From: Eledone cirrhosa
Taxonomy: Eukaryota
Length of the DNA: 64,000 nt
Direction of reading: 5' to 3'
Assembly: GCA_964016885.1 (NCBI GenBank)
Contig: OZ024743.1
Span: 362,266,001-362,330,000, forward strand
In this document: in pieces, positions 1-64,000 of the stretch
How positions within the stretch are numbered: the first letter of the stretch is position 1
Layout: each line of letters starts with the position of its first letter
Notes under the pieces: model-generated
What the model was told of the DNA's origin: nothing
Seen by the model: only the letters and a program-made list of their open reading frames with translations
The model's database searches: none
Translations under genes and position numbers: made by a program

Positions 1-1
1 A

Positions 2-544
2 ATCTAGTCGATATCTATCGGCCAGGTCAAATCGGTCGATTAACTGTTTGAGGCTGTTACACCCCCCTTTATCGGGACATGCTCCCACATAGTCCCAACG
101 TGCATCTAGGATTCCATTCCAGTCCCCCACTAAAAGCAAGGAGCGGGACGTTCCCAGAAAAGTCTCTAGACGTTTGAAGAAGTCTGGCCGCGGTGTCCCG
201 GATGGGGCATATGCGGCCACCAGCCTGAACGCACCACCTTCACTACCGTCAACGTCTAGGACCACCAGTCGACCCTCCGGGTCCAGATGTACCGTCTGTG
301 TTACGAGGCCCAGGTGTTTCCGCAGCAAAACGGCAACTCCGCCCCCACCCCCCGGTTGACAGAGAGATGCGTAGATCTCAAAGTCATCGAAGATGGGGGC
401 CAGCTGTCGCTCGCCGTGGATCCTGGACTCGCAAATGGCTACCACATCCAAACTGTGCGACCTGAGGTCGTTTAAGAGTTTGCCCTGTTTCCAGGGCATC
501 CCCAGGCCGCGTACGTTCACACATCCAACTCTTATATTGGCCAT
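2..544 (-). CDS. Tx1-like ORF2, APE endonuclease N-terminus (partial)
   Basis: Matches copy B ORF 5346-5855 (NVRG, ICES, YAP and GDWN motifs); ATG in CCAACATGG context. Confidence 0.8.
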   Translation of the reverse strand, partial: MANIRVGCVNVRGLGMPWKQGKLLNDLRSHSLDVVAICESRIHGERQLAPIFDDFEIYASLCQPGGGGGVAVLLRKHLGLVTQTVHLDPEGRLVVLDVDGSEGGAFRLVAAYAPSGTPRPDFFKRLETFLGTSRSLLLVGDWNGILDARWDYVGACPDKGGCNSLKQLIDRFDLADRYRLD

Positions 545-577
545 GTTGGTGCTGAAAAGTTAAAAGAGGAAAAGAGA

Positions 578-1894
578 TCACTCACCCTTCGCCTCCTGGG
601 GACCAGGCCGCACGATTTCCATGGGGGTGTTGGAGGGGTTGTCTGGATGGGTGGTGGTTTCCGGCGGGGTGGGGACGCAGATGTTTGGTGGGGTGGGGTC
701 TGGTGGGATGGGGGTGTCTGGGGTGGGGAGGCATTTGAGAAGGACGCGGTTGAGTGGTTTCACGCAGGAATTCCCCACATCCTTCTCAAATGTTTCTTTT
801 AGGGACCTATAAGTTTGTATAGGGACCCTAATCAGTTTTAGGTTCATTTTTTTGCTATTTTTTATAGAGTGGGCGAAAGTTTTCCCTTCGGTGAAAACCG
901 AAGGGTCGTTCGTGATGGTCTCCATTAGTGTTTTGTTTTCAGTGTTTATGTAAGTGTAAGTGTAATTTTCTTGTGTTGTGTTTGTTTTTGTCTGTAGTTC
1001 TTGTGTGTGCTTTCGTTTTGTTGTAGGTATTTTGTTTTCAGGAGGTGGGGGTTTTGTTTGTGATATTTTTGTTGTTTGTGTTGGTGGTTGTATGTTTGTG
1101 GTAGTGTTTGCTGGTTTTTTGCTTTTGTGATGTCTTTTCTTTCTTTTCGAGCGATGGGGTTCTCCCTCGTCTTCACTGGGTGATGGCGAGATAGCCTCAT
1201 CTGTTGTATCGTGTGTGTGATTGGGGAGGGGTATGTCTTGGGGAGCTGTTGTGTCTGTATGTGATTTTGAAGTGGTTTTAGGTGGAGTGAGGTTGGGTGG
1301 GACTGTGTTTGTTGTGGTTATTTTTGTGTGTTGGTGTTGTTGTTGTAGTGGTGGTGTTGGTGGTTGTGTTGTTTTGATGGGTGTTGGCAGAAGAGCCTTT
1401 TTTTGGTTCATTAGTTTAGGACAGGAAGCCCTCAGGTGACCCCTGCTAAAGCAATGGTAACATGAAGGCCGCCTACCCTCAACCGAAAGGTTTATGTAGG
1501 TAAGTCCGTCCAGGAGTACACGCTGTGGGATCATAGCTATTCGCTCTGGGCTCATTTGCACCAGAACTTCAATGCTAGTCCCATTGAATACATCTCTGGG
1601 GGACTTGCCTACTGACAGTATTCTGTCTTCATCAAAATTGATGAAGCCGCACAGTATCCACCATATGTTCACCTTTGGTGTGACACTTGTGACTCTGATC
1701 TTTTGTGTCCTTTTTCCCATGTATGTAGGGAAAAAGGTGTACAGGTTGGATACAATTGGCGACACAGAGTAATTTTGGGCCGTCAATTGATCCTTCATCA
1801 GTACCGAAATACTCCCAAAAAGTTTGCTTCTTTGAATGAATGCAATATCATTCATTGAATCTTTGAAAACCAGTTCAATATCTTTCTGTGACAA
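578..1894 (-). CDS. Tx1-like ORF1 nucleic-acid-binding protein, C-terminal 438 aa (N-terminal part in frameshifted ORF 1929-2465)
   Basis: C-X2-C-X4-H-X4-C zinc knuckle, basic patch RSKRKKRHHK and Pro/Thr-rich tail. A ~30 nt deletion relative to copy B near 2005 appears to break the N-terminal frame. Confidence 0.8.
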   Translation of the reverse strand: MSQKDIELVFKDSMNDIAFIQRSKLFGSISVLMKDQLTAQNYSVSPIVSNLYTFFPTYMGKRTQKIRVTSVTPKVNIWWILCGFINFDEDRILSVGKSPRDVFNGTSIEVLVQMSPERIAMIPQRVLLDGLTYINLSVEGRRPSCYHCFSRGHLRASCPKLMNQKKALLPTPIKTTQPPTPPLQQQHQHTKITTTNTVPPNLTPPKTTSKSHTDTTAPQDIPLPNHTHDTTDEAISPSPSEDEGEPHRSKRKKRHHKSKKPANTTTNIQPPTQTTKISQTKPPPPENKIPTTKRKHTQELQTKTNTTQENYTYTYINTENKTLMETITNDPSVFTEGKTFAHSIKNSKKMNLKLIRVPIQTYRSLKETFEKDVGNSCVKPLNRVLLKCLPTPDTPIPPDPTPPNICVPTPPETTTHPDNPSNTPMEIVRPGPQEAKGE

Positions 1895-2685
1895 TTGGAC
1901 TGGTTTTCGGGTAGAATTGGAAACTGTCCTAAAAACTATCGTTTTGAGAGCAGTTTCCTTGCGAATTTCTACCGGAGAATTGATGCTGAAAGCACCATTT
2001 TTTTAAAAGGTGTTCAGCATTTGTTATGTCGAGATATATCAATTGTTCTTTCTTTTGAACTTTCTCCGCAAAGGAGATTTTTGGTTTCTTTGTGGAATCC
2101 GTATTGGTGGTGTTGTCATTATTGTTGTTATTCTTGTTGTTATTCTTGTTGTCACCGATGTTGGTATCATCCGTATTTTCCTTGGTGTTGTTGTTGTCTT
2201 TGATGCTGGTGTTATTGGCGTTGTCTTTATTTTTTTCTTTGTTGTTGTTATCATTGTTGCTTTTATCATCATTATTGGTTTTGCTGTTATTTTTGTTGTC
2301 ATTGAGCTGTTTGGTGTCATTTGTGTTGTTTGGATGTGAATTCGTTTTTTTATTTTCATTTTGTCTTTCCATCTCTATAGTATCTAGTGAAGAAGACGTT
2401 GTTGACTGCGAGCTTTGTAGTCTTACCGCCTCTCCACCGCCATTATCGTTGGACGCAGCGTTCATAACGTAATCAAAATTTTACAATATTTTTTTTTCCA
2501 AGATTCGATGGAGAAAAATTTTTTAAATGGATATTCCGCCCCTGAAGGGGCGAAAATGAGTTGACCCACCACCTGAAGGTCCAGACGGGTGGTCAAGTTA
2601 CACAATGATATAAAATTGAACTAAAAACTCACGTTTTTTCCTTACATAAATTAACGGAAACTTCTCCGCGAAGTGACACACGACT

Positions 2686-2721
2686 GATAGAGAGATAGAT
2701 AGATAGATAGATAGATAGATA
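2686..2721. repeat. (GATA)n/(TATC)n tail of copy B, abutting the 5' end of copy A
   Basis: On the minus strand it directly follows AATAAAGAAACAT. Confidence 0.9.
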
Positions 2722-5700
2722 TGTTTCTTTATTAGCAACAGGGGCACAAAAGAAGGGGACAAATACAAAGGGGGAAGTTTACATACAATAAAAACGTGTA
2801 AAATGTTATCACAAATGCAATTCAAAAAGTTAGTCGATTTTCCCCCAATAGGAGGAGACAGTTCATATGGGTAACACATACCCCCGAAAAAATGTGCAAC
2901 CCTCAACTCCAGGAGTACGAAGAGTTTGTACTCCCTTCCTCTTCTCCTTTTCCTCAACCTACAGGCTGATATAGAGAGAAGGCCCATTCACTCGGGCCAT
3001 TCTCGCCACTTTCACCCACCTTTCATAAAACTTGCTGGGGTGCAACACCTCTCTCTCCATCCTGATTCTTCTTCCAAAGTGGTATTTGAAAAAAGAACCA
3101 GTTGTTGGCCGGAGAGAAAGGTGTCTGACCTCAGCCCTTTCAACCTTGTCCACCATACAACCTCTTTCGCCATAGCTATCACACAAAGGAAAACCGCCTC
3201 TCCTTCGTTTTTGAAGGAGGGTGGCAGTTTGATCATGACAATGGACTCGGTGGTCAACCGGATTGGTCCCACCCGCGACAATAGTCGTTCTACATAGCCC
3301 CACAGGTCAGTGACGTCCGGGCAGTGTATGAATGCGTGCGCGACGGTTTCTTCGTTACGCACGCACCTCGGAGAGATCTTTTTTGAAGGGTCCCTGCCCG
3401 GGCGCCCATGTCTGTAGAACTTATCTCGAACTGGTAGAGCTCCTCGGTAGCACTGCCAGGCCAGGGACTTTTGGAAGTTGTCCATCGGTCCCGGGCGGAA
3501 GGTCCTACCGAACAGACTGGTCAGTTCATCTTCCTCTACGCCTAGAGTTTCACCGAGCGCGTCGTTGCACTTGCTGCGGATCAACCCTCTATAGAATGAC
3601 GAAGTGCAATCTCCACTGATCGCCGGGGCCGCCTGCCAGAGGTCTGTGAACGCCTGAGCATATTCGATGTGCCAGTCGCCCATTTTCCTCGGTCTCTGCT
3701 TGACCCAGGACTGCAGCTCGGTCAGTGAGACGAGTCGTGGGAAGGCTCGCCTCACGAACGGGGCCCACACCTGTTGTCCGGTGAGGAATACGTAGAGATG
3801 CCACAGCCTGAGCGCGTGTTTGCGCATCGTCAACCACGGCATCCCCAGCCCTACGTTATAAGGGTGTTGGCAGCAGATGGATCTTCTCACCAAAGGAGCC
3901 CGCCTCTTCCAAAGGAATTGGAAGAGCGCGCATTCCATTTTGGCGAGCGTTTTGGCTGGACAAGGCACGACGGTCAAGCGGTAGTAGATGGCGGACGCTA
4001 TAAAAGTGTTCGCCACTTCCGCTCGACCTTTCAAGGATAGTTTGCACTCGGCCCACTTCTGGGTGAGTGCAAACACCTTGGCCGTCACTTAGTTCCAGTT
4101 CTTCTCCACCTGGAGGTCCGGACCAAACCAGACCCCGAGCAGCTTTACCGGTCCTTCCGTCCAGCGTCCGACGACGCCATCGGAAGGCATCGGTTTGCCT
4201 CTCCACGATCCGAGTTGCAAACCGATGGACTTGTCCCGGTTCAGCTTCGCTCCTGTGAAACTTTCGTATTCCTCCAGTAAGGTGGCGACTTCCTCGATTT
4301 GTAGGCGCTCGACACCATTACTGTCACGTCGTCGGCGTAGGCCGACGCCGCTTTCCGCAGTCCCGGTTCCAGAGGGATGCCCTGCAATAGCTCCAACTTC
4401 CGCAGTAGTGGCTCGAGAGTGAATACGTACAGTCCGGCATTGCTACGTAAAATTCGCATGGTAGACCGTCGAGACCTGGAGATTTGTGTTTGCCGCATTG
4501 GCTCAACGCGTCCCCTATCTCAGCGGCTGAAATCGGCTTTTCGCAGAACTTTGCCTCGCTGTCCGAGAGTCGCGGTAGGCCGTCGAGGTATGGACCGAAA
4601 TCCATAGCCCCTCCCGGTGCGCCGCCCCGCCCGAACAGTTGAGCAAAGTGCCGCTGAAAGGCCGCACATATCTGCTTCGGCTCACGTATCACGCGTCCGT
4701 TTTGGTCCTTCAAAGACCGAATCGTGGACTTGTTGCCACTTTTTGCCTCCGTCACACGGGCCCAGCTAACAGCTTTGGCTCCCTCGTTTCCCAGAGCACG
4801 TATTTTGCTTCTGACAACGCAGCCCTCGTGCTTTGCATCGAAGAACTGGTCCAAGGCCGTTCTCGTTGTTAGCACTCTGGCTACGTTGCCACTTCTAATT
4901 GCCTCTTCTACTTTATCTACCAGTTCCTTCTCGGTTCTATTTCTATCTAACGCTAATTCTTTACTAAAAACTAACGAGTCTAATCTAACTGCCCTCTTGA
5001 GAGAGTACCACCATCTGTTGTTGACAATGGCCCCTGTCAAGTGCTGTTTAACTAAAGTGCTAATCCGTCTACTGTAGGCTTTGCTTGTCGGTAACGACAA
5101 GTTCAGCTTCCAGTAGCCGGGTCCTTGTCAATGGGTTCTATCAAGGTTGGCCATGCAGGTCGCTAGTTTGTGATCTGAATAGGCAACCATGAACATTTGT
5201 GGACAGCTTAACATGTCCCTATCCTCATTTCTAACTAGAACCCTATCTATGTACGATCTAGATGTTCCGCTACGATTACTCCACGTCCACAGTGGCACAG
5301 TCGGAAAATCTAGTCGATATCTATCGGCCAGGTCAAATCGGTCGATTAACTGTTTGAGGCTGTTACACCCCCCCCCCCTTTATCGGGACATGCTCCCACA
5401 TAGTCCCAACGTGCATCTAGGATTCCATTCCAGTCCCCCACTAAAAGCAAGGAGCGGGACTTTCCCAGAAAAGTCTCTAGACGTTTGAAGAAATCTGGCC
5501 GCGGTGTACCGGATGGGGCATATGCAGCCACCAGCCTGAAAACTCCACCTTCACTACCGTCAACGTCTAGAACCACCTGTCGACCCTCCGGGTCCAGATG
5601 TACCGTCTGTGTTACGAGGCCCAGGTGTTTCCGCAGCAAAACGGCAACTCCACCCCCACCCCCCGGTTGACAGAGAGATGCGTAGATATCAAAGTCATCG

Positions 5701-8034
5701 AAGATGGGGGCCAGCTGTCGCTCGCTGTGTATCCTGGACTCGCAAATGGCTACCACATCCATACTGTGCGACCTGAGGTCGTTTAAGAGTTTGCCCTGTT
5801 TCCAGGGCATCCCCAGGCCGCGTACGTTCACACATCCAACTCTTATATTGGCCATGTTGGTGCTGAAAAGTTAAAAGAGGAAAAGAGATCACTCACCCTT
5901 CGTCTCCTGGGGACCAGGCTGCACGATTTCCATGGGGGTGTTGGAGGGGTTGTCTGGGTAGGTGGTGGTTTCCGGCGGGTTGGGGACGGAGATGTTTGGT
6001 GGGGTGGGGTCTGGTGGGATGGGTGTGTCTGGGGTGGGGAGACATTTGAGAAGGACGCGGTTAAGTGGTTTCACGCAGGAATTCCCCACATCCTTTTCAA
6101 ATGTTTCTTTTAGGGACCTATAAGTTTGTATAGGGACCCTAATCAGTTTTAGGTTCAGTTTTTTGTTATTTTTAATAGAGTGGGCGAAAGTTTTCCCTTC
6201 GGTGAAAACCGAAGGGTCGTTCGTGATGGTCTCCATTAGTGTTTTGTTTTCAGTGTTTATGTAAGTGTAAGTGTAATTTTCTTGTGTTGTGTTTGTTTTT
6301 GTCTGTAGTTCTTATATGTGCTTTCGTTTTGCTGTAGGTATTTTGTTTTCAGGAGGTGGGGGTTTTGTCTGTGATGTTTTTTGTTGTTTGTGTTGGTGGT
6401 TGTATGTTTGTGGTAGTGTTTGCTGGTTTTTTTGCTTTTGTGATGTCTTTTCTTTCTTTTCGAGCGATGGGGTTCTCCCTCGTCTTCACTGGGTGATGGC
6501 GAGATAGCCTCATCTGTTGTATCGTCTGTGTGATTGGGAAGGGGTACGTCTTGGGGAGCTGTTGTGTCTGTATGTGATTTTGTAGTGGTTTTAGGTGGAG
6601 TGGGGTTGGGTGGGACTGTGTTTGTTGTGGTTATTTTTGTGTGTTGGTGTTGTTGTTGTTGTGGTGGTGTTGGTGGTTGTGTTTTTTTGATGGGTGTCGG
6701 GAGAAGAGCCTTTTTTTACTCATTAATTTAGGACAGGAAGCCCTCAGGTGACCCCTGCTAAAGCAATGGTAACATGAAGGCCGCCTACCCTCAACCGAAA
6801 AGTTGATGTAGGTGAGTCCGTCCAGGAGTACACGTTGTGGGATCATAGCTATTCGCTCTGGGCTCATTTGCACCAGAACTTCAATGCTAGTCCCATTGAA
6901 TACATCTCTGGGGGACTTTCCTACTGACAGTATTCTGTCTTCATCAAAATTGATGAAGCCGCACAGTACCACCATATTTTCTCCTTTGGTATGACACTCG
7001 TGATTTTAATCTTCTGTGTCCTTTTTCCCATGTATGTAGGGAAAAAGGTATACAGGTTGGATACAATTGGCGACATAGAGTAATTTTGGGCCGTCAATTG
7101 ATCCTTCATGAGTACCGAAAAACTCCCAAAAAGTTTGCTTCTTTGAATGAATGCAATATCATTCATTGAATTTTTGAAAACCAGTTCAATTTCTTTCTGT
7201 TACAATTGGAATGATTTTCGGGTAGAATTGGAAACTGTCCTAAAAACTATCGTTTTGAGAGCAGTTTCCTTGCGAATTTCTACCGGAGAATTGATGCTGA
7301 AAGCACCATTTTTTTCGAAAGTGACATATCTCAGTAGCGTCCTTTAAAAGTTGTTCGACATTTTTTATGTCGAGATATGTCAGTTCCTCCTTTTTTTGAA
7401 CTGTCTGTGCAAAGGAGATTTTGGTTTCTTTGTGGAATCATCCGTGTTGGTGGTGTTGTCATTATTGTTGTTATTGTTTGTGTTATTCTTGTTGTCACTG
7501 ATGTTGATATTATTCGTATTTTCCTTGGTGTTCGTGTAGGTGTTGTTGTTGTCTTTGATGCTGGTGTTATTGGTGTTGTCTTTATTTTTTCTTTGTTGTT
7601 GTTGTCATTGTTGTTTTTATCATCATTATTGGTGTTGTTGTTATTTTTGTTGTCATTGAACTGTTTGGTGCATTTGTGTTGTTTGGATATGAATTTGTTT
7701 TTACATTTTCATTTCGTCTTTCCATCTCCATAGTATCTAGGGAAGAAGACGATGTTGACTGCGAGCTCTGTAGTCTTACCGACTCTCCACCACCATTATC
7801 GTTGAACGCAGCGTTTATAACGTAATCAAACTTCTTATATTTTTTCCAAAATTCGATGGAGAAAAAATTTTTCAAACGAATATTTCGCCCCTATAGGGGC
7901 GAAAATGAGTTGACCCACCACCTGAGGGTCCAGACGGGGGGTCAAGTTACACAATAATATAAAATTTAACTGAAAACTCACGTTTTTTTCTTACATAAAA
8001 TAACGGAAACTTCTCCGCGAAGTTACACACGTCT

Positions 8035-8035
<1 letters not shown>
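2722..8035 (-). mobile_element. Tx1-like LINE copy B, both ends present, internal RT deletion and frameshifts
   Basis: ORF1 fragments 5889-7875; APE 5346-5855; linker 4324-5100 (KSPGLDG); YADD in 4241-4498; C-terminal zinc finger PRCVRNEETVAHAFIHC in 3012-4088; AATAAA at 2728-2733 (minus). Confidence 0.9.
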
Positions 8036-8150
<115 letters not shown>

Positions 8151-11100
8151 TGTTTCTTTATTAGCCACAGGGGCACAAAAGAAGCGGACAATTACAAAGG
8201 GGGGAGTTTACATACAATAAAAATGTGTAAAATGTTATCACAATTGTAATTTAAAAGTTAATCGATTTTCCCCAATAGGGGGAGACAGTTCATATGGATA
8301 GCACATACCCCCGAACAAAATGTGCAACCCTCATCTCCAGGAGTACGAAGAGTTTGTACCCCTTTCCTCTCTTCCTCTTTTTCCTCAACCTACAGGCTGA
8401 TATAGAGAGAAGGCCCATTCACTCGGGCCATTCTCGCCACTTTCACCCACCTTTCATAAAACTTACTGGGGTACAGCACCTCTCTCTCCATCCTGATTCT
8501 TCTTCCAAAGTGGTATTTGAAAAAAAGAATCAGTTGTTGGCGGAGAGAAAGGTGTCTGACCTCAGCCCTTTTAAGCTCGTCTACCATACAACATCTTTCG
8601 CCATAGCTATCACACAAAGGAAAACCGCCTCTCCTTCGTTTTTGAAGGAGGGTGGCGGTTTGATCATGACAATGGACTCGGTGGTCAACTGGATTGGTCC
8701 CACCCGCGACAATAGTCGTTCTACATAGCCCCACAGGTCGGTAACACCAGGGCAGTGTATAAATGCGCGCGCGACGGTTTCTTCGTCTCGCACGCATCTC
8801 GGACATATCTTTTTTGAAGGGTCCCTGCCCGGGCGCTCATGTCTGTAGAGCTTGTCTCGAACTGGTAGAGCTCCTCGGTAGCACTGCCAGGCCAGGGACT
8901 TTTGGAAGTTGTCCATCGGTCCCGGGCAGAAGGTCCTACCGAACAGACTGGCCAGTTCGTCTTCCTCCACGCCTAGATTTCTCCGAGCGCGTCGTTGCAC
9001 TTGCTGCGAATCAACCCTCTATAGAATGACGAAGTGGAGTCTCCACTGATCGCCGGGTCCGCCTGCCAGAGAGCTGTAAGCGCCTGAGCACATTCGATGT
9101 TCCAGTCGCCCATTTTCCTCGGTCTTTGCTTGACCCAGGACTGCAGCTCGGTCAGCGAGACGAGTCGTGGGAAGCCTCGCCTCACGAATGGGGCCCACAC
9201 CGGTTGTCCGGTGAGGAATACGTAGAGATGCCGCAGCCTGAGCGCGTGTTTGCGCATCGTCAGCCACGGCACCCCAGCCCTCCATTGGAAAGGTGTTGGC
9301 AGCAGATGGATCTTTTCACCAAAGGATCCCGCTTCTTTCAAAGGAAGTTGCCTATGTCATTCCCCTTATTCTCGTCCTTCCTGACTAGTGTGACTACGCC
9401 CCTGGTCACAGAACTAGAAATTCTCCCGTTCTACTGCCAGTTGCAGTAGACCGCTTCCAGGAGACCGGAGAATAAGTCCGGCATTGCTACGTAAAATTCG
9501 TAGGGTGACCGTCGAGACCTGGAGATTTGCGTTTGCCGCATTGGCTCAACGCGTCCCCTATCTCAGCGGCTGAAATCGGCTTTTGGCAGAACTCCGCCTC
9601 GCTGTCCGAGAGTCGCGCTAGGCCGTCGAGGTATGGACCGAAATCCATAGCCCTTCCCGGCACGACGCCCTGCCCGAACAGCTGAGCAAAGTGCCTCTGA
9701 AAGGCCGCACACATCTGCTTCGGCTCACGTATCACGCGTCCGTTTTGGTCCTTCAAAGACCGAATCGTGGACTTGTTGCCACTTTTTGCCTCCGTCACTC
9801 GGGCCCAGCTAACAGCTTTGGCTCCCTCGTTACCCAGAGCACGTATTTTGCTTCTGACAACGCAGCCCTCGTGCTTTGCGTCGAAGAACTGGTCCAAGGC
9901 CGTTCTCGTTGCTAGCACGGTGGCTACGTTGCCACTTCTAATTGCCTGTTCTACTTTATCTACCGGCTCCTTCTCGGTACTATTTCTATCTAACGCTAAT
10001 TCTTTACTATAAAACTAACCATTCTAATCTAACTTCCGTCTTGAGAGAGTACCACCATCTGTTGTTGACAATGGCCCCCGTCAAGTGCTGTTTAACTAAA
10101 GTGCTAATCCGCTTACTGTAAGCTTTGTTTGTCGGTAAGGACAAGTTTTGCTTCCAGTAACCGGGTCCTTGTCTATGGGTTCTATCAAGGTTAACCACTC
10201 CGGTCAGCAACTTGTGATCCGAATAGGCAACCATGAACATTCGTGGACAGATTAATATGTCCCTATTCTTGTTTCTAACTAGGAACATATCTAGGTACGA
10301 CCTAGATGTTGCGCTACACAGTGGCACAGTCGGAAAATCTAGTCGATATCTATCGGCCAGATCAAATCGGCCGATTAACCGTTTGAGGCTGTTACACCCC
10401 CCTCTATCGGGACATGCCCCTACATAGTCCCAACGTGCATCCAAGATACCATTCCAGTCCCTCACTAAAAGCAAGGAGCGGGACGTTCCCAGAAAAGTCT
10501 CTAGGCGCTGGAAGACATCCGGTCGCGGTGTCCCAGATGGGGCATACGCTGCCACCAGCCTGAAGGCTCCACCTTCGCTACTGCCGACGTCTAGAACCAC
10601 CAGTCGACCCTCCGTCCAGGTGTACCTTCCGTGTTGCGAAGCCCAGGTGTTTTCGTAGCAGAACGACCACCCCGCCCCCACTCTCCGGCTGACAGAGAGA
10701 TGCATAGATCTCAAAGTCGTCGAAGGTGGGGGCCAGTTGGTGCTCGCTGCTGATCCTGGACTCACAAATAGCTATCACATCCATCTGTGCGACCTGAGGT
10801 CATTTAAGAGTTTGCCCTGCTTCCAGGACATTCCCAGGCTGCGCACATTTAAACATCCAACTTTTATAACAGCCATGTTGGTGGTGAAGAGTTAAAGTGG
10901 AGAAAAAGGAAAAGACACCTACCTGTCCCTCTCCTGGGGACCAGGCTGCACACTCTCATTGGGGGTGTCAGAGGGGTTGTTTGGTGTGGTGGTGGTTTGG
11001 AGTGTGGTGGGAACATCAGTGTAGGAACATCAGTGTTTGGTGGGGGAGGGGTGTCTGGGTTGGTGGTGGGAAAACATTTCAAAAGGACGCGATTGATGGG

Positions 11101-13224
11101 TCTAGTACAGGAGTTCCCCACGTCCTCGGGGAAGTTCTGTTTGAGCATTGCGTAGGTGTCCCTTGGGACCCTAATCCTTTTTAAATGCGATTTAGTCGCC
11201 GCGTTGGTGAACATTTTCCCTTCGGTTTCCACCGAAGGGTCTTTGTCTATTGTTTGTACAAGTGTTTTGTTGTTTGTGTTGATGTATGTATACTGTTTTT
11301 GTTGTGTTGTGTTTGTTTGTTGTTCTTGTGTGTTTGCGTTTTGTAGTATGTGTTATGTTTTCGGGAGGGGTGGGTTTTTTGTTTGTGATATTTGTTCTGT
11401 TTGGGCTGGTGATTGTGTGTTTGTTGCATTTTTGTTAATGTGGTGCTTTCTTTTCTTTCTTTTTACTGGTTGAAAGGGTTCTCCCTCGTCGTCACTGGGT
11501 GACGTTGATAAGGAGTCCTCGTCTGTGTTGTTGGGGAGGGGCATATTTTGGGGTTTTGTTGTGGTTGTGGGTGCTTTTGTGTTTGTTTTAGGTGGGGAAG
11601 GGTTGGGTGGGACGGTGTCTTGTGTTGTTATTTTTTCGTGTTGTGGTTGTTGTTGTTGTTGTTGTGGTGGTGGTGGTGGTGGTGGTGGTGGTGGTGGTGG
11701 TGGTGGTGGTGGTGGTTGTGTTGTTGTTGTGTGTGGGGTGGGCAGGAGCGTCTTTTTTTTGGAGGGTGGCATTTAAAAGGGGAAGGGAGTCCTCAGGTGA
11801 CCACTTCTTGAACAGTGGTAGCATGAAGGCCGCCTGCCCTCGACAGAAATGTTTATGAAGGCAACTCCATCCAGGGACACCCGCTGCGGTATTCTTGCTA
11901 TCCGTTCTGGTCTCATTTGGACCAGAACTTCAAGGCTATTGCCGCTGAATACGCCCCCGGTGGATTCGGCTATCAAGAGGATTGTGTCCTCATCGTCTAA
12001 GAATCCCGTTAGCACCCACCAAATGCTCGCATTTGGCCTGATGCCCGAGATTCTTATCCTTTGAGTTCTTTTCCCCAAATATGTGGGGAAAAAGGTGTAT
12101 GATTCGGATACAATTGGCGATACAGAGTATTTCCGTGCCACCAATTGATCTTTCATTAGCACAGATATGCTTCCATACAGTTTCCCTTTCTGTATGAAAG
12201 CGATATCTTTCCAGGCACTACTTAGGACCACCTCAATTTTACTTTGGGATAATTGAGCCAGTTTCCTAGTTGCGGTGGAAATTGTTCTAAAAGTTAGTTC
12301 TGAGGACTGCGTCTTTTCTAATTTCTTCGAGGGAGGTAATTGTGAATTCCCCACCTTCCCCAAAAGTTACACAATTTCTTGCCTCCTTCAGCAACTCCCT
12401 GGCATTCGAGATGTCCAGTGCCCTGTAAGTCTGTGTCTCTCGGAGCGCCTATGCGAAAAAGACTCCAGTCGTGGGTCCGCTCTCTTTGGTGTTGTTATCA
12501 TTATTGTTGTTATTGTTGTTGTTGTTCTTGTTGTCACTGATGTTGATATTGTTCGTATTTTCCTTGGTGTTGGTGTTGTTGTAGTCTTTGATGTTGGTAT
12601 TATTGGTGTTGTCTTTATTTTTTGTTCTTTGTTGTTGTTGTCATTGTTGTTTTTATCATCATTATTGGTGTTGTTGTTGTTATTGTTGTTGTCATTGTAC
12701 TGTTTGGTGTCATTTGTGTCGTTTGGATTTGAATTTGTTTTTACAATTTGATTTCGTCTTTCCATCTCCATAGTGTTTTTTTCATGTGTATGTATGTTAA
12801 TAGGTTTAATTTCTGTGTTTTCATGTGAGTTAGTGTTATTTTTCTCCGCTTCGACGGTAGAAATTGTACAATTTTCGAGTAGTAACATTTTTTCCTCTTT
12901 GTTGACAGTCGTATCTATGGCGACATCCATAGTAGCAGAAGCAGATATAACGTTAATATCTGCTTCTTTCTCTCTCTTTTCTTTATTGACGTTCTCCAGC
13001 GTTCTTGTGTTGTTCAAGTTATATAGTTGGCAAAATTTGATATTTTAAAACAATTTTTAAAATAAAATGTTCGCCCCTAAAGGGGCGAAAAATGGCATTA
13101 CCACCCAGCTGACAATTCAGCTTCGAGGTTAATCTACAAAATAATATGTTTTTCCAAACAATTTGTTCTGTTTTTCGTATATAAATTTACAAAAAATCTT
13201 ACCGGCGATGTTTCACGCGTCAGA
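8151..13224 (-). mobile_element. Tx1-like LINE copy C, RT core deleted, probably chimeric
   Basis: ORF1 pieces 10864-13017 (CYHCSRSGHL); APE 10007-10876; linker 9487-9918; C-terminus 8390-9341 (CPRCVRDEETVARAFIHC). No YADD: deletion junction near 9347. Confidence 0.9.
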
Positions 13225-15798
13225 CAGAAAGATAGATAGATAACTTTCTTTTTATTTGCCACCAAGGCATCAAAGAGTGGGACAAGTACAATGGGGGGAG
13301 TTTACATAAAAAGGCGTCCTCACTAAGGAGGAGGCAATAACAAAATATAAAAATATAAAATATAAAATATAAGAAAAATAAATTGAATAACAAAATCCTC
13401 AATAGGGAGGAGGCGCCTTGGGGGGTCGCACACACCCGCGAAAAAAGTGTGCAACCCTTCTCCTCAGGAGCACAGAGAGAGGGTGCTCCCTTGATCTTTC
13501 AACTTTCTCACCTACAGTCTGGTGTAGAGTGAAGGCCCATTCACACGGGCCATTCTCGCCACTTTCACCCATCTTTCATAAAAACGGCTGGGGTGCAGTA
13601 CCTCTCTCTCCATCCTGATCCTTCTTCCGAAATGATATCGGAAGAAACGGACCAGTCGTTGGCCAGAGAGAAAGGTGTCTGACCTCAGTCCTTTCAGACG
13701 CGTCCACCATACAACCTCTTTCACCATGGCTATTACGCACAGAAACACCGCCTCTCCTTCGTTTTTGAAGAGAGGAGGCGGCTTGATCGTTACAATGGAC
13801 TCGGTGGTCAACCGGATCGGTCCCACCCCTGACAACAGTCGTTCGACATAGCCCCACAGATCGGCAATGCCCGAGCAGTGTACCAATGCGTGTGCAACGG
13901 TTTCCTCGTCGCACACGCATCTTGGACAGATCTTTTTCGGGGGGTCCCTACCCGGGCGCCCGTGTCTGTAGAGCCTTTCTTGAACGCGCAGAGCCCCTCG
14001 GTAGCACTGCCAGGCCAGGGACCTCTGGAAGTTATTCATAGGTCCCGTGCTGAATGTCCTACCGAACAGGTTGGCCAGTTCGTTTTCCTCCAATCCTAGG
14101 GCTTCTTCGAAGGCGTCGTCGCACCTGCTAACCACCAGCCCTCTATAGAATGACGAGGTGGATTCTCCACTGACAGCCGGGTCCGCCTGCCAGAGAGCCG
14201 TGAGCGCCTGGGCACACTCGGTGTGCCAGGCGACCAGTTTTCTCGGTCTTTGCTTGACCCAGGATTGCAGCTCGGTGAGCGAGACGAGTCTGGGAAAGGC
14301 TCGCCTCACAAACGGGGCCCACAACGGTTGACCGGTGAGGAATACCTGGAGGTGCCGTAGCCTTAATGCGTGTTTACGCATCATCAGCCACGGCATTCCC
14401 AGCCCTCCTTTCGAAGGGTGTTGACAGCAGATGGATCTCCTCACCATAGGAGCCCGCTTCTTCCAAAGGAATTGGAAGTGTGCGCCCTCCATTTTGGCGA
14501 GCGTTTCCCTTGGGCAAGGAACGATGGTCAGGCGGTAGTAGATGACGGACGCTATATAAGTGTTCGCCACCTCCACCTGACCTTTCAGGGACAGTTTACA
14601 CTCGGCCCACTTCTGGGTCAGTGCAAACACCCTGTTCGTTACCTCACCCCAGTTCTACTCCACCTGGAGGTCTTGTCCGAACCAGACCCCGAGCAACTTC
14701 ACCGGGCCCTCCGACCAGCGCCCGACGACGCCATCGGAGGGCATCGATTTGCCCCTCCACGTGCCGAGTTGCAGACCGATCGACTTGTCCCTGTTCAGCT
14801 TAGCCCCTGTAAACCTTTCGTACTCCTCCAGTAAGGTGCCGATCGCCCCAATTTCCGAGGCCGTCGACACCATTACTGTTACGTCATCGGCGTAGGCCGA
14901 CATCGCTTTACGCAATCCCGGTTCCAACGGGATGCCCTGCAACAACTCCAACTTCCGCAGCAGTGGCTCTAGAGTCACTACATATAGAAGGGAGCTGAGA
15001 GGGCACCCTTGTCGGATGGACCGCGCGATTTCGAAAGGCTCCGAGAAGTAGCCGTTCACCTTGACCCTAGAGTAGATGCGGCTGCTGTGCATGGCATTGA
15101 TCCAGCCCCTGAAAACGGGTCCGAACCCAGCCGCCGCTACGACCGCATCCAGGTAACCATGGTCGATCCTATCGAACGCCTTAGATTGATCCAAGTTGAT
15201 CAGGGCCCCACCAAAGCCGGGTTCGTTCCCAACCCTCTCTATGATGTATCACATGAGGTGGAGGTTGTCGTGGATGGACCTGGATGGGATAGCACATGTC
15301 TGCGCATCTCCCACCAGGTTGCCCACGACAAGTGCCAGCCTCTTTGCTAGCACCTTGGCCAAAATCTGTAACTCTGTATTTAGCAGAGTTATGGGCCTGA
15401 AATTATTTATATCGTCCCCCTTGTTCTCGTCCTTCCTCACTAACGTGACTACGCCCTTGGTCACAGAACAGGGAATTCTCCCGGTCTGTTGCCAGTTGCA
15501 GTAGACCGTCTCGAGGAGATCGGGGAACAAGTCCGGCATAGCTAGATATAGTTCGTATGGAAGACCATCGTGACTCGGGGATTTGCGTTTGCCGCATTGG
15601 CTCAGCAAGTCCTCTATCTCAGCGGCTGAAATCGGCTCCTCGCAGGACTTCGCCTCCATGTCCGAGAGACGCGGCAGGCCGTCGAGGTATGGACCGAAGC
15701 CCACTTCCCCAACCGGCTCCCCGCCCCTTCCGAACAATCTGGCAAAGTGCTTTTGAAAAGCCTCGCACATCTGCTTAGGTTCAAGGATCACCCGTCCA
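13225..15798 (-). mobile_element. Tx1-like LINE copy D, 5'-truncated, RT to 3' end with short (TATC) tail
   Basis: FRPITLLN, DQSKAFDRI, RQGCPLS, AYADD and CPRCVCDEETVAHALVHC in ORFs 15249-15791, 14655-15194 and 13512-14630. Confidence 0.9.
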
Positions 15799-15929
15799 TA
15801 TGGCGTATATATATGGCGTTGTTATTTGACGTTGTTGAAAAGAGCAGTAGCATTTGACCCGGCAATAAAAACTGGAGACAAAATTCTGTGTACCAAAAAC
15901 AAGGCACACACAGACACACACACAAGTTT

Positions 15930-15960
15930 GTTTGTGTGTGTGTTTGTTTGTGTGTGTGTG

Positions 15961-16021
<61 letters not shown>

Positions 16022-16077
16022 GTGTGCGTGCGTGCGTGTATGTGTGTGTGTGTATCTATCTATGTATATATATATAA
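15930..16077. repeat. (TG)n/(TA)n microsatellite
   Basis: Visible dinucleotide run. Confidence 0.9.
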
Positions 16078-16638
16078 GGGATACAGATATTTTTGTTCAC
16101 TGTCACCAAGCATCTCAATTCAATCGTTGCAACTTAGTTTGTGATCGAGGCACTTTATTTTGCAAGGTAATATTTTCCATTGAGTTTGTGATTCAAGAGA
16201 AAGGTAAGAATTTTTTTCATATTTTGCATCTTTTGTATTTTGACTTTATAGTTTGAATTCTAGAATTGTCTATCCACTCAAAATATTACAACAGCTAACA
16301 GTGAAATATAGAATTTTAAAAAAAGCTTTTTCGACTGAGATCAAATCTTTGAGAACATTCACGTCTTTTTTTTTATTTTTAAATATATAATTTGAAATAG
16401 CTTGCTTTTGTTTTCGACTGAAATTTTATTGTATTTAATTCGTACGAGTATTTTTTAAAGATCTTTTTAAAGATTCTAACATAACTTGATTTGGCCCAGT
16501 AATCTACTGATATTAAAATCAGTAGTATATTGAAAAATGGAAAAATAGGGTAGGGGGTGTTTCGTGATTTTGAGAGGCAAAAGGGGGCGTTTGGCCGAAA
16601 TGGGTTGAGAACTTTTGTGCTAAACTAAGGTATTTCTA

Positions 16639-16870
16639 TTGAATCAATACCACCAAAAGCAATCCTGGAAATATGTCGGTTTGTCAGAGAACCAGTTTAA
16701 AAGCCGCTTACTTAATCACGAAACGACCTTCAAATACCCAAACAAAAGAATCACCACAAATTTGACGAATAATATATGGCAACTCAAAGATAAGAACATA
16801 AACTCTACGATACTAGAAAAATCTCGACCATATATAAATGGCCTCAAGGCCTGCAGATGATACAATGAAG
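16639..16870 (+). pseudogene. Penelope-like GIY-YIG endonuclease fragment
   Basis: KYVGLSENQFKSRLLNHETTFK...IWQLKDK...ILEKSRPY resembles the PLE GIY-YIG YxG...R..NH pattern. Confidence 0.65.
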
Positions 16871-17426
16871 TGAAATGGTGGATATTGAATAATCCCCACA
16901 ACAATACACACGTACAGAGTTCTCGTGATGTTCGTATGTTTCTAAGCACTTTTTAAAGAACTGGCCCCTTTATCTATCGATTTCTTTCTAACCTCCTCAT
17001 AATTATTAGTTATTTTCGCGTTTGTTCACGTGTTTTCGGTCAAATTGTCTCCTTTAGAACAACCAGCTTATCTGCTCTTGATTTGGGGCTCTACTCCCTT
17101 ACTCTATTGTTCTGTTATTTCTTTCTTGTGTAAACATTTTCCTGTTCATTTCCATCGTTACATGTTGAACCAGTTGGTCCTCGGGGCTAACGAACGTACG
17201 TACTTGGTATGGCGCTGTTGTAGTAACTGGCCTTAATAATTATATTCAAACTCGCACTATAGACTTTAGTTGTTCTATTTCTTGGATATTTTTACGATGT
17301 ATATGTGTATGTATGTATATGTGTGTGTGTGTGTGTTTGTGCGTGTGTGTGTGTAAAGGACAAACAAACGCAGAAGTCAAATGTACATAGTTGTATTAGG
17401 ATCACGCTTCGTGGGAGTGTAGGAGG

Positions 17427-17462
17427 TTTCAACGTTTCGGAAAGAAGTCCTTCATCAGGAAA
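17427..17462 (-). ncRNA. Minimal type I hammerhead ribozyme motif (Penelope-type)
   Basis: Minus strand reads TTTC-CTGATGA-A-GGA-cttctt-TCC-GAAA-CGTT-GAAA: intact core, 4-bp stem I, 3-bp stem II and palindromic AACGTT stem III. Confidence 0.6.
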
Positions 17463-17709
17463 GTTGAGAGGAACTGCGAGAAGGAGTGAGGAGGGTTGTA
17501 AGGAGGGAAGTACCAACAAGAAGAACCGATAGACTTGATAATGAGTACTCAATATCATAGTCGAGGTTAGTATTTTTCTTATTAAAGCCAAGTCAGTCCT
17601 ATAACTCTGGAGTTTGTCTTATTTATTATAGAGGGGTATTGCCTAACGAACGTGTGAATACACAAGCGAAACTCCTGAGTAATGGGACTGAGGTTTGGCT
17701 TTGATAATG

Positions 17710-17784
17710 AATATATATATATATACATACACTCACACATATATATATATAGAGAGAGAGGGGTGGTGAGAGATAGATGGATAG

Positions 17785-17867
<83 letters not shown>

Positions 17868-18008
17868 TATATATATATATAGTTAGATACACACATACAC
17901 ACTCACATATATATATATACTTACGCATATGAATATGTGTATGTGTTTGTGTTTTTTTGTTCATGTATTGTATTTTCGTATATAAAGATTGTTTTACTAT
18001 CGTTTTTT

Positions 18009-18094
<86 letters not shown>

Positions 18095-18541
18095 TAGGTA
18101 TGTGCTTGTGTACATTATGTCTACATGCAGGTAGCCAGGCATGAAGGTATATGTATGTGTGCATATGCTTATACAGTGTATATTTATAAATGTCTACATA
18201 TGGTAGTTTGTAATGTTTCTCTTATTTTCTCTTACATGGAAGCATTTTGACTATTTTGGCATTGTGAGCATCTGTTTATTGATTTTTTATTAACTAACAG
18301 AAACATCTAAAATATAAACAAAAACGACAATAATAAAAAGAAGGAATTTTTGAGAATGCATATCAACCAAGTGAATTCAATTGGAACGTACATACGACTG
18401 GATATTGCTTTAACTTGTACATGGTCGGTACTTATTTATCAAAATATCTATATTGCACAGGTATAAGCGCGCGCACACACATATATATATATATATATAC
18501 ACACACTTTTTATCTTACTCATTCTCCCCCTGTCTCAATAC

Positions 18542-18630
<89 letters not shown>

Positions 18631-18660
18631 CATACATATATATATGTGTGTGTGTGTGTA
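17710..18660. repeat. Compound microsatellites (TA)n, (GATA)n, (GA)n
   Basis: Visible runs at about 17770-17880, 18010-18085 and 18540-18625. Confidence 0.85.
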
Positions 18661-19964
18661 TTTATGTATGTATGCATGCATGCATATATCTGGATATATA
18701 CGTGTGTGAGTGTATGTGTTTACTTAATCCTCTTTTACTCTTGTGGCACAAAGGAATGCCTAATCATATGTTTCAGAATTTGTGTATATGACATAGACGG
18801 GGAGAGAAAGGTGAAGAGGGAGAAAGAGTAGAGTTGAAGTGTGAGTCAAAATTTGCTTTTGTTTTTGCTTTTCTCTCCCCCTACTCCCGCTCCCGCCTTG
18901 ACTTACTGAGTTTCGTAAAAAATAATAAATACACCAATATTCTCCCATTCCTCTCCATTTTCATGCACGTACTTTTGTCCTGAAACTATTATTTCTGAAT
19001 TAAGTTACATTAAGTATTGATTTCTATCTTGTCTTGGCAGAATTCCAACAGTATATCTCACAAGAAAAGCATGTATAGTCGATTGAGCCGACGACTCCAG
19101 TAATATATTGAAGACGATTCACGTGAGGTATCGACCAGGCTTTGAAAGAAATGCGAACTCGACTTTTATCGACCCTGGTTTATGAAATGTGGTATGGTAT
19201 TTGAAATTCGGTGCAGCGAACAAGATTTACTGAAGCGCTCTACTACCTTGGTCCATTAATGCACTAAGGTGCATTAAATTATTGCATTAAATAAATTTAG
19301 AAAAGCACATACGTAAATTTTAGTGGGCGAAGGCATTGCTTAGTGATTGGGAAGTTCTCTTCCCAATCATGTAGTTTCGAGTTCACTCGCATTACACGCA
19401 ATCTAGATAATTTATAATTTTTATATATCGTCAGGTTGACCAATGATTTATTAATGAATTTTGTAGACGGAAACTGCAGAAGCCCGTGCGTGTGTGTGTG
19501 TATATATATATATGTGTGTGTGTGCATGCGTGCGTGTAGCTATGATCCACAACATTAGGGTTCACGAAGAGAGGTCGATAGCATAAGCAACAAACTGAAA
19601 CAAATATGAAAGAAATATGTACTGTAACAGAATTCCTTTAAAGCGGTCCCCAGTGATGATCGCAGTCTAATGATTCAAACCAGTAAAAGAATAAATAAAT
19701 ATGTTGATTATGTTATAGGCAGTGAATCATGAATTATTGATGGAATCATGAGGGCGTCGTACCATCTGCCTTGCGGGATATAAATGCGAACCTCTATGTA
19801 TTAATTTCAAATTCTATCGCAGTCAACATTACCACCTTATCTTTCGATGAGTCGATAAAATAAGTACCATTCATATACTGGAGTCGATATAGTCAACTAT
19901 AAAACTCCTGCATATATCAGGATGAATGCCTCGTGTTGATTTTTAATTTAGAATCTAGGTCAGC

Positions 19965-20152
19965 AAATGCTTGGTGGGAGGGTAAGATTGATTAAATCAA
20001 CTCCAGTATTTAATTAGTACTTTATTCTACCCACTCCCGAAGAATGAAAGGCAAAGTCAACTTCAGTGGGATTTGAACTCAGAATATAAAGAGCCAGAAC
20101 AATACAACGTTACCATTTTATCCAATGCTCAACAAATTCTGCCAATCCACCA
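19965..20152 (-). mobile_element. Diverged tRNA-derived SINE (same family as 34715-34904)
   Basis: gtactttattctac...gaaaggcaaagtcaac...gggatttgaactcag...ctgccaatccacc. Confidence 0.6.
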
Positions 20153-21918
20153 ACCTTTACAGCTGCTTAAAATTAAATGTCAATCAGTTAACTCTGTCGT
20201 AGTTTTGACATAGATTTATGGAGATCAAGCAAACTGAAGGTCAAAGGCTTTCCAGCCATGATCAGTAAGTGTTATTTCCAAACAGATTGCAATTAAGAGT
20301 ACCTCACCCAATGTCTTTCCTGTGTAATTAATGAGTTCGCTTCGAAACCTCGTGGGTCTGAGTTCAATCTCTTTCAGCGCTACCTTGGGCAGGTTTCTTC
20401 TACAATATAGGATCAATGCCTCGTGACTGGAATTTGGAAGACAGAAAATAAAGATAAAACTACCAGCTCAGTACTGATACACCTCTTTCTCTTCCTAGTT
20501 ATCACGTCCCACGTGTTCAGCTGAATAAAGCGAAAGGATCGAGATGTGTCTGTGTCTACTCCCGAAGGCATAGGCATCTAAATCCCATAGCGAAAACATA
20601 GTACATGCTACCAACTCATACAAGATTGCGAGCGACGGCCGTAGTTATATACATATACGTGTGCATCAGTAGCCTGTATGTATGTGTCTGTGTGTGTGCG
20701 TATGTGTGTGTATGCGTGTGCGTGTGTATGTGTGTGTGTGTGTGCGTGTAGCATAATGTTCAACAAGAAATCAGAGTGCTCTACATTCAGATTACAGATA
20801 ATATTTATTTGCATTTCGTATACATAATATTACATCATCAGCTACCAATGGTTTCAAGACACAACGGGCTAATGGGTTTACAAGTGGCAGAATAATAAAT
20901 AATGAGAGTCTCACGCAAGAATATAGTTCGACTGAAGGGATAAATAGGGAAAAAGTTAACCCTTGTTGACCGTAAACATGTGGAATTTCCTTATACTCAA
21001 TGGTTATTCTACTTGTGAATGTATATATATAGATACAGAGTGCGTCACAAATGTACACATACATAATCATTCATGAGAACATATCTATAAATGATATATT
21101 GATACATTGAATGGAAAGTAAGAAAGAAGGAAACTGAAACTGGTGTGTATAGATGATTAAAAGAGGGGTCTGTGTGTTTTCAGTGAATAAATGCTATCTT
21201 GATAATATCTTAACCTAGAATCCAGTCATGCACGAAGAGCGTAATGCATTATAATGTGCAAGTAATTGAGAGCTTAAGAATAGTCAGTTAAATTGGGTTT
21301 CGGCGTTGCATTATGCTTCCAAAAGGAGAGTAAATATTTTTTTGAAATGAAGGCAATTAGTGAAGGTCTCGTTTAAAAAAAAAAAAACAACAACAATATA
21401 ACAACCGAAACAACACAGTATGGCAGTTGAGCGCATGAAAGTTCCACACATTAACATCACTTTGTCAATGATGAACTTCAGCAACATATTCAACTTCTGC
21501 TTATATTTCTGTGCTCACTGTACTGATGAAAAAACAAGTAGATGTGGTATAAAAACTAAAGTGTCATCATGAAAACAAGTTCAATTTTTCATAACACACC
21601 GAAACTACCAAGCTACATGAAACGAACGTAAGCGCACGCTAAAGCGAAAGTCAATAGGTTAGCATTCCATTCACCAAATTGACCGGGAATCAATGATATA
21701 TTTCATCACCTTGATTAACTCCAAAATGAGGAATGTCCAAAGGTAGGATCATGAAACTCTAGGTATCAGAATCATGAAAGCGGGAGAAAATAAGTCGGTT
21801 TATTAAATATTTACTAAAGACCAGCGATTTTCCTTAGTTGGGTCGTAGTTTACTATGTAAACAATCACATTTACAAACACACGCACACACATACATCCAT
21901 AAATACACACTCATATAC

Positions 21919-21952
<34 letters not shown>

Positions 21953-22308
21953 GGGGAGAGGGGGGAGAGTAACTTCTACAGGACTAGAATTATTTCATTC
22001 GTATGAAATCATCACGAATGAAATAGTTCTAGTCTAGTAGAAGTCAGTTCTATACATAATAAAGATGTCTATACTCTACAAGTGTATTGAGTACCTTTTT
22101 TAACTGACTCCCACCTCACCCCCGACACACCTCGGGAATCTACATACATGCATACATATACACACACACAAACATGATTATATATATAAATATAGAAGTA
22201 GTTCCACAACAGTTAATTCACCATTTCCGAGAACAATTCGAATCATCAGTTCGGTCTCATGGACTGAATGTTCCACTACTACTGATATAACCCACCAATG
22301 TTCTACTT

Positions 22309-22398
<90 letters not shown>

Positions 22399-22509
22399 AT
22401 TTAATATAGAAATGGCTTCTACATGAGTAGAACTGTTCAAAAGAAATCATCATGAAAGCCAACTGTCCTTGTATAACTGTTGTATTTATATGATTCTGGT
22501 AGTTGGTGG

Positions 22510-22830
22510 AGATGGTGATTTTGCATTGAAGTCCCCGAGTATGATGACTTTGTCATCGGCGGGGTTGGCTCCTAGGACGTTTCTCAGACCTGAGTAGAAC
22601 CTATTTTTGTCCGCAAGATCCGCTTGAAGTGTTGGGGCGTAACCGTTGATAAGCGTGGCATGCTGACGGCAATGGAGAGAAAGGCGCATGGACATGATGC
22701 GATCACTGTGTCTGGTTGGATGGTCGGACAGTTTGGAGGCAATGGAATCCATCACCAAGAAGCCCACTCCTGCAAGGTGCTTCTCCTCCGTTCATCGTCC
22801 GCTCTAGTAGAGTATGTAGCCCGCGCCATG
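22510..22830 (-). pseudogene. RTE-clade APE endonuclease fragment
   Basis: GVGFLV...SDRIMSMRL...YAPT...FYSGL...IILGDFNAK. Confidence 0.7.
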
Positions 22831-22836
22831 CTACCT

Positions 22837-24918
22837 GGGAATTACAAGTACAATCCATTATGGAACAGTAAAGATATGTAAAAGATTACAAAAATTCTGC
22901 ATCTATAACTGCATATACACATGTACAGATACAAAGCATATGCACATGCGCACATATAACTTAAAACATACACACATACATTAACATCCATACCTGCACA
23001 CACATGCATGCAGACATGCATACCTATCTACCAATGAGAGAGGTTGTATATCTATGAGCATTAGCGCTCCTAGCAATGTTACTAACTGCATCAGTACTAA
23101 GTGAGAGTTCTGTGAGAGGCTAAGCTTCACATAACCAGAAAGAGCACGGCTAGTTAGAAGTTGCAAGTGCAGTCCATTAATTGAAATGTTAAAATATGTA
23201 AAACATTTAACAATTCAGCATTTAATAACTGCATTTCCTCATATATATATATATACAGAAACATATGCACGTGTTCACATATAACTCAAAACATAGAGAT
23301 CCTTAAATGCAATACCAACCATACTTGCACACACAAAAACACATACAGACATGAAAACGCATTTACCTAGTTCATGTAGTCTAAATTCCAATAAAAGAGT
23401 CTTGTTTTTATATTAGTAACCGTCTCACTCTATTGGTGAAACAGTATGAAATATTAAAACCAGAAGAACATACATAAACACATACATGCATACATACAAA
23501 AACCCCAATAAAATGCAGGCATAACAGACCAGATATTATGATATGGGACAGGGAGAAGAAAACATGCACAGAAGTGGAAATTAGCTGCCCAGCAGATACC
23601 AATATAATATCAAAGATTAGTGAAAAGGAGAATATTTATGCAGAACTGATGAGAAATCTGCAGATACTCCACCCTGATTACACCTTCAGATTTATGCCTG
23701 TGATTATTGGGGCACTGGGATATGTTGGTAACTGCCTCAATACTAATCTTGAGAAGCTATGCTTCATAGGAACAGAAAGAACACAACTAGTTAGGAAACT
23801 ACAAGTACAATCCATTAACGAAACAGTAAAAATATGTAAAACATTCCAAAAATGTTGCATCTAATAACTGCATATACACATGTACAGATACAAAGCATAT
23901 ACACATGCACATATACAACTCAAAACATCCACATCCACACATACAATAACATCCATATCTACACATGCATGCATACATACATATCTACCTAGTTGATGTT
24001 GTGTAAATTCCAATGAGAGAGTCTTGTGTCTATGTTAGAAACCGACTCTCTCTATTGGTAACACTTTGTGAAATTATAAAACCAGAAGAACATACATACA
24101 TATGTCCAAAGATGTCATCGGTCATAAGCAGCTGCCCAAAGGTGTCATCGCGGTACTATCTACCTATGAGGCATGATGTAGTGGCCAAAACACTGTACAA
24201 TGCAATCCGTAGACAAGATAGCCCTGATGATAAACACATTAAAATCTACAGCAATGTGGACGACATACATATACATAATACGAAAGAGTAGTGGTGGAAT
24301 GTTCCAGTAAAAATCCCAATAAAATGCAGGCATAACAGACCAGATATTATGATATGGGACAGGGAAAAGAAGTCATGAACAGTAGTGGAAGTTAGCTGTC
24401 CAGCAGATGCCAATATAATATCAAAGATTAGCGAAAACGAGAATATTTATGCAGAACTGATGAGAAATCTGCAGATACTCCACCCTGATTACACCTTCAG
24501 ATTTATGTCTGTGATTATTGGAGCACTGGGATATGTTAGTAACTGCCTCAATACAAATCTTGAGAAGCTGGGCTTCACAGGAACAGAAAGAATACGACTA
24601 GATAGGAAATTACAAGTACAATCCATTAATGGAACAATAAAAATATGTAAAACATTCCAAAAGTGTTGCATCTACCAACTGCATATACACATGTACAGAT
24701 ACAAAGCATATGCACATGCACACATACAACTCAAAACATCCACATCCACACATACAATAACATCCCTACCTACACATGCATGCATGCAGACATGCATACA
24801 TATCTACCTAGTTGATGTTGTGTAAATTCCAATGAGAATCTTGTAACTATGTTAGAAACCGACTCTCTCTCTCTATTGGCAAAAATTTGTGAAATTATAA
24901 AACCAGAAGAACATACAT
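22837..24918 (+). mobile_element. Tandem 5'-truncated R4/Dong-like RLE non-LTR fragments (3-4 copies)
   Basis: CPK..SRYYLPMRHDVVAK, WWNVP, HNRPDIMIWD..EISCP..KENIY..PVIIGALG (RLE nuclease). Copies end in AAAACCAGAAGAACATACAT at ~23475, ~24095 and ~24915. Confidence 0.8.
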
Positions 24919-25745
24919 TCATTCGTTCATTTATACATACATATGCATTTATATGCACCTGTTTTATGTTTAATCGCACATATGTATATATATACACACA
25001 CACATATATATATGTGTGTGTGTGTGTACAAGCGTGTGTACGTACAAGTGTATGTATGTATGTATGTATGCATCTAGTGAAACAGACATGTTCGTAGATG
25101 TCGTTTACGAGTAATATGAATTGTTCTTGTCTTTGAAGCTCTTATTTCGACTTGGCTGTCTAAACAGAAATGACACCGCCAAAAAATAACCACAACAAAA
25201 AAAGCAACATGAACAATCAGAGAGGAATCGTCCGTCGAAAGAAGGGTTGTAACAACAGCAACAACATCAAATATGATGCAAACATCGATGACAAATAAGA
25301 ACACAAATAAAAACCAGTGACTTGTGAGAGAATATGTGGTAAAACGGTTTGGCTTCACATCAAAAAGGCTTTTATATTTAGCGAGGTGAAATAGTTAGAT
25401 GTAGTAGAGCGTGTAATATTTGCTTAGTGGAGCGTTTCTCAATGTCTGGCATATGGTCAATACCAATGTCTTTTAGTTCTTTGATGTAAAGACTTTCGCG
25501 TTGACAGAAGATAGACATTAATGCAAAAACCAGTTGATAATTGGTGGACAACTTACTAGTAGGACAAATGCCAAAGATTGATAAGCTTATAACCTGCAGT
25601 TATTCGAAGCCAAACGTCCAGAGAATTACTTATTTTGAGGCTAAAATACAGGACTTTATCTACATTACTTGTGTTTGTGAGAGAAAGTATGTATGTATCT
25701 TTGAATGTGTGTATGTGTGTGTGTGTGCGTATGCGTGGGTGTATG

Positions 25746-25799
<54 letters not shown>

Positions 25800-26053
25800 C
25801 GTGTGTGTGGGTGTATGCATGTGTGTGTGTGTGTGTTTCCTGTTTGATAGGAGTGTGGGTGAATGAAAATTTGCTTAATTATCTCAGAATATAGGGGAAA
25901 AATTGTTTTGTAATGTTATTTTTGAATAGTGAAACTACATACGAAAATAATGAGGAGGATAAAGAGAGAATTGTAGAGATGAATATATATGAATAGAGTG
26001 AAATAGAGGGAAGTTAATTATGAGCACGGCGAGAGAATGGATAGAGGTGTGGG

Positions 26054-26216
<163 letters not shown>

Positions 26217-26912
26217 GAATAATGTCTTACAACACTTCGTATATATATATAGTCTGAGTTTTTCGAATATTAATAATAATATTCGTTTTCAATTATGCAT
26301 TTGAATATGGCAAAGCCGGTCATTAATCGATCGTATACATGAAACTGACCAGTCTGCTGATATGCAAATTTGGCTGATCAGTGGGTCTGCTAATATGCAG
26401 ATCTGACTGATCAGGCAGTCAGCTAATATGCAAATCAGGCCGATCAGTCACTGTATATTTTAGAAAATATCATATATATTCACTACCAAATAATTTTGAG
26501 ATAATTTCGTGATGTTTGCTCTAATCAGATTAGAGCAAACATCACGGGCGCTCTATCTCAAAATTATTTTTGAAAAGCATTAGAAATGCACAACCGGTAA
26601 AAACTTAAAACTAAAACTGAATAATAACCAATACTTATTACTAATTTTTACTTATTCCTAATTAAACTATTTTTCACTGGGAACAATTTGTCAGCATTTT
26701 CTTTTCCTTTTACTAATATATCACAACTCGTGTGTTACACCTCTATTCTTGCGTTTCGACGGCTATTTGTGTAATAGCCGTCGAAACGGCTTGAGCTCTG
26801 CCGTCGGGGTCATACTTTTTCCTATTACCCACTCTACTACTCTAAATACTGAGTACTCTGGTGCGTTATTGTCCATCTGGTTGCTTACCACAATTCCTTC
26901 GTTATATATATA

Positions 26913-27489
26913 TTGGTTGAGGACTTCCTGTATTTGGGAGCAAAGATTGGGAATACGAAAGATGATGTGGTTGAGAGGAAGAGCAAGGCCTGGGCGGCGT
27001 GTCACAGCTTGAGATCGGTGTGGAAGTCGGACCTTCGTAGAGACCTGAAAATCCGCCTCTTCATTGCTGTAGTGGAGTCTGTGCTGCTGTATGGGTCTGA
27101 GACTTGGACACTGACCAAGAGACTCACTCAGATGGTGGATAGGTGCTACACGAGAATGCTGAGGATGGCTCTGAACATTAATCAGTATACACTGAGGATG
27201 AAAAACTCAGAGCTGTATGGGAGCATCCCAAAAGTCAGCTCAAAAGTGACACAGAGGAGACTGAGGTTGGCTGGACATGCTCACCGACATCCAGAGTTGA
27301 CATTGCACTCAGTGCTCCTTTGGGAGCCCCTACATGGACACACTAGAAGAGGAAGATCAAGGTTAACATATGTTGATGCCCTAAGGACAGACACTGGTCT
27401 GTTGGAGATGCAGGATATGGCAGCGATAATGAGGGACAGAGACCGCTGGAGAGAACTCGTCCATGGATCTCGGGAATTTTACCCGCCTT

Positions 27490-27542
<53 letters not shown>

Positions 27543-27565
27543 TATATATATATATATATATATAT
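26913..27565 (+). mobile_element. 5'-truncated RTE/RTE-X-like LINE 3' end with (TA)n tail
   Basis: 192-aa ORF VEDFLYLG...VESVLLYGSETWTLT...RRLRLAGH...RRGRSRLTYVD...DRDRW; flanked by TA runs on both sides. Confidence 0.85.
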
Positions 27566-30500
27566 GAATAGACCTGTTATTTTTCTCTAAATTTGTTTCT
27601 CAGTTTCCGCCTTGCCCGTCTCCTCAATATTTCTAGTTCTTTAATTACTCATTCTATTTTCTGGTGAAGGATTTGATTTGCGTTCGAAACATTAAGAGAC
27701 TTTTCTTATTATATCAAGCATAAAACTTATTATATATTTCCTCATTGTACTGTATCGTTTACTTTATTATTTCTGTTTGCCTTTTGCATATATATATATA
27801 TATGTGTGTGTGTGTGTACATGTATGCATATGTGTGTGCATATGTGTAAGGTATATTGGGATATACACAGGATAAGAGAGGAGTCAATTATGTTAGTTCA
27901 TGCGTTTTAACACTGAAACATTAAAGCAAATATATATTAGTGTAGTAAAAGACCGATAATGTTTTTAAATCCAGTACTATGCGGTAGAAAATACGATGCA
28001 AATGATGACAAATGAAACGAGACAAAACAAAGTAGTATTTTACCATGTGCAGCATGATATTACAAGGCCACAACCTCTTTTCAGATGCGAAACTGAAACA
28101 GTCTAAGACCATACAAACGATTGATCAGTTTTCATTGTTATCTTCCCTAACTGGTCTATGTGTTTGAGAAATGTATGCGCATGCGTAGCTTGCTATAGTA
28201 ACGATTTTTCCTCGTGCTTTTCTGACCTCGGAGGTGAATAAAACTTAAATTTATCGTAATTCTACTTGATATTTCTTTAGTTTCAAATATTGTTTCAGGC
28301 CAGTTCCAATATTTAGAAAATTTGTTTACCTCTGGTTGGGCACTCCGGTTTCCATAGATTATAAAAATGATTTTATTAGCATTGGTGAGTTACGTCTAAA
28401 CACTTTGTTCCTACTATTTTTAAAGCCCTTTAAGAAAAATAACAAAATATTACCTTCAATAATAATTCAGTAATTTCAAATTAATTAAAATTGTTTTCCC
28501 TTTCACATAATCTGATTTTTTAAAAATATTTAATACGGATTAATTAGCTATGTTTATGTCAGGTCAGGTTTCTGGCTGCTACTGGTACCATGTAACACTG
28601 TACAACCTGCTCTATAGTCGAGTGATCGGTGACTAAACCGGCTTCTCCACCAGACCCTGCTCTAGTGGGAATGATAAGTGGAACCCTGGCATCACAAAAA
28701 ACAAGAGCTGTGGAAAGAGCAGATGAACTCATCAGCGTCAACGGCCATTCTCCCCAACTATGGGTTAAATAGCCTCAACAACTCGCAATTGGCCAAGCGT
28801 ATAACTTTATTTTGCATAGTTGGGTTTAGTCTTAGTATATTTATGAATTTAACCGCGTTTAAGGTTGGTGTGTGTTCTGCGCAAACGTTAACTATTTCAG
28901 TTTACAACGCAGTAATATGCTTTCAAGTTTTGATTTTTGATGTCTACGAATCTAAAGCACTGGTAGACTCGAAAAGCTAAACCACTAATTATGGATTTAA
29001 GAGGGATTAGCTGTTCGCTTCTGATTAGAAAAATCTCTCGAACTGAAATGTTTGTGCATGTTGAAATGGAAATGGGGACTGTGGTATTCATATAACTCTC
29101 AATATAATTAATAAGACAAATTTAATGGAGGTAAATTGTTTTATCTGGCTATCCAAACCAAATCTCTAGTTTTAATCCGCAAAACTGTTACATTATTAAA
29201 GCCACTGATAAGAAAATAACCACGTACACATCTTCAAACTTGGTCCATTAAGAGACTATTCGGTGAAATAATAAACCATTTCTTACTTCAACTTAAAATG
29301 ATAAATTTATTATAACATAAAATGTATTTTCTGTGAGCATTGGTGAAGTGTGTAATACAAAACAAACCAGAAGTAAGCATCTTAGAAATAAAGTGTTAGA
29401 TATGATGTCGATTCTCATTTTAAGACATTTTGTTTACAGAATAAAATCACCTTGAGAATGCGTGACGTCCACCAATTAATCATTCTCTCCTTTCTTTAAC
29501 TTGAAGATCTTTTATTGTTTTACTACGAAATCAATTTTTATCACTGTCACAATTCTTGTCATTTATTTTCTATTAGTAATAATTCTTAACAATCATTATA
29601 TCGATTTATCACCGTCAAATCATTTAAATACACTAATTCAAGGCAAGATACACTAAAGTCCTCTCCTATTTAGCTTCTCCAGCATTGCCAAGTGACGAAA
29701 CATTAAATAGTTTTATTCTGCTCCTTTTGTTAAAAATAGCAGCTGGTACCGAACTATGGCTACACACAGTGGGTAAATAAAAACTCCAGAGCCTCGATGG
29801 AACCAATAGATTGGCATCCTAGCGATTCGATCACCTGTTACTTTCCCTGTTATCGAACACCATATATAAGCCAACAGCGATATGTTGTCCTATTGAATGT
29901 TTTGTAGCCAGAAACATATGGAGACCGAATTGTTTTATTAAAACAAAATGATTCGTCAGAATTAATGAAAAAGACATTTCGTTTTTTTTTATTTAATGTT
30001 TGTTTTAGTTTTATTATTTTAGTAGACAATATGAATGTTTAGAGAGAAACTGTGGCAGTTGCTATCGTTATTTTATCATAGAAATTTGATCGTTTCTCAG
30101 TCACTCTTCAGCAATAACAATTTTTTCTCGTTCCTCAGTAATAACAATTTTTTCATTTCAGTTACATCTGTTGCTTACATGTTTTAATTAGTTTTTCACC
30201 TCAGCATGACTCCACTAAGCAATACCAATAACATGGCAAACAAACTGATTGCTCTCAATACTTATCGATCAGTTAGTTCAATACACAGTTTTATTAGAAG
30301 TTGAAGATTAAAGTGGCGAAAGGGGAAGCGTCTTTGATATTTAGAGGTTAAACAATGAATTTTCTGAATACTTTATTGATTAAAATGTTTACTTTGAACA
30401 TCATGCTATTTGAACTTCAATGAAAAATTGCCGCTTTGACTGGGGGTAAACAACAATCAACAGTAAGAAATGTATATGAAAATGAAAGAGAGATGGGGAG

Positions 30501-30807
30501 AATGGAAAGGAATGGATGGGCAGATGCTGCCTGTAAACATATTATGTATACAAAGAGAAATATATTCCTCTTTTAACATGTGGTTGATCTTATAGCGGAT
30601 AGAGAGATATATACGATTTTTATCGAGCCTGGAATCATGAATGGCAATATACCCTACAGTAGAATTTCATCTCAGAATCTGGATGGAGAAAAGTTAATGT
30701 TTAAAGAAACATATTATATTTCAGAATAATTTAAATGATTATAAACGTCACACTTTAGATAAATGAGCAACTCTTGCATGAGACAAAATCTGAGACATCA
30801 ACAAGTA

Positions 30808-30974
30808 CCGTATTCCCCCGCGCCGAAGACGCTTCGTCCTCGAGGACGCACCCAAATTTTGGCAACCAAAAATTTGAAAAAAAATAATAAACAACCTTCG
30901 ACCTCCAGGACGTATAGTAGATTTTGAGACTTATCTTAGGAAAGAAGTAGCATCTTCGACGCCGGGAAATACGG
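30808..30974. mobile_element. Tc1/mariner (pogo/Tigger-like) MITE
   Basis: Imperfect TIRs CCGTATTCCCCCGCGCCGAAGA and TCTTCGACGCCGGGAAATACGG, with TA on both sides (30806-7, 30975-6). Confidence 0.75.
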
Positions 30975-31454
30975 TAATTGATCACATTTTATGAAGTACT
31001 AATCCAAATGTCAAAACGAATACTTGAAATAGAGAAAACAACACGAACTATTTCCAAATTGATGATTAGAAACAGGTCCATTGAGACTCCAGAAGTGTTG
31101 AGAACTTGGTAAAGTTATTGTTTCTTACTCAAATCTAATTGTGATAGTACATTTGTCAAATATTCAGTTACAGGCAACATCCGATTATATTTCCAGTTAT
31201 GACACTGACATTTATTAAGTATCTCCTTTATCATTTGAACTATTCTTAACTAATGTATAACATTTTTTTTTTTTTTTTCAATTGCTCATAGTATAGGGAG
31301 GGATGGATTAGAGAAGCTTGATGAACGTGAAATAATTGTGATTAAAGGCAAAATCTGGAAGCTTTTGAAATAAGTGTTTGCCAAAAATATATGGAAGATG
31401 GGTGATTGTTTTTTTAAAATAAGGGACTATATGCTGTGTTAGCATTGTATAATA

Positions 31455-31749
31455 AACCACTGGAAAGAGGAGCACTCCGTCGGTTACGACGACGAGTGTC
31501 CCAGTTAATCCGATCAACGGAACAGCTTGCACATAAAATTAACGTGCAAGTGGTTGAGCATTCCATAGACACGCATACACTTAACGTGGTTCTCAGGAAG
31601 ATTCAGCGAACACAGAATCTGACAAGGCTGGGTGGACTGGAGAAAGGTGAAATAAAGTGTCTTGCTGAAGGACACAATGCGCCGCCGAGAATCGAACTCA
31701 AAACTTTACGATTGTAAGCCGAATACCCTAACCACAAAGCCACGCGCCT
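31455..31749 (-). mobile_element. tRNA-derived SINE of a second family
   Basis: Minus-strand head GGCGCGTGGCTTTGTGGTTAGG (A box), GAGTTCGATTC (B box), then TGTGTCCTTCAGCAAGACACTT. A related degraded copy lies at ~47250-47435. Confidence 0.7.
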
Positions 31750-32303
31750 TTACAATAAGGTACTATAATATTTACATATGGGTAAAAGTACAAAAGAGGG
31801 TTCAATAAATAGTTACTATTGCTTTTGTTGTTGTTATAAATGTAGTTGTTGTTAATGTAGTTGTTGTATCGTCTATATCAACTCTGATCGAGATTACATA
31901 TGACATATATTTAGTTGATCAAACGACAAGGTACATCCCATAAATCCAGTCATCAACATTAATCATCCCTCTCCCTAATTCAAGATATACAACACATTCT
32001 AGCATGTCGTGTTTGCCCTCTCCAGTTCTGATCATCTCATACTTTATTTCCGACATTGTGTATCTACATTTACATTATCCAATGTGTTCGTTCCCTTTTT
32101 TAAGATGATAAGGTATGATCTGAGAGAGATTTGTTTGCTACTTGTAGCAATATGAACGATCACATATGCCGTCCATATATACAATGGATAGTTATCTTGC
32201 TACAGTTGAATTCAATTTAATTGAACATGCTGCTTAAATATATTAAAACTAAACAGAAAAGGGGTGAATATAGGAAGTTTCTTTGAACTAGTCTAGTTTT
32301 AAT

Positions 32304-32533
32304 GATTTCTAGTATTGGCACAAGGCCAGTAATTTTTTTTTCTTTTTTGGGGTGGGTGGGGGGGTAGTCGATTAAGTCGACCAGTGTATTATCGGTACTT
32401 TATTTTATCGACCCCGTAAGGATGAAAGGCGAAGTTAACCTCGGCGGGATTTGAACTCAGAACGTAAAGAGACGCAACTATGCCGCGAAGCATGGTGTCT
32501 TACGCTCTACCTATTCTGCCAATCCACCGCCCT
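32304..32533 (-). mobile_element. tRNA-derived SINE with 16-bp target-site duplication
   Basis: CTAGTCTAGTTTTAAT at 32288-32303 and 32534-32549; A/B boxes and core as in the other copies. Confidence 0.85.
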
Positions 32534-32621
32534 CTAGTCTAGTTTTAATAATAACAGGATGATTCGTTATAATTCACTCTGCTATCTATAGAATTGTTTG
32601 TCATTTACATACTGTATCTTC

Positions 32622-32818
32622 TTATGGCAGTAGATTGTTAGAATCGTTAGAATGTCAGACGAAATGCTTTCCGTTCTGAGTGAAAATGTCACCGAAGTCA
32701 ACGTTGCTTTTCATCTTTCGGAAATTGATTGAATAAAGTACCAATCAAGTACTGGTGTCAATTTAGTTGATTTTCTCATTATTCAAATTGCTGGCCTTAT
32801 AGCTAAGTTAGAAACCAT
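32622..32818 (+). mobile_element. Diverged SINE copy
   Basis: gctttcatctttcgg...aataaagtacca...ttgctggccttatagctaagttagaaacc. Confidence 0.55.
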
Positions 32819-32965
32819 ATTTGTTACTAACTTATTTGTGACTAATATTTCATCATCGTCGACATCGTCGTTGTCGTCGTCATCATCATCATCATCATCA
32901 TCATCGTTGACATCATTGTCGTCTTCATCATCACCACTACTATCACTACCATCATCGTCGTTAAT

Positions 32966-33158
32966 GTGAATTGGCAGTCTCGGTAGAAGGCTGGACGCCA
33001 TGCTTTCTAGCATAGTTACGTCCCTTTACGTTCTGAGTTCAAATCTCGTCGAGGTTAACTTTGCCTTTCATCCTTACGGGGTCGATAAAATAAAGTACCA
33101 GTAATGTACTGGTGTAATTACTGTCCTTGTGCCAAAAGTAGAAACAATTATTATTATT
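32966..33158 (+). mobile_element. tRNA-derived SINE with (ATT)n tail
   Basis: TGGCAGTCTCGG A box, GAGTTCAAATC B box, core GCCTTTCATCCTTACGGGGTCGATAAAATAAAGTACCAG (resembles the Meta/MESC domain, from memory), tail CCTTGTGCCAAAAGTAGAAACAATTATT. Confidence 0.85.
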
Positions 33159-33199
33159 GCAATTTCACCAACACTATCACCATCACTACCCCAGGCCAT

Positions 33200-34120
33200 C
33201 ATTATCGTCATAATTATTATTGCTGTTGTTTGTTGTTGTTGCTGTTATTTCTTTTGTTGTTGTTTGCTGTTGTTGTTGCTATTATTCGTGTCATTTGTTG
33301 TTGCTGTTGATGCTGTTGTTAGTTCATTTGTTTTCTGTTGTTAATGTTGCTTTTTTGCTGCTGCAGCTACTGTTGCTTCTACTGTTATTGTTGTTGTTGA
33401 TCATGCTGGTTGATATTGTTACTGCTGCTGTTGTTCGTGTTGATATTGCTACTGTTGTTGTTTGTTGTTGTTGATCGTGTTGTTGCTGCTGTTGTTGTTT
33501 GTTGGTGTTGATATTGCTACTGTTGTTGTTTGTTGGTGTTGTTCGTGTTGTTGCTGCTGTTGTTGTTTCTTGTTGTTGATCGTGTTGGTTATTGTTACTG
33601 TTGCTGTTGTTCGTGTTGATATTGCTACTGTTGTTGTTTGTTGTTGTTGATCGTGTTGGTTATTGTTACTGTTGTTGTTTGTTGGTGTTGATATTGCTAC
33701 TGTTGTTGTTTGTTGTTGTTGATCGTGTTGGTTATTGTTACTGTTGTTGTTGTTCGTGTTGACATTGCCACTGTTGTTGTTTGTTGGTGTTGTTCGTGTT
33801 GTTGCTGCTGTTGTTGTTTGTTGTTGTTGTTCGTGTTGATATTGCCACTGTTGTTGTTGTTCGTGTTGTTGCTGCTGTTGTTGTTTGTTGTTGTTGATCG
33901 TGTTGATATTGCCACTGTTGTTGTTTGTTGGTGTTGTTCGTGTTGTTGCTGCTGTTGTTGTTTGTTGTTGTTGATCGTGTTGGTTATTGTTACTGCTGCT
34001 GTTGTTCGTGTTGATATTGCTACTGTTGTTGTTTGTTGTTGTTGATCGTGTTGGTTATTGTTACTGTTGTTGTTTGTTGGTGTTGTTCGTGTTGTTGCTG
34101 CTGTTGTTGTTGTTATTAAT
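33200..34120. repeat. (GTT)n-derived composite minisatellite with higher-order duplications
   Basis: GTTGATATTGCTACTGTTGTTGTTTG and TTGATCGTGTTGGTTATTGTTACTG recur several times. Confidence 0.85.
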
Positions 34121-34714
34121 TGCGATATTATTTTTCTATTTTCCTGTCTGTTCGGCCTTAATGTCAAAGAATGCTTTGTGATCAATTACCATGCTCATAA
34201 TTGCCATTATTGTCATCAATGTTGTCCTCATTATCATCACAACCAATGCTGCAATAATCAGTAAAACCATCACAATCGTTCCAATCGTAACCATCATCAT
34301 CATCATCATCATCGTCATCATAACCACTAACGCTACTACCAGACGTGTTACCATCTTTACTATCAGTGCTCTATTTGCAATTTCCCCCAACACCATTACC
34401 ATCATCATCATCATCATCATCACCACCATCACCACCCCATATCCACCGCCATCACTGAGGGTGCCTCTCTGCGGTTACTCGTAGAGCTAGAAATTATTGC
34501 TAAATTTCCTTAAAACAACATGCTGCTGTGTTGGAAAGCGAGACATTGTTAAATGAAATGTAATCCTGAATTGTCTGCATCTATAAAAAAAGACGAAAGA
34601 TTATTATCATAATCATCATTATCATAGTCATCATTATCATCATCCTCGTCAACATCACCAAAATTATCATCATTATTATCCTCATCATTATCATCATTAT
34701 TATCCCCATAGGAT

Positions 34715-34904
34715 GGTGGATTGGCAGTATCGGTAGAGTGTCGGACGCCATGCTTTCCAGCATAGTTACGTCCCTTTACGATCTGAGTTCAAATCCCGCC
34801 GAGGTTGACTTTGCCTTTTCATCCTTACGGGGTCGATAAAATAAAGTACCAGTAATGCACTGGGTAATTGCTGGCCTTGTGCCTAAAGTAGAAACAATTA
34901 TTAT
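34715..34904 (+). mobile_element. tRNA-derived SINE within an (ATC/ATT)n tract
   Basis: GGTGGATTGGCAGTATCGG...GAGTTCAAATCC...core...GGCCTTGTGCCTAAAGTAGAAACAATTATT. Confidence 0.85.
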
Positions 34905-35234
34905 CCTCATCGTTATCGTCATCATCCTCATGCTCACCTCCACCATCATCTTTCTCACTCCAACAAACCCTCTATTATCATAATAAAAGCATCCCCAACA
35001 GCACCATTGACATCACCCTCATTCTCGCCATCTTTCTATTTTTTCTGTAATCATCCTCCCTTTCCTTGTATTTAAACGCTGCTGTTCCATCTAAACCAAA
35101 AGAGCTCCACCCCCACAAACTGACGTGTACACAGGCGGATCCAGTAAAAATCGATAGAACACAGAAAAGACTTCAAATGTAACCAAAAGGATGTAATAAA
35201 TATGATACTTTGTGGGAAAGAGCGAGCTAATATC

Positions 35235-35555
35235 AATAATAATCATCATAATTGTTTCTACTTTTGGCACAAGACCAGCAATTAACCAGTGTATTACTGG
35301 TACTTTATTTTATCGACCCCGTAAGGATGTAAGGCAAAGTTAACCTCGGCGGGATTTTTTCATTACGATTAATTGTTTCTATTTTAGGCACAAGGCCAGC
35401 AAATACCCAGTGCATTACTGGTACTTTATTTTATCGACCCCGTAAGGATGATGGGCAAAGTTAACCTCGGCGGGATTTGAACTCAGAATGGCAAGGGCCG
35501 TAACTCTATGCGTCAAAGCATGGCGTCCGACCCTTTACCGATACTGCCAATCCAC
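35235..35555 (-). mobile_element. Two head-to-tail SINE copies (full 35369-35555; 5'-truncated 35235-35357)
   Basis: Reverse complement of 34715-34904; the full copy begins immediately after the Tx1 copy E tail. Confidence 0.85.
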
Positions 35556-38500
35556 AATGATTTCATTTATTGGCCACAAGGGCCGACATGTAGGGGACAA
35601 TACAAAGACACGGACAGTGGGGTTTACAATAAGGTCGAGTAAAAGTGCACAATGGCAAGACTAATTTAACAATGAAAATATAAAAATATATAAATAAACT
35701 ATGCATAAATATAACAAAATAAATTCTCCTATAGGGGGGTGGACGACTCAGGGGTGACTCAGATACCCAACCAATCCTGAACCACACAGCGCTCTTAGGG
35801 GACACGGGAGAGCACCCCTCTCCTCCTCAAATTAGCTACCCTATAGGCGCCTGGCCAGAGTAGGCCCATTCACACGGGCCATTCTCGCCACATTCATCCA
35901 CCTTTTAGTAAATGTACTAGGGAGCAGCACTTCTCTCTCCACCCTCACCTTCCTTTCCAGATAAAACTTGAAGAAGTTGATGAGGGATTGGCCGAAGAGA
36001 AAAGTGTCTGTCTTCACTCCTTTCAATCTGGTCCACCATATAACCTCTTCACTCCTTTCAATCTGGTCCACCATATAACCTCTTTCGCAACTGCCACCAG
36101 ACGGAAGAAAATTGCCTACTCTTCCTGGCCAAAGGAAGGCGGTGGGTTGATCTTCACTATGGACTCGGCCGATAGCCGGATCCGTTCTACACGCGACAAT
36201 AGCTGTTCGACCTTTAGGCAGAATATCAGGAGATGTCGCTGCCTCAGCACATGTCTGCGCATCATTAGCCACGGCACGCCCAGCCCTCCTTTTAGAGGCT
36301 GCTGGTAGCAAATGGACCGCCTCATAAACAGAACTTGTCCTCTCCACAAGAATGTGAAGAGGAGCCGTCCCAACTTGGCAAGGCGCATACGGGAGCAAGG
36401 CATGACAGTCAGGTGGTAGTAGATGACGGACGGGATATAAGCGTTTCGCCACCTTGGCGGGACCTTTCAGTGATAGCTTCCTCGCAACCCATTTCTGTGT
36501 GAGACTGCCTACCCTGCTCGTTACCTCGTGCCAATTCTTTTCCACCTGGAGGTCTAGTCCGAATCAAACCCCGAGCAACTTTACCGGTCCGTCCGTCCAG
36601 CGCCCCACGACGCTGTTGGACGGCATGAACTTTCCTCTCCAGGTGCCGAGCTGCAAGCCCACCGACTTTTCCGCGTTAAGTTTGGCTCCTGTCAACCCAT
36701 CATATTCCTTCAATAAGGTGCCGACCACCTCGATTTCCGAGGTGTCCGACACCATCACGGTGATGTCGTCCGCATAAGCCGACACAACCTTTCCACGTCC
36801 CGATTCGAGCGGGACACCCTACAACAGCTCCAGCTTACGCAGTAAAAGCTCGAGAGTAAGTACGTACAGAAGGGAAGAGAGAGGGCACCCTTGACGGCCC
36901 GTGTAAAGGAACTTTAACTTTAACAAAGCCATTAACTTTTACCACCGAGCAGGTGCAGCGATCCAGCTTCTGAAGACAGGGCCGGAGCCAGCTGCTTTGT
37001 GGACAAACACCAGATACCGATGGTCGACCCTATCGAATGCTTTCGATTGATCTAAATTGATCAGTGCCCACCGAAGCCAGGTTTACACCCTAACTACCCT
37101 CTCTATGATGAGGTTCCTTAACTACCCTCTCTATGATGTATCGCATGAGGTGGAGATTGCCGTGTATGGACCTGGCTGGGATTGCACAAGTTTGCGCCGC
37201 CCAACCAAATCCTCGACGACAAGCGCCAATCTCTTTGCTAACACCTTGGCCAAAATCTTAAACTCTGTGTTGAGCAGAGTTATGGGGCTGAAGTTGTCTA
37301 ATCTATCTCTCTTGTTCTCGTCTTTCCTTATCAGCGTCATCACTCCCCTGCTCACAGAACTGGGAATACTCCCATTGTGCTGCCTGCTGCAGTAGAGTGC
37401 TTCGAGAAGATCGGAGAACAAGTCTAGCATATTTACGTAAAGCTCGTAGGGCAGGCCATCCAAACCGGGTGATTTGCAGCCGACAAGGGCATCCTCAATT
37501 TCGGCTGAAGTAATCGGCCTTTCGCAGCGCTCAGCGTCAACCGTCGAGATGCGCGGCAAGCCGTCAAGGTAGAGGCTGATATCCGCTACTCTCTCTGACT
37601 CGCCACTCTCCCCGAACAACCGAGCAAAGTACTGGCGAAACGCCTCACACATCCACTTTGAATCGTTTATCTCGTGTCCGTCTCGGTCCGCCAAAGACCG
37701 AATTGTGGTTTTAATACCACGTTGCGCCTCCGCCACACGGGCCCATCGAACAGCTTTGGTTCCATCGTTTCTCAGCGCACGCGCCTTAGCTCTGACAATG
37801 CAACCTTCGTGTTTCGCATTTAAGAAATGGTCTAATGCCATTCTCGCCTCTAGCACGTCAGTTGCAATGCCACTACAAATAGCCTTGTCTCACTTATTAC
37901 CAGCTCCCTCTCCTTTCTATTTTTCTCTAGCGTTAGTTCTTTGCTGAATCCTATCGAAGTTACTCTAATCTCTCTTTTGAGAGCCCCCCACCATCTGTTG
38001 TTGATTATCCCTCCTGTCAATCTTTGCTTAACTAAATTGTTGACTCGGTCCTTGTAAGCCTTACGTGCCGGAAATGACATGTTCAGCTTCCAGTAACCAG
38101 GTCCTAACCTACGCATTTTATCAAGGTCGACTATACAGATCATAAATTTGTGATCTGAATAGGCGACCGTTTTAAAAAGTGGGCAGCCTAAACTATTTCT
38201 ATCTATTTTCCTAATGAAGATCCTGTCTATATACGATCTAGATGACCCCATGCGGTTGGTTCATGTCCATACTGGCGCATTGGGGAAATCTAGTCGATAC
38301 CTGTCAGACAGTTGGAACTGGCTGATTAGGTGCTTGAGGCTTTTGCACCCCACGCTCCTATCAGCTACTCCCACACAATCCCAGCGTGCGTCTAAGATGC
38401 CGTTCCAGTCCCCCGCTAACAGTAAAGGGCGAGACGTACCCAGAAAGGACTCAAGGCGCCTAAAGAAGTCCGGTCGTCCAGCCCCTGTAGGGGCGTAGAC

Positions 38501-39343
38501 GGCCAGCTGTCTAAAGGCACCACCTTTGCTAGTGCCCAATATCGAAGCCCACCAACTTAACGTCCGGGTGCCGGAAGATCGACCTTACCTCGAGATCCAG
38601 TCCTTTCCTAAACAGCACTGCCACCCCACCTCATTCCCGGCCTACTAACAGATGCGAAGATCTCATAGTCGTCGAAAATGGGAGCTAGTGCGCGCGTGTC
38701 GGAAATTCTGGTCTCGCACGGCAATCACATCCATTTCCAGCGACCTGAGGTCTTTGAGCAGGCGACCCGGCTTCCAGGGTGACTCCATGCCGCGAACATT
38801 TAAACTTCCTACTCTTAATATGGCCATGTTGGCAAAATAAAAGAGAGAGGGAAGGTTTACCTACCTTCCGGGGTTTTGTGAAGGTCGGGTGGTTCGACCT
38901 CCATGGTTGGTGGGGTTTCTTTTGGGAACCCCTTTAAAACTCTCGATGTGGGTTTCACATTCGGGGTTCACACGTCTTGAGGAAAGCTCTCCCGAATTTC
39001 TTTGAAGGAATCGAGTGACATTCGGACCAGAAGCAAATCTTCTGGCACGCAAAATGTGCTCATTTCAAAGATCTCCCCCTCTGTTTGAATGTCTTCGCTT
39101 CGTGCTAAGAGGCCCATTAGTTTATCGTTGGCCCTTCTGACAAACACGAAATTTTAACATTTTGTTGGTGTGGTTTTATTTGTTTTCGTTTTGGTGATTG
39201 TGGTGGTGATGGTTTCGGTGGTGTTGTTTCGGGTATGTCTGTGTTTGTTGTACGTATGGTGTCTGCAATTTCAGGTATTTGTGGGTTTATTTGTACTTGT
39301 GTTTGTTTAGTTTGTTTGCGTTTCGGGGATTGTGGGGGTGGTG
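35556..39343 (-). mobile_element. Tx1-like LINE copy E (5'-truncated in ORF1, degenerate ORF2)
   Basis: APE (YAPTG, GDWN), GYWKLN, KSPGLDG, FSPITLLN, AYADD and C-terminal fragments; 3' end CTTGTGGCCAATAAATGAAATCATT. Confidence 0.85.
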
Positions 39344-42300
39344 ATAATAATAATAATGGTTTCTTTATTGGCCACAAGGGCTAACACGATGAAAAACATT
39401 AAAGACGACACAGAACAGTACAGGACGATACAAAGTGGGTTTTGGTCGTGTAAACAGGTTATAACAAGATTGGACTAGAAATCAAAAAAAAACAAAAATT
39501 CATCAAAAAGGGGGAAACCTCCGAGGGTCACTCGTGGCGAAAACCACACAAAATGACCACGGCCGCCCTGACCACCAGGGCAAGCGCCCTCTCTCAGTTT
39601 TCCCACTCCTCAGTCTACAGGCGTCTACTCAGAGCGGGCCCGTTCACTCGGACCAAACTCGCCACTTTCACCCACCTTTCAACAACTTACTAGAAGACAG
39701 CACTTGTCTCTCCACCCTGATGATTTTCCTCTTCAAATGAAACTTTAAAAAGTTAATCAGATGAAAACTGCCTGCCCTTCCTCCTCTTTAAAGGAGGATG
39801 GCGGGGCTATCTCACAATGGACTTAGTCGATAACCGGATCCGTCCTACACGCGACAGCAGCTGTTCGACATAGCTCCACAAGTCAGCAATCATCGGGCAC
39901 TGAACGAGTGCGTGCAGGACGGTTTCGTCGCCCTGCGTGCATCTCGGACAGGCTCTTCTGACAGCACTCCCGTGCCTGTAGAGCTTATCCCGGGATTTCT
40001 GGAAGTTGTCCATAGGCCCCGGTCTGAATGTTCTCTTGAAGAGAGCGAACATCTGATCGTCTTCGACGCCCAGGGTCTCCCCGAGAACGTCGTCGCTCTT
40101 ACCCTCCACTAGCCCTCTATAGAACGCCAAGGTGGATGTTCCACTCGATAATAGTGCCCTGCTGGTAGAGGGCGGTGAGCGCTTGGAGATATTCCAGCTT
40201 CCAAACGCTATCCCTCGGTCTCTTCCTGATCCAGGACTGCAGCTCCGTCAAGGAGACGAGCTGGGGAAAACCGCGTCTGGCAAACAGTGACTACACCTGT
40301 TCACCGTCAAGGAAGAGCCAGAGATGTCGCAGCCTCAGCGCATGTTTGCGCACCATCAGCCACGGCATGCCTACTCCTCCACGCACGGGTGTTGACAGCA
40401 AATGGATCGTCTGACCATGGAAGCACGTCCCTTCCACAAAAAGCGGAAGAGAAGGCGCTCCATTTTGGTCAGACTTGGGCGGGGGCAATGTACGACGGTC
40501 AGGCGGTAGCAGATGACGGACGCTATGTACGCATTCGCCACCTCCGCCCGACTTTTCAGAAACAGCCTACTCGCGGCCTATTTCTAGGTGAGAGAGGACC
40601 ACCCTGCTCGTCACCTAGCTCCAGTTTTTCTCCATCTAGAGGTCCGGACCGAACCAGACCCCGAGAAATTTAACCGGTATTTCCGTCCAGCGCCCCACGA
40701 CGCTGTCGGACGGCATGGACTTGTCTCTCTAGGTGCCGAGTTGCAAGCCCACCGACTTTTCCTGGTTTATCTTTGCTCCTGTCACCGCTTCGTATTCCTT
40801 GAGAGTGGTGCCGAGTATCTGGACGTGTTTGGTGCTCGACAACACCACGGTGACGTCGTTGGCGTAGGCTGACACGGATCTCCCGCATCCCAGTTCGCGT
40901 GGGACCCTCATCGTCTCCAATTTGTCCAGTAACGGCTCGAGGGCCATTACCGATGGTAGACCCTATCAAATGCTTTAGATTGATCCAAGTTGATCAGGGC
41001 CCCACCCGTGCCAGGTTCCTTAACTACCCTCTCTATGATGTATCGCATGAGATTGAGGTTGTCGTGGATGGATCTGTTCGGAATGGCGCATATCTGCACC
41101 TCTCCCACCGGATCACCGACGACAAGCGCCAATCTCTTTGCTAATACCTTGGGCAAAATCTTAAACTCTGCGTTTAGCAGAGTTATGGGCCTGAAGTTGT
41201 CTATAACGTCCCTCTTGTTCGGGTCTTTTCTCAGCAACGCCACCGCTCCCGGCTCATAAAACTGGGAATGCTCCCGTTCTGCTTCCAATTGCAGTAGACA
41301 TCTGCCAAGAGGTCGCCTAACAAGTCTGGCATATACGCATAAAGCTCGTAGGCCAGACCATCCAAACCTCGCGATTTACCCCTCGTGCAGTCAGACATCG
41401 CTTCCGGTATTTCACCTGCTGTTATCGGCTTTTCGCAGCACTGCGCTGCGGTCGTCGATAGCCGCGGCAGTCCGTCGAGGTATGCACCGACGTCCATACT
41501 CCGGTCCGGCCCGCCGCCGCTCCCGAACAATTGAGCAAAGTTCTGTTGAAAAGCTGCACACATCTGCTCGGGTTCGAGCAACATGCACCCGCTGTGGTCA
41601 GGAAAAGACCGAATTGTGGACTTGTTGCCACGCCGCGCGTCCACCACCCGGGCCCATTGAACGACTTTCGTCCCCTTGTGTCTTAGAGCAAGCGCTCTAG
41701 CTCTGACAACGCAGCCTTCATGCTTTGCGTTGAAGAATTTGTCGAGTGCCAATCTCGCCGCAAGCACGTCGGTTACTATGCCTGTCCTAAACGCCTCTTC
41801 TAGCTTTCTAACTAGCTCTCCCTCTACTCTATTTTCCTCTATCACTACTCCTTTTCTAAACCTTATCGATTCTACTCTAATAGCCCTTTTCAGGGTAAAC
41901 CACCACCTGTTGTTGACGATCGCATCCGTCAATGCACGCTTAACTAATTCGCTAATCCGGTCTCTGTAAGCTTTGCGCGCCAGGAACGATGCGTTCAGCT
42001 TCCAGTACCCGGGCCCTTGCCTATTGAGTCTATCTAAGTCAACTTCACAGATCAAAAATTTGTGGTCTGTGTAGTCGACTACTTGAAATTGTAGACAACC
42101 CACACTAGCCTTATCTGTATACCTACAGAATACCCTATCTAAATATAATCTGGATAACCCGATGCGGTTTGCCCATGTCCACATTGGCACATTCGGATAA
42201 TCCAGTCTATAACTGTCAGACAGTTCAAATAGTCTGGGAAGTTTGTTGAGACTTTTACACCCTCCTGCCCTGTCTACTAGCCCCACATAATCCCAGCATG

Positions 42301-44184
42301 CATCTAAGATACCGTTCCAGTCGCCCACTAACACTAAAGAGCGGGACGTTCCAAGAAAGGTAATTTTTTTTAATTAGTTTTCTCAGTGTTGTTGTCTTTG
42401 TTCACGTTGTTTGTGGTGCTGCTTGTTGTATGAATTTCACTAACTCTCCTCTCAACTTATAATCCGTTGTCACACGACAGCAGACATCTTGCTGGGGAGG
42501 CGTGGATCAGCCATGTTTTTTTTTTTTTTTTTTTTCAAAAGTAAAATGTTCAAATATTGTTCAAACCCAAGAAAGGTCTCTAGAAAGGTCTTTAGCTTGA
42601 AAGCATTGCCTTGGCTGCCAGTCACGTCCAGCACCACCGACTTACCTTTTGGGTCCAGGAAGATGGCCCGTATGGCGAGATCCAAGCCTCTCCGAAAAAG
42701 CACGGCAACCCCTCCCCCCGATCCTGGACGGCTTGGAGATGCGTATACATCGTAGCCGCCGAAGATCGGTGCGAAGGCTCGTGCTGTGGAGATTCTGGTT
42801 TCGCTGATGGCCACCACATTTATGTTTAGTGACCTGAGGTCGTTGATCAGGTGACTCTGCTTCCAAGATGACCCCAGGTCACGTACATTTATACTGCCTA
42901 CTCTAAGTACGGCCATGTTGGATGAGAAACGGCGTAAGTTAGAAAGGATCACTTACCTTGATCGTGTGGTGAAGGGACAGTAGAAGCGCCCCTTTGGCTG
43001 GTCATGAGTGTTTCCAAGAGGATGTCTGTGAATATCCTCTTGGTAACCGACCCTCTGAATTATCCAACTGCGTTGGGGAATTTTTGTTTTAAAAGTTTGT
43101 AATGTTCTATTTTGATTTCAATGATGTTTATGTTTGTCGCGAGAGTTCTTGGTGTTGGTGGGGTGTAGTAGTTTTTTTTCTGTGATTTTCTGCTTTATAT
43201 GTTGTAAGAGTTCTTTATTTGCCATGTTTATGGCTGTGTACTTTTTGGGGGTAGGGGTGATTTTGTTGCTGTTTTCTTGTTACTGTTGGGTGTGTGTGTT
43301 TTGTTGTGTTTGCGATGTTGGTGTTTTTTGGTGACGCTGGTGGTGGTGTGGTTGTTGTTGTTGGTGATGCTTGTGGTGGTGATGGTGATGGTGGTGGTGT
43401 TGCTGCAAGTCTCCTTGCAGCCTTTACCCCTCTTCGTTTGCCTTCGCTTTTGGAGGGTGAAGCTAAGGGGTTTTTGTTTTTTTGTTTTTTGTGGCAGACC
43501 TTTTTCCACTTCCCTCCCACCTCATACTCCATATCGGATTCCGTGGCGTCTGGGAGGGGTATGAGCTCCACCGCTGTTGGTGGTGGTAGTGGAGCCCACT
43601 CCGGCGATTTTGCCGCCCGTGTAGCTACTGCGACTGCTGATGATGCCGCCACTGCTGTCGCTATTTTAGTTCTTAGTAGCCTTGGTATGGGTGCCACGGA
43701 CGTTTCTCTCCTATTCAATATCGAAGGGTATTCTGCCTCTGTTGCCTGCCCTGCTCTTTGTAGCAGCGGATCCGGCGTCGGAAGGAGAGGGGGGCCTTCT
43801 TCTTGGCTGTCTTCTGCGAGCAGAAGGCCCTGAGGTGACCCTACTGCCCACAGAGATAGCAATATGGGCGCCTTCACTCCACGCTTATAGGGAGCTGGAG
43901 TCCTTCTTCGAGGTCTAAGATACCTGGGATGTCCTCGATGCACTCCTGGGTAGTCTGTATTAGCATTTGCATGCCTCTTCCTGACCAGTTCTCTCTTCCC
44001 ATTCTCTGTATTTGCAATATGGTGGACTTCTCCTCGATTCCAGCCATATTATACTTTCCCCTTCACAGGGCAAAGTCCAAGGGCTTATATCCCTTACACA
44101 ACAAGAAAATTTAACAACAAATAATTATAACAGGTAAATAAAGCGACTTACTGGGAGCGAGCAAAAAAGACGTCCAAACCGACC
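39344..44184 (-). mobile_element. Tx1-like LINE copy F with (ATT)n tail, degenerate
   Basis: ORF1 remnant 42955-44110; APE from ATG at 42916; 367-aa ORF 41231-42334; DQSKAFDR; AYAND; CPRCTQGDETVLHALVQC. Confidence 0.85.
42362..42566. other. 205-bp insertion in copy F endonuclease, flanked by an 11-bp direct repeat
   Basis: CCAAGAAAGGT at 42351-42361 and 42567-42577. Confidence 0.7.
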
Positions 44185-44681
44185 AATAATAATAATAATA
44201 ATAATTGTGTCCTTTATTGGCCACAATGACCGACAAATGGGGGAGAATACAATAGTCGGGGACAGTGGGGGTTTTACACAAAAATTGAGTAAACAATATA
44301 TATAACAATATAACAATAAACAAGAAAAATACAACAATGAAATTCCCCAATAAGGGAATGGCGCCCCTCTTCTCAAATTAACCAGCCTACAGGTGCATGC
44401 TCAGAGTAGGCTCATTCACACGGGGCATTCTCGTCACATTCACCCACCTTTTAGAAAATGTACTAGGGGGCAGCACTTCTCTCTCCACTCTCACCTTCTT
44501 TCCAAGTTAAATTTGAAAAAGTTGATGAGGAATTGGCCAAAGACAAAAGTGTCTGTCTTCAGTCCTTTCAACATGGTCCACCACACAATCTCTTTTACTA
44601 CAGCCACCAGACAGAGGAAAACTGCCTGCCCTTCCCGACCAAAAGAATGCGGTGGGATGATCTTTACTATGGACTAGGTCG
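44185..44681 (-). mobile_element. Tx1-like LINE copy G, 3' fragment with (ATT)n tail
   Basis: Homologous to the ORF2 C-terminus of the other copies; ends TTGTGGCCAATAAAGGACACAATTATTATT. Confidence 0.8.
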
Positions 44682-45779
44682 ATATATATATATCAGTTGC
44701 TTAACGCCGATGAAAAAATGAAACCACAGGGATAAACACCAGCGTGCTGAACCTGACAGATTGGGAGAAACTTTAACTTATCTTATAATATATATATTGT
44801 CTCCACCATTGCTGATGTTTCTTGTCGCTACATAATTTCATCTGGGACTTCAGGTATTAAAATATCAAAATATTTCTTCAATACATTTACATTCACGGCA
44901 TGTTGATCTCTCGAATATTTGATCGGACTTTAAAAACATGCGGACATTTTGAGCGCTAATTTATTGCAGTATTCAGTCGTATCTTTTTAAGGGGAAGATC
45001 ATTTGGCATTATGACCGTATATTGATATAGCTCTCTAATGTATATAACACGACATATCGTTTCCGTCATTGCCCTGGGATAGAATCTGGATTCTTTCAAC
45101 TTCTCTCGGTATCTCCTCTATTACACTGAGCCTAACCTCTTGTATTAGCATTGCATAACTTCGAGTTACGCCGTTAGTTTAACTCTATGCGATGCCCTAA
45201 CGTTGGAACTAACATTATGAAACTGTTAGTTTAACAATATGTGGTGACCATGATTGCAGACATGACTAAATACCTAAGAAATCCTCTTTGCAATCATAAG
45301 ACCTTGGATTCGATATCACTGCATGAGATCGTTGAAAGTGTCTTTACCATACTGCCGTGTTGATCCAAGTCTTGAGAGTGAAATGAGGTGGACGCAAACT
45401 GTATGAAAGTTCATCGAATGGAGGAAGATTAGCAGGTAGTTTGTGGACATCTGGTATTGTTGATAGGCAAAGATGTTTATTCATATATTTTCTAGGCTGA
45501 AATGTCGCAGACTCGACTAAAAATACTTATATGCATACTCAGAAAGAATACTCAATCATCACTAGCTCAATCATATGATTCCAGACAGTGTGCAAGAACA
45601 CTCTGGCGTGCAAAACCCATCGGACACAACGGAAAAAGTGTTACTCCGAAAATTAACGAGAGAGGCGCATTAAAATAGCCATTCCAGCTCATGAGTTCAA
45701 CACCACCCCCAATAGCTTTGAGTTGGGAAATGGTATAGCGACCAAGAATGCCGGAAGTAGCTACTGCTAGAGGTTAAAC

Positions 45780-46680
45780 AATAGACCTATCGGAAAGCGG
45801 TTGTTACTTTAACAGCTTGCAATCTTGAGCATGGGTCTATCACTGAATGCACCAGTTGCCTCTGTGGCGCTACAAGTTACATCCCAGATGAGGAGTTCAG
45901 CACCACGGAACAGGAAGATCCTGAAAGGTTCTGGCTTTCTGCAGCCTTCTCGGTTCAACTCCACCGACAAGAGCTGCGAAAGTAAGCCAACAGAATCGAT
46001 GCCATGCTTAATGATCTTGTTGAGAGTGGCATGGAGTGGGAGGCAACCGGCACCCAGACGGTAAACATCCACCGCAGATCCACAGCAGTATTTGTGTTGC
46101 TCATAAATCCGGTTGGAGAAACTCGGAAAGAGACTAATGTGCAGGCAGTCGCTCTCCAGCTGAGTACCGGTTGATAGCAATGAGTCGGCGTGGATTGCGT
46201 CACATTTACGTTTGGAAGACTGGATGTCCTCAGAGAGGTGAGGAGATTGGACGTCCACAGAGTCACGTAGGCCACTTCGAGTTCCCTGATCACTGTAGGC
46301 TCCGATGTGTTGTGGTCAACTTTCTGGGTGAGCGCTCGACAATAGCTTGCCGACGAAGGAAATGTCGTCAATGGCAATAAGACTGGAAACCAGTGACCAA
46401 CGTCACTGTATCTGATAGAAAAGTTAGCCTGTTTCCATGCAGTGTCATTAGATTAAGCATTGCATATCTCCTTCGCACCGGGCTGGATGCAGGCATCGAG
46501 GTCTGTGTGAAGCGATGCATGGCTATAGTACGGTAGGTATACAAATCCTTCGGCATGGCGAAGCAGTTCCTCAACAGGAAGAGAGCCATATATAGGTCAA
46601 GCAAGTTCAGTCGGCTCATAAGTGTTTTCAGCTGGCTAAGAGTCGATTGGATGACAGGCGGGATAAGCCTAATCATTTTC
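45780..46680 (-). pseudogene. CRE-like RLE non-LTR retrotransposon remnant
   Basis: ALFLLRNCFAMPK.LY..RT, CCGSAVD, H..LN.II, R.G.RKP and LIWDVTC match the CRE-clade C-terminal layout. Confidence 0.65.
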
Positions 46681-46819
46681 TGGGATTGATTCAGGCTTTA
46701 GATTTGAATAAGCATCACTTAATCGTTATCATGCTTTTCATTTTCGTCCTGTTTCTGTTGTTATTGATGACGATGCTACTATTGTTGTTATTTTGTATAT
46801 TAAAACTGGTGTGGAGATG

Positions 46820-46820
46820 G

Positions 46821-46902
<82 letters not shown>

Positions 46903-46912
46903 TGTGTGTGTT

Positions 46913-46943
<31 letters not shown>

Positions 46944-46946
46944 GTT
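46820..46946. repeat. (TG)n microsatellite
   Basis: Visible run. Confidence 0.9.
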
Positions 46947-47885
46947 TGAGCGAGAGAATGATTGGTTGTCGTTATGCTCTTGCTGGTGTCGTTTTTGTTA
47001 CACTTGTTATGTAGTTACAGCTACTGTTGCTGTTCTTCATGTTTTTGATGTTGTTATTATTAGTTTTGCTATTGTCGTTTCTCTAATTGGTGTTGCTGCT
47101 ATTGCTATCACTCCTATGGATTCCTTTCTTATTGTTACAGCTGTTGCTGTCGCAGTAGTTTTTATTGTTACTGCTATTCATGTTGCGGATATTGGTGTTG
47201 TTGTTGTAGTTTGATTTGTACAATAGAAATTATAAGAGCCGACTGTCAGATATGACAAAGGAAAACCTATTCGTCTTTCCATTGCTGATAATCACTGGTG
47301 GTCACAACTGGCAGAAGGAACAACGTGAAATATAATACCTTGCCCAAAAGCGCAACCCACCACCCGTTCTATGAATTGAACCTATGATCTTGTAATTGCA
47401 ATTCCAACACCTAACCTTTCGGCCATGTGTCTTCACAATAGAAATGGTTTACGTTAATATCCGACATCTGATTTAACGTAAAGGTTTTGTCTTTCTTATG
47501 GTTTACTCACTGAAACAAAATGGAGGTGGTGGTAGTGATGAAGTTGATAACAAATTCACCGAGTTTCGAGGATGAGCATTCTGTCGGTCGATCAGCGGAA
47601 CGTCAAAATATTGAATTAACTTGTAAGTGCTATTGCATAAACACGTGTATCCTTAGCGTAATTCCCATGCTAACGCAATATGTGACACAAAAAACTTTTC
47701 AGTTACCATCCATTGGACCCAATTTCACTTATAAGGCTTTTGTTGACCCGAGATTTTATAAAGATTCTTGCCTAAGATACCATACATTGAGATCGAATTC
47801 AAGACCTCATGATTCCGAAACGAACGTCGTAAAGTCCTAACCGTTCAGCCAATGGTGTGTGTATGTGTGTATATATGTACATATA

Positions 47886-47917
<32 letters not shown>

Positions 47918-47920
<3 letters not shown>

Positions 47921-50900
47921 ACAAAGGAAAAAAAGTAGAAAATGCTAAAGGGATTTTCTCTCGGAATAACATCAAAACATTTATTGTACCGGTTTCAGCC
48001 TTACCAACAGTGGTGGTAGCAGTTTAAGAAGTTGGCTTCGACTGTAGTTGTAGTAGTGGGGGAGAAGGAGAAGACGGAGAAGAAGAAGTAGAAGAAGGGG
48101 AAGAAGTGGGGGAGAGAGGAGAAGAAGAAGACGGGGGAGAAGACGACGAAGAAGAGGGAGGACAGGAGATAGGTGTGGTAGTAATACCAGGGCTATGGTA
48201 AGGACGAGGAAGACGGAGAAGGAGTGGGTGAAGCAGAAGGAGACGACGGGGAGCTGTAGTAGTAATAGTATCACTGTTGATAATGGTAAAGGGAGCTGTC
48301 CATGGGATTGGCTTAAAAGGTTGTTGACCTTAGAGTTGACTGAGGAAGTAATTGTTTCTAAAAATATCTATCTCGGTATTTCTCTTTGTAATGCTGGCAT
48401 TCTTAAATTGAGCTGCAGTGTGGATGTTTCTAAGAGATCTTCTTTAATTTGTCCAATGTGCTAATTTTAAAATTTCGTCCGAAGAGAATGCATTTAGAAA
48501 GGGTTCGTATTTAGCGATAAAGTGTGATTCCTTGTTAATGCGCTGGATGTAGGAAGCGTTGTCTTTAAATTTGTAGAGGGGAACATTTCTGAAGTTGGGT
48601 TGTTCATTAGAGGCGCAGATGGCAATGTGTTCACTCAGTGCTATTTTTCTCTATTCCCGTTTTTTAATTTGGGATCTATGAACGGTCATACGTTGACGAA
48701 GACTGTTTTTAGTCTTTCCTATGTAGTGCTCTAGACAGCCTGAGCAAGTCAACACATCAGGTTTTCCGATGCGCATATGAAATTGTATTTAACTGTAAAG
48801 CGTTGCCCTTCTTTGAAGTAGAACTTCAATCCCTCTATTAGGTTGACACATATACCACAGTTGGACCTTCCACATTTTTTTACTGTTGGTTTCATTGTTA
48901 AGCTCGAATGGACTTTGGCCTGTGTAAGAACGTTTTTCATTGATTAGGGTTGTCTTGTGCTCTTTATAATGTTGTGCGTTTGAAGGATTTGATTCATTCT
49001 TAGATCTCTTTTTAGTAAACGGATGTGCTGGGGGATGGTGTCGAAGGCCTCATTGTTAAGGGGATTGTGTGAGGAGATGTATGGTAGAGCTTTCAGTTTC
49101 GATTGATTCTTTAGTTCGGGTGTATAAGTTCCTGGGTACTGAGTTTTAGGGCACGTTGGAATCCATTGTTAATTAGGGATGGTGGGTATTTTCTGCTAAT
49201 GGGTGTGTCCTTTAATTATTCTAGTCGTATGTAACAGGTATGTCTATCAGATACTATTGTGCAGATCCTTTTGGCTAGGTTGTAAGGGATGTTTATTTTG
49301 GTGTGTCTCGGGTGGCATGAGTTGAATGGAAGATACTGTTTGAAATCTGTGGGCTTATATTATATGTCTGTTTCTATTTTTTTGTTAGTTTTCTTTATAA
49401 AGATGTCGAGGAAAGGAAGTTGCTCATGGCTGTATTCCATTGTAAATTGAATGTTTGTGTTAGGTCCATTTAGAGGTGCTTTAAATTCAATAAGTCTTTC
49501 CAAGCTTTCATTCCAGGGGATGAAACAATCATCGAGATATCTCTTCCAGTTATTTTCTATGTGGAGGTAGAAGGAGTTTCCATATTTATCTAGTACTTTT
49601 AGGTAGACGGTGATTTCCAGGTATCCCATAACAAGGTTGGCATAAGAGGGGGCTGTTTTCGTGCCCATGGCAGCCCCATTGAATTCGAAGTAGTTATTCT
49701 CCAAGATAAATTTGAGCCTTTCTATTACGAATTCTTTTATGATGCAGTGTGGGAGTTCATTGGGGTAATTTTCTAACCAGAATTGGATTGCCTCTATTCA
49801 TAGAATGTGTGGAATATTGGAATATAGGTTGACTACATCAAAAGACATTTGTAGGGTATGTTCATTATTAAGTGTTTTGGAGAGGTGGTTGAGTATATCA
49901 AGGTCGTCCCTTATGTAGCTTTTAATGTGTTTCGGGAATGGTTTTAACAGAAATTCAAAAGGTTGCTGTGGTGGTGGGTTTCGCAATTATAGGCCTCAAT
50001 TTGAGGTCATTGGATGATGGACATTGATGAATATATCTGTGGCTTCTTTGAATGCCTTACTTATTTCTTCGCGTTTTTGTATCTTAGGGATACCGTAGAA
50101 AAGGCTGGATTTGCTTTTGAAGTCAGTGATATAGTTGTATTCCTTGTCGGCAAGTCCTTCTCTGTAAAGGGTTATCAGAATTTTTAGATTTCTCATTATT
50201 TTCTGTTGACTGTAGTGTTGAGCCTTTTCGTAGTATGCTTCGTCTTCTAAAGTGGAAAGTACTAGGGTAGTATAATATTTTGTCTCCATTAGGACTACCG
50301 CACTCCCTTTATCCTCCTCTTTGATTGTTATTATTTTATCATTCTTTAATCTGTTCAGTTCATCCCATTCTTTCTTGCTGAGGTTTGGCCTGTGTTTTTG
50401 TCTGTGTAGGTGTTGATATGGGTAATTTGTAATGTGTTCACAGAATTGGTCGAAAAATTTGTTCTTACCTTTTGATGGGGTGTAGTTGCTTCTATTTCTA
50501 GCTAGTGAATCGTCCTCATTGTACTTGTCATGTAGTTCCTCGCTAAGTCTTAATTTTCAAGAGAATTCTGCAATGTCTTCCTTCATTTCGGAGAAGTTTG
50601 GACGTTTGGGAGGGGGTGGGGGGGTAAATTTCAGCCCTTTGAAAAGTATGTTAATTTGGTCTGTTTTTAGTTCTTTAGTGTCTAAATTTATGACTTTTAA
50701 TACTTTTGGTCTCTCCTGTATGTTTTGTGTCATCTTGTTTCCCTGTGTTTGTGTACTGGGTCTAAAAAATGGTTAAGGTAGTTGTGTCGATTGTTGATGC
50801 TGGGTTGTCTCTTGTGGTTGTGTTGTTCCCTGCTGCTGTTATTGAAGGTTCGGGTTCGTGTTTGTGGGTTGATTAGGGCGTCCCTATATATAGTGTGTGG

Positions 50901-51300
50901 TTGTGTGTCCTTATATATCTCCTTCTTCTCATTCCCATTCTACCCCCACTACTACCACTACAGTCGAAGCCAACTTCTTAAACTGCTACCACCACTGTTG
51001 GTAAGGCTAAGGTAAACAGTAAGAGAGAAAGAAAGAAAACTATGGACAAAAAATGTGAACTTTTTTCCCTGAATATGTATGTAGAAACTAATTTGTTCTC
51101 CATATTGTTATTATTCTTATTAATATGCAATTTAATTACATTATACACTTCCGTCGTTGAAAAGGCATATAAGCTGAAACCGGTACAATTAAATGCGAAA
51201 ATCCTTATTTTGTAAATAAATGTTTTGATGTTATTCTGAGAGAAAATCACTTTAGCATTTTCTACTGTTTTTTTTTTTGTCCCTTTTTTTACTATTTTTT
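47918..51300 (-). mobile_element. Penelope-like element (RT plus GIY-YIG, Neptune-like Cys linker), degenerate, with inverted pseudo-LTRs
   Basis: SFDVVNLYSNIPH, GAAMGTKTAPSYAN, RYLDDCF, CGRSNCGIC and LTCSGCLEHYIGKTKNSLRQRMTVH; 47918-48065 is an inverted, internally deleted copy of 50935-51300; TA runs on both flanks. Confidence 0.85.
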
Positions 51301-51338
51301 TAATATATATATCACCTTATGTGTCACTTCTCGATATT

Positions 51339-51396
<58 letters not shown>

Positions 51397-52118
51397 AGGA
51401 GGTTATAGTTCACTTGAAGCATTGTGTAATGAGGTATAAACGTTAGAATATGTGTAATAAGGCCAAGACAATGCAGATATGGACATAGAAAAAAGAATGC
51501 AATAGTGAAAGATATTGATGTGAATTCGTCTTTCACCTTGAATTTATTTAAATGTCCTTAATTTTCGAGATAATATCTCTTCTTCGGAGGGAAGTAAAGG
51601 TCTCAGACCAGCGTCTTTAAATCTCTAATGAAGCCATGCTGACCGGTCAGCATGGCTTCATTAGAGATGCTCTATATAGTCTTAAAAAGACTATTTCAAG
51701 AAACTTTTCAGTGGGGTTAGTCACGGTTGGCACCGTTCATCAGTAGAGCTCAACATGATAACCAAAATCCACTCCTAAAAATTGCCAGAAAAGGACTTTA
51801 AAAGCAGGCTAGTAGACCTCGTGTGGAATTATGAAAATAAACACACATGGAGAACAAAGCTAATGACGTCAGAATGAGACGAATGTCTGTTTACAAGAAA
51901 CAGCAGTCAAAACATTCCGAAAAAGCTCAACAAAAATGTATGGAGTTCAGCGTATAGCAATATTATCGCGGTTTTTTTTTTTTTTTAAAGACCGGGATTA
52001 GTCACAAATAATTTTAAGCACTCTAGGAAAAATTCCGAGTATAAATATAAATGAAAATAGAGAAATTAATGTGAGCAAGAAGCCAACAGTATTTCATAAT
52101 ATATAAGTGACTATAACG

Positions 52119-52210
<92 letters not shown>

Positions 52211-52729
52211 GTATATACATACAAACACACATATACACACACACTGACATTAGTATCGCCACCTCCAGCAACAACAACAAACAGCCCTACTGCCACCATC
52301 ACTCCTGATATCAGCATAGATATTTCGTTTCCACTAGCAACAGAATTATTGCTCAAACCAATACATCGTGTGACCTGCTAGAAATAGCAGTCTTATCACC
52401 TTCAAATTATACACTGCGACTTTAATAAGGGTTGAACACATTGGATAATATTGTCCTAGATAGGATATGTCTGATTCAAAATAAATGAGATGCCATGACT
52501 GGAACTATTTTAATGATAGTTTTGACCAACAGAGCTGAGTTGAAGCTAGAAATAACAGTAACATCATTTTCATAACTAATAAGTGAACCAAGAAGTCCAT
52601 TTACTCAAATAACGCCCTCCCATATTAAATGATGAAGAATACATCGATCAATGTAGTCCCCTGCCATACAAAAAGAGGACTGGTCCTGTCTCTAATCCTC
52701 TTGATCTATAGAGCATATCTAACGGCTGA

Positions 52730-52733
52730 ACAC

Positions 52734-52767
<34 letters not shown>

Positions 52768-53549
52768 CACCACCACCACTACAACCATTACTACTACTAA
52801 TACTACCACCACCATTGTTGATACTACTAGTACTACTACCACCATTGCTGCTACTACTACTACTAACATCATGTAATAATAAACACATCACCATACCCAC
52901 TACCACCATTACTACTACTACTAGAACTACTAATACTACTACTACTACTACTGCTGCTGCTACTACTACTACTGCTGCTGATACTACTACCACTAAAACT
53001 ACTACTGCTGCTGCTACTACTACTACTACTACTACTAATACTAATACTACTAAGAACATCACCACCTCTACCACCACTGATACTATTGCCAAAACTAGAA
53101 TCACGACTACTACTAGTGTTACTACTGTTTCACCCACCCTCAGCATCACCACTGGAACCAGCAAAAAGAGCCTATACATGGTCACAGGACTTACTGTGAC
53201 CATGTATGAAATATGCCTCTAAGTACACTCCTTAAAAAATTGACACGGAAAATAATGTAACCCTATGTTCCTTATATATAGGGAAAAGTCAGGACAGTCA
53301 CGACTGGAAGTTATTTAGATTACCTTCACCAACACCACTACTATCACTATTAACACAAATAGAAGCAATAACAACGCAAACACAGGTTTCACACTCTCCT
53401 CCATTATTATTACTACTACTACTACTACTATTACTACTACTACAACTACTACCACCACTACTACTACCACCACTACTACTACTTCTATCTACTACTACCA
53501 CTACCACTACTAACATTACTACTAATACTGCTACTACTATTACTACCAC

Positions 53550-53605
<56 letters not shown>

Positions 53606-53675
53606 CCGCTACTACTACAACTACTATTACCACTACCACTGCTACTATCACAAATACTACTACTATCACTACTAC

Positions 53676-53711
<36 letters not shown>

Positions 53712-53732
53712 TATCACAACTACTACTACTAT

Positions 53733-53773
<41 letters not shown>

Positions 53774-53870
53774 ATGCTACTACTACAACCATCACAGCTA
53801 GCATCATCATCAACACCAACAACACTAAGACTATCAACACCGCCATCACCACCAACAATAATAACAATAA
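52730..53870. repeat. (ACT/AGT)n degenerate trinucleotide tracts
   Basis: Visible runs at 52735-53120 and 53405-53790, including an inverted (AGT)n block at 53550-53605. Confidence 0.85.
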
Positions 53871-53872
53871 CG

Positions 53873-54053
53873 GTTTCTACTTTTGGCACCAGGCCAGCAA
53901 TTATCCCAGTGCGTTACTGGTACTTTATTTTATCGACCCCGTAAGGATGAAAGGCAAAGTCAACCTCGGCGGGATTTGAACTCAGATCGTAAAGGGACGT
54001 AACTATGCTGGAAAGCATGGCGTCCGACCCTCTACCGATACTGCCAATCCACC
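53873..54053 (-). mobile_element. tRNA-derived SINE, full length
   Basis: Near-identical reverse complement of 34715-34895. Confidence 0.85.
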
Positions 54054-54182
54054 AACAATAACAACAGCAACACAGCTACCAAATCCTCCTCTACCAACAA
54101 CAGCAAAAGTAACATCAACACACCTAATACCTCCTCTAATATCACCACTTCCATCTCAGCAGCCATCACCATCATCAACACC

Positions 54183-54216
<34 letters not shown>

Positions 54217-54455
54217 GCAATAACAACAACAATAACAACAACAACATCTATAACACCAAAACGGAAAACACAAACAACATAAACAACACCAACAGCAATA
54301 AAAACACAAAGAATAACAAGAACAACACCAAGCAATAACACCAACAACACCACCACCACGACCACCGCCACCGTACCACCACTACCATCAGTACCATTAG
54401 AATCACCACCAACAACAAAGTCATATCACCACTACCTTAACCGCCATCATTATCA

Positions 54456-54510
54456 ACCAGTAATACACTGGATTAATTGCTGGCCTTGTGCCTAAAGTAG
54501 AAACAATTAT
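54456..54510 (+). mobile_element. SINE 3' fragment
   Basis: ACCAGTAATACACTGGATTAATTGCTGGCCTTGTGCCTAAAGTAGAAACAATTAT. Confidence 0.75.
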
Positions 54511-57406
54511 CATTACCAGCATCACCACCGCCACCAGCACCATTACCACAACCACCGCCACCAGCACCATTACCACAACCACCAGCACCAGCACCATTAC
54601 CACAACCACCGCCACCAGCACCATTACCACAACCACCACCATCACCATCACCACCATCACCACCATCACCACAGCCACCACGACCACCCTCAATACCATC
54701 ATCACCATCATTATCATCACCAATATCACAACCGCCACTACAACCATTAACATTACCGCCGCCACCACCGCCATCATTACCTTCACCGCCATCACCACCA
54801 CCACCACAATCATTACCATCACCAGCATCACAACCGCCACTACAACCATTACAGCCACCACCGCCATCATTAGCACTACTAGCATCACCACCGCCAGCAA
54901 CACCATTACCACCACAACCACCATCACCACCATCACAGCCACCACCACAGGCACCACGACCACCCTCACTGCCATCACCAGCATCACAACCGCCACTATC
55001 ACCATTAATATTACCACCGCCATCATTACCCTTACTAGCATCACCATCGCAGCCTCAACCACCACCACCACTATCCTTACAATTATCTCCATCACCACCA
55101 CAACCACCACCATAACTATCACTATCACCACCATCACTACCACCACCACCACCATCACCAACACAACCACCACCATCGCCACCATCACCACCACAACCAC
55201 CACCATCACCACTGCAACCACAACAATTACCATCACAACCACCATCACAACCAGCACCATCACCACCACAACCAACAAAAACCACCACCATCAGCACCAT
55301 AACCACCACCACCATCAGCACCATAACCACCACTACCATCACCACCATCACCACAATCACCACCACAGCCACCAGCACCACCACCACCAGTACCACCACC
55401 CTCACCACGACCACAACCATCACCAGTACCACCACCATCACCACCACAACCACCACCACCACCACAATCACCAACATGATCACCATCACCACCACCACCA
55501 CCATCACCACAATCACCACCACCACCCTCGCCATTACCACCACCATCACCACCATCACCACCATCACCACCATCACCACCATCACCACCATCACCACCAC
55601 CCCCATCACCACTATCACAACCACCACCACCATCACCACCACTACCACAACTAACACCATTAGCACCATCCCAAACACCACCACCACCATCACCACCACA
55701 ACCACCACCATCACCACTACCATAAACACCACCAGAACCATCACCATCACCACCACCATAAACAACACCACAACCATCACCATCACCACCACCATAACAA
55801 CCACCACCACTAACACCACCATCATCCCCACCACCACCACCATCACCGCCACCACCACAACCAACACCATCACCACCAGCACCACTACCATCACCATCAT
55901 AGCCAGCACCACCACCAACACCATCCCCAGCAAAAACCACCACCACCATCACCACTATCACCACCACAAACACCACCATCACCACTATCACCACCACAAC
56001 CAGCAGCATCACCACCACCACCACAACCACCACAAACACCACCATCACCACCACCACAACCACCACCATCACCACCACCACAACCACCACCATCACCACC
56101 ACTACAACCACCACCACCACCACCATCAACACCACCACCACTACAACCACCACCACCATCACCACCACCACCTCCATCACCACCACCACCTACACCATCA
56201 CCACCGCCATCGTCACCACTATCACCAGCACAACCATCACCATCACCACAACCACAAATACCACCACCACCACTATCACCACAACTACCACCACCACCAT
56301 CACCACCACCACAAACACCACCACAACCACCACCACCACCATCACCAGCATCACCGCCACCACCATCATCACCAACACCACCATCACCATCACCACCACT
56401 ACAAACACCACATCCACCACCATCACCACCACACCACCACAACCACCACCATAACCACCACCATCCTTACAATAACCATCACCACCACCACCGCCACCGC
56501 CACCACCACCACCACCACAACCACCACCATCACCATTATCACCACCACCGCCATCACCGCCGCCACCACAACCGACACCATCAGCACCACCATAACCACC
56601 ATAACCACCAACGCCAGAACCACCACCATCACCACCACAACCACCACCACCATCACCACTATCACCGCCACAACCAAAACCATCACCACCACCACAAACA
56701 CCACCACCACCACCAGAACCACTACCACCTCAAACACCACCACAAACACCAACACCATCATCACCACCACCACCACCATCACCACCACAACCAACAACAT
56801 TCACCACCAACACCACCACCATCACCAGACCACCAGCTTCACCACCACCACCACCATCACCACTATCACCACCACAACCAACACCATCACCACCACCATC
56901 CTCACAATCACCACCACCATCACCACTATCACCAGCACAACCACCACCATCACCACCACCACAAACACCACCACCACAACCACAACCACCACCATCACCA
57001 CCACCACAAACACCACCACCACAACCACAACCACCACCATCACCACCACCACAAACACCACCACAACCACCACCATCACCACCACCACAACCACGACCAC
57101 CACCATCACCACCACCACCACCACTACCACCATCACCACCACCACCACAACCACCACCATCACCACCACTACAACCACGACCACCACCATCACCACCACC
57201 ACCACCACCACCACTACCACCATCACCACCACCACCACAACCACCACCATCACCACCACTACAACCACGACCACCACCATCACCACGATCACCATCACCA
57301 CCACCACCTCCACCATCACCACTATCACCACCACAACCAGCACAATCACCACCACTACTACCACCACTACCACCACCACCACTACCACCAACACCACCAT
57401 CACAAC
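54511..57406. repeat. ~2.9 kb degenerate (ACC/ATC/ACA)n array
   Basis: Continuous CAC-based triplets with local higher-order duplications, e.g. 56940-57290. Confidence 0.95.
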
Positions 57407-57571
57407 AGGGAATAACTGACTTAATTTCCTGTCCACATTCGCCACCCACCATTCAGAGAAAAAATTATGATCTGTGGAGTTTTTAATGAAACTACAGGAT
57501 CGGTTGTTTGTTCTCCTGTAGAGTTCCTTTCAATATAATTATCGTTTTTATCATTGTTTAATTATTGTTAA

Positions 57572-58999
57572 TGTATGTCACAATATGTAAAATTATTGTT
57601 ATTCTTATAGAATATAGCACTCTATATTGTTTTCATACAATAGTGTTATTGTTATTGTATGTCACAATATGTAAAATTATTGTTATTCTTATAGAATATA
57701 GCACTCTATATTGTTTTCATACTATAGTGTTATTGTTATTGTATGTCACAATGTGTAAAATCATTGTTATTCTTATAGAATATAGCACTGTATATTGTTT
57801 TCATACTATAGTGTTATTGTTATTGTATGTCACAATATGTAAAATTATTGTTATTCTTATAGAATATAGTACTCTATATTGTTTTCATACTATAGTGTTA
57901 TTGTTATTGTATGTCACAATGTGTAAAATTATTGTTATTCTTATAGAATATAGCACTGTATATTGTTTTCATACTATAGTATTATTGTTATTGTATGTGA
58001 CAATATGTAAAACAATTGTTATTCTTATAGAATATAGCACTGTATATTGTTTTCATACTATAGTGTTATTGTTATTGTATGTCACAATATGTAAAACAAT
58101 TGTTATTCTTATTGAATATAGCACTGTATATTGTTTTCATACTATAGTGTTATTGTTATTGTATGTCACAATGTGTAAAATTATTGTTATTCTTATAGAA
58201 TATAGCACTCTATATTGTTTTCATACAATAGTGTTATTGTTATTGTATGTCACAATATGTAAAATTATTGTTATTCTTATAGAATATAGCACTGTATATT
58301 GTTTTCATACTATAGTGTTATTGTTATTGTATGTCACAATATGTAAAATTATTGTTATTCTTATAGAATATAGCACTCTATATTGTTTTCATACTATAGT
58401 GTTATTGTTATTGTATGTGACAATATGTAAAATTATTGTTATTCTTATAGAATATAGCACTGTATATTGTTTTCATACTATAGTATTATTGTTATTGTAT
58501 GTCACAATATGTAAAATTATTGTTATTCTTATAGAATATAGCACTGTATATTGTTTTCATACTATAGTGTTATTGTTATTGTATGTGACAATATGTAAAA
58601 TTATTGTTATTCTTATAGAATATAGCACTCTATATTGTTTTCATACTATAGTGTTATTGTTATTGTATGTGACAATATGTAAAATTATTGTTATTCTTAT
58701 AGAATATAGCACTCTATATTGTTTTCATACTATAGTGTTATTGTTATTGTATGTCACAATATGTAAAATTATTGTTATTCTTATAGAATATAGCACTCTA
58801 TATTGTTTTCATACTATAGTGTTATTGTTATTGTATGTGACAATATGTAAAATTATTGTTATTCTTATAGAATATAGCACTCTATATTGTTTTCATACTA
58901 TAGTGTTATTGTTATTGTATGTGACAATATGTAAAATTATTGTTATTCTTATAGAATATAGCACTCTATATTGTTTTCATACTATAGTGTTATTGTTAT
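57572..58999. repeat. 84-bp minisatellite, ~17 copies
   Basis: Unit GTATGTCACAATATGTAAAATTATTGTTATTCTTATAGAATATAGCACTCTATATTGTTTTCATACTATAGTGTTATTGTTATT; 28-aa periodicity in the ORF track. Confidence 0.95.
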
Positions 59000-59039
59000 T
59001 GATATTGTACATTTCACTGTATAATATTATTGTTATATT

Positions 59040-60860
59040 ACGTATGTCTCAATCTATATTATTGTTATTGTTATTGTATGTGTAACTCTATAGTGTTGTT
59101 GTTGTTCTTATTGTATGTCTCACTGTTTATTGTAGTTGTTGTTGTTGTATGTCTCACTGTATATTGTTGTTCTTGTTATTGTATGTCTCACTGTATATTG
59201 TTGTTGTTGTTGTTATTGTATGTCTTACTGTATATTGTTGTTGTTGTTGTATGTCTTACTCTATATTGTTGTTGTTGTTGTATGTCTCACTGTATATTGT
59301 TGTTGTTGTTATTGTATGTCTCACTGTATGTTGTTGTTGTTATTGTATGTCTCACTGTTTATTGTAGTTGTTGTTGTTGTATGTCTCACTGTATATTGTT
59401 GTTGTTGTTATTGTATGTCTCACTGTATACTGTTGTTTTTGTTATTGTATGTCTCACTGTATATTGTTGTTGTTGTTGTACGTCTTACTGTATATTGTTG
59501 TTGTTGTATGTCTCACAGTATATTGTTGTTGTTGTTGTTGTTGTTATTGTATGTCTCACTCTATATTGTTGTTGTTGTTATTGCATGTCTCACTGTACAT
59601 TGTTGTTGTTGTATGTCTCACTGTATGTTGTTGTTGTTGTATGTCTCACTCTATATTGTTGTTGTTGTTGTTGTTGTTGTATGTCTCACTATATATTGTT
59701 GTTGTTGTTATTGTATGTCTCACTGTATATTGTTGTTGTTGTTGTATGTCTCACTGTATATTGTTGTTGTTGTTATTGTATGTCTCACTCTATATTGTTG
59801 TTGTTGTTGTTGTATGTCTCACTGTATATTGTTGTTGTTGTTGTTGTATGTCTCACTGTATATTGCTGTTGTTGTTGTTATATGTCTCACCCTATATTGT
59901 TGTTGTTGTTGTTGTTGTTGTATGTCTCACTCTATATTGTTGTTGTTGTTGTTGTATGTCTTACTCTATATTGTTGTTGTTGTTGTATGTCTCACTCTAT
60001 ATTGTTGTTGTTGTTGTATGTCTCACTCTATATTGCTGTTGTTGTTGTTGTATGTCTCACTCTATATTGTTGTTGTTGTTGTTGTATGTCTCACTCTATA
60101 TTGTTGTTGTTGTTGTTGTATGTCTCACTCTATATTGTTGTTGTTGTTATTGCATGTCTCACTGTACATTGTTGTTGTTGTATGTCTCACTGTATGTTGT
60201 TGTTGTTGTTGTATGTCTCACTGTATATTGCTGTTGTTGTTGTTGCTGTTGTATGTCTCACTGTATATTGTTGTTGTTGTTGTTGTATGTCTCACTCTAT
60301 ATTGCTGTTGTTGTTGTTGTATGTCTCACTGTATATTGTTGTTGTTGTATGTCTCACTCTATATTGCTGTTGTTGTTGTTGTATGTCTCACTGTATATTG
60401 TTGTTGTTGTTGTTGTTGTTGCTGTTGTTGTTGTTGTATGTCTCACTGTATATTGTTGTTGTTGTTGTTGTATGTCTCACTCTATATTGTTGTTGTTATT
60501 GTTGTATGTCTCACTCTATATTGTTGTTGTTGTTGTTGTATGTCTCACTCTATATTGTTGTTGTTATTGTTGTATGTCTCACTCTGTATATTGTTGTTGT
60601 TTTTTTTGTTGTTGTATGTCTCACTCTATATTGTTGTTGTTGTTGCATGTCTCACTGTACATTGTTGTTGTGTCTCACTGTATATTGTTTTTGTTGTTGT
60701 TGTTGTATGTCTCACTCTATATTGTTGTTGTTGTTGTTGTTGTTGTATGTCTCACTGTATATTGTTGTTGTTGTTTTTATTGTTGTATGTCTCATTGTTT
60801 ATTGTTGTTGTTGTTGTATGTGTCACTGTATGTTGTTGTTGTTATATGTCTAACTGTATA
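59040..60860. repeat. Satellite with constant core TATGTCTCACT(G/C)TATA and variable (TTG)n spacers
   Basis: Dozens of cores separated by about 3-14 TTG units. Confidence 0.95.
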
Positions 60861-61339
60861 AATGGAAGCCAAATCATCCGACCTCCACAAGGATCCAGGA
60901 GTTAAGTAAACCTTTCCTCTCTTGTTTAACCAGCCAACATTGCCGTTATAAGCATCTGCTCGGTGGTCAAAATAAATGACTACCTTCGAAACCGTTTCAG
61001 ATCAGGCGATCGGTCTGTCAAGGGTGCCAACTCTCCTCCGTTCTCTACGTATTAACTCTCGCATGTATGTGTGCATGTGTGTATGTGTGTGTATGTGTAT
61101 GTATATATATATTATACTATACACACATACACACATACACACACATACACACACACATACACACAAATATATATATATATATATATATAGGAACCAGTAA
61201 GACCCCGACAGCTGAGCTCAAGCCGTTTCGACGGCTAATTCTGGACTAAATGAAAATTTATCCTGGTATTTAAATAGCCGATCTTCTCAAGGGGTAATTC
61301 CATATATGGTCAAAGTGATTGTCAAAAATCAGTAGTCAT

Positions 61340-62451
61340 TCTGTGGTTGCAAATTAGTAGGGGAGATGGTGGCTAAACCTGCCAGTAGGAGAAAGAGGGG
61401 AGGGGGTGGAGTAGACCCAATCAAGCGTTGGTAGTGCCAGCTACAGCTGGGCATGAGGTCAAAGAAGATACAGGGGAGGGGGAGGGGGAGGAAGTCGGAA
61501 CGGTAGGTAGAACAATGGGGGGTAGAAATATATAGGAAAGAAAAAATACCGAGAGTGAAGAAAAGCAAATAAGTGTAAAGAAAAAAGTAAAGTAAATTAA
61601 ATTCTACGACCTAGGTCTCTAGCGATTGTTAGTCTAGAATAAATAAATAAATAAAGAAAGAAAGAAGTAAAGAAAGAAATAAAGAAATAACGAAATAAGT
61701 AAAAGAACTAGGTGGGACGGAATAGGCAAGGACCCTTTTAAGAGGTATAAGTACGTAAATGATACGGTGACGGGTCAACAAAAGGGGCCAAAATACTAAA
61801 GAGACTACCACGAAATAAACAATAAAGGTTTCCATCCCGGGCACAATGCCAGCAACCACCCAGTGCAGCAAAGTGAACTAGTACGAGATAATAATTCTGA
61901 GTCCCGAGAAAAATATATACTAATGCTAACTCTAGAAGATCTAAAACAAGCTACATGAAAGTTCGTACGAAGTAAAGGTGGAATACGGAAAAATAAATTC
62001 AGAATCCACCCCGCCCAAAAGAAAAGCGAAGAAAGAAATACTGAAACGAAAAAATAAGGCATAAGTGCCACTAAGAAATATAGAGGGCACAGAGAATAGT
62101 GGGAGCGGTCGGAAAAAGGGGACAAGTATCCGGGGTCTAAACCAACTGCTATAAAGGGCGGAGTCCGCCAAATCTATCATAGACTAGGGGAGGGGTGGGG
62201 GTACTTTTTTCTTTACACTTATTTGCTTTTCTTCACTCTCAGTATTTTTTCTTTCCTATATATTTCTACCCCCCATTGTTCTACCTACAATTCCGACTTC
62301 CTCCCCCTCCCCCTCCCCTGTATCTTCTTTGACCTCATGCCCAGCTGTAGCTGGCACTACCAACGCTTGATTGGGTCTACTCCACCCCCTCCCCTCTTTC
62401 TCCTACTGGCAGGTTTAGCCACCATCTCCCCTACTAATTTGCAACCACAGA
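61340..62451. repeat. 250-bp near-perfect inverted repeat with ~612-bp spacer
   Basis: Arms 61340-61589 and 62202-62451 give near-identical peptides on opposite strands (ORFs 61329-61568 and 62223-62486). Confidence 0.9.
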
Positions 62452-62462
62452 GCAGTATTTAT

Positions 62463-63323
62463 ATGCATGGGGTTGCAGAACAATAATATGAGAGACGTAA
62501 AATAAGAAAATTATAAAATTAACTTTCTTACTAAAATTTCACTCCCAACTAATTAGTTTCTGAAAGGGAATAAACATACTTTCCGAAGAAGTGTACAGAG
62601 AAGCTTTTCGTCATCAGGAAGTCTATTCTCAGCTAAGTTTCCAGGCAATACGTGGACACAGGGAACTTATACAAAAATAATTCAGTGGATGGAAAAAGCA
62701 AAGCGTGGACTAAATTCCAAGTCATTGAGAACATCACTGTGGGAGTGAAATTTTAGTAAGTAAGTTAATTTTATAATTGTCTTATTTTACGTCTCTCATA
62801 TTATTGTTCTGCAACCCCATGCATTGAACCACAAAGTTACTAAGACAAAACCTATATATTTGCTAGCATAAGTATGCATCTGTGTATATATGTTATATAT
62901 ATGTTACTAGATATACTAATTCTTTATAATTATCTCCAAATTATTTGTCGAGCAAAAATTGGCCAAAACTGCTGCTATAGTAACAGTCCGGCTGCTGTCT
63001 TCTTAACAAACCACTCTCCACTGATTGATCTCGATGTCACGTGATTAATTCTTTTGAATTTGCCACCGACGCAGTAGGCAGTGATTTTCTCAATGGCTTG
63101 GAATTTAGTCCACGCTTTGCTTTTTCCATCCACTGAATTATTTTTGTATAAGTTCCCTGTGTCCACGTATTGCCTGGAAACTTAGCTGAGAATAGACTTC
63201 CCTGATGACGAAAGGCTTCTCTGTACACTTCTTCGGAAAGTATGTTTATTCCCTTTCAGAAACTAATTAGTTGGGAGTGAAATTTTAGTAAGTAAGTTAA
63301 TGTTATAATTTTCTTATTTTACG

Positions 63324-63333
<10 letters not shown>
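62463..63333. repeat. Nested inverted duplications
   Basis: 62463-62547 is inverted at 62740-62824, and 62486-62739 is inverted at 63079-63333. Confidence 0.85.
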
Positions 63334-63398
<65 letters not shown>

Positions 63399-64000
63399 TG
63401 TGTGTGTATGCATGTATATACTTTGTTTTTTGTACTTATTTTTGCAAGAATCTTGATGCGAAATCTTGTATTAAATTAGATATTGATATGCCTTGGAAGC
63501 GACATGCCAACAAAAACATTCGTGCCAGTAGAGTGTCACTTCAGTTTATTATTAGTTAAGTGATTACTCCATTCATCGGTTAGCTCATTGACCGGGTGGT
63601 TGTTTATTTTTAATCGTAAAGGCTCTTTCGCCATCATCTTGTAACTTTCTCAATAACTATTCTTGCTCATCTTTGTCGCTTCTTCGTTCTGGCTCAATCT
63701 ACTCCATCAAAAAGACGAAGTAGGGTAGATACAGCAATATAAATAGAAAGAAGAGACACGGACATGATACAAAGGAGCAGGAATCGTGATTGACATGGTC
63801 ACAGGATGACGAAAGAGGTTTCAAAATTAAGAACTAAACAACCACTAGCTTAACGTACTAACCGATGACTGGATTAGTTACTCAACGAATGTTAATTGCG
63901 AAGAGGAACTAAACTGGTGTGTGCGTTTTTAATAGCAGCACAAACCTCCCAAATTATAACACTATATATATATATACATGTGTGTGTGTGTGTGGTTGAT

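What the first reader, a model, noticed from the sequence alone, without database searches (positions are those of the whole stretch)
542..600. 5' splice-donor consensus overlaps the ORF1 stop at all five Tx1 ORF1/ORF2 junctions
Seen (sense strand): A and B AAGG|GTGAGTGA, C CAG|GTAGGT (~10920), E AAG|GTAGGT (~38863), F AAG|GTAAGTGA (~42955). Each is followed by a pyrimidine tract and CCAACATGG of ORF2 about 37-46 nt later, although the surrounding sequence is unalignable between families. The ORF1 frame is inferred for C and F. Only A and B have a nearby CAG, and using it would not fuse the ORFs in frame. Inference: either ORF2 is spliced out to give an ORF1-only mRNA, as copia does for gag, or the site binds U1 to control polyadenylation or export. 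A candidate acceptor is CTGTAG|G at the ORF2 stop, which in B would give AAG GGT TGA. I am not aware of this being described for Tx1.
Basis: partly seen in the sequence, partly recalled or inferred. Interest (0 to 1): 0.72.

Follow-up and report, generated by a model that had tools for sequence, protein, structure and literature searches.

The report
Splice donor ending a LINE's ORF1
These jumping genes keep a strong splice-start signal exactly where their first gene ends; two hybrid families in the genome are joined precisely at that signal, which makes it likely that it really is spliced, and it likely serves to cut out the second (enzyme) gene to make a first-gene-only message, though no spliced RNA has been seen.

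Summary
Observation confirmed, on the minus strand. A near-consensus donor overlaps the ORF1 stop in the five window junctions and in 12 of 12 family representatives, in two codon phases. A lineage about 40% identical in ORF2 puts it just after the stop. Evidence that the donor is used: two independent hybrid joins in the genome start exactly at this donor and end right after a CAG in another family's ORF1 tail. They look like fossil splice junctions from tandem-array read-through RNA. The spacer also pairs with the purine tract at the ORF2 stop, closing ORF2 as a loop (family-specific, permutation p 2e-5, families related). Not shown: removal of ORF2 itself. No ORF2-less copy was found (three motif searches), there is no RNA evidence, and the TAG|G 'acceptor' is equally explained by the helix plus the stop codon. 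Best reading: regulated splicing gives an ORF1-only mRNA, as copia does for gag (0.55). The scan noted the donor, helix, distant relative and a hybrid seam before, on other DNA of this genome; I re-tested these and found the second join here.

The parts
580..588 (-). Element A: 5' splice donor AGG|GTGAGT overlapping the last ORF1 codons (phase 1)
545..585 (-). Element A: ORF1-ORF2 spacer; pyrimidine tract is the predicted 5' strand of the ORF2-closing helix; ends in CCAAC before the ATG
578..2465 (-). Element A ORF1 (638 aa in intact copies, one CCHC motif); this copy is frameshifted near 2001-2011
1..544 (-). Element A ORF2 5' part (APE endonuclease); ORF2 is open for 1145 aa and continues beyond the window start
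5891..5899 (-). Element B: donor AGG|GTGAGT at the ORF1 stop
5856..5896 (-). Element B: spacer, predicted to pair with 2929-2960 (-31.6 kcal/mol)
2959..2968 (-). Element B: candidate acceptors, CAG (2966-2968) and the ORF2 stop TAG (2959-2961)
   Evidence: use not shown
2929..2960 (-). Element B: purine tract starting at the ORF2 stop; predicted 3' strand of the helix
2725..8035 (-). Element B, near full length, internally deleted and frameshifted, flanked by (TATC)n
10917..10925 (-). Element C: donor CAG|GTAGGT (phase 2, ORF1 ends ...R*); this copy switches to an A-like 3' part at about 9345
13512..13514 (-). Element D (5'-truncated): ORF2 stop CTGTAG|GTGAG
38859..38867 (-). Element E: donor AAG|GTAGGT (family GTAAGT, phase 1)
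42951..42959 (-). Element F: donor AAG|GTAAGT (phase 1)

Best explanation
These L1/Tx1-type LINEs carry a conserved 5' splice donor at the ORF1 stop that is likely used by the spliceosome, and its likely purpose is to remove ORF2 from part of the RNA and give an ORF1-only mRNA. Shown: the donor, its position in two codon phases and two lineages, and two hybrid joins that begin exactly at it and end after CAG. Predicted: a roughly 20-35 bp helix between the spacer and the purine tract at the ORF2 stop, which closes ORF2 as a loop. Inferred: the usual acceptor is an AG at or 7 nt before the ORF2 stop; the product encodes essentially unchanged ORF1p, with the junction at the stop and so outside NMD range (general knowledge); the helix masks the acceptor and the ATG context, so most RNA stays full length. 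Inferred: when a tandem array is read through, the donor can join an AG in the next element's ORF1 tail, and the product retrotransposes as a new hybrid family.
For: Donor 8-9/9 in 12 of 12 representatives; strict in 63 of 67 full-ORF2 copies. The nucleotide motif is kept while the codon phase changes. The distant lineage has TAA G|GTAAGT right after the ORF1 stop, 13 nt before the ATG, in 41 of 41 loci matched by the start pattern, all from one bin; a position at the stop and before the ATG is what an ORF1-only message needs. Join 1: 17 and 18 pattern hits, ORF2 94-97% like family Z2; the parent type has GT after the same tail in 27 of 30 sampled loci, with 2 point variants and 1 hybrid. Join 2: 3 copies; the upstream segment has X1 diagnostic bases and the downstream segment join-1 bases in 3 of 3, so it is not a duplication. 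Both acceptors are CAG after 92 and 41 AG-free nt. Background is low: no join after the Z2/M/N or A/B donors under the same test. Joining the donor to the first AG near the ORF2 end stops ORF1 within 3 codons in 11 of 12 families (swapped phase 5 of 12, phase 0 4 of 12); joining to TAG does so in 8 of 12 (swapped 2 of 12). Helix: cognate pairs enriched, permutation p 2e-5, same register in 12 of 12.
Against: No ORF2-less copy was found for A/B or Z2/M/N; families C, K, I, H, E and F were not searched. Both fossil joins skipped the element's own ORF2-end AGs. Each seam has 2 nt of AG microhomology, so a template switch is not excluded. I searched for joins only at donors. The exact upstream parent of join 1 was not sampled (69-78% to X1 over 600 nt). 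TAG|G is explained by the stop plus pairing to CC of CCAAC. The pyrimidine tract is weak in E1, E2 and F (40-67 of about 265 AGs as good). On the tree the phase match rests on about one concerted change; family A, the window's own, fails the first-AG rule, and H, M, N and N2 fail the TAG rule. The cognate UTR was the best partner in only 6 of 12 rows, the spacer paired as well or better elsewhere in the element in 8 of 12, and the out-of-sample X2 spacer paired better with other families' UTRs. One distant family (L270) and the relatives at 27-31% lack the ORF1-stop donor.
Confidence: 0.55

Rival explanations
1. The site is kept as a U1 snRNP binding site for 3'-end control, stability or export. 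Splicing from it is only an occasional accident, which produced the two hybrids.
For: No ORF2-less copies. The distant lineage has a second donor-like site about 14 nt after the ORF2 stop, only 34-55 nt from the next AGs, and family L270 has only such a post-ORF2 donor. Several families here have donor-like TAG|GTRAG at the ORF2 stop (score 7/9 in 3 of 12). U1 suppresses premature termination in EVD (PMC5580714, section 8 read).
Against: ORF2 has no AWTAAA in 6 of 12 representatives, while the ORF1 region upstream of the site has 0-6. U1 binding alone does not need the site at the ORF1 stop in two lineages. The first-AG stop match is 11 of 12.
Confidence: 0.25
2. The main device is translational. 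The helix hides the ORF2 start context until ribosomes finishing ORF1 open it, or it brings the ORF2 stop next to its start; the donor is secondary.
For: The helix is anchored on the CC of CCAAC and begins 7-9 nt after the donor, beside the ORF1 stop, in 12 of 12.
Against: It does not explain AG|GTRAGT kept across phases. By eye, the distant lineage has the donor with a 13-nt spacer and no such helix.
Confidence: 0.12
3. The motif is inherited sequence, or a protein or DNA signal that happens to resemble a donor; the hybrids are microhomology template switches.
For: The families share one ancestor (68-97% ORF2 DNA identity). Both seams have AG microhomology. In human L1 a donor is thought to be kept for a RUNX3 site (PMC5860796, passages).
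Against: Two independent seams at the same base, both ending in CAG after long AG-free runs; the motif recurs in a lineage at about 40% protein identity, in a different position relative to the stop.
Confidence: 0.08

Closest known systems
Ty1/copia gag subgenomic splicing (Arabidopsis EVD; Drosophila copia) - PMC5580714, abstract and sections 8 and 13 read
   Same: A conserved 5' splice site at the end of the structural gene; alternative splicing gives excess structural protein; Drosophila copia removes an intron of about 3 kb; U1 also protects the full-length RNA.
   Different: Those are LTR elements with one gag-pol frame, where splicing creates the stop. Here a two-ORF LINE already has an ORF1 stop, a helix is predicted around ORF2, and the spliced RNA has not been seen.
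Human L1 SpIREs - PMC5860796, passages read
   Same: Genomic copies preserve splice junctions of LINE RNA.
   Different: SpIREs use a 5' UTR donor, stay within one element and are described as dead ends. Here the donor is at the ORF1 stop, the joins link two families, and join 1 has at least 17-18 copies with ORF1 read through to a new stop overlapping the ORF2 start.
Microsatellite-targeting Tx1 elements (Kibi (TC)n, Koshi (TTC)n, crocodilian (TTCC)n) - PMC4494074, passages read; L1-Tx1 families of Octopus vulgaris - PMC13282606, passages read
   Same: Two ORFs, APE-RT-zinc finger ORF2, insertion into a microsatellite with tandem arrays.
   Different: The target here is (TATC)n for most families. 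The passages seen report no donor, intron or helix ('splic' occurs 0 times in PMC13282606).

Membership tests
L1/Tx1-type non-LTR retrotransposon | ORF2 with APE endonuclease, RT and C-terminal zinc finger | tested here: met
   Pfam Exo_endo_phos, RVT_1, zf-RVT; best solved match human L1 ORF2p, E 6e-52
L1/Tx1-type non-LTR retrotransposon | Separate upstream ORF1 with a CCHC knuckle; poly(A) signal at the 3' end; no LTRs | tested here: met
   638-aa ORF1 with CX2CX4HX4C read (no Pfam hit); AATAAA near the 3' end
Tx1 clade (as against L1 clade) | Target-sequence specificity | tested here: met
   (TATC)n flanks and tandem arrays for A, I, Z2, M, H, C; E and F end in (ATT)n
Tx1 clade (as against L1 clade) | RT phylogeny groups with reference Tx1 elements | not testable with these tools
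Spliceosomal intron covering ORF2 | Consensus 5' splice site | tested here: met
Spliceosomal intron covering ORF2 | Donor actually joined to AG acceptors | tested here: met
   Indirect only: two genomic joins, donor to CAG; microhomology caveat
Spliceosomal intron covering ORF2 | 3' splice site at the ORF2 end (pyrimidine tract, YAG, branch point) | tested here: inconclusive
   Pyrimidine fraction 0.58-0.74, two competing AGs, confounded by helix and stop; branch point not tested
Spliceosomal intron covering ORF2 | Spliced ORF1-only RNA or processed copy | tested here: inconclusive
   No processed copy in three motif searches; no run on record as RNA was available
copia-type gag subgenomic splicing | LTR element with a gag-pol polyprotein | tested here: not met
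   Non-LTR, two separate ORFs: it may work like copia but is not a member

The most novel reading that the evidence does not exclude
A LINE lineage treats its whole ORF2 as a regulated intron, gated by an RNA helix that clamps the ORF2 start to its stop. The same donor acts as a programmed ORF1-swapping point: splicing across tandem arrays makes new, replicating ORF1/ORF2 hybrid families.
Probability: 0.4. Interest if true: 0.85.

Novelty: new variant of a known kind. Interest (0 to 1): 0.7.

Why it matters
LINEs are taken to express both proteins from one unspliced bicistronic RNA, and splicing of L1 RNA is described as harmful (SpIREs as dead ends, PMC5860796). A LINE that keeps a donor at the ORF1 stop across lineages would offer a second way to get ORF1p in excess over ORF2p, converging on copia. 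The fossil joins also give a concrete route for ORF1 exchange between LINE families, namely spliceosomal joining of tandem-array read-through RNA. Both claims can be tested directly with existing kinds of RNA-seq and a minigene.

Tried and rejected
One search gave one apparent donor-to-ORF2-stop junction; one search showed it is an unspliced copy with a one-base insertion, so it was rejected. Run search: no RNA holder listed. Four runs of unknown kind were laid (15 of 172 joints shown, none at the donor). X4 alone at 88% likeness showed 4 of 4 joints, none at the donor, with 6 of 95 loose ends shown. These are contigs of unrecorded type and are no evidence either way. Fourteen rearranged or shortened copies were checked: no breakpoint at the donor. 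A mini-intron fusing ORF1 to ORF2 was rejected: no AG in the C, E and F spacers, and 33 nt and out of frame in A/B. A back-spliced ORF2 circle was rejected for lack of a conserved upstream acceptor. A conserved acceptor further down the 3' UTR was not seen in the 12-family alignment. The viral-contig scan found nothing. Metagenome relatives at 27-31% showed no donor at the ORF1 stop, judged by eye on the loci with long ORFs among 33.

Full report
What is here. The window lies in a 3.0-Gb genome. It holds minus-strand LINE copies, partly in tandem on (TATC)n. An intact relative (L039) is 5.84 kb with a 638-aa ORF1 and a 1145-aa ORF2 carrying APE, RT and zf-RVT domains; its closest solved structure is human L1 ORF2p. 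The A junction had 40 of 40 scored hits at 100% among 1613 candidates, so the family is young. That the host is a cephalopod is a guess shared with earlier notes, not a result. The family letters below are my labels.

Observation. All five donors are present as described, with first intron bases at 585, 5896, 10922, 38864 and 42956. I collected 67 copies with both ORF2 ends from 106 fetched stretches: 63 have a strict [AG]G|GTRRGT. Of 65 loci picked by patterns that do not contain the donor, 55 are strict and 10 are near variants. In 12 family representatives (68-97% ORF2 DNA identity) the site scores 8-9 of 9 and is top or joint top among about 260-300 sense GTs; the chance for a 10-nt window is about 0.003 (the consensus used is recalled). 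It lies in phase 1 (GGT RAG TRA) in A, E1, E2 and F and in phase 2 (AGG TAR) in I, Z2, M, N, N2, K, C and H. So the nucleotides, not the peptide, are kept.

Distant relatives. Proteins about 40% identical to ORF2 led to LINE arrays in contigs of one metagenome-assembled bin, most likely host DNA. There the donor sits just after the ORF1 stop (TAA G|GTAAGT), 13 nt before the ATG, in 41 of 41 loci matched by the start pattern; these overlap and count as one lineage. They carry a second donor-like site about 14 nt after the ORF2 stop, then a pyrimidine tract and three or four AGs 34-55 nt on. Another family in that bin (L270) lacks the ORF1-stop donor but has CAG|GTAAGT 40 nt after the ORF2 stop. 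Relatives at 27-31% show no donor at the ORF1 stop.

Is the donor used? The parent type exists: 480 hits, of which 27 of 30 sampled continue with GT, 2 are point variants and 1 is a hybrid. In Z2 the 23 nt follow a CAG preceded by 92 AG-free nt. The hybrids' ORF2 is 94-97% Z2-like. Three copies hold a second seam: the same donor joined to a point 75-76 nt upstream in a join-1 hybrid, again after CAG (41 AG-free nt). Diagnostic bases show that the upstream segment is X1-type and the downstream one join-1-type in 3 of 3, so this is a second event, not a duplication. The A-then-Z2 tandem order exists in the genome (L043). The same test found no join after the Z2/M/N or A/B donors (the test misses joins starting with G or with T second). 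The simplest reading is splicing of read-through RNA across a tandem array, then retrotransposition (inference). Caveats: 2-nt AG microhomology at both seams, a search aimed only at donors, and no sampled exact parent for join 1's ORF1.

Helix. The spacer from about intron +7 to the CC of CCAAC is predicted to pair with the purine tract that starts at the last G of the ORF2 stop, in the same register in 12 of 12 families (-14 to -34 kcal/mol; window B -31.6). Cognate pairs are enriched (double-centred permutation p 2e-5; families are related). The cognate UTR ranks first in only 6 of 12 rows, other windows pair as well or better in 8 of 12, and the out-of-sample X2 spacer pairs at -29 to -34 with its own UTR but better with those of A and C. 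So it is likely real, with a large compositional part. It closes ORF2 as a loop and covers both the start context and the first bases after the stop.

Acceptor. The stop call began with TAG in 59 of 67 copies, and all 12 representatives end in TAG. The helix plus the need for a stop explain TAG|G without splicing. Joining the donor to TAG stops ORF1 within 3 codons in 8 of 12 families (swapped phase 2 of 12). Joining it to the first AG in the last 27 nt does so in 11 of 12 (swapped 5, phase 0 4); the exception is A, for which TAG works. The first-AG rule was devised after seeing the TAG failures, and the tree offers about one concerted change, so this evidence is modest. No ORF2-less copy was found for A/B or Z2/M/N; cis-preference would make such copies rare (general knowledge; PMC5860796 passages). 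No run on record as RNA was available.

Mechanism. Most likely (0.55): regulated splicing removes ORF2 and yields an ORF1-only mRNA, with the helix setting the balance, and escape splicing makes hybrids. I put the narrower claim, that the donor is cut by the spliceosome at least occasionally, at about 0.85. Rivals: U1 binding with only accidental splicing (0.25), translational clamp (0.12), coincidence (0.08).

Known systems and novelty. It would work like copia gag splicing (PMC5580714: abstract, sections 8 and 13 read) but is not a member. It differs from human SpIREs (PMC5860796, passages) in donor position and in giving a family with multiple copies. It resembles microsatellite-targeting Tx1 (PMC4494074, passages); clade membership by RT tree was not testable. 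Ten full-text searches listed no title or abstract start describing an ORF1-stop donor, an ORF2 intron or an ORF2-closing helix in a LINE; apart from the four papers named I saw listings only. Subscription papers, Repbase reports and all supplements were not seen and could hold a prior description. Earlier notes of this scan report the donor, helix, distant relative and a hybrid seam elsewhere in this genome; they were leads and are not counted as support.

Verdict. A real, conserved feature, likely a functional donor; ORF2 excision is unproven. New variant of a known kind; interest 0.7.

Noticed in passing
window 2976-3004 (-), and all families: A local hairpin (GGCCC/GGGCC arms) just before the ORF2 stop, seen by eye; the distant lineage has GGGTCC-TTAG/TTCG-GGACCC at its ORF2 stop.
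   Followed up: no
L233-L276: Contigs of a bacterial metagenome-assembled bin consist of tandem eukaryote-type LINE arrays, likely host contamination; they carry a second donor after the ORF2 stop.
   Followed up: partly
L364-L368: In join-1 hybrids ORF1 reads on for about 20 codons and stops 10 nt inside the ORF2 start, an overlapping arrangement unlike the parents.
   Followed up: partly
window 8154-12774: Element C is chimeric: a C-family 5' part joined at about 9345 to an A-like 3' part.
   Followed up: partly
L039:6560-6790: This copy sits just upstream of an exon that by eye resembles a Cys-loop ligand-gated ion channel (recalled likeness, untested).
   Followed up: no
window 54515-60843: Long (ACC)-rich array and 84-bp and 34-bp minisatellites produce spurious long ORFs.
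   Followed up: no
window 35856-44691: E and F family copies end in (ATT)n rather than (TATC)n, suggesting a different target repeat.
   Followed up: partly

Follow-up and report, generated by a model that had tools for sequence, protein, structure and literature searches.

A shared 3′ end points to Tx1-type LINEs as the likely partners of an abundant SINE in Eledone cirrhosa

In a stretch of 64 kb from Eledone cirrhosa (referred to as the window, meaning the whole stretch of DNA that was analyzed) three LINEs, designated G, F and E, and two SINEs are lined up in the order G>F>E>SINE>SINE. This arrangement raises the question of which LINE provides the copying machinery for the SINE, and whether the tail of the SINE, which a sequence-only reading had described as a mimic of the Tx1 LINE 3′ end, identifies the partner. 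The co-oriented order claimed in that reading is real, with every element of the chain lying on the minus strand. G (44206..44685, minus strand) is indeed a member of the chain, yet only as a ~480-nt 3′ fragment comprising the end of ORF2 and the 3′ UTR; its nearest family is the older E-type subfamily. It is followed by (ATT)7 (44185-44205) and by F (39358..44184, minus strand), which begins at the 5′ end of its family and contains broken ORF1 and ORF2 frames, the latter with APE, RT and zf-RVT and an internal deletion in the RT near 40950. After an ATT repeat of 14 nt (39344-39357) comes E (35559..39343, minus strand), a 5′-truncated copy consisting of a broken ORF2 (38839-35865, minus strand) and the 3′ UTR. 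A single ATT (35556-35558) places the first SINE (SINE1; 35374..35555, minus strand) 3 nt behind the end of E. This short-form copy covers consensus positions 5-186 with 94% identity to the consensus. The full SINE proposed to start on the E tail does adjoin E, but it lacks its first 4 nt and its boundary is 35374, not 35369. The second SINE (SINE2; 35253..35357, minus strand), also of the short form, does follow as had been suggested, after a spacer of 16 nt, but it is 5′-truncated (positions 82-186; 96%) and runs into a degenerate ATT tail (35235-35252, minus strand). The 3′ ends previously quoted for F and E were exact, whereas the quoted SINE end was that of the consensus and not the actual end of SINE1 (...CCTAAAATAGAAACAATTAATCG) or SINE2 (...GGTCTTGTGCCAAAAGTAGAAACAATTATGATG). 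No target duplication of its own was found for SINE1 or, by reading the sequence, for SINE2.

All three LINEs of the chain belong to the L1 group and have a Tx1-type anatomy. LINE ORF2 yielded matches to RVT_1 (E = 2e-26) and zf-RVT (E = 1e-8) as well as a weak match to the endonuclease domain Exo_endo_phos (E = 1.6e-4), and its best relative among solved structures was human L1 ORF2p (E = 1.5e-42, vs 9e-22 for R2). ORF1 of the Tx1 clade carries a CCHC zinc knuckle, and zf-CCHC was found in all three ORF1 pieces, although weakly and under the Pfam cut-off (E = 0.0035-0.0048). The Tx1-type families insert, depending on the family, into (ATT)n or (TATC)n and form head-to-tail arrays. In a quick tree, which contains no named Tx1 or L1 reference, these LINE families formed a single clade (SH-aLRT 99), with CR1, RTE and R4 outside it, and the homologs retrieved bore no informative names; the label Tx1 is used here on the basis of anatomy and targeting rather than of a tree with named references.

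The SINE exists in a short form of 186 nt and an older, long form of 215 nt. It ranks among the most abundant short mobile elements of the 3.0-Gb genome; this abundance, also part of the earlier claim, is evident from 125,741 exact tail matches. A motif scan of the consensus located an A box at position 11 and a B box at position 78 and no T4 run; mapped to SINE1, the A-box-like motif lies at 35538..35549 and the B-box-like motif at 35473..35484 (both minus strand), where they may form an internal Pol III promoter. The two boxes, the lack of a T4 terminator inside the element, a length within 100-600 nt, target duplications and a high copy number are features of the SINE2 class. The attribute 'tRNA-derived' agrees with these boxes but received nothing from ARAGORN (0 genes) or Rfam (no tRNA match to E = 5), and the SINE head gave no significant match to the sole tRNA gene in the sampled loci; a tRNA origin is thus suggested by the A and B boxes only. 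The middle part of the SINE presumably resembles the Deu/Nin domain. OK, OR1 and OR2 are reportedly octopod SINEs, described in a paper from 1994.

The ~30 terminal nucleotides are common to the SINE and the Tx1-type LINEs, in register with the ATT tail, so that the mimicry itself could be confirmed. The terminal 30 nt of F (39358..39387, minus strand) contain a predicted hairpin, GCC-CTTGT-GGC, with AATAAA and GAAACC, and those of E (35559..35588, minus strand) the predicted hairpin GGCC-CTTGT-GGCC with AATAAA and GAAATC. The corresponding tail of SINE1 (35374..35403, minus strand) reads GGC-CTTGT-GCC and GAAACA and has lost AATAAA. A matrix of 30 columns, built from 12 Tx1 ends only and with the repeat tail left out, found 80 sites of at least 14 bits in 1 Mb (1,994,200 positions), namely 64 SINE tails, 14 Tx1 ends and 2 others. 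The two SINE consensus forms scored 16.2 and 14.6. All 13 non-Tx1 ends (CR1, RTE, R4/Dong, I) were negative (-15 to -30), and for these clades the comparison that had been proposed as a check did not refute the Tx1 reading. When aligned to the long SINE form with the ends anchored, 7 Tx1 ends scored 18-28 and the 13 others 1-19, with R4b at 19; CR1b reached 21 against the short form. The longest Tx1 match to the long form, 37-38 nt, belonged to the E type. Among the 20 ends compared, from ~2 Mb of 3 Gb, the shared terminal sequence is specific to one LINE lineage; this catalog is incomplete, as L2, Hero and RTEX ends and the diversity of Nimb are absent from it. The match is short for such pairs (~30 nt vs ~50-100 nt in published ones), and ungapped it amounts to 17 of 22 nt between SINE and F. 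The exact SINE stem was not seen in any LINE (0 matches, vs 2,181 for the Tx1 stem), and the 320 tails of SINE type counted in 2 Mb included none from a LINE. As TATC-targeting Tx1 families carry the same 3′ end, the tail alone does not single out a family.

In the hairpin alignment 54 of 64 cells (84%) were paired, and three of the four pairs showed two-sided changes, including a swap from C-G to G-C between Tx1 and SINE. The covariation score was reached by none of 500 shuffles, although with only four pairs and 16 related rows this covariation is weak. Stability did not exceed that of shuffles (z from -1.3 to +1.1 for six sequences with a stem of 3-4 bp) and folding energy was for this reason dropped as support for the hairpin. 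The best fold of SINE1 is a competing structure.

Target duplications were detected for 47 of 132 SINE copies, compared to 4 of 300 mismatched controls. The non-repeat duplications (n = 71) had a median of 17 nt (12-20 nt) and the target Y|ATTAT, and most SINE targets contained 1-2 ATT units. Older E-type Tx1 copies exhibited non-repeat duplications of 15-18 nt starting with ATTAT in 4 of 21 cases, a count limited to copies with their 5′ end inside the locus. At one locus (L286) Tx1 and SINE each duplicated the same ~16-nt site. The likeness to the SINE in target and duplication is therefore found for the older E-type Tx1. F, F2 and H reside mostly in longer (ATT)n arrays than the SINE targets, which makes their duplication length unreadable. 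A common target logo, as anticipated previously, hence holds for the E-type subfamily but not for F, F2 and H with their preference for longer ATT arrays.

Nesting goes both ways, with SINEs in Tx1 tails and Tx1 in SINE tails. An exact SINE head was present 14-44 nt behind 161 of 2,181 E-type ends, with 1.4 expected. SINEs stood behind 41 of 89 Tx1 tails vs 3 of 54 CR1a tails and, in an age-matched set, behind 14 of 29 vs 3 of 28 (p = 0.003); this control is an age match to Tx1 E only, because the 'older' CR1a is a second fairly young subfamily (4.0%). Tx1 was in turn found behind 17 of 342 SINE tails. Nearest-neighbor divergence amounted to 5.2% for the short and 14.8% for the long SINE form and, with LINE ages taken from search-selected copies, to 3.0% for E, 6.1% for F and 9.6% for old E. 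The age profiles overlap and the nesting is mutual, in line with the earlier reading. Its notion of a SINE mobilized by Tx1 withstood those of the proposed refuting comparisons that were made here and is supported; it is from these patterns that we infer mobilization.

The same 30-base end, the ATTAT sites and the duplications suggest that Tx1-type LINEs likely supply the SINE copying machinery. We thus have good confidence that the SINE, its tail matching the ends of ATT-targeting L1/Tx1-type LINEs, depends for its copying on the ORF2 protein of these LINEs acting in trans, with the E-type lineage as the most likely source; a SINE-LINE tail partnership with a Tx1 partner is likely. An ancestral Pol III SINE would have acquired its 3′ end from a Tx1 transcript; the long form retains the longest match, and a deletion of ~29 nt upstream of the shared part would have turned it into the short form. 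ORF2p is predicted to recognize the small hairpin with the loop CUUGU, where reverse transcription would start, and this recognition should be stringent instead of relying on poly(A). Going by the footprints, new copies attach at Y|ATTAT, presumably after a nick by the APE endonuclease, with the AUUAU end of the RNA probably pairing with the primer; a second nick 12-20 nt off would produce the observed duplication. Each insertion leaves new ATTAT ends that are re-used, so that LINEs and SINEs stack head to tail in one orientation, the arrangement seen in the window. A more far-reaching reading, which we put forward tentatively as possible rather than probable, is that an animal Tx1 lineage reads its own RNA stringently via a 3′ hairpin and drove a SINE expansion that ranks among the largest in an octopod genome. 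The shared 30-nt end would act as a loading signal when RNA and, when DNA, would mark a favored target of more than ATT alone; SINE and LINE would therefore seed each other's landing sites, giving rise to self-extending chains.

The true partner could instead be an unsampled LINE, either of another clade or from a low-copy L1-group family, with the Tx1 match being an older or sister tail. The 20 ends of the catalog, from ~2 Mb of 3 Gb, the exact SINE stem occurring in no LINE found and a looser target choice of the SINE compared with F, F2 and H would fit this idea. Still, it appears unlikely, as older E-type Tx1 already provides the same target, polarity and duplication length and SINEs prefer Tx1 over age-matched CR1a tails. 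This excess over CR1a is otherwise without explanation if the chains did not arise mainly by co-insertion, in which the Tx1 reverse transcriptase copies SINE RNA and then jumps to the 3′ end of its own RNA, leaving a Tx1>SINE chimera within one duplication. The partner would then still be Tx1. Spacers of at most 8 nt at 13 of 50 Tx1>SINE junctions, including E>SINE1 in the window, and a locus with a single 18-nt duplication around the pair (L307, read by eye) point in this direction. Many SINEs behind Tx1 tails nevertheless own a duplication with shared irregularities (L263, L093, L285), and short or absent duplications are about equally common in SINEs elsewhere (4 of 25 behind SINE tails), which renders this origin distinctly improbable for most chains; template-switch chimeras are not needed as their chief source and may hold for a minority.

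Mobilization by the abundant young CR1, with the ATT tail of CR1a or the hairpin-like stretch of CR1b as signal and the Tx1 likeness as chance or relic, is very improbable. In its favor, CR1a is highly abundant, its 945-aa ORFs are intact and it ends in (ATT)n, the CR1b stretch attains the score of 21 given above, and SINE partners usually belong to CR1 or L2 (PMC3747384, Table 1). Yet CR1a has no similarity to the SINE tail (scores of 2 and 6; -17 in the matrix) and shows a duplication in just 1 of 23 copies, a pattern which largely refutes this explanation, and since young CR1a has an (ATT)n tail too, such a tail is not diagnostic by itself. CR1b was rejected for its different tail repeat, its (TA)n target and its matrix score of -24.7. 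Among the remaining candidates, RTE (GAT tail), BovB-like and I-like (AAC tail) elements gave no match, and neither did R4/Dong, which has TAA or CATA tails and the opposite polarity in ATT arrays.

Borrowed 3′ ends with a stem-loop are also known from UnaSINE1/UnaL2 and from bivalve SINEs with CR1 or L2 tails (PMC3747384, Table 1; PMC4824008). Unlike in such classical pairs, the partner clade here is likely Tx1. Table 1 of PMC3747384 contains CR1, L2, RTE, I, Tad1, R4, RandI, Vingi, Crack, Rex1 and two L1-clade LINEs as partners, but no Tx1. L1-tailed SINEs make up only three of the 58 pairs surveyed there, all from plants or algae, and animal L1-group LINEs are held to be relaxed poly(A) readers (PMC3472496; PMC3747384). 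The stringent L1-clade pairs are LINE1-1_ZM with ZmSINE2/3 in maize and L1-1_CR with SINEX-3_CR in Chlamydomonas (PMC3472496; PMC3747384, Table 1). As in these pairs, a conserved 3′ end of an L1-group LINE and a predicted hairpin with putative compensatory changes are shared with a SINE of presumed tRNA type; in contrast to them, the LINE described here is of an animal, microsatellite-targeting Tx1 type, the match is ~30 instead of ~50 nt, the tail is (ATT)n, and LINE and SINE have a sequence target in common. Tx1 mobilization of a SINE was likewise inferred from a shared target, with tandem same-site insertions, for crocodilian SINEU/Tx1-Mar (PMC4494074). In SINEU the heads are of snRNA and the tails of poly(A) type, whereas the present SINE has an A/B-box head, a shared tail and far more copies, and the account of SINEU-1 reports no LINE with the same 3′ end (PMC4494074). 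The fish families Kibi and Koshi are microsatellite-specific Tx1 elements that also insert into simple repeats (PMC4494074), but the repeats hit here are (ATT)n and (TATC)n, with the target also used by a SINE.

In octopus, tRNA-Deu and tRNA-CORE are similarly abundant SINEs, the active LINEs comprise L1-Tx1, CR1, RTE and Dong-R4, and the SINE descriptions as such name no partner LINE (PMC8967140; PMC13282606); in O. vulgaris, 11.6% of the genome consists of SINEs (PMC13282606). While the general mechanism of SINE-LINE tail sharing is already known, no description of a SINE-Tx1 tail pairing was found in the literature searched. A tail-sharing Tx1 partner, if true, would mean that stringent recognition also occurs in an L1-group lineage of an animal, and it would name the engine of a major share of the octopod SINE expansion. 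It would also offer a compact, testable system, in which a 30-nt RNA signal steers an APE-type retrotransposon to ATT repeats, with TATC-directed sister families for comparison.

The window as a whole is rich in these ends, with 6 LINE-end motifs (0.09 expected) and 7 SINE-end motifs (0.03 expected). Outside the chain it contains a copy of the long, older SINE form with the extra ~29-nt segment ahead of the tail (32306..32531, minus strand), two short-form copies on the opposite strand (34715..34896 and 32966..33146, plus strand) and a further nearby SINE copy at 54456-54505, also on the strand opposite to the chain.

Five elements follow one another on the minus strand of the window, in the order and common orientation that the sequence-only reading had described: a 480-nt fragment of the LINE G (44206 to ~44685), the LINEs F (39358–44184) and E (35559–39343), and two SINE copies, SINE1 (35374–35555) and SINE2 (35253–35357, half length). 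ATT repeats link the neighbours. SINE1 indeed stands directly behind E, but it had been taken for a full element at 35369–35555 and is missing its first 4 nt. No target-site duplication of its own is visible for SINE1 or SINE2. In the window, the motifs ending the elements occur far over chance (LINE end: 6 versus 0.09; SINE end: 7 versus 0.03).

The SINE family was sampled over 1 Mb, taken as 100 stretches of 10 kb at even spacing; these yielded 205 matches, 132 of them with a complete 3′ end. These comprise a short form (186 nt, 80 copies) and a long form (215 nt, 52 copies) with ~29 additional nt ahead of the tail; nearest-neighbour divergence, 14.8% for the long and 5.2% for the short form, makes the long form the older of the two. 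Across the 3.0-Gb genome, a single 30-nt tail pattern has 125,741 exact matches, in agreement with the proposed abundance. The proposed tRNA origin fits the A and B boxes of the head, which lacks a T4 run, but no tRNA was detected in it. The middle part bears a possible resemblance to the Deu/Nin domain. Insertions of the tail only (~35–45 nt), some flanked by duplications, were seen at four sampled loci (L118, L208, L020 and L179), as expected for reverse transcription beginning at the tail.

Near-intact relatives of the chain LINEs (20 loci) are ~6 kb long. Their ORF1 has a weak CCHC match, and ORF2 carries APE, RT and zf-RVT, with human L1 ORF2p as top solved relative and a LINE ORF2 homologue in Argonauta hians (68% identity). 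In a quick tree that held no named references, all sampled families grouped together, separate from CR1, RTE and R4, as a single clade; they are called Tx1-type from anatomy and targeting, not from a reference tree. These LINEs are arranged in head-to-tail arrays, families F, F2, H, E and G ending in (ATT)n and A/B and C in (TATC)n. A second such array (1–15900, minus strand; C, B, A and a fourth member; ends at 2728, 8157 and 13251) has the predicted terminal hairpin and AATAAA of the chain LINEs, but its tails and targets are (TATC)n; its members are sister families which switched the microsatellite target and retained the 3′ signal. Another Tx1-type end (L105:8947-9024) is followed by neither ATT nor TATC but by a C/T-rich sequence, and possibly represents a third target class.

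That the SINE tail mimics a Tx1 3′ end was borne out in both directions. Twenty LINE ends were catalogued (seven Tx1-type, three CR1b-type, one CR1a, three RTE, one BovB-like, four R4/Dong-like, one I-like; clades assigned by Pfam domains and element anatomy). In end-anchored alignments to the long SINE form, Tx1 ends scored 18–28 and the remaining ends 1–19. The top score, 28 over 37–38 nt, belonged to E and was reached by 0/150 shuffles and 0/83 other ATT-flanking sequences. Aligned to the short form, Tx1 ends reached 13–23 and CR1b 21, all remaining ends no more than 11. In reverse, a 30-column matrix was built from the 12 Tx1 rows of an alignment whose four SINE rows were present while aligning but excluded from the matrix. 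Among 1,994,200 positions, 80 sites reached at least 14 bits: 64 SINE tails, 14 Tx1 ends and two others. All 13 non-Tx1 LINE ends scored below −15. The chance rate of an in-register site is ~1 in 100,000; as SINE copies are not independent, the search counts as one test.

Tx1 ends carry a conserved loop, usually CTTGT, inside a 3–4-bp stem (GCC/GGC, GGCC/GGCC or AACC/GGTT), followed by AATAAA. The SINE tail retains the loop within a GGC/GCC stem, a two-sided C-G to G-C change relative to Tx1, and has lost AATAAA. In the same alignment, pairing is found in 84% of 64 cells with two-sided changes in three of four pairs, and the covariation score was matched by 0/500 shuffles and was lower in slid controls. 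Folding energies were no better than those of shuffles, and SINE1 folds preferentially into another structure; the common hairpin is a prediction.

Target duplications flank 47 of the 132 SINE copies, compared with 4 of 300 mismatched pairs. Of 260 copies with at least 88% identity, 91 have a duplication, 71 of these non-repeat with a median of 17 nt. The base before ATTAT is C in 51% and T in 38% of 49 sites outside other tails (insertion point Y|ATTAT). An older E-type subfamily shows four clear non-repeat duplications of 15–18 nt, with ATTAT as first bases (21 of 30 loci having a callable 5′ end), and at L286 the identical site was duplicated by one Tx1 and one long SINE. The proposed common target thus holds for old E, but F, F2 and H lie mostly within longer ATT arrays, SINE tails included, where duplication length is unreadable; readable cases measure 11–19 nt. 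Of 23 copies of CR1a, which is ATT-tailed as well, one has a duplication; CR1b and RTE insert into (TA)n, and R4 lies in the opposite orientation within ATT arrays. These reversed R4/Dong-like LINEs have (TAA)n tails, enter Tx1 and SINE tails as well, and leave ~22–24-nt repeat duplications (L056, L097, L106, L200, L033 and others).

A SINE follows within 60 nt of the tail in 12/30 F, 14/29 E and 15/30 old E copies, versus 3/28 and 0/26 for two CR1a subfamilies (p = 8e-8 when pooled and 0.003 between the age-matched groups). Genome-wide, the exact SINE head decamer lies 14–44 nt behind 161 of 2,181 exact E-type ends (1.4 expected). Tx1 tails may be favoured over CR1a tails through their upstream context or through occasional co-insertion, both being candidate explanations; spacers at Tx1–SINE junctions measure at most 8 nt in 13 of 50 cases. 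The converse, Tx1 behind a SINE tail, was found in 17/342 cases, a rate inflated because loci came partly from Tx1 searches. Divergence is 3.0–9.6% for Tx1, with copies selected by search score, and 5.2% (short form) and 14.8% (long form) for the SINE; together with the mutual nesting this indicates overlapping activity.

SINE and Tx1 hence have sequence, footprint and nesting in common, and with age as a further independent line the association is real. That an ATT-targeting Tx1 mobilises the SINE agrees with these data, but a LINE with the exact SINE stem gave no matches and was absent among 320 tails; accordingly, either the tail drifted from present Tx1 ends or the donor is unsampled. We consider it probable that the SINE acquired its tail from the 3′ end of a Tx1 and is moved to Y|ATTAT by a Tx1 ORF2p, probably of E type. 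This protein would bind the hairpin end and prime at Y|ATTAT, leaving a 12–20-nt duplication, and re-use of fresh ATTAT ends would produce chains in one orientation.

This is likely a known type of SINE–LINE partnership with an unusual partner. The accessible text of the literature searched (including PMC4758252, PMC5786205, PMC4824008, PMC5804259, PMC8967140, PMC13282606, PMC3531059, PMC5753468 and PMC10294476) contains no report of a SINE with a Tx1 3′ tail and none of a partner LINE for octopus SINEs, although Repbase, Dfam, SINEBase or the octopus papers of 1994 and 2015 may already name the SINE or describe its tail. Within the same limits, Tx1 partners are rarely reported, as had been stated: Tx1 is missing from the SINE–LINE pair table of PMC3747384, L1-tailed SINEs number only three among 58 (PMC3472496), and mobilisation by Tx1 is reported for SINEU alone, where the target provides the link, the tails are poly(A) and a LINE with the SINEU-1 end was not found (PMC4494074). 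The repeat landscape resembles that of octopus as far as described in the accessible parts of PMC8967140 and PMC13282606; taken with the Argonauta hians homologue, this points to an octopod cephalopod as the probable source.

Several other repeats were observed. An R4/Dong-like family forms four tandem 3′ fragments with (CATA)n tails (22840–24911, plus strand), another chain targeted to a microsatellite. A very young, abundant CR1-like family (L061-L090, L309-L338; intact 945-aa ORF, copies ~99% identical) has an (ATT)n tail, almost no target duplications and a second subfamily at ~4% divergence. Another young CR1-like family (L211-L240; 1045-aa ORF, 9-nt repeat at the end) inserts nearly exclusively into (TA)n arrays. 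In an abundant RTE-like LINE that ends in (GAT)n (L145:6805-9999, L138, L149), a PHD finger directly follows the RT domain, and L118:2733-4188 holds adjoining Pif1 helicase and ubiquitin-hydrolase fragments, Helitron-like. In the window, an 84-nt tandem repeat (57562–59001; 17 copies, 97% match) continues into a degenerate 34-nt array up to 60843. Two adjacent inverted-repeat pairs (61340–61589/62202–62451 and 62486–62739/63079–63333; ~250 nt, 98–99% identical, non-repetitive-looking) are read as foldback elements or as products of recent, local inverted duplication.
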